NCBI GenBank assembly: GCA_964576465.1 | Contig: CAZNXE010000002.1 | Span: 8,114 to 42,612 of the forward strand | Source of the DNA: an uncultured Planctomycetaceae bacterium | GTDB taxonomy: Bacteria > Planctomycetota > Planctomycetia > Pirellulales > JAEUIK01 | Direction of reading: 5' to 3' | DNA length: 34,499 bases | In this document: in pieces, positions 1 through 34,499 of the stretch | Layout: every line of letters starts with the position of its first letter | How positions within the stretch are numbered: position 1 is the stretch's first letter | Program-made: the position numbers and the translations under genes | Notes under the pieces: model-generated | Database searches by the model: none | Seen by the model: only the letters and a program-made list of their open reading frames with translations | What the model was told of the DNA's origin: nothing

Positions 1-17
1 GATTCAGGGACGACTTC

Positions 18-1217
18 TCAGTCGGAACTCTTGATGAACGCCTCGATACGATCGAAGCCGGCTTTGATGTCGTCCATGGCCGCGGCGAATGACATTCGGG
101 CGTAGCCGTCGGTGCCAAACGCCGATCCCATTACGGTCGCCACGTTCTGCTGTTCGAGCAATTCAAGGCACCAAGATGTGTCGTCGTTGACTTGCTTGCC
201 ATTGTAAGAACGCCCGAGGTGTTCCTTGACGTTGATAAAGGCGTAAAACGCTCCGGCCATCTCAGGGCAACTCAGCCCCGGGATTTCTTCGATCCGCTGC
301 TGAACGAACTCACGTCGCTTGGCGAATTCATCTCGCATGCGATCGACACATTCTTGTGGACCCCTCAAGGCAGCCACCGCAGCATACTGACTGATGCTCG
401 AGGCGTTGGAAGTCTCCTGGCTTTGCAACTTCGACATTGCCTTGGCCAACTCCGGCGAACTAAGGGTCCAGCCGATGCGCCAGCCGGTCATCGCGTATGC
501 CTTGCTCACGCCGTTGACAATCACGGTTCGATCTTGCAGCCCGGGGCGCACGGTGGCGAAACAGGTAAAGCGGTGATCTCCGTAGACGAGTCGTTCGTAA
601 ATCTCGTCGGCAATCGCCAGCAGGTCGTGCTCCAAGACAATGTCGGCCAGCAACCCCAACTCCTCAGCCGAATACATGCTGCCAGTCGGATTTGAAGGAG
701 AACAGATGAGCAGGATTTTTGTCTTGTCGGTTACGGCCGCGCGAAGCTGCTCGGGCAAGAGCTTGAAGTCGTTCGACTGTTCGGTCTGCAAGATCACCGG
801 CACGCCGCCGGCAATGCGTACCAACTCCGCATAGCTCACCCAATAGGGGGCGGGAACAATCACTTCATCGCCCGCGTTCAGCGTGGCCGTGAACACGTTA
901 TGCAACGCATGCTTCGCGCCACAAGAGATCACCACCTGCGCGGGACCGTACTCCAGCCCATGTCGCTGATGGCACTGATCGGCGACCGCTTGTCTCAATT
1001 CTGGGATTCCGGGGGCAGCCGTGTAGTGTGTGTGTCCGGCGCTGATCGCCGCGATGCCCGCGGTGCGGATGTGGTCGGGCGTGTCGAAGTCTGGCTCGCC
1101 CAGGGCGAAGTCGTAGACTTTCTTGCCAGCGGCCTTCAACTCTTTGGCCTTGGCACCCATGGCCATGGTGGCCGATGGTTCTAACGCGGCAACACGGTCT
1201 GAAATGAATGAAGTCAC
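18..1217 (-). CDS. aspC: PLP-dependent class I/II aminotransferase (aspartate aminotransferase-like)
   Basis: Motifs GEPDF, YT..PG..ELR, PYWVSY, SPSNPTG, DEIY and SKAYAMTGWRIG (PLP lysine). Start moved to the GTG at 1217 because GAGGGAG lies just upstream. Confidence 0.9.
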   Translation of the reverse strand: MTSFISDRVAALEPSATMAMGAKAKELKAAGKKVYDFALGEPDFDTPDHIRTAGIAAISAGHTHYTAAPGIPELRQAVADQCHQRHGLEYGPAQVVISCGAKHALHNVFTATLNAGDEVIVPAPYWVSYAELVRIAGGVPVILQTEQSNDFKLLPEQLRAAVTDKTKILLICSPSNPTGSMYSAEELGLLADIVLEHDLLAIADEIYERLVYGDHRFTCFATVRPGLQDRTVIVNGVSKAYAMTGWRIGWTLSSPELAKAMSKLQSQETSNASSISQYAAVAALRGPQECVDRMRDEFAKRREFVQQRIEEIPGLSCPEMAGAFYAFINVKEHLGRSYNGKQVNDDTSWCLELLEQQNVATVMGSAFGTDGYARMSFAAAMDDIKAGFDRIEAFIKSSD

Positions 1218-1448
1218 GGAAATCTCCCTCGAAATCATCGAAGAAACTTAACGCCGCCGGTCCTCCGGCCTTCGCTCCGATCACAAGCATGGAGCACCGC
1301 AGGCCAATCCGCGACACAGAAGCAGACAATCATAAAGTGATGAGGGTTCGCTTCCAAGGACCAGCAGCGCCACGGCAAGCCCCGAGGCCACGAAAAAGTG
1401 TCGTGGCGTCTGCTTCGCTGACATTCGACTCTACCTGAGACAGATCTG

Positions 1449-3050
1449 TCAGCCCGACGATGACTCGCCGGCTTCCTCGTCGCCGGAGTTGAAAGAGGCC
1501 AGCAGCCGGCGGCCTTTGTGGATCCAATACGCCTCGGTTGGGCCAAGCGGGCGGCTTGTGGTTCCAGCCCCATACCACGACATGGTCTCTCCGTCGACAA
1601 CCAAGAACCCCGGCTGCCGCGATCGCGTGGCTCGGTAGACTGGAATGCTTTGACCGAAGAACCGGCCGACCATTGCCAACTCGATGTCGTCGGCGACGAG
1701 TTCTTCGCCCGCCATTTCGAGGGTCTCTCGCTCGGTGTCGGAGAGTTGCGACACCTCGTCTTCAGCCAGTTCAGGGTGTTCGGAATGCCAACCGGCGTAA
1801 ATCGCATAAATGTCCGACGGCGCCAGATCTTGCAAGTCGACGGCCAGGCAGTAGGTCGTCGGGCCGACCAGCCCGATTCCAATGAGGGCTCCTTGGGGAA
1901 ACGGATACTCGTACCGTATCAAGAAGCAATCGCGCGGCTGGTCAAAGCCTGGCCAATATTGGTGACAATGATCGATGACTTCGGTGCTCTGCGGTGCAAG
2001 GCCGATCTGCCGTGGTTCGGCCAGCCAACTTGAAAGCTGGGCCTCGGCGCGGGCCATCGGCGTGCGGAATTCCTCTGGCACGTCGTCGAGTTGGTCGAGT
2101 TCTTCCAGGTAAGCCAGTGCCCTCGTACGCGCCGCCGGATCGGCGGCCAGCTCAACTAAGATATCGATACCGCTTTTCTCTCCTAGTCGAGCTAGCGCCG
2201 TGGCGGCTTCTGCTCGCAGGCGGCGATGTGTTAGCTCCAACACGGTGTTCAGCGCGGGGATCGACGACGCATCGCCGATCGAACCGAACGCATCGCACAA
2301 TGCAACGATGACCGACGCGCTCTCGCCAATCAGACGCTGTAGCTCTTCCTGCGTACTGGCGTACTTGCCCGGCTGTTCCTCGACGAGCCGCAATCGATGA
2401 GCCATCGCCTTCAAGAGGCCCGTCAAGTGTTCCAATCGCGCGGCCGCCGGGTGAACATCGACCATTTGACGATGCCACAGGTGGTTTGCTAGATCGAGGA
2501 CGATGGCCGCCAATACCGGCCGATCCAGCGCGTCGAACAACCTCGGGTACAGCGTGTCGACATCAAGTCGCGTGGCTTGAAATAAAGGTGCACAAACAGC
2601 GTCAAGCTGCCGGGCTTCCACGGGTGGATCGACAACAAGCCTCTCGGCAAGCAGGCCGAGCGAAGTGGAATCGGCGGCTGACGCTAGCAATCGCAAGACC
2701 TGATATCGGGCGGCAGTTTCCGGCCCCAGTCGATCATAAAGTTCTGCTAGAAACTCGATCGTTCGACGCGAAAGCGGCTCGACACTTGGTTCGCTGGACG
2801 GACGAGCCTTGCCGTAGCGATGCCCGAGACTCCCGAACAGGGCCTCAAGCAATTGGGAATCTAGTTCGACATCGTCGCTCATCTCGGGCGCGGGCAACCG
2901 GTTCAAGATCGCATGGATCAGGTCGCGAACTTCTTCGTCCGTCGCGTATTTCCAGAGGTCGACCGTGTCATCGGCTACCTCGGCGACGTTCGCCGGGTCT
3001 CTTTTTTCTCGCACTAAACTGTTCAGAAACCGCTCGATCGATGGGGACAT
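1449..3050 (-). CDS. HEAT/PBS-lyase-repeat-containing hypothetical protein
   Basis: Long ORF with helical repeats (ALCDAFGSIGDASSIPAL, LRAEAATALARLG, RALAYLEEL). ATG at 3050 chosen; the ORF track extends to 3074. Confidence 0.7.
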   Translation of the reverse strand: MSPSIERFLNSLVREKRDPANVAEVADDTVDLWKYATDEEVRDLIHAILNRLPAPEMSDDVELDSQLLEALFGSLGHRYGKARPSSEPSVEPLSRRTIEFLAELYDRLGPETAARYQVLRLLASAADSTSLGLLAERLVVDPPVEARQLDAVCAPLFQATRLDVDTLYPRLFDALDRPVLAAIVLDLANHLWHRQMVDVHPAAARLEHLTGLLKAMAHRLRLVEEQPGKYASTQEELQRLIGESASVIVALCDAFGSIGDASSIPALNTVLELTHRRLRAEAATALARLGEKSGIDILVELAADPAARTRALAYLEELDQLDDVPEEFRTPMARAEAQLSSWLAEPRQIGLAPQSTEVIDHCHQYWPGFDQPRDCFLIRYEYPFPQGALIGIGLVGPTTYCLAVDLQDLAPSDIYAIYAGWHSEHPELAEDEVSQLSDTERETLEMAGEELVADDIELAMVGRFFGQSIPVYRATRSRQPGFLVVDGETMSWYGAGTTSRPLGPTEAYWIHKGRRLLASFNSGDEEAGESSSG

Positions 3051-3499
3051 GACTTGAATTATAACTCCGCGCACGGTGGTCGTCGCCCAAGGTACTCAAC
3101 TCGACGAAGAGGTTGCCATGCGCGATTCGTGGGATGTCGTTGATCCAATGGTAGCGCCTTCAGTGGAGGTCTGCGTGGCTTCGATCGGCGACGGCGACGA
3201 GAGGATATCTGGCACTCAGGAAACTAGGGTAAGAATTCGCCTTGACGTAAGACGAGCGAAGATGCTTCAATGCGCGCACAGGATGCATCCAAGTTGGTTG
3301 TCTCCTACGGTTCTCGGTCGCCTTCACCTAGTCGGTGACAGAGGGAGCATCTGAAAAACAAGGAGTTCGTTAAGCATTAGCGTGGGCCGCGCAAGCTTGA
3401 TCGCGCGGCACCGACATTCGATGGCGTCTGCCCGCGACGGGTACCAGCGGGACTGATCCATCAGCAATAACAGGTACCCAGCTTTCAGGAGCCACGGAA

Positions 3500-3742
3500 A
3501 TGGCAACGAAGAAACAAACGACGAAGAAGAAGACTGCCAAGCGGTCGACCAAGAAGAAAGCCACGAAGAAGAAGGCCGCCAAGCGGTCGACCAAGAAGAA
3601 AGCCACAAAGAAGAAGGCCGCCAAGCGGTCGACCAAGAAGAAGACCACCAAGAAGAAGGCTGCCAAGAAAAAGACCGCCAAACGGTCTACAAAGAAGAAG
3701 GCCGCCAAGAAAAAGACCGCCAAGCGTAAGACGAAGAAGTAG
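3500..3742 (+). CDS. Histone H1-like / Hc2-like Lys-rich basic repeat protein (80 aa)
   Basis: AGGAG RBS at 3487-3491. By hand count 40 Lys + 5 Arg and no acidic residues. Repeating KKKAAKRSTKKKAT units with synonymous codon variation, followed by an intrinsic terminator. Confidence 0.85.
   Translation: MATKKQTTKKKTAKRSTKKKATKKKAAKRSTKKKATKKKAAKRSTKKKTTKKKAAKKKTAKRSTKKKAAKKKTAKRKTKK
3521..3646 (+). repeat. Coding tandem repeat, 42-nt period (about 3 copies plus degenerate units)
   Basis: Units start at 3521, 3563 and 3605 (AC[GA]AAGAAGAAG..GCCAAGCGGTCGACCAAGAAGAA..). Confidence 0.85.
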
Positions 3743-3770
3743 TCGCACGCCTGGCGAGCGATTCTCAACG

Positions 3771-3813
3771 GACCGGTCGCTGGTCGATCTTCAGGACCAG
3801 CGCCGGTCTTTTT
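3771..3813 (+). terminator. Rho-independent terminator after the histone-like gene
   Basis: GACCGG(T)CGCTGGTC pairs with GACCAGCGCCGGTC, followed by TTTTT. Confidence 0.8.
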
Positions 3814-4009
3814 CGTGTACGCTACCATGGGCCCCCGGCTGCCCCCGTTGACGAAACCTCTCGCTGCTGATAGAGTTGCGCCCGGCTGAGTACCCTGCCT
3901 TATGTGTCAGCCTTCCGCTGGCGGCCATGGTCGCAACGCGGTCGTTGGGGGTCTGAGCAGCGACCGTCTTGGCTCGCATTTCAACATTCTTTGCAATTGC
4001 CACGCGTCC

Positions 4010-5290
4010 GTGAATTCATCAAATCGCGAATCCGCTTCCTCACAAGAAGCCGACGAAATCGGTTTCGCCGATCTAGCGCTCTCTGAAATGATGATGGAAT
4101 CGTTGGCCAAGGTCGACTATCTCCAGCCCACTCCCATCCAGAGCGGTCTGATTCCCCTCGCGTTGACGGGCGTCGACGTCATCGGGCAGGCTCAAACGGG
4201 AACCGGGAAGACGGCTGCGTTCGTGATTCCGATTCTGGAACGTATCGAAATCCACCGAGGCCCCTCGAAACCCCAAGCGCTGGTCTTGGTACCCACTCGA
4301 GAGTTGGCCGTGCAGGTACGAGACGAGACCGCCAAGCTCTCCCACGCTCATCGGGCGCGCAGTGTCGCGCTGTATGGTGGCAAGCCAGTGCGAGGGCAGA
4401 GCGACAAACTGCAGCGCGGCACGGAAATCGTCGTTGGTACTCCAGGACGCGTGCTCGACCATATCGGACGCGGAACGCTGGTGCTTGACGAACTGCGAGT
4501 GGTCGTGCTCGACGAGGCCGATCGCATGCTCGATATCGGCTTTCGTCCCGACATCGAACGCATTTTGAAGAAATGTCCAACGAAACGTCAGACGTTGTTG
4601 CTCAGCGCGACTGTGCCGCCTCCGGTCCGAAGGCTAGCCAATCGCTACATGCACAATCCCGAGTCGCTCGATTTTTCGCCGAAGGATATTAGTGTCGATA
4701 CGATCGAGCAGTTCTACTTTACGGTCGACAACGAAAGAAAATTCGATCTACTCGTACGTCTGCTTGAGCGCGAGTCACCGACCCAGGCGATCATTTTTTG
4801 TCGCACGAAACGTGGTACCGACCGGATTCACAACCAGCTCAAGAAGAAGTTCAAGAGTGTCGATTGCATGCATGGCGATCTGAACCAGAGCGTCCGCGAC
4901 CGTACCATGAAGAAATTTCGCGAGGGAGGCGTACGCTATCTCGTGGCGACCGATGTGGTCGGACGCGGCATCGACGTCTCCGGGATTTCGCACATTATCA
5001 ACTTCAATGTGCCAGAGTTTTGCGACGATTACGTCCACCGTGTCGGACGGACCGGACGCATGGGACGCGAGGGTGTCGCCTACACATTCGTCACCCCCGA
5101 TGAGGGCGGTCAACTGACAAGCATCGAAATTCGCATCAACAAACTGTTGAAGCGTGCCCATCTCGAGGGATTCGATCCCGTTCCGATGCGCCCCCAAGCA
5201 GAAGAAGGCGAAAAGCCTCCCGAGGAAGAAAAACCCAAACCCAGCAGCCTCGGCGGACGCCGCACCAGACGACATCGTCGGGCACTTTAG
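4010..5290 (+). CDS. DEAD-box ATP-dependent RNA helicase
   Basis: Q motif (PTPIQ), AQTGTGKT, PTRELA, TPGR, DEAD, SAT, RGID and HRVGRTGR. The start is uncertain (GTG 4010 chosen; ORF track 3902). Confidence 0.95.
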   Translation: MNSSNRESASSQEADEIGFADLALSEMMMESLAKVDYLQPTPIQSGLIPLALTGVDVIGQAQTGTGKTAAFVIPILERIEIHRGPSKPQALVLVPTRELAVQVRDETAKLSHAHRARSVALYGGKPVRGQSDKLQRGTEIVVGTPGRVLDHIGRGTLVLDELRVVVLDEADRMLDIGFRPDIERILKKCPTKRQTLLLSATVPPPVRRLANRYMHNPESLDFSPKDISVDTIEQFYFTVDNERKFDLLVRLLERESPTQAIIFCRTKRGTDRIHNQLKKKFKSVDCMHGDLNQSVRDRTMKKFREGGVRYLVATDVVGRGIDVSGISHIINFNVPEFCDDYVHRVGRTGRMGREGVAYTFVTPDEGGQLTSIEIRINKLLKRAHLEGFDPVPMRPQAEEGEKPPEEEKPKPSSLGGRRTRRHRRAL

Positions 5291-5320
5291 AAGCGGGCTT
5301 TATCTACACGTGGTGCCGTT

Positions 5321-6868
5321 TCATTCCGGCCCATCTTCTTGTCTCGCCGCGATCGCCCGTTGCAACAGGTTGTGCGTGATTTGCTGCACACGCGCGTCGG
5401 GCCCGTGGGGGCGGCTCCAGTGCGACCACGGCAGCGTGTGGCCCGGAGGTGAGCTAAGCCCTTGAGCCCAAAAGATCGTCGAGGCGTTGAAGACGAAGTT
5501 CCCTTTGGGCCCGGGATAGATTGTTGCGGCCCATTGTTGAGGATTCTCACCGCCTTGCCACGCGGTGCCCGCGGCAACAACTTCCAAACCGGGAAGATCG
5601 GCCGGCGCCCCGTGGTATTCCCAACCGATTAGCCCCGGAATCCGCGCGCCCTTTTTCATGCCGGTGCCTGCGAACATCCAATGATTCGGCTTCTCGATCA
5701 CCCAGTCGCCGCCACCATTGACGGGCTCCACGTTGCGGACCCCCATGAGCAGGCCCTCGTCGGGACCATGTTCTGGAAACGGTCCATGTTCGCGTTCGCG
5801 CAGCAGCGCGTAGTCGTTGTCCGCTCCATACGGACCCCCGCGAAAAATGATGCGATTGGGTCGGCCATCGGAACTGGCACGAAAAGGAGTCACCCAGCAG
5901 ACGGAATTGCCGGAGAGAAACAACAGGCTCGTTCCCGCATCTCGCATTTGTTCGACGCTGCGAAACTGTCGAATGTCCCAATACTCATCATGCCCCACGC
6001 TGATAAACGCACGGCATTTCATGCCGCGTTCGGGCGTGAGCAGATCGCAATTGCAACAATAGCTAACATCGTACCCATGCTGTTCGAGCCAATACGAAAG
6101 CGGGAACTCCAGTGGCAGAAACTCCCCCGACCCGAACGTCAGCGGATCGTTCACGACACCCGTGTATTGCGCTTCACGGCCATAAGGTCGATCGAAGCTC
6201 ACATCGGCCCACGGTCCCTGGTTCCCCTTCGGGTGTGTGTAGACCGAGTAGTTGTTAGGCCAGCGGTTGTATGCTTGCCAGGTGTTGTCTGAACACTGAA
6301 ACAAGATATCCGCCGGACGGTCATCGCGAACGACAAAGACCACATAGCTTTGCCAATAGGGGCCCTCATCTTTCGCGGGGAGCGTCGTCAGCCGGCCAAG
6401 ATAAACGCCGCTCAACCAATCCCCGGGGATGCGCAGACTTGTGGCGGGTTCCCAGCGACATTCGTGCAGGTTCTTCTCTCCGCGTGCGGGAACCGGTTGC
6501 GTCTTGCCCTGAAATGGCCCCAGAGTCGTCATCCGCCGAGCGCCTCTCCCGCCGTAATACCCCATCCGGAAGACGTCGATCTCGAATCGCCGAGGTGGAT
6601 CGGTAGAGACCATGATGTCGAGCGACTCTCCTGCCTTCACGCTTTGTTTTGAGCAGTATCCTTCGATCCACGGTGAGCGGAAGCCGTCGGCATCGGCCCG
6701 GACGCGGGTCAATTGCCAATCGGTTGCTCCCGGTAGAAGATTCTCTTCAACGATTCGCTGGGAACGCTGCGCCGTCGGATCCTGCTCGTCCGCGCCAACA
6801 AGTTCTGTCGAAAATGCGAAACACAACAGCCATGCGACTAGCCAAATCCGTGAAACATCTCGGTGCAT
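5321..6868 (-). CDS. Exported N,N-dimethylformamidase beta-subunit-like (DUF6605-type) protein
   Basis: Signal-peptide-like N-terminus (MHRDVSRIWLVAWLLCFAFS). Motifs RMGYYGG, W.SGVYL, NTWQAYN, VSFDRPY and GHDEYW. Confidence 0.75.
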   Translation of the reverse strand: MHRDVSRIWLVAWLLCFAFSTELVGADEQDPTAQRSQRIVEENLLPGATDWQLTRVRADADGFRSPWIEGYCSKQSVKAGESLDIMVSTDPPRRFEIDVFRMGYYGGRGARRMTTLGPFQGKTQPVPARGEKNLHECRWEPATSLRIPGDWLSGVYLGRLTTLPAKDEGPYWQSYVVFVVRDDRPADILFQCSDNTWQAYNRWPNNYSVYTHPKGNQGPWADVSFDRPYGREAQYTGVVNDPLTFGSGEFLPLEFPLSYWLEQHGYDVSYCCNCDLLTPERGMKCRAFISVGHDEYWDIRQFRSVEQMRDAGTSLLFLSGNSVCWVTPFRASSDGRPNRIIFRGGPYGADNDYALLREREHGPFPEHGPDEGLLMGVRNVEPVNGGGDWVIEKPNHWMFAGTGMKKGARIPGLIGWEYHGAPADLPGLEVVAAGTAWQGGENPQQWAATIYPGPKGNFVFNASTIFWAQGLSSPPGHTLPWSHWSRPHGPDARVQQITHNLLQRAIAARQEDGPE

Positions 6869-6943
6869 GGTTACATTCCGCCTGTTCAAGGAAAGGATAC
6901 TTCTGGCTTCAGGGTTCACATTAGTCGACACCACCCGGCGTAT

Positions 6944-7525
6944 CTACGCGGAGACTTCGACAATCATGCATGCGACAGCGAATGTTGCCGCGGCGATTGC
7001 CTCGATCCATCGAGCCACGCGGTGGCCATGTCCCGGAGAGATGGAGTGTGGTTCTTGCTCACGATCAAGGTTCACGATGCTTCGAAGATCGATGACATGC
7101 AACAACAGCGAGACGGCGGAAGACGTGACAATGGCCGCCAACAGATCATCGTAGCCGGCGATCAAAAACCCGGATTGCGGTCCGCGACTCAACCCGAGTG
7201 CCCCGAACAACACAATCAGTCCATAGGCCAAGACACTCAAACGCTCGGGTGCGCCGACGGTCGAGTCGTCCGCGCGGCGAATTGCCCGCGCCTTCAGGCC
7301 TTGTGTAACGGCGACGACGACTAGCTGAGCGACTGCCAACCACGGCAGCAACCATCCCCCCGGAACGGCGCCGGCAAACAGGGTGGTAGCAACCGGCGCG
7401 ATCTCCGTGAGGAGAACGTAGGTGCAACAGGCCAACGCGATCAGTGAACCGCACATCCACCGAATGGCACGCCGTGAGTCAGAACGAATCACGCACTCCG
7501 CCCTTTCAATTTGCGTTGCGGCCAT
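6944..7525 (-). CDS. Hypothetical multi-pass membrane protein
   Basis: About five hydrophobic segments; co-oriented with and close to the downstream gene. Confidence 0.6.
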   Translation of the reverse strand: MAATQIERAECVIRSDSRRAIRWMCGSLIALACCTYVLLTEIAPVATTLFAGAVPGGWLLPWLAVAQLVVVAVTQGLKARAIRRADDSTVGAPERLSVLAYGLIVLFGALGLSRGPQSGFLIAGYDDLLAAIVTSSAVSLLLHVIDLRSIVNLDREQEPHSISPGHGHRVARWIEAIAAATFAVACMIVEVSA

Positions 7526-7708
7526 GTTGCCATGCCTACAGACTTGTTGAAGAATCGAGTCGGCTCCAAGAGGATCTCAAAGCAACTCTTCTCGCGGGCT
7601 GCTAGTCTACACTAGGAAGGGGTGATTGGGAGTTGCACGAGAGAAACGTCGTTGGCGGGTTGCCAGCCCTTGGGCAACGTTCCACGGTTTACGAGAAATG
7701 AGGCAATC

Positions 7709-9109
7709 GTGGTGTCCGGCAAATTGTTATTGCCAGCGCTAGGGATATTCGTCTTGTACGCGCACGTCGCGGCGGCTCAAGGTGTGGATGTTCACAGCGA
7801 CCGCTTGACGCTACCCAAGCAATCATCTCGAACACCTCGGGCAACCCAGCAACATCGCTTGGCCTTTCAACCGCTTGCCCTTCCCAATATCGACGCGAAC
7901 CGGCTTGTTGCCGTGGGGATTCGCCGCATCGCGGGTCGCCACTTGGTGCTCTACACCGACATTGCGATTGACGACGAAGTGCGGAGCCTTCCCGTCGTGT
8001 TCGATCAGGCGTATGACCTGTGGCGCGATTACTTCAAGATCGATCAGCTTCCGCGGCAACCGTGGAAAGTCACTGGTTGTTTGATGCGAAATCGGAAAAC
8101 ATTCGTCGACGCGGGACTGTTGCCAGACGACTTGCCGCGATTTCTACACGGCTACGCACTGGGCAAGGCCCTGTGGCTCGACGAGCAACCGACGCCCTAT
8201 TATCGTCGACACCTGTTATTGCACGAAGGAACGCATGCCTTCGTGAACACGCACCTCGGGGGCGATGGACCACCTTGGTACAATGAAGGGCTTGCCGAAT
8301 TGCTCGCCACGCACCGTTGGCACGACGACCAACTTACATTGGGTTACTTCCCGGCAAATGCCGACGAGGTGCCAATGCTGGGTCGAATTCGGCTCGTGAA
8401 AAAAGCGGTTGCCAACGGCCGCGCCCTGGCTCTCGAAGAAGTCTTGAACTTTGGCAACACGGCACACGTTCGCAACGAGCCCTATGCTTGGTGCTGGGCG
8501 CTTGCCACACTGCTCGACGGTCATCCCCGCTATCAGCGGAAATTCAGAAGTCTGCACGACACCCGAGCCAAGGACGACTTAACCGAGCGATTCCGAGCGA
8601 GTATTGGCGAGGTTAGCTGGTCGTTGCTCACCCAAGAATGGGCCGTGTTCACGCATGACCTTGAACATGGCTACGATATCTCGCGAACGACAATCGATCC
8701 AACGCCCGGCGAGCCGCTCGATGCCGCACAGCCAACTGCCACCGTAAAAGTCTCCGCCAACCGGGGCTGGCAGAACTCAGGCGTGTGGATCGAGGAAGGC
8801 CACACATATCAATTACGCGCCCGTGGTCGTTATCAAGTCGCAAAGACCACGAAACCATGGCTGAGCGAGCCCGGCGGCGTTTCCATTCGCTACTACCACG
8901 GACGTCCGCTCGGCGTGCTGCTGGCCGCCGTTGTTCCTGAAAACGCGACGATGAACACGCCGTCAGGTTTCCTTAATCCGCATGTCGTTGGTCTGGATTC
9001 TGAAATCAAACCGCAACACACCGGCACCCTGTATTTTCGTGTGAACGATTCGGTGGGCGAACTATCCGACAACGTCGGCACGCTTACGGTCGTTGTGTCC
9101 CGCGACTAA
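7709..9109 (+). CDS. Exported gluzincin-like metallopeptidase (DUF1570-like) with a C-terminal beta-sandwich domain
   Basis: Signal-like LLLPALGIFVLYAHVAAA. HEGTH followed by PPWYNEGLAE (HExxH...E). C-terminal V.ANRGWQNSG...LYFRVND...DNVG. GTG 7709 follows GAGG. Confidence 0.7.
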   Translation: MVSGKLLLPALGIFVLYAHVAAAQGVDVHSDRLTLPKQSSRTPRATQQHRLAFQPLALPNIDANRLVAVGIRRIAGRHLVLYTDIAIDDEVRSLPVVFDQAYDLWRDYFKIDQLPRQPWKVTGCLMRNRKTFVDAGLLPDDLPRFLHGYALGKALWLDEQPTPYYRRHLLLHEGTHAFVNTHLGGDGPPWYNEGLAELLATHRWHDDQLTLGYFPANADEVPMLGRIRLVKKAVANGRALALEEVLNFGNTAHVRNEPYAWCWALATLLDGHPRYQRKFRSLHDTRAKDDLTERFRASIGEVSWSLLTQEWAVFTHDLEHGYDISRTTIDPTPGEPLDAAQPTATVKVSANRGWQNSGVWIEEGHTYQLRARGRYQVAKTTKPWLSEPGGVSIRYYHGRPLGVLLAAVVPENATMNTPSGFLNPHVVGLDSEIKPQHTGTLYFRVNDSVGELSDNVGTLTVVVSRD

Positions 9110-9243
9110 TCGCCACACGCTCTCAATGGCGATGCTAGCATCGGAGTCCATCGCCGTATTTACCCAACCGCTGGTTTGTGTCATATTTTGCCCAACACCC
9201 CTTTGGGCAATGCCCATAAGTCGACAAGCAAGGATGCGGGAAG

Positions 9244-10131
9244 ATGTGGGACGATCTGATCTGTCCATTCGATTATGGAACTCTCGATGGCTGGGGATCT
9301 TGGCTGTCGTGTCGCCGGTGTGGTCGTGGATATCCGGTGGTGGATAGCATTCCCACGTTCTTGCCGACCGACGAATCGGCACCATGGCACCAGCGGCAAA
9401 GTATGCTCGCGTCGTCGATGGTTGAATCGCCTGGCAATACAGAACACCCTTGGTCGCGGTCGTTGCGCCAACGTGGACGCGCCGTGGAATCGCGATTGAA
9501 CGAACACATCGAGATCGGTCCCCGCACAAAAATGTTGCAAGTCGGGCTTCGCGGGCAGGGTGAAATTCACCACTTCCAGTGCGGCATTCGGTATGGAATT
9601 GATCCTTTGGCAGGCGTGATGGCCGCGCGAGGATTGCTCAAATGGGGCCAAGTCCGTTGGGCATCGGCGCGTGGCGAGGAGTTGCCTTTCCCGGCGGAAA
9701 ACTTCCAAGTCATTCTGTTGTGCGATATCCTCGCTTGCGTCGAGTCTCCCGAGCGAGTTTTGCACGAAGCACGGCGTTGTTTGGCCGATGATGGTCTGCT
9801 GGTCCTTACGCTCCCGACGCGCATCTCGAGAGGACGCGAAAGCCGAGCTTTGCGGAAGCGATCTTCGAGCATCAGGCCATTGCATCGAGTGAACCGCCAT
9901 CGCGCCGCAAAGTGGTGCGGACAAGCCGGCTTCAAGCAGATCTGGAGCGGGGATGCTGCAGTGGCAAGCAGCGAAGAGAACCGCATGGCAACTTCCCTAG
10001 GCGAGCGGTCCCCCGCGCCGCATCACTGTCTCATCATGCGGCCCACGCACAAGGCCGTTCGTGCCAATCGCGAAGCATCGCATGTTTCCGGTCCCCAACT
10101 GCTGACCACCAAAGAGCTTGCGGACAAGTAA
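9244..10131 (+). CDS. Class I SAM-dependent methyltransferase-like protein with an N-terminal Trm112-like zinc-ribbon
   Basis: LICPFD...LSCRRCGRGYPVVDSIPTFL; GEELPFPAENFQVI; VLHEARRCLADDGLLVL. Confidence 0.7.
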   Translation: MWDDLICPFDYGTLDGWGSWLSCRRCGRGYPVVDSIPTFLPTDESAPWHQRQSMLASSMVESPGNTEHPWSRSLRQRGRAVESRLNEHIEIGPRTKMLQVGLRGQGEIHHFQCGIRYGIDPLAGVMAARGLLKWGQVRWASARGEELPFPAENFQVILLCDILACVESPERVLHEARRCLADDGLLVLTLPTRISRGRESRALRKRSSSIRPLHRVNRHRAAKWCGQAGFKQIWSGDAAVASSEENRMATSLGERSPAPHHCLIMRPTHKAVRANREASHVSGPQLLTTKELADK

Positions 10132-10425
10132 CCGTAAGCATGAGAGCACTTGGCCGAAGTACATTACAAAGCTTCCTCCTTCTCCGGCAATGAATACCCT
10201 TCGGATGCGTCATTCTGTCGTCTGTTGTTGATGTGGGCCTGCCGTGGCGAACGGCTGGCGGAGGAACTTGCCAGATGTAGGGGCCTTTCTTGCTTTGATT
10301 CGCCGCTGCCGTAGTGCATAATCTGCCTGTCGGTGGGCAACGATGCTGGAATCGTTTTTTCAGCTCGCTATCGAGTGACACAATTATACGCAATCGATTA
10401 CGCGCTAAATCGAGGTTTGAGTCCT

Positions 10426-11853
10426 ATGACCAGTAGCCAAAAGCGACGTTGGTATCCCACCTTCAATCGGCGTCGCCGCTCGTCAGCACCCTCGACGCGA
10501 ACCATCGCAAGTTGCAACAACCGGTCGCTCAGGGTCGACGCCTTAGAAGACCGTCGCATGTTGGCCGGTAGCGCCGGCGACATCGTCACGATTGGCGATA
10601 GTTGGGCATGGTTGATTGCGGCGAACGCCCCTGGTTCGGCACCGCCGGTGCCCGGGTTTAACAACAGCCTTCAACAAATGCTCGATGTGTTCCATCCGGG
10701 CGCCACGGTCTACAACGAATCGTTCGGCGGCGGCTTGGCCGCGCAACATGTGCTCGATCTCGCTGGCATCACCAACCGCATCAATGCGAATCCCGACGCC
10801 GACGTTGTATGGCTGAGTTCCGGCGGCAACGACATTGTCGGCGGGGCGTTTGTCGGTGGGTATAACATTTTGAACGGCGTTGACTTGAATGCCCTCAAGA
10901 CCCGTATCGTCAACGATGTCATGACCATTGCCAACCACATTCTGAGCATTCGCCCCGATATTCAAGTCGTCATCGAGGGCTACGACTACATCAATATTTG
11001 GGACACTTACTCACCGGTTTCAGCGGGCGATGTTGATCGGCTCGCGCTCTATGGCATCGTGCGCGCCGACACAGGATTTCCCTTGTTCGACGATGCGTTT
11101 AACCTTGCTTCAAACGCTGACTTCAACAGCTACATGAAAGATGTTGGGACGGGGGCGAACAGCAAGAAAACGATCGGTGACAACAGCAGCCGCATTCACT
11201 ACATCGACAACTTTGGCCTTAACAGTTCGGTATTTGGCTACAACGGCTTTCTCGGCAATGTGCCGGCGACAGGAGTCTTTCCTCCAGATCAATATCCCGC
11301 CCTGCCCACCGACATAAGTCTTATGAATGATCCAATTCATCTAAACTCGGCCGGTTACTTAAATCTATCGCTCAGGGCGGAACAAGAATTCTTCAGCACG
11401 GCGTTTCAAGATGCTGTGTTGGCGACAAGTACATCGACGCTGAACTTCGGCAATGTGCGCGTGGGCGACACGAGTGGTTCGCAAACCGTCACCGCGTCGA
11501 ACGCTGGCCCGAACTTCACAAAGGTGAAGGACGTGATCTTCCCGGGGGGTTCGGGAGATTTTTCGGGAAGCGGTTCGGCTAGTAATCCGCTGTTCATGGA
11601 CCCCAGCCTGGGGAGCGATACGGCAGTGAGCGCGCCGTACAACTTCTCGCCGGGCACGCGGGGCAACAGTTCCGCGAATCTCACGGTGACCAGCGACAGT
11701 GGCAACCAACCGTTGACGCTTTCAGGCACCGGTGTCGGGCCGGTGTACGACAGCGTGTCGACACTCGATTTAGGAACGATCGTTCAGGGTGGAAGCACGT
11801 CGCAAACCATCGACATCAACAACATTACGACCGACGGCGATCTGGGATCTTGA
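10426..11853 (+). CDS. N-terminal part of a large extracellular protein: planctomycete N-terminal motif, SGNH/GDSL hydrolase and Ig-like domains (ends at a probable frameshift)
   Basis: LRVDALEDRRMLA motif. SGNH blocks GDSW, GGND and DPIH. Ig-like LNFGNVRVG...L.VTSD...L.GTGV. ATG 10426 follows GAGG. Confidence 0.75.
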   Translation: MTSSQKRRWYPTFNRRRRSSAPSTRTIASCNNRSLRVDALEDRRMLAGSAGDIVTIGDSWAWLIAANAPGSAPPVPGFNNSLQQMLDVFHPGATVYNESFGGGLAAQHVLDLAGITNRINANPDADVVWLSSGGNDIVGGAFVGGYNILNGVDLNALKTRIVNDVMTIANHILSIRPDIQVVIEGYDYINIWDTYSPVSAGDVDRLALYGIVRADTGFPLFDDAFNLASNADFNSYMKDVGTGANSKKTIGDNSSRIHYIDNFGLNSSVFGYNGFLGNVPATGVFPPDQYPALPTDISLMNDPIHLNSAGYLNLSLRAEQEFFSTAFQDAVLATSTSTLNFGNVRVGDTSGSQTVTASNAGPNFTKVKDVIFPGGSGDFSGSGSASNPLFMDPSLGSDTAVSAPYNFSPGTRGNSSANLTVTSDSGNQPLTLSGTGVGPVYDSVSTLDLGTIVQGGSTSQTIDINNITTDGDLGS

Positions 11854-13376
11854 CCGATTTGACGCTGCTCACGACCACCCTCACAGGGCCCGATGCCGCG
11901 GCATTTTCGCTCGATACGTTCGTACCGCTGACTGTCATTGGAGCCAGTGGTATCGAAGTCCTTTCGGTTGAGTTCGATGCGACCGGCCTCTCGCCGGGGG
12001 CGAAGACCGCGACGCTGACGTTCACGACCGACGAAGGATCATCCGTCGGAACGCTCGGTGCCCAGTTTCAAGTCACCCTAACCGTGATCGTCGATCCTGC
12101 CGCCACCGCTGACATCGGTGGACCCTACACCGGCGACGAAGGAACGCTGATTGCACTGAGCGGGGCGGCGAGCACCGGCGCGGTGCTGTACGAGTGGGAT
12201 TTGGACAACGACGGGCAGTATGACGATGCGACTGGCGAGAACGTCAACTTCAACGCCGCCGACAACGGCGTGTTCACCATCGGGCTGCGGATCAACGGTG
12301 ACAATTCTCTTACCGACGCGACGACCGTCACGGTGAACAACGTCGCGCCCGCGGCTGCGATTAGCGGCACGACCGACATCTATCGTGGTGAGACAGTTAT
12401 CTACACGCTCACCGCAACCGATCCTTCGCCGGTCGATCAGGCCGGCTTGTTCACCTTCGAGATTGATTGGGACGGCAACGGCACCGTCGACGAAACGGTT
12501 GCCAATGTGATCAGCGGCACCACCGTGCAGCGCACGTTCCCGACGTTGGCGGCCAACGACATTCAAGTTCGCGCCACCGACAAAGACGCCGCCACCGGCA
12601 GCTTCGCTCAAACGCCAATCACGGTCAGCCCTCATGTGCTGCGCGACGATGGGTTCGGCAACATCGATCTCATCTACGGTGGCACACCGGGGTTCGATGC
12701 GGTGTTCGTGCTTGGCTCAGGCCCCGGACTGTCGCTCTTCGTGCAGTTTGAAAATCTAGTTGCGGTCAACCGGCTCGACTTCATCGGTTCGGGCGTCACT
12801 GGCAAGATCATCCTGCACGGCTACGATTTCATCGATGTATTGGTTGGCCAATTTGCCAACGGCAACGTGGTTGAAATTCACGGCGGCGATGGCGACGACG
12901 TGGTCGTCGGTGGCCCCTTGAGTGATATTTTGTTTGGCGATGGCGGCAACGATCTCATCTTGGGCGGAACCCAAGCCACCGATGGCGACGATCAACTTTT
13001 CGGCGGTTCAGGCCGCGACGTTCTGTTCGGCAACATCGGTGCCGACACCTTGGACGGTGGCACTGGCGAAGATCTGCTGGTCAGCGATCGACTCAACTTC
13101 ACCGGCAGCACGGCACAGGCAGTGATCGCAATTAGCGACGAATGGAAGTCAGCCCGACCCTTTGCCGAACGGGTAACCAACATCCTGGGCACCACCTTCA
13201 CCGGCTCCAACGGCAGCACAATCCTGGATCCAGGCGTGAACATCCTCGACGACGTCGCACAAGACACGCTCATCGGCGGTCTCGGCGACCTGGACTGGTT
13301 CTTCTACGACTTCGACCAAGACCTCCTCGGCGACGCGATCGAAGTCGACGAAGAAGAAACCGATAGCGACCCGTAA
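11850..13376 (+). CDS. C-terminal part of the same surface protein: Ig-like, PKD-like and RTX/hemolysin-type Ca-binding repeats
   Basis: YEWDLDNDGQYDDATG, IDWDGNG and repeated GGxGxDxLxG. The ORF begins in mid-domain at a TTG overlapping the upstream TGA, in the -1 frame. Confidence 0.75.
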   Translation: MTDLTLLTTTLTGPDAAAFSLDTFVPLTVIGASGIEVLSVEFDATGLSPGAKTATLTFTTDEGSSVGTLGAQFQVTLTVIVDPAATADIGGPYTGDEGTLIALSGAASTGAVLYEWDLDNDGQYDDATGENVNFNAADNGVFTIGLRINGDNSLTDATTVTVNNVAPAAAISGTTDIYRGETVIYTLTATDPSPVDQAGLFTFEIDWDGNGTVDETVANVISGTTVQRTFPTLAANDIQVRATDKDAATGSFAQTPITVSPHVLRDDGFGNIDLIYGGTPGFDAVFVLGSGPGLSLFVQFENLVAVNRLDFIGSGVTGKIILHGYDFIDVLVGQFANGNVVEIHGGDGDDVVVGGPLSDILFGDGGNDLILGGTQATDGDDQLFGGSGRDVLFGNIGADTLDGGTGEDLLVSDRLNFTGSTAQAVIAISDEWKSARPFAERVTNILGTTFTGSNGSTILDPGVNILDDVAQDTLIGGLGDLDWFFYDFDQDLLGDAIEVDEEETDSDP

Positions 13377-13413
13377 GGGCTTGGCTACCATCGCAATCTG
13401 CTTGCCGATCGGT

Positions 13414-15738
13414 CTATTCTTTCTCGGGAGCGACCAGCTTGGCCAACGGTCGCAGCACTTCGACGGCTGCCGGCGGGAACGCCGCTGCCTCCTTGCTCCA
13501 AAAGCTGACGACCGCCGCCTGGCCATCAATGGTGATCGGCACATGCAGGCTACTGCTTACAGCCGTCGACATCGTCTTCAGATCTCCACCGCCGGCAGTT
13601 GAAAGGGTGTCGTACACGGTTTCGTTGCCACCGGTGGCAATCTTGGCCAGCGTCGATTTTTTGGTCGCATATTCGAGGTCCGTCCGACCCAACGGATAGT
13701 CGAGCACGATCGGTTGTGCAACCTGAAGGAAACGCAGCGTGGGGCCGTCGACGACGCTGACGCCGATGCGGTCTACCTGCGGTACAATGCGTGCAACGCG
13801 CTGCAAGAACTTGTCGGCGTCCTCTTGCGATTCAAGAAATCTACCGGCGGCGCGCCGGGCCAGCCCCGTGATTCGCGGCGGCTTTTGCTTCGCTTTCTCA
13901 AGGAATCGGGCCGTACGTGTCTTGGCGTTCTTATCGAATTCGGTCGAATCGATATCGTCACTCTCGGAGTACCAGCCGATCATCATCTCTTCCCACGTTT
14001 GATCGCCCCAATAGACATCCGATGTTGGGTCGGGGTTTGCCAGGTTGTCTTCCGAATTGTCGAAGTGTGCCAGGCAATAGAGTTGCGAGCCCGCGGGCGC
14101 CAATTTTGGCTCGGCCAACATGTAGATCGTTTGCCAGTTGAAGTCGTATTGCGGTACGTCGAGCAGGGTTTCAACGCGGCCATCGGGATAACGAAGGTCG
14201 TAGCGGAACGCCTTGCCACGCAGATGCATGTGCGGGGCAAACGTCAATAGCAACGTGTCTTTGTGGAATGTCTTGGTCGCCTCGACCGGATGATTGTTCT
14301 CGCCAGCGGGAATCTTGAACCCAAAGTTGATCGCCATGTTCATGCGCACATCGTGCTTCACTTCCGAGGCATCGCGGAACTTAAAGCCAACTGCCGTGCG
14401 ATCGGTTGTCTCGTGGCCGTTTGCCGTGTAGTGCATCTGGAAAATGAGCTTGGTGCCAGCCTTAAGATGTGTGGCCATGCCGTCGGCAAATGTCCAGGGT
14501 GGCGTTCCCGGTGCGGCACCCGCGATCAACTCGATGCCACCTTTCCCAGGATTAAACTCGCCATCGCCACGGCCCTCTTCCGCACTCCGGAAGTCGGGTT
14601 CGGGGGTGCCCGGCGGGAGCGAGAACACGAAGATGTGATGCACCACAGAGCGGTTCCCCAGCAAACACTCCGAACCGCACATCCAACGGTCTTCTTTCCA
14701 GCCGGGATCCACGGTGAAGTATTGATAGTCGATCGCCCCGTCGGCGGGCACGGTGTAGGGTTCGTCGCTCATGTAATAGACCGCATCGGGCTCGCCCATT
14801 TGCCAACCCTCGGGATACTCGATCGGCTCGGGAAGTTCCGCCGGGTCGCCTTGGGGGGCGCCGTTGCGAACCCAGGCGTAGATCGTCTCCTTGTCTTCGT
14901 TGGGCATGCTGCGGTCGTTGAGAAAGTGGCCGTACTTCGGATCCGCGTGCCATGGAGGCATCCGCTGCAAGCGTACGACTTCCTCGATCATTTCGGCCCA
15001 ACCTACAATTTCGTCATACTCGGTTAGCGAGAAGGGAGCGATTTGCCCTGGGCGGTGGCACTCGACGCAGTGAGTTTGCAGAATACGTGCGATCTGGTTC
15101 GTGTAGGTGATCTCGCTGTTGAGGTTCGGCTCGCGAATTCGCCCAATCAGGCAGCCCGGGGCGTCGGTCGTCGACGGTTCCATGGTCTCGCCCGCAAGGA
15201 CCGCCTCGATCGATTCGGCCAAATAGCGGCGGCGGACATCGGTCTTGGCATAGCCGGTGCTTGGCCCGAGGCCATACTGATCGTCGACGCGACCTCGATA
15301 GCGGATGACGCGCTGCGCGTCGAGCACGAACACTTCTGGTGTTCGCAGGGCGGCAAACTGGTCGGCCACTACGTTGCCGGTGTCTTTTAGAAGCGGAAAC
15401 TTCACGCCATGGATCCGCGCGAAGTGGGCCAGCTCGGTAACCGAATCTTGACGATTCGAATACACGCCCAGGAACGTTACATCCCGAGCAGCGAATTCGT
15501 CAGCGAGTTTTTGCAATCGTGGGCCATAAAGTTTGGCCAACGGGCATTCGGTGCCCAGAAAGGCCACGACCACGCATGGGCTAGAAGCGTATTCCTCCAG
15601 CGTGTGTTCGCGTCCGCGGAAGTCCTGCATCGCAAATCCATCGATCTGTTGCCCGATGGAACTCGCCGGATCGATCTCAGCCGCAACCGTGGGCATCGCT
15701 ATGGCCATGACAACTAGGATGGGTGTTACGTATCGCAT
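13414..15738 (-). CDS. Exported redoxin + cytochrome c + copper type II (PHM/DBH-like) monooxygenase-fold protein with a C-terminal GAF-like domain
   Basis: Signal peptide; redoxin FLGTECPLA...RTPEVFVLD...YRGRVDDQY; CVECH heme-c motif; VVHH, QMHY, PHMHLRG and EEMM copper-ligand-like motifs. ATG 15738 follows GAGG. Confidence 0.8.
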   Translation of the reverse strand: MRYVTPILVVMAIAMPTVAAEIDPASSIGQQIDGFAMQDFRGREHTLEEYASSPCVVVAFLGTECPLAKLYGPRLQKLADEFAARDVTFLGVYSNRQDSVTELAHFARIHGVKFPLLKDTGNVVADQFAALRTPEVFVLDAQRVIRYRGRVDDQYGLGPSTGYAKTDVRRRYLAESIEAVLAGETMEPSTTDAPGCLIGRIREPNLNSEITYTNQIARILQTHCVECHRPGQIAPFSLTEYDEIVGWAEMIEEVVRLQRMPPWHADPKYGHFLNDRSMPNEDKETIYAWVRNGAPQGDPAELPEPIEYPEGWQMGEPDAVYYMSDEPYTVPADGAIDYQYFTVDPGWKEDRWMCGSECLLGNRSVVHHIFVFSLPPGTPEPDFRSAEEGRGDGEFNPGKGGIELIAGAAPGTPPWTFADGMATHLKAGTKLIFQMHYTANGHETTDRTAVGFKFRDASEVKHDVRMNMAINFGFKIPAGENNHPVEATKTFHKDTLLLTFAPHMHLRGKAFRYDLRYPDGRVETLLDVPQYDFNWQTIYMLAEPKLAPAGSQLYCLAHFDNSEDNLANPDPTSDVYWGDQTWEEMMIGWYSESDDIDSTEFDKNAKTRTARFLEKAKQKPPRITGLARRAAGRFLESQEDADKFLQRVARIVPQVDRIGVSVVDGPTLRFLQVAQPIVLDYPLGRTDLEYATKKSTLAKIATGGNETVYDTLSTAGGGDLKTMSTAVSSSLHVPITIDGQAAVVSFWSKEAAAFPPAAVEVLRPLAKLVAPEKE

Positions 15739-15835
15739 CGCATTTCCTCGCAGGTTTGGGCCCCGCAACAGTGGCAATCCCAGGTTGCCCTGGTAGTTGG
15801 TTCGGTTGTTTTGAAGGGATCGTTTCAATGCACTC

Positions 15836-16495
15836 TCAGCATGCTTGTGGTGAGATGCCCAAGTAACTCAAAAAACAGCGCACGAGTTCGCCCGGCAGTC
15901 GGGCATCGTGCAGTTCGATGATTTCGACCTCGCTCACGCGAAACAGGGTGAGGCGATCTAGCGTGCTGAGGATCATCTGCAATCCGATTTGGATGGCCAA
16001 CGTGGGGTCGGGATGTTCGATCGTCTCGGCACGCGCCAAGATCAGATCACGTAGGCGACCGACCAGATGTGCATTCAACGGAAGCCACCGTTTGCAGAAC
16101 TCATCATCGACACAGCCTCGCACGATGAACGCGCGAATCAGGCCGGTCTTCTGGCGGTAGACTTCGACCAGAAAGGGAATCGTCTCGCTAAGAATCTCGG
16201 CGATCGAACTCGCTTCCCATCGCACGGGATCGAGCACGGCGTCGGTCGTTGCCATGGCCTCATCGGTAAAGCGATCGTGGAGGCAACCCAGCAGGGCTTC
16301 TTTTTCCTTGAAGCGACCATAGAAGGCACCGACGGAGGTTTCCGAACGGCGAACAATCTCGGCAACGGTCGCGCCCTCGAAACCCTTCTCGGCAATGACT
16401 TCCTCAGCCGCATCGAGCATTCGCTCAAGGCTCATCTGGCTACGCGATTGAAGCGGCGGCTTGACCCAACCGACGCGCCCGACAACTTGGCTCAT
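15836..16495 (-). CDS. TetR/AcrR family transcriptional regulator
   Basis: N-terminal HTH (MLDAAEEVIAEKGFEGATVAEIVRRSETSVGAFYGRFKEKEALL). Confidence 0.92.
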   Translation of the reverse strand: MSQVVGRVGWVKPPLQSRSQMSLERMLDAAEEVIAEKGFEGATVAEIVRRSETSVGAFYGRFKEKEALLGCLHDRFTDEAMATTDAVLDPVRWEASSIAEILSETIPFLVEVYRQKTGLIRAFIVRGCVDDEFCKRWLPLNAHLVGRLRDLILARAETIEHPDPTLAIQIGLQMILSTLDRLTLFRVSEVEIIELHDARLPGELVRCFLSYLGISPQAC

Positions 16496-16566
16496 CCCAC
16501 ACTCCCGATCTTCAATCAATGCCCGCCGGCGAGCAGATTCCCCCGGCAGAGATTCAAGCTGATAGC

Positions 16567-16586
16567 AGAATAAGAATTCTTATTCT
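16567..16586. promoter_or_regulatory. Perfect 20-bp palindrome, candidate TetR operator
   Basis: AGAATAAGAATTCTTATTCT is its own reverse complement. It lies about 70 bp upstream of the TetR start, just downstream of a minus-strand TTGACA (16616-16611) / TAAAAA (16593-16588) pair with a 17-bp spacer. Confidence 0.7.
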
Positions 16587-16741
16587 ATTTTTATCGGTAT
16601 GCAGAAGTGCTGTCAAGAAAGAAAGTTGCGTCAAGAGAGCGGATTCTTGGCGCACGAACGGAAGAGTGTGCGGCTTTAGCTGTAAGTCTATTATTGACTT
16701 GGTCTTACGCTAAGTAACCGAGTCGCATTTGTAATCCAGCG

Positions 16742-17662
16742 CTATGACGATCGCATGCGTCGAGAACGCCACAAGGCCAAAGGCAAGAAGGCTAGCGCGA
16801 AGCTGGCGAGGGTCAGCGTTCCGGGTTCAGGTACGGGTATGGTTGTTCTGGCGACTAACACACCGGTAAAGCCGATACTCACGGGACGGATGAGCCCGGG
16901 GCTGGGGAACCCATCATCCGAACCATATAGAGCCTCCACACTTACCGGTATGACTATCTCAAAATCGCCGCCGCCGAGGGAAATTAGGGTTCCGTCAATA
17001 TCAGAGTCGGATGTGTTATCCTCACCGCTCAAATCAAGGAAGCTAAAATCTCCGAATATATTGGATTCGAACGTAGCTCCAGTAACCACGGTCCCCCCCG
17101 TGGCTCGAATTGGGAAACGACTCGAAAATGTCATCGTTTCGCCAACTGGAAGGTTTGGCGAAATCGGCAGCGAGATTCCTTGCAGGTTTGTTTCAAATAT
17201 ACGAAACAGGAAGGAAAAATCGAAAATGGCCGTCGTGACTGTGACTGGTGGTCCTCCCAGGATGTCAGGTCCGATAGCGATTTCGTGACCATAGTTGGCT
17301 GGACCAGAAACAATAGACGTTGGATCCGTGCCCTCTGCCCTCCAAGTACCGCTGTTCGCGGCGACGATGTCGCTGCTAATTCCAGAGGAGATCATTCCGC
17401 TGGCGAGGTCTAAGTCGGCGTCAAACGTCCCACTGTAACTGGTCACCAACGAGCCAGGCCCCTGTCCAAAGGAGAGGATGTCAAAAAATGGAATACTACC
17501 GGGAATAGCGACATCTCCGATGGGAGAGAGATCTATTGTCGATAAAGTCAGTTGGCTGCGAGATGGGTCGAGCGTGAAGGTCAAGGGCACAGCCTGGGCT
17601 GATGTGGCTGCTGCAATCAATCCAAAAGCGAGTGTGTAGCCAAAGCATTTGTATCGCGTCAT
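16742..17662 (-). CDS. PEP-CTERM sorting-domain protein
   Basis: Signal peptide ending ATSAQA. C-terminal VPEP + hydrophobic helix + RSRRMR. ATG 17662 follows GAGGGTGG; alternative start at 17695. Confidence 0.88.
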   Translation of the reverse strand: MTRYKCFGYTLAFGLIAAATSAQAVPLTFTLDPSRSQLTLSTIDLSPIGDVAIPGSIPFFDILSFGQGPGSLVTSYSGTFDADLDLASGMISSGISSDIVAANSGTWRAEGTDPTSIVSGPANYGHEIAIGPDILGGPPVTVTTAIFDFSFLFRIFETNLQGISLPISPNLPVGETMTFSSRFPIRATGGTVVTGATFESNIFGDFSFLDLSGEDNTSDSDIDGTLISLGGGDFEIVIPVSVEALYGSDDGFPSPGLIRPVSIGFTGVLVARTTIPVPEPGTLTLASFALAFLPLALWRSRRMRSS

Positions 17663-17778
17663 GTTTGCCACCCTCTGGGCTTGTCCTGTTGCCATGATTC
17701 TGGAACTAAGATTGTCTTCGAGGCCAAGGAAAAGACCTTCTCAAGGTACTGCTCCTGGGCTGTTCCATATTGCTCATC

Positions 17779-17853
17779 AAAAAAAACGACCTCTCAATTG
17801 TTTCTACTACTGGCCAGCACATGGGCGGCGGTAGAAGAAATTGAGAGGTCGTT
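17779..17853 (-). terminator. Long-stem intrinsic terminator (possible attenuator or sRNA end)
   Basis: Perfect 15-bp arms at 17785-17799 and 17839-17853, extended by TTCTAC/GTAGAA. A8 at 17779-17786 gives U8 on the minus strand. Confidence 0.75.
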
Positions 17854-17943
17854 ATTGAATTAGCGTTACTGCCGAGTTTGTCGTGTTAGGTAAGAGTCGC
17901 TCGAACACTGAATGGTGGTGCGGGTTCAACAATCAGCAACACA

Positions 17944-17972
17944 ATTCTCATTGAATTTCCCTCAGATGTCAA
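17944..17972 (-). promoter_or_regulatory. Candidate sigma70 promoter
   Basis: Minus strand TTGACA (17972-17967), 17-bp spacer, GAGAAT (17949-17944). Confidence 0.55.
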
Positions 17973-18050
17973 GGATTTTGAAAACGGAATTTCCAGAGAA
18001 ACCGCATGTTTTTCTGCCTAGCAAATGGTTGAGCTACCCGAAAACGGATT

Positions 18051-20387
18051 CTAATCAGCAACTGTCCTGAGCTCAAACGCCGGCTTCTGGGACATTTCGA
18101 TCGCTGCGTGTCGATAGAACGGGTAGACGCTCCACTCGACGCAGGTCAGTAGATCGGGGCGCCCGTCGTCGTCCATGTCGGCGACCCAGGGATGAGGGCC
18201 GTGTGCGGTGACTTTGATGGGTTCGCCATAACAGCAAAGCGTGCGAGGATTGGCAAACACCGGCTCGCTGCGCGTACCCACATTCCTCAACAGGTAGATA
18301 CTGCCGTCGGCAGCGCGGGTACCGGCGCAACTGTAGATCAGGTCGATTCGCCCGTCACCGTCCCAATCGGTGGACCGAAATGATTCAGTCCAATGGCTCG
18401 TTCGGCCGACGATCGAATCGTCGATCTCGCGCCCGTCGGCCAATCGTAGCGGAGGCCCTTTGCGGAGCCGCAACTGTTGCTGATCGTCACGATATCGCAC
18501 GAAGAGCGTTGCTTTTCGCGTATGCCCGTCGTGCGTGACCAAATCGATGAGACCGTCGTCGGTAAAGTCGGCGAAGCAGGCGCCCGTACGCCAAAAGAAA
18601 GGGCGTTCCGCTTCGTAGGGATAAGGTTGGTTCGGTTCGTCGGGATCACTTGAGCGGCGTGCCGAGAGTGCTCGCATTTCATCGGAGTCGGGATACCCGT
18701 CGCAAATGACTTGGCGTCGTCGACCGAAGCGCGGCCGCTGGTGGCTTCCCTCGTTCTTGTACCAAAAGATGCGATTGGTCTCGTTGGGCAACATCAAATC
18801 GGCAAGGCCGTCGCTGTCCCAGTCGACGAACACCGGCAGTGGGTAGCCCATATTGTGCCAGTGCTTGCCACCGAGAACCTCGTCACGAAGTATGCGGATC
18901 GGCCCCTGTTCATCTTCGATTCGCTGCGCGAGCGAGAACTGAGGTCGACGGTTGGTGCCACGATTGAGCACGATGCGCGGCCAACCGTACCCGCCACCAA
19001 CGAGGAGATCCCAAACATGGTCTCCATTCCAATCGCAAACACATGGCCACGCCTGATCGCTCAATGCCAACACGGCGGATTTAGATCTGGGCGTTCCGAC
19101 TCGGCGAAAACGAGGTTGATCGGTCGTGAGTGGCTCTTGTTGGTAATACTCGACATGCTGCCCCATTCCGTACCCCACGAGCAAGCCGACGTGGTGATCA
19201 TCACGAACGGCAGCCAGTGAAGTACACCAGGTGCGGTCGATGCCTTGTAGTGGTTGCTTGGGGCCGAAACGGGGAGGATCACCCCCAAGATTGCGTTGCC
19301 ATGCGACGCTCGCGGCGCGGGTATCTGTTGCGGGTCCGTCGACAAGGCAAATGGCATCGAGTTGGCCGTCGCCGTCGAGATCGGCGAAGCATGCTTCACG
19401 CCCGACGTCCAAGTCGACAGGTGGAGCTAAGCGGATGGGCCAACCGTCTGCGTTTGTATTGCGGGCGTAGGCTCCTGATACCACCAGATCGACCGCACCG
19501 TCCCGGTTGAGATCGACAGCGCGACAGGGATTCCAACCGCTGGAAGGTCGCTCCACACTGCCGGCAGCTTCAAAAATCGGGAAGCCTGTCGGCTCACGTC
19601 GGCCACGGTTGAGATAGAACTGCAATGTCTTGGATCCACTCGGAGAAAAAACCAAATCGGGCAGGTCGTCGCCGTTGAGGTCTCCTACGGCGGCGTGCAT
19701 GTACGTGCCGGTGAAATGATTCGGCGGGCCGTCGTTTTCCGCCGCCGCGGCCCAACGCAAACGGCTCAGATCGCCGAACTCCAGTGGGCCCGCGTTCGCC
19801 AGACCTGGAAAAGCTATGACTCCGTCCCATGGCCAGCCGGGGCGATAAGCATAGTTCCAGCACCCGATCAGGTCTCGCAAGCCGTCGCCGTTCAAATCGA
19901 GTAACCCGCTGAGGTAGATGGGGGCAATCGGTCGCGGTTCACCGGCGTTGTATCGCAGCAGGTCGCCCACGCCGATCAACGGCGTGTGTTCTTGCGGTAG
20001 CAGCGGCGGGCGCTCGCGAACCGTATTGAAGCGAATCTCGTAATCGCGTCGCTCAGGATTCTCGATGACCCACTGCAAGTGACCGCGATCGGAATAGGCA
20101 AAATCCTCGGTTCTCGCCGAAGCCACTGGCGCATGCGATGTGGTATCGAAGACTTCGATCGAATTCGGGTCGACGACGCCCTTCCAATTCTCCGCGGCAA
20201 CGATCTTTGCGAAGTCGATCTCAACGTCCAACGGAACATTTGCCATCGGGAGATCGGAAGTGATCGTTAAGTGCAGTCGATGAGGATCGCCTCCGGATGA
20301 TGGAGCAACCCTGCCACACAACACGACCGCCAACAATCCAACAACGGCGTAGGGTAACGAAGGGCATCGCGCGAGGAAGGGATACAT
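18051..20387 (-). CDS. Exported FG-GAP/VCBS-repeat (beta-propeller-like) protein
   Basis: Multiple DxNxDGxxDL motifs (DLNGDGLRDLI, DLNGDDLPDLV, DLDGDGQLDAI, DWDSDGLADL, DWDGDGRIDLI, DMDDDGRPDLL) and a hydrophobic N-terminus. Confidence 0.85.
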   Translation of the reverse strand: MYPFLARCPSLPYAVVGLLAVVLCGRVAPSSGGDPHRLHLTITSDLPMANVPLDVEIDFAKIVAAENWKGVVDPNSIEVFDTTSHAPVASARTEDFAYSDRGHLQWVIENPERRDYEIRFNTVRERPPLLPQEHTPLIGVGDLLRYNAGEPRPIAPIYLSGLLDLNGDGLRDLIGCWNYAYRPGWPWDGVIAFPGLANAGPLEFGDLSRLRWAAAAENDGPPNHFTGTYMHAAVGDLNGDDLPDLVFSPSGSKTLQFYLNRGRREPTGFPIFEAAGSVERPSSGWNPCRAVDLNRDGAVDLVVSGAYARNTNADGWPIRLAPPVDLDVGREACFADLDGDGQLDAICLVDGPATDTRAASVAWQRNLGGDPPRFGPKQPLQGIDRTWCTSLAAVRDDHHVGLLVGYGMGQHVEYYQQEPLTTDQPRFRRVGTPRSKSAVLALSDQAWPCVCDWNGDHVWDLLVGGGYGWPRIVLNRGTNRRPQFSLAQRIEDEQGPIRILRDEVLGGKHWHNMGYPLPVFVDWDSDGLADLMLPNETNRIFWYKNEGSHQRPRFGRRRQVICDGYPDSDEMRALSARRSSDPDEPNQPYPYEAERPFFWRTGACFADFTDDGLIDLVTHDGHTRKATLFVRYRDDQQQLRLRKGPPLRLADGREIDDSIVGRTSHWTESFRSTDWDGDGRIDLIYSCAGTRAADGSIYLLRNVGTRSEPVFANPRTLCCYGEPIKVTAHGPHPWVADMDDDGRPDLLTCVEWSVYPFYRHAAIEMSQKPAFELRTVAD

Positions 20388-20502
20388 GAATTGGTCGCCA
20401 GGGGGTGAGATAGATAATCTTCCCCAGCGTACAAGCAGCTCAACTGCATTGCGAATCGAAGGGCGACGAGCATGGCCGCGGATCGCCTATGAAATATTCA
20501 GC

Positions 20503-21585
20503 CTAGAGTTTGCCGAGTTCCGAGATGATTTTCTTGGGCGATGGCCGATCGGCGTAGTTGCGCCCGCGCTTGACATAGCGGAGGATGCCTTCGCGATCGA
20601 TGATGAACGTGCCGGGGCGGTTGCTGACTTCGGTGTGAATCCGCATCTGGAAGGCGACCCCGTAGGCAGCGCTCACGGTGTATGTAGGATCGGTCAGCAA
20701 GGGATAGTGGACATCGTCTTCATCGAAGCCGACCTCCTTGAGCAAGAACTTGGCCGACCACGACTCGTGTGGGTCGACGGCTAAAAGCACGGCATCAAGT
20801 TTCACGATCGCCTCGAGCTGCTCGCGCAACTGCGCGAGTTGTCGGTGACAGACGGGTCATGTATCGCCATAGATAAAGACCAGCACCACGGCCTGCTGAC
20901 CGCGAAAATCACTCAGCGAGATCTCTTGTCCGTCGATGGTCTTCAAGGTGAAATCGGGGGCAGGTTCACCAACTTGTGCCGTAGCGATGTTCGCCGGATC
21001 CCAATGGGCGAACCGCTCGACAACCGCCTGATCGATGGGATGGTCTTGGCGGTCGATCGCGTACGCAATGTGTTTCTTTACATCGCCGTTCGACTCCGTG
21101 GCGGCCAGCGAACTCAACTGCTCGGCGATGGAAGGGTCGCCGCGCATGCCCAACGCATCGACAGCGTAAAGCCGAACGGCCGCGTCAGGGTCATCGGTGG
21201 CTGCCGCCCACAGTGGTTCCGTGGGAACCAGCGGGGCCAAGTAACTGAGCGCCTGCGCCGCCAGCACGCGCTCGTGCGATTGGCCCGACTGAAGTGTCTC
21301 GACTAGCGGGGCAACAGAAGTCTGGCCCGCGGCAACAAGTCCATGCAACACCCGCATCCGCAATTGCCAGTCACGGTCGTCGAGGGGCCGCATGAATTTT
21401 CGTTTTCCTGGAACTCCCCCGCCATCCCACTCGGCTTCATTCCAGCCTTCCGTGAAGCGACCGAGCAGCCCCTCGGGCGAGGTTGTTGGTTCGGCTGCCC
21501 CGAGGGTGGCGATGCCGACGAATGATCCAAGAAATGCCGCAAGAGCGACATGCAACCCACGGATGATTGAGCATCGAGAAAGCAT
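20503..21585 (-). CDS. Probable selenoprotein: signal peptide + HEAT repeats + AhpC/TSA-type redoxin with a U-P-V-C motif (in-frame UGA at 20859-20857)
   Basis: The ORF-track pieces 20857..21768 and 20503..20829 are in the same frame. Read-through gives ...APDFTLKTIDGQEISLSDFRGQQAVVLVFIYGDT-U-PVCHRQLAQLREQ...PGTFIIDREGILRY, a complete redoxin fold. 360 aa with the UGA at codon 243. GGGAG RBS precedes ATG 21585. Confidence 0.85.
20821..20838 (-). promoter_or_regulatory. Candidate bacterial SECIS element
   Basis: mRNA CUCGCGC-AGUU-GCGCGAG: a 7-bp stem with G at loop position 2 followed by U. The loop starts 25 nt 3' of the UGA. Confidence 0.7.
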
Positions 21586-21593
21586 AAGGCTCC

Positions 21594-22106
21594 CTACTCC
21601 AAGTGGCTTGCCGATGGCAGCGTGCCGAGCACGGCCAACAGTTGTGGGGTCTCTACTTGACGGATGAGGCCACGTGCGATGAGTTGGTCCTGCTGTTGGC
21701 ATTCGGGGCATGTTGCGTCGTTGCATGCAACCGCGTTGGATAGGACAGGATCTCGCTGTGCTACCCAACCCATCATTTCTGCTTTAGGACGGCACATGTC
21801 GCATTGGGCCAAATGTAGCCGAACTTTTTCCGACGTTTCTTCGTCAAGTTGGTCGTCAAGGAAATGTGGCAGTGCTGCCTGCACTTCGGTACAAGAAATA
21901 CCGCCGTAGTTGTGTTGAGTCTCGCCGGTGAGGCTTGGCAAGGCTTGCCAAATGGTGACTGCCAGCACGAGCGTGAGCGCCGACACTATTCCACCTCGAA
22001 CGACGGACTGTTTACGTCTGCTCGCCTGAATGCGACCGACCATCCGGCTCAACTCACCGGGTGGACATGCGTCCCAGTCGTCATTTTTTGAAGCTTTCGC
22101 GTTCAT
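21594..22106 (-). CDS. Single-pass membrane protein with a zf-HC2 (ZAS-like) domain after the TM helix
   Basis: Basic RRKQSVVR, then a TM helix (GIVSALTLVLAVTIW), then ISCTEV...HLAQCDMC and a further CNDATCPEC. Its stop abuts the RBS of the redoxin gene. Confidence 0.8.
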   Translation of the reverse strand: MNAKASKNDDWDACPPGELSRMVGRIQASRRKQSVVRGGIVSALTLVLAVTIWQALPSLTGETQHNYGGISCTEVQAALPHFLDDQLDEETSEKVRLHLAQCDMCRPKAEMMGWVAQRDPVLSNAVACNDATCPECQQQDQLIARGLIRQVETPQLLAVLGTLPSASHLE

Positions 22107-22229
22107 TCCGCAGATCTCATCGTCGTAAACAGCACCAGGAAGGGGAGGTATTTCATGGTCAAGGCATCCAAGGTCGAGAACAGGAACCTTGCCTACTCAA
22201 TCATTGTCAGGTTTTTGGGCGAATAAGTC

Positions 22230-22245
22230 TGTGATCCCGATTACA
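22230..22245. promoter_or_regulatory. CRP-type binding site, class II promoter geometry
   Basis: TGTGA-TCCCGA-TTACA, one mismatch to TGTGA-N6-TCACA. Setting its centre at -41.5 places minus-strand GACAAT (22208-22203) exactly at -12..-7. Confidence 0.65.
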
Positions 22246-22272
22246 AATAGGAGCTTGCGGCCCAGTTTTTTG

Positions 22273-23025
22273 CTATGTGGATCGTTGCCCCCCCAGGCTG
22301 GGTATTTTGGCGGGTGGGGGTGGTTCGGCGGGGAGTTCCGCTTGCACACTCTTGGCCATTCGGTCGATGTCGGAGAGCACGATTTTCCGACGCGCAAGCT
22401 GGACCATGCCTTCGTTCTGAAGTTCACCGAGAGCGACCGTCACCGATTCTCGCGTACTTCCAATCAGGTTGGCCAGGTCTTGATGCGAGAGTTTGATGGC
22501 TAGTTGGATTCCTTGGGGGACCGGTTGACCATATTTCTCCGACAATTCAAGCAATGCATGCACGAGCCGCTCGCGGTTCGAGCGAAACATGAGGTTCTTT
22601 AGCCGTCGTTCGATCCGCCGCCGACGCAATCCAAGCAGTTGTGTCACCTCCATGGCGACATGCGAATGACGCTGCATCAGTCGTTGAACCGCATTGTGAG
22701 AGATCAAGACGACGTCCGAGGTTTCAATCGCCGTGGCGAATTCTTCCCGGTCTCCGTTGGCATCGAGCAGGGCTAATTCACCAAAAATCTCCCCTGGCTC
22801 AATGAACGCGATGATCGATTCCTTGCCATCGGACGAAATATTGCAAATCTTGATTCGACCGGAAACCAACAGCAGCACCGCGTTTGCTTGGTCGGCTGGC
22901 AAATAGACGAGCGATTTGCGCGGAAAGCTGCGCATACGAGCCGACGACTCGAGTTCGGTCAATTCGTCGGGGGTGAGCTGCTCGAACAGGCTGCACCGCT
23001 TCAGATGCCAAGTCTTCTCAGACAT
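22273..23025 (-). CDS. Crp/Fnr family transcriptional regulator
   Basis: cNMP-binding fold (LLVSGRIKI, PGEIFGELAL) and HTH LSHQDLANLIGSTRESVTVALGEL. ATG 23025 follows GAGGT. Confidence 0.93.
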   Translation of the reverse strand: MSEKTWHLKRCSLFEQLTPDELTELESSARMRSFPRKSLVYLPADQANAVLLLVSGRIKICNISSDGKESIIAFIEPGEIFGELALLDANGDREEFATAIETSDVVLISHNAVQRLMQRHSHVAMEVTQLLGLRRRRIERRLKNLMFRSNRERLVHALLELSEKYGQPVPQGIQLAIKLSHQDLANLIGSTRESVTVALGELQNEGMVQLARRKIVLSDIDRMAKSVQAELPAEPPPPAKIPSLGGQRST

Positions 23026-23136
23026 ACCTCTACCGAGGGCCTTTGAAAGAATCAGGCGTGAGAATGGGCAAGATGGCGTATTCTCCGGGCTAGCGTGACG
23101 CCAGGGAGAACCTACCAATCTTACGCGACGATTCGG

Positions 23137-25335
23137 CTACCGCATACCCATTTCACAGCTTACCCCTCCGGCAGCGGGGAGATAGCTCGATTTCACATAG
23201 TCCATCACCATGCGATGGGCACTAAATCGCCACGCCAGCGAACCGATGGAACTTTTCATGCAGTTGATCCATCCTCGTGGCAGGCCATCGACGTCGCGAT
23301 CGTAGTACAGGGGGATCACCTCCTCCTCGAGCACGCGATAAAAATCTTCCGCATCGCGACGGTCGTTGATCTCGTCTGAAACGTGACAGGTGCCGCCTCC
23401 GATGCCGAAGCCGTTGGTGCCGTCGAAAGCCTCGGCCCACCATCCATCGAGCACCGACATGTTTAGCCCGCCGTTGAGCACTACCTTTTGGCCACTCGTC
23501 CCGGAGGCCTCCAGCGGCCGTCGCGGGTTGTTGAGCCACACATCGACGCCCTGAATCATGTGGCGACAAACATTGATGTCGTAGTCCTCGACAAACACAA
23601 TCCGGCTATTGCAGTTCTCGTCGAAACGCAGGTTCGCAATGCGTTTGATCAACTGCTTGCCTGGTTCATCGGCCGGATGGGCCTTTCCGGCAAAGATGAT
23701 CTGGATCGGTCGCTTCGAGTCGTTCAGCAACGCATACAGCCGATCGATGTTGGTCATCAGCAGGTCAGCACGTTTGTACGTTGCGAAGCGGCGCGCAAAA
23801 CCGATCGTCAACACGTTGGGGTCGAGCATGTTCCGCGCGGCTTCGACCGCGTCGTCACTCTCGCCGCGTCGTCGGCTTTGCCGGCTCAATCGTCTTCGGA
23901 CGAAAGTAAGCATCAGGCTCTTTAGCGCGTGATGGGTTTCCCAGAGCTCGCCCGAGTCAACATTGTGGATCCCTTGCCACACTTCGGGTTCGCCCATTCT
24001 TTGGAACCAATCGGCCGCAAAGTGGCGGTCGTAAAGTTGACGCATTTGATGGGCCAACCAACTGGGGACATGAACACCATTGGTAATATGACCGATTGGG
24101 ATTTCTTCCTCGACGCGCCAGGGCCACAGCAGCCCCCACATGCGACGCGAGACATGGCCGTGCAACGCGCTCACGGCGTTGGCACGTCGCGATAGCTTCA
24201 AGGCCACGACTGTCATGCAGAACGACTCATCGTGGTTTTGCGGTTCGACGCGCCCCAAGCCCATCAGTTGCTCGAAGGAGATGCCAAGTTGCTCGCGGGT
24301 TGGCCCCAGATGCTCTTCGACCAAACCGCCGTCAAAGCGATCGTGCCCCGCCGGAACGGGGGTGTGGGTGGTGAAGACCGTCCGCTGGGCAACCTCACGC
24401 AAGGCGTCGTCAAACGTAAGGCCATCGGTCTGCATGCGGTCACGAATCACTTCCAACGGTGCGAACGCGCTGTGCCCTTCATTCAAATGGTACACGCCGG
24501 GGTTGATCCCCAATGCCCGAAGTGCCTTGACACCTCCGACTCCCAACACAAGTTCCTGGCGAATGCGCGTCCGCGTGTCGCCGCCATACAATCGGCTCGT
24601 CAATTGCCGATCCTCGGGCCGGTTTCCCTCGACGTCGCAGTCGAGCAGGTACAGCGAGACGCGGCCAACCTGCATGAGCCAAACCTTGGCCAGCAAACGT
24701 CCGGTCCGTGTGTCGATGCTTACGCTGATCGGTTCGTCGTTGGCATCCAGCGCCGGCACCATTGGCAGGTTTTCGACTTGCGTGTCGATGTACTCCTCGA
24801 CTTGATAGCCTTCGATGTCGAGGCGTTGTCGGAAATACCCTTGATCGTAGAACAGCCCGATGGCCACCAGCGGAGCGCCTAAATCGCTGGCCGCCTTGAT
24901 ATGATCGCCCGACAGAACCCCTAGGCCGCCAGAGTAAATCGGGGCCGATTCGTGCATCCCGAACTCGGCCGAAAAATATGCGACCGGCATCGACCCCAGC
25001 ACGCCCGCATGTGTCGCGCCCCAAGTTCGCGTCGCGCTCATATAATCCTTGAGCCGGCGATGCGCGTAGTTGATGCGGCTATACAGCACAAGCTCCGAAG
25101 CCCGCATGTCTAGCCGTTCGGGCGTAAACTCCGACAACAGAGCGATCGCGTTGTGGTCGAGTTGTCGCCAGCGAATGGGGTCCAAGTCTCGGAACAGATC
25201 GACAACCTCGGGTTGCCAACTCCACCACAGATTTCGGGCGAGCGTGATACATTTGTCGTACAGCGTTTGCGGAGAAAGTTCCGCAAACGGTGATGGCAGT
25301 TGTGGAGAATTCGGATCGATTTTGGTTTGGCTCAT
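23137..25335 (-). CDS. glgP: Alpha-glucan (glycogen/maltodextrin) phosphorylase
   Basis: YFSAEFG, YSGGLGVLSGD, HLNEGH, FTTHTP, ITNGVH, ARRFATYKR, GKAHP and EASGTSGQK (PLP lysine). Confidence 0.95.
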   Translation of the reverse strand: MSQTKIDPNSPQLPSPFAELSPQTLYDKCITLARNLWWSWQPEVVDLFRDLDPIRWRQLDHNAIALLSEFTPERLDMRASELVLYSRINYAHRRLKDYMSATRTWGATHAGVLGSMPVAYFSAEFGMHESAPIYSGGLGVLSGDHIKAASDLGAPLVAIGLFYDQGYFRQRLDIEGYQVEEYIDTQVENLPMVPALDANDEPISVSIDTRTGRLLAKVWLMQVGRVSLYLLDCDVEGNRPEDRQLTSRLYGGDTRTRIRQELVLGVGGVKALRALGINPGVYHLNEGHSAFAPLEVIRDRMQTDGLTFDDALREVAQRTVFTTHTPVPAGHDRFDGGLVEEHLGPTREQLGISFEQLMGLGRVEPQNHDESFCMTVVALKLSRRANAVSALHGHVSRRMWGLLWPWRVEEEIPIGHITNGVHVPSWLAHQMRQLYDRHFAADWFQRMGEPEVWQGIHNVDSGELWETHHALKSLMLTFVRRRLSRQSRRRGESDDAVEAARNMLDPNVLTIGFARRFATYKRADLLMTNIDRLYALLNDSKRPIQIIFAGKAHPADEPGKQLIKRIANLRFDENCNSRIVFVEDYDINVCRHMIQGVDVWLNNPRRPLEASGTSGQKVVLNGGLNMSVLDGWWAEAFDGTNGFGIGGGTCHVSDEINDRRDAEDFYRVLEEEVIPLYYDRDVDGLPRGWINCMKSSIGSLAWRFSAHRMVMDYVKSSYLPAAGGVSCEMGMR

Positions 25336-25697
25336 GATGGTATGGGGTGTCGAATCGAGTTCGTGGTTGGTTCAAGGAACTAGGGTTGCGAGCCTTGAAA
25401 TATACCAACTTGCCGCGAGTACGTACTAGCCGAACAACGTTCACCCGACAAAGTGAGCTGGTTTCAGCGACATTGATCTGGTCCACCAACCCCCCAGAGA
25501 TTACTGGTTGTCTCACTCGGCGAGCGACCTCGCCCGGATCAAGCCCGCCTTCGTGGTTTGCGACACTCAATTGATCCACCGTTTGCTGGCGGTTTGCGAG
25601 TGGCCTTGGCAGCGGCTAAGCTTCGCGGACATCAGCGTTAATCCCATATGAAACCACCCATCCGATGAATTCCCACTCAGCACGAAAAACTGAAGCA

Positions 25698-27230
25698 ATG
25701 GCCGATGCGGTGTTGCTTCATCCGAACGACAACGTCGCCGTGGCGGCCCGTGGCTTGACAGCGGGCGAAACGATCTGCCTGGGCGAATTGCGCCTCGCGG
25801 TCGCCGAATCGGTTGGCATGGGGCACAAGATTGCCACCTGCCGCGTCGCCAAGGGTGAGCGGATCTACAAGTATGGTCAAACCATCGGTTTTGCAACCCA
25901 GGACATCGAGCCGGGCACATTGGTACACGTTCACAATGTGGCGGCGGGCGAGTTCACGCGCGAGTATGCTCCCGCGACGGAGATTCCGCCCGATCCCACG
26001 CCGCTGGAGGGCTACACCTTCGAGGGGTTTCGTCGCCCCGATGGGCGCGTTGGTACGCGGAATTACATTGCAGTCATCTCGACGGTCAACTGCTCTGCAT
26101 CGGTCAGTAAGTACATTGCCCGGCGGTTCGACCAATCGTTACTCGATCGCTATCCCCAGGTCGACGGGATCTTGCCGCTGGTTCACGGCAGCGGTTGCGG
26201 CATTCAGTACGATGGTGAAGATCATCACCAGTTGAATCGGGTTCTGGCCGGCTTCGCGCGGCATCCGAATGTTGGTGCCTATCTACTGGTTGGCCTTGGC
26301 TGCGAGTCGGGCCCGGCCTCGCACTTGATCGAGAATGAAGGGCTCGTGCAGATTGGTCTCCCGGGCCAAGACCAGCGGCCAACCGTCTTGACGATGCAGG
26401 AATGCGGCGGCACGGCGAAGACCGTTGAGGCGGGCATACGAAAACTGGCTGAGATGTTGCCGGCTCTCAACGATGTTCGCCGTGAAACCGTGCCGGCCAG
26501 CGAGTTGATGCTCGCCACCGAGTGCGGTGGGTCCGACGGAAACTCTGGCATAACCGCGAACCCGGCATTGGGCGTGGCCAGCGACATGATCGTGGCTTCC
26601 GGCGGAACGGCCATCTTGGCAGAGACCCCAGAGATTTATGGTGCCGAACATCTGTTGGTCCGTCGCGCGAAGACGCCGGAAATCGGAGAGAAGCTCATCG
26701 AACGCATCCGCTGGTGGGAGAAATACACCGCCGCGTTCGGAGTGGAAATCGACAATAACCCCTCGCCAGGGAACAAGGCCGGTGGACTGACAACCATCTA
26801 CGAAAAATCTTTGGGCGCCGTGGCCAAGGGGGGCTCCACCGCTTTGGCGGGTGTGTATCGCTATGCCGAACGTGTTACCGCCAAGGGCTTCGTCATCGTC
26901 GACACCCCCGGCTACGACCCGGCAAGCATCACGGGGATGGTCGCCAGCGGGGCCAACATCGCCTGCTTCACCACGGGACGGGGAAGCTGCTTTGGCTGCA
27001 AACCGGTGCCCTCGATCAAGATCGCCACCAACACACCGATGTACGAGCACATGATCGACGATATGGACATCGACGCCGGAGTGATCCTCTCCGGCACACC
27101 CGTCGAAGAAGTCGGCCGCCAGATTTTCATGAGCATTCTAGAAGTTGCCAGCGGACGAAAAACCAAGAGCGAACTCCACGGAGTAGGAGAAGAAGAGTTC
27201 GTCCCCTGGAGCATCGGGCCAACGCTGTAG
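25698..27230 (+). CDS. uxaA: UxaA/GarD family (altronate/galactarate) dehydratase with an N-terminal SAF domain
   Basis: LHPNDNVAVA, GHKIA, KYGQTIG, VHVHN, GTRNY, HGSGC, LGCE, ECGGSD, NNPSPGNKAGGLTTI.EKSLG and FTTGRG. The exact substrate cannot be determined from sequence. Confidence 0.88.
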   Translation: MADAVLLHPNDNVAVAARGLTAGETICLGELRLAVAESVGMGHKIATCRVAKGERIYKYGQTIGFATQDIEPGTLVHVHNVAAGEFTREYAPATEIPPDPTPLEGYTFEGFRRPDGRVGTRNYIAVISTVNCSASVSKYIARRFDQSLLDRYPQVDGILPLVHGSGCGIQYDGEDHHQLNRVLAGFARHPNVGAYLLVGLGCESGPASHLIENEGLVQIGLPGQDQRPTVLTMQECGGTAKTVEAGIRKLAEMLPALNDVRRETVPASELMLATECGGSDGNSGITANPALGVASDMIVASGGTAILAETPEIYGAEHLLVRRAKTPEIGEKLIERIRWWEKYTAAFGVEIDNNPSPGNKAGGLTTIYEKSLGAVAKGGSTALAGVYRYAERVTAKGFVIVDTPGYDPASITGMVASGANIACFTTGRGSCFGCKPVPSIKIATNTPMYEHMIDDMDIDAGVILSGTPVEEVGRQIFMSILEVASGRKTKSELHGVGEEEFVPWSIGPTL

Positions 27231-27459
27231 AGAAGGTAGAGAAGCAGGTCCGGATCAACTGGAATCACCTTACCGCCATGCCCACGGGCGATTTGCGAGA
27301 ATTGACGACATTCCTGGCATGTGTTACGTTCGCACGCAACTTACATCCCAAACGGGCGAAACGAGTTCGGTCGATTGAGACAGGTCTGTTTTGCCGGCTT
27401 GCGCGGCGGTCGATATCGCGGCGATAACCAATTTTTGAAGCAGAGAAGGTGAGAGAACC

Positions 27460-28554
27460 ATGGCGCATGAAGTAACCCTAATCAATGGCGATGGCACCGG
27501 CCCTGATCTGGCGGCCGCCACTCGCAAGTGTGTTGATGCCACGGGCGTGAAGATCAATTGGGACGAACAAGAAGCCGGCGTTGACATTATGGAGAAGACC
27601 GGCAATCCGCTTCCCGACAGCGTGTTGGAAAGTGTCCGCCGCACCCGCTGTGCCCTGAAGGCCCCCATCACGACTCCGGTCGGCACCGGCTTTCGCAGCA
27701 TCAATGTTCATCTGCGTCAGGAACTGGGGCTGTTCGCCTGCATCCGCCCTTGCAAGCAATATCCTGGGGTTCGCAGCTACTTCGACAAGGTATCCGTCGA
27801 TCTGGTGATCTTTCGCGAGAATACTGAAGACCTGTACGCCGGCGTCGAATTCGAGAAGGGCAAACCCGAGACTGCCGAGTTGATTGAGACGATCAACCGA
27901 CTGCCCAGTGACAAGAAAATCAAGACCGGTGCCGACGAGACGGGCATCTCCATTAAGTCGATCAGTGTTTCGGCCACCGAACGCATCTTACGCAGTGCGT
28001 TCGAGTACGCCCGAGCGAACAATCGCAAGAAGATCACCTCGGTCCATAAAGCCAATATTCTGAAGCACACCGACGGGCTGTGGCTGGCCATCTCACGAAA
28101 AGTTGCCGAAGAGTACCCCGACATCGAGTTCGAGGATCGCATCGTCGATAACATGTGCATGCAATTGGTGCAGAAGCCAGAGCTGTACGATATTCTCGTG
28201 CTGTCGAACCTGTATGGCGATATCCTCAGCGACTTGGCAGCCGGTTTGGTGGGCGGTTTGGGCGTTGCGCCGGGTGCGAATATCGGTGACGACAGCGCGG
28301 TGTTCGAGGCCACCCACGGAAGTGCTCCCAAGTACAAAGGCCAGAACAAGGTCAATCCCACGGCCCTGATCCTCTCCGGCGTGCTCATGCTGCACCATTT
28401 GAAAGAGACCGACGCCGCCAATCGTTTGGAGAATGCCGTTGCCGCGGTCATTGCCGAGGGCAAACACGTGACCTACGACCTCAAGGCAGACCGAAACGAC
28501 CCCTCGGCCGTCGGAACCAGAGAGATGGCCGAGGCAATCTGCAATAAACTCTAG
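27460..28554 (+). CDS. icd: Isocitrate dehydrogenase (IDH/IMDH family), probably NADP-dependent
   Basis: [22 protein letters not shown] (isocitrate-type S-x-N), [23 protein letters not shown] and [10 protein letters not shown]. Confidence 0.88.
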
Positions 28555-28577
28555 TGCCTCGCCACGTTTGAGAATCT

Positions 28578-28605
28578 GTAGGATGGGTGCTCGCACCCAT
28601 CTTTT
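28578..28605 (+). repeat. Single GTAG-type REP-like hairpin, probably also acting as the icd terminator
   Basis: GTAG + GATGGGTGC-TC-GCACCCATC + TTTT. Confidence 0.6.
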
Positions 28606-28662
28606 CGCCAGTTTCGGATTGGGTGCCACTGCTGGCTTGTCCAGCAGTGCCGGTGTTAGATC

Positions 28663-29727
28663 TTGCTGAGCCCGTCGGACTTTCATGATCTGGTGAGTGG
28701 CCGTCGACGAGGATCCGTCTCCTCGACGCTCCGTGCCGTGCTTCGAGTTGCCGAGGTGCCCTACACAGCAGCCGTCGTATGGCGAAACCGTCGCTACGAC
28801 CGTGGGCGCGCCAAGAGCTTCGCGGTCGAGGTGCCCGTGATCAGCGTCGGCAACCTCTCGCTCGGCGGCACGGGCAAGACACCGCTGGTCGAATGGATCG
28901 CCCAAAGGTTGCGCGAGCAACAAGTTCGCGTGGCGATCATCAGTCGAGGATATGGGGCCGAGGACGGCAAGCGGAATGACGAAGCGTTGCAGCTCGAGCA
29001 GTCGCTCCCCGAGGTGCCCCATTTGCAGAATCGCGATCGTGTGGCAGCCGCTCGCGTGGCGATTGATGAGCTGGAGATGCAGTGCCTTGTGCTGGACGAC
29101 GGCTTTCAACATCGGCGGTTGCGGCGCGACTTGGACATCGTACTGTTGGACGCCTGTGAGCCGTTTGGGCACGACCATGTCTTCCCCCGTGGAACGCTCC
29201 GCGAACCGCCCGGTGGTCTCCGCAGGGCCGACGTGGTCATGCTCTCGCGAGCCGACCTGATTGACTCGCAGCAGCGCGAAGCAATTCGTCATCGCGTGCG
29301 CCAACTGAATCCCCAAGCCGACTGGCTCGAAGCCTGCCACGAGCCCCGCTGCCTGTTAGCATCCAGCGGTGCCCAACAACCGATCGACACACTAACCGGG
29401 CAACGCATCGCCGCCTTCTGCGGCATCGGCAACCCCCAAGGCTTCCGCCACACGCTGACCGCAACCGGAGTGCATACCAAAGCATTCCGCGAGTTCCCCG
29501 ACCATCACCAATACACCCGCGACGATATAGCAGACCTAACCCGCTGGGCAGAAGACGCAAACGTCGCTGCCGTGCTCTGCACCCACAAAGACCTCGTGAA
29601 AATCGGCATCGATCAGCTAGGGAGTCGACCACTATGGGCGTTGACCGTCGGATTGAAGATCACGGTTGGCGAGGAGTTGTTGGAGGAACGATTGCAGCAG
29701 ATTGTGGCGTCGATCACTGCGGTTTGA
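28663..29727 (+). CDS. lpxK: Tetraacyldisaccharide 4'-kinase
   Basis: VISVGNLSLGGTGKTP, ISRGYG, DE, LDDGFQH, P.GTLREP, FCGIGNP, FPDHH and CTHKDLVK. Confidence 0.95.
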   Translation: MLSPSDFHDLVSGRRRGSVSSTLRAVLRVAEVPYTAAVVWRNRRYDRGRAKSFAVEVPVISVGNLSLGGTGKTPLVEWIAQRLREQQVRVAIISRGYGAEDGKRNDEALQLEQSLPEVPHLQNRDRVAAARVAIDELEMQCLVLDDGFQHRRLRRDLDIVLLDACEPFGHDHVFPRGTLREPPGGLRRADVVMLSRADLIDSQQREAIRHRVRQLNPQADWLEACHEPRCLLASSGAQQPIDTLTGQRIAAFCGIGNPQGFRHTLTATGVHTKAFREFPDHHQYTRDDIADLTRWAEDANVAAVLCTHKDLVKIGIDQLGSRPLWALTVGLKITVGEELLEERLQQIVASITAV

Positions 29728-29770
29728 GCAGATCGTGCAACAACGTGGGGATCGTCTGTCGATGATCGCC
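29714..29770 (-). pseudogene. Stranded remnant of a diverged 3' end of the 29909-30880 gene
   Basis: Translates as GDHRQTIPTLLHDLLKPQ*, versus GDHRKTIPTLWSDLVRACD* in the intact gene. 28-nt direct repeat at 29744-29771 / 29942-29969 with one mismatch. Confidence 0.75.
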
Positions 29771-29783
29771 GAAACAAATTCCC

Positions 29784-29872
29784 GTAGGGTGTCGTCAAGT
29801 GGAGCGCGGACGCACCACGATTGGCCAGCCAAGCAAAGCGGTGCGTCCGCGCTCCGCTTGACGGCACCCTAC
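29784..29872. repeat. REP doublet (REPIN-like) inverted repeat with GTAG ends
   Basis: 33-nt arms at 29784-29816 and 29840-29872 are reverse complements with two mismatches (both G-U compatible). Each arm starts with GTAG and has its own internal hairpin. Confidence 0.85.
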
Positions 29873-29908
29873 TTGCTGTTGGCTGACCGCTTGCGGAGGC
29901 AAGTGTCA

Positions 29909-30880
29909 TCAATCGCACGCCCTAACCAAATCGCTCCATAGCGTGGGGATCGTCTTTCGATGATCGCCGCTGAAGAAGTAGCTTCTTCCTCCGTCGGCTA
30001 CGGTGCGTACGAGGATGGTTTTCCAGGGGCGGTAGTAATATTGGGCGTGATCTTTCGAGGGAGGGCCTTCGCGGTAGTCTGGCGGTAGTGAGACGAGATC
30101 GAACACGGCGGTTGTGAAGTTGCAGATCTGCTCGTTGTTTTGCCGTGCGACGTTGCGGACCATGGAGAGCGATTTTAGATAGACCTCGGGTCCGGTGACT
30201 GCCGAGCCGATGTTGAGAAACACGCCACCTTCTAGCTGTGAGACGGCTTGCGTAAAGATTAAGAAGTCGGTCATGCTTGCCGCGCCCAACGCAGCGCCAT
30301 CGCAGTTGGCATGGGCGTGGATGATGTCGCTGCCGATGCTCACGTGGCAGGTGACTGGCACGCCGCAACGCCAACCGGCGGCGGCGATACTGATGGCGTG
30401 ATGGTCGAACGGTTCCTCTTCAATGGTGCGGCCAACCGCTTCGCCCAACCCTTCGCCGCGCCGGGCTGCGTCAGAAATGATTTCGTTCAAGCGACCGCTT
30501 TCTTTCCACAGCCCAAACTGACCGACCTTGATCCATTTGGGCACGTTTTCGCTGGTGCCTCCGAGCAGCGCCAATTCAAAATCGTGAATGATGCCCGCAC
30601 CGTTGGTCGCCACATGGGTGATTAAGCCTCGCTCGATGAGGTCGATTAGATATCGTGAAAGGCCAAGCTTGATCGGGTGACCGCCGATCATCACAATCAC
30701 TGGCCGGTCGTTTCGCCGGGCAGTGGCGATTTGCTGAACTAGCTCCGCGAACTCAGGGTTCTCGTAACGATCGAACTGCGCATCGAGCGAGTCGAGCGCT
30801 GGGACGACCATGTCGTGTCCCCGGGCATCAATGTCGGCCAATTGAATCTGTTTTCGATCGAAACGTTGATAGCGACTCAC
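29909..30880 (-). CDS. Conserved hypothetical protein, deoxyhypusine-synthase-like fold
   Basis: GTG start after AAGGAG. Motifs MIGGHPIK.G, HVATNGAGIIHDFE, GEGLGEAVG, IGSDIIH and GGVFLNIGSAVTGPEV.LK resemble DHS-like NAD-binding proteins. Function unknown. Confidence 0.7.
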   Translation of the reverse strand: MSRYQRFDRKQIQLADIDARGHDMVVPALDSLDAQFDRYENPEFAELVQQIATARRNDRPVIVMIGGHPIKLGLSRYLIDLIERGLITHVATNGAGIIHDFELALLGGTSENVPKWIKVGQFGLWKESGRLNEIISDAARRGEGLGEAVGRTIEEEPFDHHAISIAAAGWRCGVPVTCHVSIGSDIIHAHANCDGAALGAASMTDFLIFTQAVSQLEGGVFLNIGSAVTGPEVYLKSLSMVRNVARQNNEQICNFTTAVFDLVSLPPDYREGPPSKDHAQYYYRPWKTILVRTVADGGRSYFFSGDHRKTIPTLWSDLVRACD

Positions 30881-31213
30881 GCGAATCGGGCTCCTTGCGT
30901 AACTTGGCAGATCGTTAGCGGCAGCCTAGCAACCGTTCAGGAGACTGACGAGACGTCTGATGTGCTTAAATCTGACGGCATCTAAACCTGCGGATGGGCC
31001 GAATGCGCGGGGGGTAATCGTTCTTCGCTTGTGACAAGGCACGGGATGTGGAACGTTTTTCGCCGATTAGCGTCTATAATGCTTGTGGAGTAGGATTCTC
31101 TTAGCTAGCTCCCATGAATCCGACGTGCATGGAGCGTTCGTCACAAGTCGTTTTATATAAACGACTTGTGTGGAAATCGTCTGGGTCGGCTGGAACCGTA
31201 AGAGGTCTGTTCG

Positions 31214-34200
31214 ATGGCAAGAGGTCTGACCGCTTCGGGTGGGGATGTAGCTGGTGGCAAGCTGTCGACATCCGCAGGGGACCGTGCCCGGCTGATCGAG
31301 CGGCGCCTTCGTCGCACGCGGGGGCACGTGAAGTGGACCGAATTGGTCACGGCGCTGCTGTTGTTTGCCGCCGGAGCGCTCGCCTATCTGTTTGCGTTCG
31401 CCGTGGTCGACCATTGGTTTGTCCGCGGCGGAGTTAGCTTTTGGGGCCGGCTGTTTTTTCTAGCCGCCTTTCTCACCGCCGGGACAGTTTTTCTGATTCG
31501 CGCGGTCGGGCCGCTGCTGACACGTCGCATCAACACCTTGTATGCCGCGGCAACCATCGAGCGCGATCAACCCGCGCTGAAAAACAGCTTGGTGAATTTC
31601 CTTCTGTTGCGTTCGCGGCCCCAAGATGTCAATCCCGCGGTGTTCAAAGCCATCGAACGTCAGGCGGCTCGCGATCTCAAGAGCATCAACCCTGAAGCCG
31701 TGATTGATCGCACGCACTTGATTCATGCAGGCTACGTGTTGATGGCGGTCGTGGCGGTTTGCTGCGTTTATACGTTGTTGTCGTCGAAAAGCCCGTTTCG
31801 TTCGGTTGGTCGCATGTTTGTGCCTTGGGCCAACGTCGAGGCACCGACGCGCGTCGGCTTCTCCGATGTTCGTCCCGGTTCGCGACAGGCGTTTCACGAT
31901 GAGTTCATCGACGTTTCAGCATTGGTGCAAGGCATCGACGATGACGAGCCGGTCACGCTGTACTATTCGACTGCCGATGGGCAGAGCGTTGACATGCCGC
32001 TGGACATGACTCGCCCGGAAGGCAGCTTCCGCTATCAAGTAACGCTTCCTGAAGGCAGCTCTGGCATTCAGCAAGATGTCGAGTATTACCTTGTCGCCGG
32101 CGACGCTCGCACGCACACCTATTCAATCCGCGTTGAGTCGGCCCCGGCGATCATCGTCGATCGTGTTGACTTCGATTATCCCGACTACACCGCGCTGGCC
32201 AATCGCGGACAACGGGGGCAAGGCGACATCGTGGCCTTGGAAGGGACGCGGATCACGCTTTCCGCCCGCGCGAATCAAACGATTAAAGAGGCGTTCATCG
32301 ATTTCGATTGCAATGGCAGCCGTGATTTGGACATGGACGTTGACGGAAAGCTGGCGAGCGTCTCGTTCACCCTGCGCCTCAACGAGAATCGTTCGGCAGG
32401 CGAGTTCGAGAGCTACGAGATTCGCTTTATGAACGAGCAGGGGCACGAGAACCCGCGTCCCGCGAGACATCGCATCGAAGTCACGCCCGACGCCGCGCCG
32501 GAAATCGAGATCACGCAACCGGCTGTTGACGAGATTGAAGTGCCTGTCAACGCGGCAGTCGAGATTGAGTTAAAGGCTCGCGATCGCGACTTTCAGTTGA
32601 GCAACGTTACGATCCACGCCCGCCGCGATGGTCAGGTGTTGCTGCGACGTGCGTTGCTGGAAGACCTGCACGACGGCGAGTTTAGCGGTGCGTATCGTCT
32701 CCGACCGTCGGATTTGGGGCTCAAGGTCGGCGACGAAATCGTTTATTGGGGCGATGCCCGAGACAACAAGCATCCCACCGCGAACCGCACGCAGACCATT
32801 GAATATCGGCTCCGCATCGTTGAGCCCGCCGAACAACCGCCGCAGGATGAACAGCAAGAGGATGGACAGGAAGAAAGGCCAGACGAGCAGCCCGGCGGCG
32901 AGGCGGAAGCAGAACAGACACCCATGCCAGAGCCCGACGACCAGGGTGCCGAAGAGGGTGCTGAGGAAGAAGCCTCGGAGGAAATCGCCCAAGACGACTC
33001 GTCGGAAGCGACGGAACGGATTGATCCCGAAGCTCAACCAGGTGAGGCCTTCGAGGAAATCCTAAAGCGTCTGGAAGAACAAAAGCCTCAGCAGAACGGC
33101 GACCAAGAGAACCCCGACGAACAAGCTCAAGACCAAGATCAACCGCCGTCGCCCGAGGAGGAACAACCGCAAGAAGACGGCATGGGCGAGCAGCCGCAAG
33201 ATGCGGGCGATCAGGGTGCGGAAGAACAATCGCCCAGCCAACCCTCTACCGAGAAGAGTCCCTCGGGAGAACAACAAGGCGAGGGAGGCGATCAGCAAGC
33301 CGGCGAAGCTCCGGAGTCTTCCGAAGGTGGAGAGCAGGGTGATTCCAGCTCTGGCGGACAACAAGACTCCGGGGGTGGTGAATCGTCAGATTCGCCCGGC
33401 GGTCAACAGCCATCTCCCGATTCCTCCGGAGGAAGCAGCAAGCAGCAGTCGCCCGGCGGTGACGAATCGCAATCTGGCGGCGACGGCGAAATGAAAGCCA
33501 ACGACTCAAGCGGATCGACCGAAGGATCGCAGAGCGGTGGCGGTCAAGAAGGTGCGGATCAAGGACAACAATCACCAGCGGCAAAAGATGGTACGCCGCA
33601 ACGCGACCGACCGGGCTCATCCGGTGACAGCGAACGTAGCGATTCAGGCCGTGCCGACAGTGAAACATCGGGCGACGGAGGTCAGTCTGCCGGATCGGGC
33701 AACGAAGGATCGCAGGAGAAACCCAACGATTCAGACAAGCAGAGCGACCCTCGCGGCGGAAACCCCGAGCAACAGCAGGGCACGGACGGGGCCGGCGAAA
33801 AGGGTGACCAGGATGCCGGAACGGGTTCAAAAGAGGGCCACCAGAAGCCAAAGGACAAACAACAACAGACGGCCCCCAGCGACGAAGATGCAGCCAAGGA
33901 CGAGGCCAGCCCCCCGTCGGAGAGCACGCGTGAATCAGACTCGCAAGGGGGCAACAGCGGCGAACGTTCCGGCGGTGGAGACGAAGGTGCCGGGCAATCG
34001 GCCGACGCCGAAGGCACCGGAAGCGCCGGTAGCAACTCGGCCTCCGAAGAAGGTGCCGGGCAGAGCGAAGGCACTGGCAAGGGGCCAACTTCCGATCAAC
34101 CGGGTGACAAGTCGGCATCCGATTCCGCTTCAGACCGACCGGGCGAAAAGACCTCTGGCGAAGGTGGCGCGGGCAAGGGCGGACCCTCTGCTGAAGGAAC

Positions 34201-34499
34201 ACCACAAGGTTCATCGGGCGACAGTGGGTCGAACGATCCGATGGGTGGAGATTCTCCCCCCGGCGAAGGTTCTCCCCAGCAGTCAGGCGATTCTCAATCC
34301 AGCGGCACCGGTGCGGGGGGAACGCCCGGCGGATCCAAGGGCGATACTCCGGGACAGGCCGCCGGCAAACTACCGGGAGACAAGGACAGCGGTTCGGCGC
34401 CCAGCGAAGACGAACAAGGGGCCGACGACCCGAATCTCGAATATGCTCGCGAAGCAACCGACTTGGCGCTGGAGTATTTGCGCGATCAGTTGCAGCAGG
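31214..34499 (+). CDS. Large membrane-anchored protein with Ig-like domains and a long acidic Gly/Ser/Gln low-complexity region; truncated by the window end
   Basis: Not in the ORF track (no stop codon). ATG 31214 follows GAGG and gives MARGLTASGG...TM helices...VEYYLVAGDA...EAFEEILKRLEE...ADDPNLEYAREATDLALEYLRDQLQQ. The frame was spot-checked at 31214, 32042, 33002 and 34442. Confidence 0.85.
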   Translation, partial: MARGLTASGGDVAGGKLSTSAGDRARLIERRLRRTRGHVKWTELVTALLLFAAGALAYLFAFAVVDHWFVRGGVSFWGRLFFLAAFLTAGTVFLIRAVGPLLTRRINTLYAAATIERDQPALKNSLVNFLLLRSRPQDVNPAVFKAIERQAARDLKSINPEAVIDRTHLIHAGYVLMAVVAVCCVYTLLSSKSPFRSVGRMFVPWANVEAPTRVGFSDVRPGSRQAFHDEFIDVSALVQGIDDDEPVTLYYSTADGQSVDMPLDMTRPEGSFRYQVTLPEGSSGIQQDVEYYLVAGDARTHTYSIRVESAPAIIVDRVDFDYPDYTALANRGQRGQGDIVALEGTRITLSARANQTIKEAFIDFDCNGSRDLDMDVDGKLASVSFTLRLNENRSAGEFESYEIRFMNEQGHENPRPARHRIEVTPDAAPEIEITQPAVDEIEVPVNAAVEIELKARDRDFQLSNVTIHARRDGQVLLRRALLEDLHDGEFSGAYRLRPSDLGLKVGDEIVYWGDARDNKHPTANRTQTIEYRLRIVEPAEQPPQDEQQEDGQEERPDEQPGGEAEAEQTPMPEPDDQGAEEGAEEEASEEIAQDDSSEATERIDPEAQPGEAFEEILKRLEEQKPQQNGDQENPDEQAQDQDQPPSPEEEQPQEDGMGEQPQDAGDQGAEEQSPSQPSTEKSPSGEQQGEGGDQQAGEAPESSEGGEQGDSSSGGQQDSGGGESSDSPGGQQPSPDSSGGSSKQQSPGGDESQSGGDGEMKANDSSGSTEGSQSGGGQEGADQGQQSPAAKDGTPQRDRPGSSGDSERSDSGRADSETSGDGGQSAGSGNEGSQEKPNDSDKQSDPRGGNPEQQQGTDGAGEKGDQDAGTGSKEGHQKPKDKQQQTAPSDEDAAKDEASPPSESTRESDSQGGNSGERSGGGDEGAGQSADAEGTGSAGSNSASEEGAGQSEGTGKGPTSDQPGDKSASDSASDRPGEKTSGEGGAGKGGPSAEGTPQGSSGDSGSNDPMGGDSPPGEGSPQQSGDSQSSGTGAGGTPGGSKGDTPGQAAGKLPGDKDSGSAPSEDEQGADDPNLEYAREATDLALEYLRDQLQQ

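Follow-up and report, generated by a model that had tools for sequence, protein, structure and literature searches.

E. coli CRP, the regulator for which class II promoters are defined, combines a cNMP-binding domain with an HTH_Crp domain, carries an R-E pair in its recognition helix and binds the operator TGTGA-N6-TCACA. In two other systems, CnrY with CnrH and PtsG with Mlc, a transcription factor is captured or set free by a membrane protein through a short stretch on its cytoplasmic side. ZAS anti-sigma factors, among them RsrA, RsiW, RslA and ChrR, share the motif C/H-x23-26-H-x3-C-x2-C, and the ZAS cluster of RsrA is a thiol-redox switch. The cluster of RslA is described in the same way in the available text of PMC2877774. 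A group of selenoproteins with a pfam00578 domain and a UxxC or UxxU motif is listed under the name 'Prx-like thiol:disulfide oxidoreductase' in a review (PMC9312934).

The locus compared with these systems here lies in a window of 34,499 nt (the whole stretch of DNA that was analysed; positions 8,114-42,612 of contig CAZNXE010000002.1, assembly GCA_964576465.1) from the 5.9-Mb genome of an uncultured Planctomycetaceae bacterium. Four co-oriented genes, all on the minus strand, encode a Crp/Fnr-family transcription regulator, a membrane zf-HC2 protein, a HEAT-repeat protein with a UxxC redox centre (the redoxin) and an FG-GAP repeat protein. A first-pass annotation had proposed them as a candidate for one undescribed Crp-controlled redox system. 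The gene order on which it relied is confirmed, as are the gaps of 8 and 115 nt, the CRP-like box and an in-frame UGA, and its remark that no sigma factor is encoded agrees with a Pfam scan in which none of the 26 window ORFs has a Sigma70 domain. No description of this four-gene make-up, or of a Crp/zf-HC2 pairing, was found in the literature, as the annotation had supposed. The conserved unit, as comparison across genomes shows, is two genes, crp and zf-HC2, with their promoter, a module of the Pirellulales. The redoxin gene is an optional cargo of this pair and the FG-GAP gene looks like an unrelated insertion.

The Crp gene (22273..23025, minus strand; 250 aa) has the domain architecture of E. 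coli CRP (Pfam cNMP_binding 8e-19, HTH_Crp_2 4e-17, Crp 1.5e-9), and its ATG at 23025 agrees with the start of 34 orthologues. The R-E pair is kept as R192 and E193, invariant across 35 Crp orthologues, and this Crp is the single protein of the genome over the HTH_Crp_2 cut-off. Unlike E. coli CRP, however, this protein falls under the cut-offs of all named NCBIfam equivalogs (the top one, CRP, gives 101 bits against a cut-off of 266), its gene is wedded to that of a membrane protein, and the whole genome has six strong sites, so that on such evidence it is no global regulator.

The operator TGTGATCCCGATTACA (22230..22245) agrees with nine of ten consensus positions and is the sole match to TGTNA-N6-TNACA in the window. 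The match alone is not significant, since at least one is found in 22 of 100 shuffles; the box is significant because it is conserved across orthologous loci. Of 36 orthologous loci, 32 have a best box of at least 8/10 and 22 one of at least 9/10; the corresponding counts are 4 and 1 for 36 control stretches, and 95 and 10 for 720 shuffles. Where the crp/zf-HC2 intergenic space is shorter than 60 nt, the box is found upstream of crp instead. Exactly 21 nt past the box, about 24 of 27 intergenic sites have a GAtAAT hexamer (GACAAT at 22203..22208, minus strand, in the window), and the columns c-G-A-t-A-A-T at this fixed distance are kept in 20, 23, 24, 12, 17, 19 and 24 of the 27 sites. Placing the hexamer at -12 to -7 would centre the box at about -41.5, as in the class II layout of CRP, and a class II Crp-dependent promoter is predicted here. 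The control by Crp that the annotation had proposed is supported by the conserved box and the fixed-distance -10 element before the zf-HC2 gene, with the redoxin gene starting 8 nt behind the latter.

At the scale of the genome, the box is one of six sites of at least 17.9 bits. Another, some 215 nt upstream of dsbD, shows TCACAGA followed at 23 nt by a TATAAG hexamer. Conservation of the dsbD box is only partial: a score of at least 8/10 is reached in 4 of the 8 genomes that hold the zf-HC2 family and in 1 of the 22 that lack it, and a score of at least 9/10 in 2 of 8 and 0 of 22, respectively. The remaining strong boxes, near nuoA, near yebC and in two further places, do not have the class II spacing, implying that the Crp regulon may be wider than redox.

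The product of the zf-HC2 gene (21594..22106, minus strand; 170 aa) belongs to a family whose members are named 'anti-sigma factor family protein' in databases. Its zf-HC2 domain (PF13490, 1.7e-7, residues 72-106) contains an intact ZAS-type motif, C72-x25-H98-x3-C102-x2-C105, whose four Cys and His positions are invariant in 38 family members; the protein also has another Cys cluster, C-x5-C-x2-C. A profile of the family finds the solved anti-sigma domains of RsiW (6.8e-6), RslA (1.4e-5) and ChrR (1.5e-4), as well as DdvA, and the top structural match is the cytoplasmic domain of MucA (Z 5.6, rmsd 3.4, 53 residues); an AF2 model of the protein has a mean pLDDT of 81. These likenesses would suit an ordinary anti-sigma factor that acts on an ECF sigma factor encoded elsewhere and whose level alone is set by Crp, but such a role is improbable. 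The predicted order of the protein is a cytoplasmic tail (W11-x2-C14-P-P-G17-x-L), a basic stretch, a hydrophobic helix at about residues 34-56 and then the ZAS-type motif; unlike in the ZAS anti-sigma factors, the domain comes after the helix, on what is predicted to be the extracytoplasmic side, a place without sigma factors. By the positive-inside rule, the N-terminus is predicted to be inside and the Cys/His cluster to face outward: Lys and Arg average 6.0 per 15 residues before the helix versus 0.95 after it, a bias seen in 37 of the 38 family members. In one member, a fusion with the redoxin in a single open frame (genome G072), a residual signal-like segment leaves the topology ambiguous. 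The absence of a Sigma70 domain from the window also speaks against a sigma factor partner, and clustering of the genes of 38 non-own loci and the window gave no third conserved gene. The conserved partner is the Crp/Fnr regulator instead.

This partnership is the conserved pairing of the locus. In 37 of the 40 non-own zf-HC2 loci, the gene immediately upstream, on the same strand, is crp. Seen from the Crp side, 80 orthologues of named genomes gave 75 loci with at least 600 nt of room, and a zf-HC2 family gene is next in 66 of them. In a second family belonging to this class, 6 of 7 loci likewise have crp adjacent. Here the neighbourhood check envisaged in the annotation bore out co-occurrence for Crp and zf-HC2, but not for the FG-GAP gene. 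At two loci (L057 and L064), zf-HC2 paralogues stand without Crp in thiol-redox clusters, beside thioredoxin-like and pyridine-nucleotide disulfide reductase genes, and the place of Crp is taken by the gene of a Cys-rich multipass membrane protein, not by a sigma factor, which again argues against the anti-sigma role.

The paralogues in these clusters, the Cys-rich tails of a subset of the family, the fusion with the redoxin and the position of the zf-HC2 gene as the first behind the Crp-dependent promoter would all be consistent with an effector: a membrane-anchored periplasmic Zn/Cys redox relay, metal chaperone or docking site that Crp switches on without feedback. This is close to the 'anchor or electron partner' of the annotation. 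It is a possible but rather unlikely explanation, as a plain target has no reason to stay tied to its regulator in two families of the class, and an outward-acting effector leaves the tail motif W-x2-C-P-x-G-x-L unexplained, in which W11, C14 and G17 are at least 90% conserved in the 38 members. The neighbouring enzymes are also highly varied. A redox theme, which favours the sensing proposal, shows in 17 of 40 zf-HC2 loci, where an AhpC/TSA, thioredoxin-like or DUF547 gene is within the fetched flanks, although such AhpC/TSA and thioredoxin genes are common in these genomes. Yet zf-HC2 is often followed by a gene that runs towards it or has no evident relation to redox (DXP synthase, SecDF, sigma-54 activators, CstA), so the redox theme is not general. 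Among sensor, anchor and electron partner, the putative role of sensor fits best.

The redoxin gene (20503..21585, minus strand; 360 aa with TGA read as U) follows zf-HC2 after 8 nt (21586-21593) and encodes HEAT repeats and a Prx-fold domain (AhpC-TSA 6.9e-28, Redoxin 1.4e-18, HEAT_2 1.6e-10). The UGA codon (20857..20859, minus strand) specifies selenocysteine U243 in the motif T-U-P-V-C-H, and a SECIS-like hairpin, UCGCGC-AGUU-GCGCGA (20822..20837, minus strand), begins 19 nt past it. As the annotation had claimed, the protein is a genuine selenoprotein, because the in-frame TGA is kept in 16 of 16 orthologues, the hairpin is nearly invariant and the genome has tRNA-Sec (70 bits), SelB (392), SelA (545) and SelD (293), all over their cut-offs. 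None of the six pairs of the hairpin is broken in the 16 sequences, one change is compensatory, and synonymous positions in its region are invariant though the proteins are 46-60% identical, while the fold alone is unexceptional (z -0.98). Most database entries run no further than this TGA (about 230-245 aa). The protein has an N-terminal signal-like segment and is probably exported.

With its AhpC-TSA domain, its UxxC motif, a hairpin of bacterial type following the UGA and the Sec machinery of the genome, the redoxin counts among the known selenoproteins of the 'Prx-like thiol:disulfide oxidoreductase' group. It differs from the selenoproteins listed in the available text of PMC9312934, where the word HEAT is absent, in its signal-like segment and HEAT repeats and in its frequent linkage to the Crp/zf-HC2 pair. 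The best NCBIfam match is SelL-related redox protein (59.6 bits, under the cut-off of 120). The best solved relative is AhpE of M. tuberculosis (Rv2238c, 5e-14): the redoxin Cys aligns with the peroxidatic Cys45 and the catalytic Arg is kept, whereas U stands in place of Thr42, which is the Thr in T-x-x-C of Prx, and P-x3-T-x2-C has lost its Pro. Cys-form paralogues have W-C-P-V-C-H in place of T-U-P-V-C-H, and this W-C-x-x-C recalls the TlpA, ResA and CcmG reductases fed by DsbD, as does the strong Crp box upstream of dsbD; scores against the ResA, DsbE and TlpA models are far under their cut-offs.

The redoxin is linked to the pair without being essential to it. It occurs in 16 of 201 genomes of the order, 15 of which hold the zf-HC2 family, as against 43 of the 185 others. 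Of 14 non-own orthologues that could be evaluated, 7 come immediately after zf-HC2, and an unlinked copy (genome G076) still has a 9/10 box some 60 nt upstream. As the zf-HC2 family is present in 58 of the 201 genomes, and its conserved pairing is with Crp and not with the rarer redoxin, the proposal that zf-HC2 is a dedicated partner of the selenoenzyme is not supported.

The last of the four genes encodes a 778-aa FG-GAP_3 repeat protein (18051..20387, minus strand; 1.9e-29), judged to be outside the module. Its co-orientation and the 115-nt gap before it (20388-20502), where a search for terminator-like and promoter-like sites gave none, would be expected of a single dedicated operon with the propeller as client or scaffold, and read-through from the redoxin gene may occur. 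The four-gene system is nevertheless close to refuted and highly improbable. No counterpart of the FG-GAP gene was found in 40 zf-HC2 loci (tblastn) or 80 Crp loci. In a genome of the same family (G095) the redoxin gene is followed directly by a TetR gene, and synteny with this genome and G122 shows the FG-GAP and PEP-CTERM genes to be extra in the window. The GC content dips to 0.494 at 17001-18000, beside the inserted stretch, compared with 0.55-0.62 elsewhere.

The reading preferred here, in which Crp activates the zf-HC2 promoter and the outward ZAS domain signals back to Crp, with the redoxin reached by read-through and the FG-GAP gene unrelated, is held with doubt and confidence in about equal measure. 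Crp would bind the TGTGA-N6-TCACA box near -41.5 in the crp/zf-HC2 intergenic space and would activate, rather than repress, zf-HC2 and any gene behind it; the transcript would most likely run over the 8-nt gap into the selenoprotein gene. The zf-HC2 protein would expose its short conserved tail to the cytoplasm and, past its one helix, the Cys-His-Cys-Cys domain to the periplasm. The selenoprotein, with Sec at the attacking position of its UxxC centre, would probably reduce periplasmic disulfides or peroxides with electrons presumably delivered by DsbD. The outward domain may report the thiol or metal redox state of the periplasm and modulate Crp through contact with the tail. The logic would be that of CnrY with CnrH and PtsG with Mlc, a likeness at the level of the proposal between unrelated families. 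In this way Crp may adjust the periplasmic reductants of the Pirellulales: the selenoprotein in this bacterium, and in others proteins of the thioredoxin-like, AhpC/TSA, DUF547 or YHS kinds.

The minus strand carries four consecutive genes, beginning with that of a Crp/Fnr-family regulator (22273-23025, 250 aa) and continuing with those of a zf-HC2 membrane protein (21594-22106, 170 aa), a redoxin (20503-21585, 360 aa when the TGA at 20857-20859 is decoded) and an FG-GAP_3 protein (18051-20387, 778 aa, FG-GAP_3 1.9e-29). The second and third genes are separated by 8 nt and the third and fourth by 115 nt; the shared orientation, both gaps and the presence of a CRP-like box are as the first-pass annotation had them. 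The regulator consists of a cNMP-binding-like sensor domain (cNMP_binding, PF00027, 8e-19) followed by a Crp-type helix-turn-helix (HTH_Crp_2, PF13545, 4e-17; PF00325, 1.5e-9), all above cut-offs. It stands outside the named subfamilies (CRP, Fnr, NtcA, FixK and others), all 14 of its NCBIfam matches being below the curated cut-offs and the best, CRP, reaching 101 bits against 266. The genome holds one HTH_Crp_2 protein above cut-off and one full-length tblastn match of the regulator. Across the whole window, no Rfam family reached its gathering score and no tRNA was found by ARAGORN.

The pairing of the regulator with the zf-HC2 protein is widely shared. The Crp gene is directly upstream, on the same strand, at 37 of the 40 zf-HC2 loci fetched from other genomes; at two (L064 and L084) it is a few kb off on the opposite strand, and at one (L057) no Crp was seen. 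In the reverse sample, made of the best 80 Crp orthologues in named species genomes, a gene of the zf-HC2 family comes after Crp at 66 of 75 loci that offer 600 nt or more of sequence and at two of the five shorter ones. Nearly all of these 80 orthologues are labelled Pirellulales, Pirellulaceae, Planctomycetaceae or Planctomycetota, and their hosts include Adhaeretor mobilis, Bythopirellula, Blastopirellula and Mariniblastus. The zf-HC2 family becomes visible only by HMMER genome searches and a profile search, since a word-indexed protein search with the single zf-HC2 protein returned only itself and a single-protein search for related loci returned no relative. The single-protein HMMER search found relatives in 57 of 201 genomes of the order and the profile search found full-length family matches in 58, a number that rises to 131 with the inclusion of zinc-finger-only matches to the ordinary ZAS domains of ~300-aa anti-sigma factors. 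Across 201 genomes sampled from the whole phylum, full-length members were found in just this order and a single further family of the class, where they are present in five of eight genomes and have Crp adjacent at six of seven loci. Clustering of all ORFs at the Crp/zf-HC2 loci gave no third conserved gene.

At L057 (2896-3489) and L064 (2647-3486) a gene for a Cys-rich multipass membrane protein with the motif C-G-A-W-G-C occupies the place of Crp, followed by zf-HC2, thioredoxin-like and pyridine-nucleotide disulfide oxidoreductase genes. This replacing gene was considered as a sigma factor gene and rejected, because its product is a multipass membrane protein with no Pfam match; relatives of the protein are found in six loci.

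The zf-HC2 protein has a single Pfam match (zf-HC2, PF13490, residues 72-106, 1.7e-7, 31.6 bits against a cut-off of 22.2), within which the ZAS motif C72-x25-H98-x3-C102-x2-C105 is intact. C72, H98, C102 and C105 are invariant in an alignment of 38 members. In the N-terminal tail W11, C14 and G17 are nearly invariant, inside the motif W-x2-C-P-P-G-x-L, and an Arg/Lys run and then a hydrophobic helix separate this motif from the ZAS motif. The mean number of Lys and Arg in the 15 residues on either side of the helix is 6.0 before it and 0.95 after it, and the N-terminal flank has more of them than the C-terminal flank in 37 of the 38 members, the exception being a mis-located helix. By the positive-inside rule, the tail is predicted to be cytoplasmic and the ZAS domain to be outside. 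A second Cys cluster near the C-terminus is present in a subset of members, including that of the window. Several members carry RR-x-F-L, a Tat-like motif, directly before the helix, which is absent from the protein of the window and from others; Tat export of a pre-folded zinc domain is an interesting possibility for the members that have it.

The members are publicly named 'zf-HC2 domain-containing protein' or 'anti-sigma factor family protein', and the family profile gives matches to anti-sigma domains of known structure, those of RsiW (6.8e-6), RslA (1.4e-5), ChrR (1.5e-4) and DdvA (6e-4). An AF2 model (pLDDT 81) has MucA-cyto as its top VIA match, only at Z 5.6 and rmsd 3.4 over 53 residues, and a Foldseek search of the model against the PDB gave no match at E <= 0.001, RsiW and RslA ranking first at E 3-6. 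ZAS domains are normally seen as cytoplasmic clamps of sigma factors, and the zf-HC2 protein shares its motif with ZAS-type anti-sigma factors, as a classical anti-sigma role would have it. However, the domain of those factors is N-terminal and cytoplasmic, whereas here it follows the helix, beginning ~15 residues past it and not at the N-terminus ahead of a membrane helix. Those factors also have the cognate sigma gene next to their own, whereas the conserved neighbour of the zf-HC2 gene is Crp, and a Pfam scan found a Sigma70 domain in none of the 26 ORFs of the window, in agreement with the first-pass annotation. A classical anti-sigma role, for which the sigma factor might be encoded elsewhere, is improbable, given the predicted outward domain and the absence of sigma genes among these ORFs. 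The zf-HC2 protein thus has an anti-sigma-type domain in an unexpected place and beside an unexpected neighbour.

The CRP-like palindrome TGTGATCCCGATTACA (22230-22245) is located 27 nt past the crp stop codon and is the sole such site in the window. By itself the window box proves nothing, because at least one match occurs in 22 of 100 shuffles. At the 36 loci with Crp directly upstream, window included, the crp/zf-HC2 spacer and up to 250 nt upstream of crp were scored for their best fit to the ten consensus positions of TGTGA-N6-TCACA. A box of at least 8/10 is present at 32 of these loci and one of at least 9/10 at 22, against 4 and 1 of 36 in control stretches of equal length taken 400 nt downstream, and 95 and 10 of 720 shuffles. 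At loci with a spacer of less than 60 nt, the box precedes crp instead. GA directly follows the box at 24 of the 27 spacer sites, and exactly 21 nt past the box end these 27 sites have a hexamer whose successive positions are G (23), A (24), T or A (12 or 7), A (17), A (19) and T (24). The hexamer of the window is GACAAT (22203-22208, minus strand). If it is a -10 element, it sets the transcription start so that the box centre is at -41.5, the layout typical of class II promoters activated by CRP. This layout makes Crp, through predicted binding of the box, most likely the activator of the zf-HC2 gene together with the redoxin gene, which follows after 8 nt. The geometry of box and hexamer, read from aligned sequences, is the strongest mechanistic result of the analysis. 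A scan of 17600-23300 for terminator and promoter consensus sequences gave counts within shuffle expectation and none in the 8-nt or 115-nt gap.

A weight matrix derived from the orthologous sites and run over the 5.9-Mb genome gave six sites of at least 17.9 bits, the window box among them, the next best site having 15.8 bits. One of the other five is found ~215 nt upstream of dsbD, followed by TCACAGA and, at 23 nt, by TATAAG. This dsbD box is conserved only weakly: one of at least 8/10 is present in four of eight genomes with the zf-HC2 family versus one of 22 without it, and one of at least 9/10 in two of eight versus none of 22. Four more strong boxes of 18.0-20.3 bits, at C7:35279, C11:20344, C74:18549 and C401:303 of the window's own genome (G000), are located upstream of nuoA, upstream of yebC, near a gene for a DegP-like protease and near dnaB, and class II spacing is found at none of the four. 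In the second family of the class, the locus L231 (genome G337) holds a second zf-HC2 paralogue with no adjacent Crp and two upstream boxes, of 10/10 and 9/10, the proximal one having TAGAAT behind it at class II distance; boxes before such a Crp-less paralogue imply regulation in trans.

The redoxin has a signal-like N-terminus, HEAT repeats (HEAT_2, 1.6e-10) and an AhpC-TSA domain (6.9e-28) with the motif T-U-P-V-C. The genome encodes the machinery for selenocysteine, with tRNA-Sec (70.1 bits), SelB (391.9), SelA (545) and SelD (293.1) all above curated cut-offs and selA adjoining selB. Orthologues of the redoxin (E < 1e-60) are present in 16 of 201 genomes of the order, its own included, and all 16 have the in-frame TGA in the context [Y]-G-D-T-U-P-V-C. 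The DNA just 3' of the TGA is near-invariant, synonymous positions included, in genes whose proteins are only 46-60% identical. In these 16 sequences RNAalifold gives a hairpin of six pairs closed by an AGUU loop, which begins 19 nt past the UGA, has no pair broken in any sequence and shows one compensatory change; its spacing and loop fit the rules for bacterial SECIS elements. The fold energy of the stretch after the UGA is unremarkable (z -0.98, 31 of 200 shuffles as good) and the hairpin matches no Rfam family, so that it is convincing through conservation only. On this genomic evidence the HEAT-UxxC redoxin is very probably a genuine selenoprotein. Most of its database relatives have 230-245 aa and cover 55-67% of the query, which indicates that gene callers have cut them at the UGA. 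The annotation error is widespread, most entries stopping there after ~235 of ~360 residues and being called hypothetical.

The best solved relative of the redoxin is AhpE of M. tuberculosis (5e-14). The Cys of the redoxin aligns with the peroxidatic Cys of AhpE and the Arg is kept, whereas, relative to the P-x3-T-x2-C motif and Arg of canonical peroxiredoxins, U replaces Thr42 (AhpE numbering) and Tyr replaces Pro. Distant Cys-form paralogues with the same HEAT and AhpC-TSA build have W-C-P-V-C-H, and motifs of this kind are the signature of TlpA/ResA-type reductases. The redoxin has the domain (pfam00578), UxxC motif, hairpin and Sec machinery of the Prx-like thiol:disulfide oxidoreductase selenoproteins. 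It adds a HEAT-extended member to this known kind, and a published list for two planctomycetes may hold a homologue. The review that lists the kind (PMC9312934) makes no mention of HEAT. No NCBIfam model reached its cut-off with the redoxin, the best being that of a SelL-related redox protein (59.6 bits against 120).

Several related proteins vary this build. A distant HEAT and AhpC-TSA paralogue in L111 (~1277-2107, genome G040) contains a TGA in frame within another motif, D-C-U-G-G-C, and may be a further Sec form. A 630-aa fusion of HEAT, AhpC-TSA and DUF3179 (P0015), named 'DUF3179 domain-containing (seleno)protein' by NCBI, prints S at the position of the window's U. The redoxin of L049 (~5800-6830, genome G054) keeps T-U-P-V-C and the hairpin and has its C-terminal half swapped for a sequence with W-C-P-T-C; either gene chimerism or misassembly could account for this. 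Two other candidate selenoproteins were rejected: in the HEAT protein gene of the window at 1449-3074, read-through of the TGA gains just six residues before a TAA or TAG stop, and the inner TGA of dsbD turned out to be a normal stop codon in both genomes looked at, G072 and G137.

The linkage of the redoxin to the pair is looser than that of the pair itself. It is found behind the zf-HC2 gene at five of the 40 zf-HC2 loci, with a C-terminal remnant at one more, and at one of the 80 Crp loci. Seen from the redoxin, seven of 14 evaluable orthologues from other genomes are directly behind a zf-HC2 gene, and one more is cut by a contig end. The zf-HC2 family is present in 15 of 16 redoxin-bearing genomes versus 43 of 185 redoxin-lacking ones, an association and not a test, because related genomes are not independent. 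An unlinked copy of the redoxin gene in G076 has a 9/10 box ~60 nt upstream. In G072 (L052:3492-4946) one uninterrupted reading frame covers both the zf-HC2 protein and the redoxin and keeps a signal-peptide-like segment in the linker, which could be a real fusion, or else a lost stop or an assembly error. In G027 (L069, ~2700-2830) only the last ~45 redoxin residues remain, in a different frame and immediately behind the zf-HC2 gene; this deletion remnant implies that the redoxin cargo can be lost. Recurrent neighbours of the pair are DUF547 (seven loci), a domain with a link to redox in its Pfam text, YHS-domain proteins (five), stand-alone DUF3179 (four) and further AhpC-TSA proteins. At four loci the neighbour is a thioredoxin-like gene, in every case co-oriented with the pair and immediately behind it. 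Of 40 loci, 17 have one or more genes of the AhpC/TSA, thioredoxin-like or DUF547 kinds in their fetched flanks, as a raw count. At many other loci the pair is self-contained, because the next genes are convergent and unrelated.

The first-pass annotation proposed all four genes as an undescribed selenium/thiol system. Control by Crp and the selenoenzyme survive in that proposal and, across genomes, so does the co-occurrence of Crp with zf-HC2, joined in some loci by the redoxin; the boundary of the system and the link to the FG-GAP gene do not. By tblastn, a counterpart of the FG-GAP gene is present at none of the 40 zf-HC2 loci and none of the 80 Crp loci, so that a single system of four genes, FG-GAP included, is nearly refuted and is highly improbable. 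In G095, of the same family, the order is phosphorylase, Crp, zf-HC2, redoxin, TetR and a ~790-aa AhpC-TSA protein, and in G122, of the same genus, two other genes are located where the redoxin would be. The gene for a PEP-CTERM-tailed protein (PF07589, 19.5 bits, just below cut-off) is beside the FG-GAP gene, and these two genes (16742-20387) are found at this locus in the window's genome only; they are extra here, because the loci of G095 and G122 are without them. The stretch 16742-20387 has the look of an insertion that separates the redoxin gene from TetR, and next to it GC dips to 0.494 (17001-18000). Beyond it, on the minus strand, a TetR-family regulator gene (15836-16519) adjoins the gene for an 804-aa protein (13414-15828) whose N-terminal domain is AhpC-TSA/ResA-like (2.1e-18) and which has a C-x-x-C-H further on. 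G122 and G095 both have this TetR and AhpC-TSA pair in synteny, downstream of their own Crp/zf-HC2 loci, which indicates a second thiol-redox gene in the neighbourhood.

In the proposed mechanism, Crp would bind the box and drive a class II-type promoter for the zf-HC2 membrane protein, steps that the operator and promoter patterns strongly support. Here the transcript from that promoter very probably extends over the gene of the redoxin selenoprotein, a predicted exported UxxC thiol:disulfide oxidoreductase. The outward ZAS domain might sense the thiol/metal redox state and signal to Crp through the conserved tail, and this feedback would close a homeostatic loop over periplasmic reductants, possibly DsbD too; the sensor that talks back to Crp is held only tentatively. 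An uncontrolled structure prediction that combined residues 1-36 of the zf-HC2 protein with two copies of Crp gave scores of 0.28 and 0.15 against a mark of 0.32 and speaks neither for contact nor against it. That Crp is governed by a membrane-spanning partner with a periplasmic ZAS zinc-thiol switch, its anti-sigma domain flipped outward and re-wired from sigma factors to a Crp protein, is possible if doubtful. The main alternative is that the zf-HC2 protein is merely the first target of Crp and acts as a periplasmic effector in redox or metal handling, a reading which is itself questionable.

No description of the Crp and zf-HC2/ZAS pairing was found in the full-text literature, a scope that takes in a minority of subscription journals. 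The module of Crp and an outward ZAS domain with a readable promoter is a new arrangement of known parts. Crp/Fnr regulators are normally seen as soluble one-component sensors, and the pair departs from this habit as well as from that of ZAS domains, with the regulator tied to the gene of a membrane protein and the ZAS domain predicted outside. Since the promoter is readable (a box near -41.5 with its -10 element), the regulon becomes predictable, and cultured strains such as Blastopirellula marina and Adhaeretor mobilis carry the pair, in which the system is easy to test. If the sensing model is true, the periplasmic thiol/selenol or metal redox state would act through a Crp-dependent class II promoter on periplasmic reductants, including a selenoenzyme. 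This would be a new route of envelope redox signalling and would provide a physiological setting for a periplasmic selenoprotein.

Follow-up and report, generated by a model that had tools for sequence, protein, structure and literature searches.

The gene, its reading frame and its domains

The window, i.e., the whole stretch of 34,499 nucleotides that was analysed, carries on its minus strand a gene interrupted by an in-frame TGA, together with two upstream neighbours. The features of this locus are as follows:

21585..20503, minus strand: very probable selenoprotein gene (ATG at 21585, TAG at 20505-20503; 360 aa, Sec243)
21493..21585, minus strand: predicted Sec-type signal peptide, residues 1-31 (Kyte-Doolittle hydropathy, orthologue N-termini, AF2)
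21004..21372, minus strand: HEAT-like helical repeat domain, residues ~72-194 (Pfam HEAT_2, AF2, PDB matches)
20572..20973, minus strand: AhpC/TSA (peroxiredoxin-fold) redoxin domain, residues 205-338, with the Sec codon inside (PF00578)
20859..20857, minus strand: UGA codon 243 (Sec), seen as TCA at 20857-20859 on the plus strand
20848..20850, minus strand: Cys246, the partner of Sec243 (aligned by phmmer with the peroxidatic Cys position of AhpE)
20821..20838, minus strand: SECIS hairpin CUCGCGC-AGUU-GCGCGAG (local fold, frozen synonymous sites, absent from Cys forms)
21594..22106, minus strand: zf-HC2 membrane protein, 170 aa, upstream, 8 nt from the selenoprotein start (Pfam zf-HC2, E 1.7e-7)
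22273..23118, minus strand: Crp/Fnr-family regulator upstream of this pair (Pfam cNMP_binding and HTH_Crp_2)

When TGA is read as selenocysteine (Sec, U), the frame yields 360 residues with codon 243 as its single TGA, in agreement with the length and the Sec position originally predicted. The stretch GGC GAT ACA TGA CCC GTC TGT, first described with no strand named, was located on the minus strand. UGA243, followed by a C (UGA-C), occupies the first position of U-P-V-C within the motif YGDT-U-PVCH and is spanned by one Pfam AhpC-TSA match (residues 205-338, profile positions 1-124 of 124, E 6.9e-28). The proposal that UGA stands at the U-x-x-C position of a redoxin, with the frame continuing through the fold, was thereby confirmed. 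Because this one match runs across the codon and is accompanied by a HEAT_2 match at residues 123-199 (PF13646; E 1.6e-10, 41.5 bits versus a cut-off of 27.7), the TGA is not a chance occurrence. The orthologues can be aligned with the gene over its full length, the 117 codons after UGA243 keep 45-60% identity in them, and the Cys246 column is invariant (alignment A2, from which L027 and L053 were left out).

Translation with table 11 breaks the gene into two pieces, a 303-aa ORF ending at the codon-243 TGA and a 108-aa ORF starting from a downstream TTG. Standard annotation was expected to give fragments, and the database homologues are indeed split or truncated. A database fragment with 94% identity (P0002) has the same start Met as the gene described here. 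Among the database homologues listed, 115 of 120 end one residue before the Sec column and thus lack the redoxin domain; the few entries that bear a name are called 'hypothetical' or 'HEAT repeat protein'. The family is a clear-cut example of systematic mis-annotation that is simple to verify, and >100 entries would be mended at once by a family model that makes an exception for Sec.

The N-terminus has the layout of a Sec-type signal peptide, with an n-region containing R4 and R9, a hydrophobic core at about residues 10-25, and a likely cleavage site G-A-A before EPTT; neither a twin-arginine motif nor a lipobox was seen in residues 1-31. The assignment was made by eye and from hydropathy only. 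Averaged over 11 residues, Kyte-Doolittle hydropathy is 1.4-2.35 for segments beginning at residues 5-22 and turns negative from residue 27 onward, the N-termini of orthologues are of a like kind and end in A-x-A-like sites, and the AF2 model has a low-confidence helix at residues 5-27. These features suggest that the protein is exported. The following domain is modelled by AF2 as paired helices at residues 72-194 (pLDDT >90), which identifies it as a helical repeat of the HEAT / PBS-lyase type, and the PDB chains matching the family profile are alphaRep / HEAT-repeat proteins.

Conservation of the TGA codon and the recoding signals

The gene was found in 19 of the 401 genomes of the order sample, its own genome counted, and in all 19 the aligned codon is TGA. 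Three more TGA forms (L145-L147) came from 401 genomes sampled across the phylum, which brings the total to 22 genomes from several families, 21 of them besides its own. The TGA column is shared by all 18 core orthologues, as well as by L054 and L145-L147. An orthologue with 50% identity (L064, identical to P0004) has TGT at this column, all eight genes of a sister clade within the order (28-35% identity) have Cys, and two further database protein entries (P0005 and P0006) also have Cys there. Alternation of Cys and TGA among homologues, which the original prediction had proposed as a check, is thus present. The clade, in which Sec forms, nested Cys forms, a single Ser form, and three variants of the SECIS occur, offers a natural experiment on the gain and loss of UGA and SECIS in one gene.

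A contig from a second sample is identical across the codon-243 TGA, and relatives from another study have a synonymous change right next to an unaltered TGA. A base-call error, the other weak point named in advance, is excluded, since both the second-sample contig and the relatives carry the codon. One more in-frame TGA occurs in orthologue L027, at a column that is otherwise always Arg; L027 may for this reason be broken or mis-sequenced. Two other sequences, L061 (a 75-aa C-terminal piece) and L062 (two TGA codons, 45% identity over residues 188-341), matched no motif pattern and were left unclassified.

The locus lies in a draft genome that is fragmented into 462 contigs and 88.8% complete. 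This genome was searched for selA, selB, selC and selD, as the original prediction had suggested, and all four were detected above the curated cut-offs. One contig carries selA (545 bits) next to selB (392 bits). The selD match has 293 bits. The tRNA-Sec (selC), with the anticodon TCA, was recognised by Rfam at 70 bits and by ARAGORN as tRNA-SeC(tca). The claim that UGA is not globally reassigned also stands. Three ORFs of the window stop at TGA, 18-1238(-), 15836-16519(-) and 28663-29727(+), and Pfam assigns them to an aminotransferase, a TetR regulator and LpxK; in the first and last of these, the match extends close to the C-terminus.

A second AhpC-TSA gene with an in-frame TGA was observed in the same genome. 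It has the motif FWUPFC and a similar hairpin with the loop AGGUU, and it uses TGA both internally and as its own stop.

The stem of the SECIS hairpin begins 18 nt and its loop 25 nt past UGA243, within the codons L-A-Q-L-R-E of residues 250-255. According to a review (PMC13188914), a bSECIS has a loop of 3-9 nt with a G in loop positions 1-2, a stem of 4-16 bp, a UGA-to-loop distance of 16-37 nt, and an MFE <= -7.5 kcal/mol. The element found here lies within these published limits, with the loop AGUU (G second, then U), a stem of 7 bp, a distance of 25 nt, and a local dG of -13.1 kcal/mol. A local hairpin is present in 19/19 order-level Sec forms, in 18 of them at -9.2 to -13.1 kcal/mol and in L045 at only -7.2. 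Codon entropy among 18 orthologues is 0.31, 0, 0, 0 and 0.65 bits at L250-R254, i.e., in the hairpin, versus 0.76-2.29 bits at the remaining 34 of 39 invariant degenerate columns. Pairing at the six inner stem positions is intact in 108 of 108 cells. A C-G pair is swapped to G-C in the stem of L045, and a G-C pair is changed to A-U in that of L145, in which the AGUU loop is unchanged, while L054, L146, and L147 have another 7-bp stem with the loops AGUUC or CGUGU. The hairpin was not found in the Cys forms, the TGT orthologue L064 included; it co-occurs strictly with TGA and is lost where TGA is replaced by TGT. Covariation is weak: only one pair is changed on both sides in the 18 core sequences, which was equalled by 51 of 500 shuffles, and RNAalifold found no compensatory pair in six sequences. 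The argument for a SECIS thus rests on the frozen synonymous sites and the distant variants. The 73-nt fold is not significantly better than its shuffles (z -1.24), and an Rfam scan of 20400-21700 with E up to 10 returned three chance-level matches and no SECIS family.

These results bear on two explanations that deny the protein its Sec. One is that the locus is a broken Cys-redoxin gene, in which the TGA arose by nonsense mutation or through a mistake in assembly or base calling. The two table 11 fragments, the fragmented state of the draft, and the extra TGA of L027, which resembles damage, could be read in this way. However, 21 other genomes, from several families, have TGA at this position, purifying selection persists downstream of it, and 115 of the 120 database homologues listed end exactly before this column; the divergence among the TGA-bearing loci excludes a single copied assembly error. 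Given the conservation of the TGA and the second-sample contig, this explanation is refuted for practical purposes, and its probability is negligible. The other is that near-cognate tRNAs insert Cys or Trp at UGA243, or that the codon is locally reassigned. UGA followed by C is a leaky stop context, and UGA243 stands in it. Against such read-through are the three Pfam-confirmed genes of the window that stop at TGA, the use of TGA both inside and at the end of the FWUPFC gene, the full Sec machinery of the genome, and a bSECIS-conforming element that accompanies TGA strictly and is lost in the TGT orthologue. We regard non-Sec decoding as highly improbable. Judging from the sequences, 21585..20503 on the minus strand is very probably a genuine selenoprotein gene, whose product would be an exported fusion of HEAT repeats and a Prx-fold redoxin with a Sec243-x-x-Cys246 redox centre.

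Relation to known redoxin and selenoprotein families

The redoxin domain scores 97.5 bits against PF00578 (cut-off 26). The AF2 model (pLDDT 85.8, pTM 0.83) has Bcp1, AhpE and Prx1 as its top Foldseek matches, with TM-scores of up to 0.86 (target-normalised); for the peroxiredoxins BCP/PrxQ and AhpE (PDB 3drn and 1xvw), which share this fold, the target-normalised values are 0.81-0.86. phmmer aligns the domain with AhpE (E 5e-14), setting 'FIYGDTcPVCh' against 'FFPLAFTGICq' gap-free. In this alignment, U243 falls on the Prx Thr, C246 on the peroxidatic Cys, and R323 on the Prx Arg, where we take P-x3-T/S-x2-C plus Arg to be the catalytic positions. Thus, the protein keeps the peroxidatic-position Cys and the Arg that precedes the F-x-I-D strand, but has Tyr239 in place of the Prx Pro and Sec243 in place of the Prx Thr, so that the peroxiredoxin motif is incomplete. 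The NCBIfam Prx models remain far below their cut-offs (PrxU 49 vs 270, BCP 41 vs 140, AhpC 33 vs 272, and PrxQ 28 vs 260), as does every other curated NCBIfam family.

The best of these subthreshold matches is the SelL-related redox protein family (NF040769; 59.6 bits vs a cut-off of 120), to which the protein does not belong. The deiodinase-family model (NF038285) gives 31.5 bits vs a cut-off of 250. Proteins of both families resemble the protein described here in that Sec or Cys directly follows beta-strand 1 of a Prx-like fold. TlpA, ResA and DsbE are likewise exported thioredoxin-fold proteins (export is predicted here) that contain an x-x-C redox pair and have a Pro ahead of the T-F-x-I-D strand. 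Their NCBIfam matches are weak and below cut-off (ResA 44.8 vs 170 and DsbE 29.7 vs 123 bits), they have no HEAT domain, and the fold of the selenoprotein is nearer to Prx than to ResA.

The Cys-form HEAT+redoxin proteins (FADW-C-PVCH) have the same HEAT_2 plus AhpC-TSA two-domain layout. The Cys and Sec clades have in common the invariant C/U-P-V-C-H motif, histidines, and D-R-P, but the Cys forms differ in their low identity (28-35%), in having Cys for Sec and no hairpin, and in a 13-residue insertion. In a quick tree (SH-aLRT support, midpoint root), they form a separate deep clade with an SH-aLRT of 100. In total, 183 Cys-form HEAT+redoxin loci were found in many phyla, including Rhodothermota, Verrucomicrobiota, Bacteroidota, and haloarchaea. 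The HEAT fusion had originally been called unusual, but the HEAT+redoxin architecture as such is not rare. Two histidines, H273 and H317, do not vary in either the Sec or the Cys clade, and a third, H247, hardly varies (alignment A2); neither a plain Prx nor a TlpA mechanism explains this conservation.

Prx-like thiol:disulfide oxidoreductases of pfam00578 with UxxC/UxxU are described as a class of selenoproteins in two reviews (PMC9312934, PMC13188914), the domain and the motif serving as its definition (PMC9312934), and the functions of most such selenoproteins are only predicted (PMC9312934, PMC13188914). The gene product has both marks of this class, the PF00578 domain and U243-P-V-C246 with Sec in the N-terminal position, and its function is likewise a prediction. 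Compared by class description, it differs in that the redoxin stands behind a HEAT domain of ~130 residues and a predicted signal peptide. No mention of a HEAT repeat, a signal peptide, or Planctomycetes was found for this class in the parts of PMC9312934 and PMC13188914 that were available. The HEAT-redoxin selenoproteins form a clade of their own, with the conserved YGDT-U-PVCH motif and the conserved histidines. Thus, the pfam00578 UxxC class is already known, while the HEAT fusion, the predicted signal peptide, and the conserved neighbourhood of Crp and zinc-finger membrane protein genes appear to be new. A two-domain architecture with predicted export is thereby added to the Prx-like UxxC selenoproteins.

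Neighbouring genes and possible function

A homologue of the zf-HC2 gene lies upstream of the Sec gene in seven further loci, and the Crp/Fnr regulator (49-63% identity) adjoins the orthologues in six. The zf-HC2 protein consists, in this order, of an N-terminal W..CPPGEL, an Arg-rich stretch, one TM segment, and a ZAS-type C...H-x3-C-x2-C, the finger residues being C72, H98, C102, and C105. By the positive-inside rule, the zf-HC2 domain is predicted to face outward. Its best NCBIfam match is the anti-sigma factor RsrA at 28 bits, below the cut-off of 62.5. The conserved pairing with a predicted outward-facing zinc-finger membrane protein is a testable functional lead for the class. Around 80 Cys-form loci, ORF clustering found no widely shared neighbour, and the top clusters consisted of alternative frames overlapping the gene; among genuine neighbours the best, beside only 10 of the 80 loci, is a flavoprotein disulfide reductase-like protein that looks mercuric-reductase-like by eye, from the start of its sequence only. 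An ArsM-like methyltransferase gene was observed directly upstream in L046 and L051, and a look-alike, unscanned ORF in L052.

In the mechanism that we favour, SelB with Sec-tRNA(Sec) would read the CUCGCGC-AGUU-GCGCGAG hairpin past UGA243 and Sec would be inserted there, upon which the ribosome would finish the 360-aa protein. The Sec-type signal peptide would then direct it over the cytoplasmic membrane, where the Sec243-x-x-Cys246 pair would cycle between the selenol/thiol and selenenylsulfide states and the HEAT domain would hold a partner or substrate. The periplasmic role would most likely be that of a thiol:disulfide oxidoreductase or a peroxide reductase.

If the protein is a real selenoprotein, its main role may still lie in peroxide reduction, as a periplasmic Prx-like peroxidase, rather than in protein disulfide exchange. 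The positions of C246 and R323, the nearest folds (Bcp, AhpE, Prx1), and a Crp/Fnr-type regulator as a conserved neighbour would suit a peroxidase, whereas the exchange of the Pro and Thr of P-x3-T-x2-C for Tyr and Sec, and the Prx equivalog scores far under their cut-offs, do not; we consider this role possible but doubtful. Alternatively, Sec-x-x-Cys and the histidines might bind a soft metal or metalloid (Cu, Hg, As) in the manner of a Sco-type chaperone. In favour of such a role are the conservation of H273, H317, and H247 in both clades, a weak match to SCO1/SenC (PF02630; E 0.0012), the ArsM-like genes upstream in L046 and L051 (with the unscanned look-alike in L052), and the flavoprotein beside 10 of 80 Cys-form loci. 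The SCO1/SenC match, however, reaches 19.3 bits, below the Pfam cut-off of 22.8, the chalcogens are separated by two residues and not by three as in the Sco CxxxC, the top fold matches are all peroxiredoxins with the Prx Arg and peroxidatic Cys positions retained, and metal-related neighbours occur only in a minority of loci. Membership among the SCO1/SenC copper chaperones was rejected on the score and the missing CxxxC, and metal binding as the main role is unlikely.

A more specific suggestion is that the selenoprotein pairs with the upstream zf-HC2 protein for selenium-dependent redox signalling outside the cytoplasm. In this scheme, the finger would be docked by the HEAT domain and its thiol state set by the Sec-Cys pair, and the signal would pass via the TM segment and W..CPPGEL, a conserved motif on the cytoplasmic side, to transcription, with Crp/Fnr in the circuit. 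This scheme is speculative and, in our estimate, quite improbable. If true, it would represent a new kind of anti-sigma-like sensor, with inverted topology and serviced by a dedicated selenoprotein.

Several such genes appear to occur in marine Pirellulales-like planctomycetes, considering the second candidate in the same genome and a deiodinase-like tandem in relatives. In the latter case, a deiodinase-family selenoprotein gene adjoins the orthologue in L049 and L050, its motif being T-U-P-P-F versus T-U-P-V-C in the HEAT-redoxin selenoprotein.

The in-frame UGA and its decoding

Read through its TGA, the gene encodes a 360-aa product that ends at a TAG codon:

21585..20503, minus strand: selenoprotein gene, 360 aa with the TGA read through; TAG stop at 20505-20503
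20859..20857, minus strand: in-frame TGA, codon 243 of the selenoprotein gene

The reverse complement of 21585..20503 reads V-F-I-Y-G-D-T-[TGA]-P-V-C-H-R-Q-L-A-Q-L-R-E around codon 243. The string GGC GAT ACA TGA CCC GTC TGT quoted in the original prediction is present on the minus strand, and read-through translation returned the product length and codon number claimed there. As was also foreseen, standard annotation divides the gene, since table 11 gives a 303-aa ORF stopping at the TGA and a separate 108-aa ORF downstream. A single Pfam AhpC-TSA match spans the TGA (residues 205-338, full 124-position profile; E-value, 6.9e-28), and a HEAT_2 match covers residues 123-199. The TGA therefore lies within a continuous homologous gene, and the open homologous reading past codon 243 is not due to chance. 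The selenoprotein reading is supported by the Sec machinery, orthologous TGA codons, Cys forms, a hairpin and a second-sample contig, and it is nearly certain that Sec is inserted at UGA 243 and that this is a genuine selenoprotein.

A base-call error, named in the original prediction as something that would refute it, is contradicted by the recurrence of the TGA in other contigs. The second-sample contig of the same study has no differences across 20649-20990, TGA included, and a relative from a different study is represented by two contigs that keep the TGA together with a synonymous T>G at 20860, in the adjoining codon. The sequencing runs that cover the stretch almost in full carry the label seawater metagenome. 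Global reassignment of UGA had been rejected on the grounds that other genes of the window terminate at TGA, and this control holds for three Pfam-identified ORFs:

18-1238, minus strand: aminotransferase, stop TGA; match runs nearly to the C-terminus
15836-16519, minus strand: TetR regulator, stop TGA
28663-29727, plus strand: LpxK, stop TGA; match runs nearly to the C-terminus

The selA, selB, selC and selD genes, proposed as a further check, were all found above their cut-offs in the own genome, a draft of 462 contigs that is 88.8% complete. selA and selB are neighbours on a single contig, at 545 and 392 bits (cut-offs, 268 and 242, respectively). selD reaches 293 bits (cut-off, 125), and the Rfam match to tRNA-Sec (70 bits; cut-off, 47) is called by ARAGORN as tRNA-SeC with anticodon TCA. 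selD (contig 3, L011:1390-3732, minus strand) is a 780-aa ORF, in which SelD is preceded by an N-terminal domain of ~430 residues that resembles pyridine-nucleotide disulfide oxidoreductases; with C-A-G-C-G-G-K in its active-site region, SelD is here a Cys form. SelD fusions with such an N-terminal domain have already been described. According to a 2016 paper (PMC4807772), Sec machinery and candidate selenoproteins occur in planctomycetes.

A second candidate in the own genome served as an internal control:

contig 237, L144:1041-1799, minus strand: second AhpC-TSA selenoprotein candidate (AhpC-TSA E-value, 2e-30)

It has a multi-TM, membrane-anchored N-terminus and the motif FW-U-PFC, its hairpin ACUGCA-AGGUU-UGCAGU (loop AGGUU) lies 17 nt past its UGA, and its true stop is TGA. 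An orthologue is present in another locus (L029), and further TGA-bearing paralogue matches were seen in the genome search.

Orthologues, Cys forms and database relatives

The search covered all six reading frames of whole genomes and translated through stop codons. In the order-level sample of 401 genomes, own genome counted, 28 had a match at E-values up to 1e-22. These included 19 full-length or near full-length TGA-bearing genes (39–60% identity; own genome counted), all with TGA at the same column; 18 of them, the core orthologues, share the motif YGDT-U-PVCH-x-QLAQLR, and L054 reads YGDG-U-PVCL. Eight places hold a HEAT+redoxin gene of 28–31% identity with Cys at the column (FADW-C-PVCH), and two fragments (L061 and L062) were left unclassified. 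Three further Sec forms (L145, L146 and L147), all from outside the order, came from a phylum-wide sample of 401 genomes, which also contributed one Cys form. A pattern scan able to detect Cys codons only yielded 183 loci of the Cys form from many different phyla; among them, L064 is a close orthologue (50% identity) with the codon TGT at the column. The predicted Cys/TGA alternation is thus borne out, with TGA in relatives, TGT in L064 and Cys in genes of the more distant sister clade.

A quick maximum-likelihood tree, rooted at its midpoint, divides the family into two clades (SH-aLRT 100 each). The first comprises 20 Sec rows with four nested Cys rows, which represent three distinct Cys forms: L064 and database protein P0004 (the same sequence), P0005 and P0006, the Cys being seen at the DNA level for P0004/L064 and in protein sequences for the other two. 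The second clade is all-Cys and cross-phylum. The orthologue L027 (genome G017) has an extra in-frame TGA at the column of invariant Arg106. It probably reflects a change from CGA to TGA, or else an error of this 72%-complete draft, and because of it this gene copy may be broken.

Judged by domain and motif, the selenoprotein belongs to a known class, within which its sequence marks a distinct, putatively exported, HEAT-fused subfamily. Gene callers truncate this subfamily almost everywhere: among the best 120 of 141 database relatives (E-values up to 1e-10), 115 stop exactly one residue ahead of the Sec column, three continue with Cys, one continues with Ser (P0015) and one is aberrant. The relatives are mostly nameless, the few names being 'hypothetical protein' or 'HEAT repeat protein', and those named come from Planctomycetota MAGs. 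P0015 runs on into a second thioredoxin-like stretch, containing CxxC, and then a DUF3179 domain, from which its name '(seleno)protein' stems and which is cut off at a likely Sec site of its own. P0083 carries an N-terminal DUF5694-like domain (Pfam) fused to the HEAT-redoxin module, the N-terminal region of P0107 appears similar to it, and P0088 has another N-terminal extension; all three terminate at YGDT. A full-text literature search returned no relevant paper linking selenoproteins with HEAT repeats. Term searches of the accessible text of two reviews (PMC9312934 and PMC13188914) found no mention of HEAT nor, in this context, of Planctomycetes or a signal peptide, and the first two terms were likewise not found in that of a 2022 selenoprotein-family preprint.

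The hairpin downstream of the UGA

20838..20821, minus strand: hairpin CUCGCGC-AGUU-GCGCGAG, beginning 18 nt past the UGA

The stem comprises 7 bp and closes a 4-nt loop whose second base is G, followed by U. The loop starts 25 nt past the UGA, and the hairpin folds with a local energy of -13.1 kcal/mol. The consensus bSECIS model, as set out in a 2026 review (PMC13188914), has a loop of 3–9 nt, a stem of 4–16 bp, a G among the first two loop nucleotides, a spacing of 16–37 nt and an MFE at or below -7.5; the hairpin agrees with it on 4/4 criteria. The strongest evidence for a SECIS element is synonymous-site conservation, assessed at 39 invariant amino-acid columns with degenerate codons in the 18 core orthologues. 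Codon entropy within the hairpin is 0.31 bits at L250, 0 at A251, Q252 and L253, and 0.65 at R254, while the 34 remaining invariant columns all have 0.76–2.29 bits, and invariant Leu columns outside the hairpin use 3–6 codons each.

The inner six stem pairs are intact in 108/108 cells of the same orthologues, with changes from U-A to U-G in six sequences, from G-C to G-U in three, and, once, a swap of C-G for G-C, in L045; only 4/18 form the outermost pair. Covariation is weak, one pair being altered on both sides, and 51 of 500 shuffles reach the same value. Support also comes from the more distant Sec forms: L145 keeps the AGUU loop with a stem G-C replaced by A-U, and another 7-bp stem (CAAGCUG/CAGCUUG; loop AGUUC or CGUGU) occurs in L054, L146 and L147, at a spacing of 23 nt past the UGA. 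No such hairpin was found in the Cys forms, the TGT orthologue L064 among them, and the SECIS region has no Rfam match.

Fold, putative redox centre and gene neighbourhood

Residues 1-31 resemble a Sec-type signal peptide, with R4 and R9 followed by a hydrophobic core and G-A-A ahead of EPTT; they contain neither an RR motif nor a lipobox, and the layout is the same in orthologues. The AF2 model from a 27-row alignment (mean pLDDT 85.8; pTM 0.83) combines a helical repeat domain, with helices at 72-194, and a domain of thioredoxin type. The N-terminal part of the family profile matches alphaRep/HEAT chains, and the C-terminal part AhpE, Prx, ResA and 'thioredoxin family' chains; the best Foldseek matches are Bcp1, Prx1 and AhpE (target-normalised TM-score up to 0.86). 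A gap-free alignment with AhpE compares the catalytic positions of Prx: the Thr of T-x-x-C is matched by U243, the peroxidatic Cys by C246 and the Arg ahead of the F-x-I-D strand by R323, whereas Tyr occupies the Prx Pro position. Based on the fold matches and this alignment, the selenoprotein joins the Prx fold to a U-x-x-C pair of thioredoxin-like kind. It scores under the cut-off of all NCBIfam models, the highest being SelL-related redox protein (59.6; cut-off, 120) and PrxU (49; cut-off, 270).

We hypothesise a redox role as an oxidoreductase or peroxidase, possibly with a metal. A simple redox model leaves unexplained the invariant H273 and H317 and the nearly invariant H247, which are conserved in both clades; therefore, a Sec-x-x-Cys centre that would bind metal together with the conserved His stays a live alternative to the U-x-x-C redox pair suggested by the fold.

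Directly upstream lies a gene whose stop is 8 nt ahead of the selenoprotein ATG, with GGAG in the gap:

21594-22106, minus strand: membrane protein gene, 170 aa

From its N-terminus, the protein carries a conserved W..C-P-P-G-E-L motif, then an Arg-rich stretch, a single TM segment and a zf-HC2 domain, with C72, H98, C102 and C105 invariant; its top NCBIfam match is the redox-sensing anti-sigma factor RsrA (28 bits, under the cut-off). By the positive-inside rule, the zinc finger would face outward. At least seven other Sec loci have a homologue directly upstream, followed further out by a Crp/Fnr regulator in at least six; these counts are lower bounds because the flanks spanned only 1.5 kb. 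A functional link between the selenoprotein and the zinc-finger membrane protein is hypothesised.

In two loci, two selenoprotein genes stand in tandem, the downstream one being of the deiodinase family:

L049:781-1482, minus strand: deiodinase-family selenoprotein gene, immediately after the HEAT-redoxin one
L050:2580-3269, plus strand: deiodinase-family selenoprotein gene, immediately after the HEAT-redoxin one

The encoded exported protein (NF038285, 218.6 bits; cut-off, 250) has the motif FGSYT-U-PPF, and the gene a 7-bp hairpin with the loop GGU. By eye, a small, apparently exported thioredoxin-like ORF with C-H-Y-C follows the selenoprotein gene in L024 and L048. An ArsM-like methyltransferase lies directly upstream of the orthologue in L046 and L051 (344–354 bits to NF040538; cut-off, 500), an upstream ORF in L052 appears similar, and L046 has a radical-SAM-like ORF downstream. 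From the ArsM-like neighbours, some family members may be linked to arsenic metabolism.

Two further genes of the window encode related domains:

1449-3074, minus strand: HEAT_2-containing protein, 541 aa, stop TGA
13414-15828, minus strand: 804-aa protein, N-terminal AhpC-TSA and weak haem-binding-domain match, adjoining TetR (15836-16519)

No redoxin domain was detected in the former. In the orthologous locus L023, this TetR and AhpC pair follows the selenoprotein gene with nothing in between; in the window, an FG-GAP gene (18051-20387) and an ORF (16742-17695) separate the pair from it.
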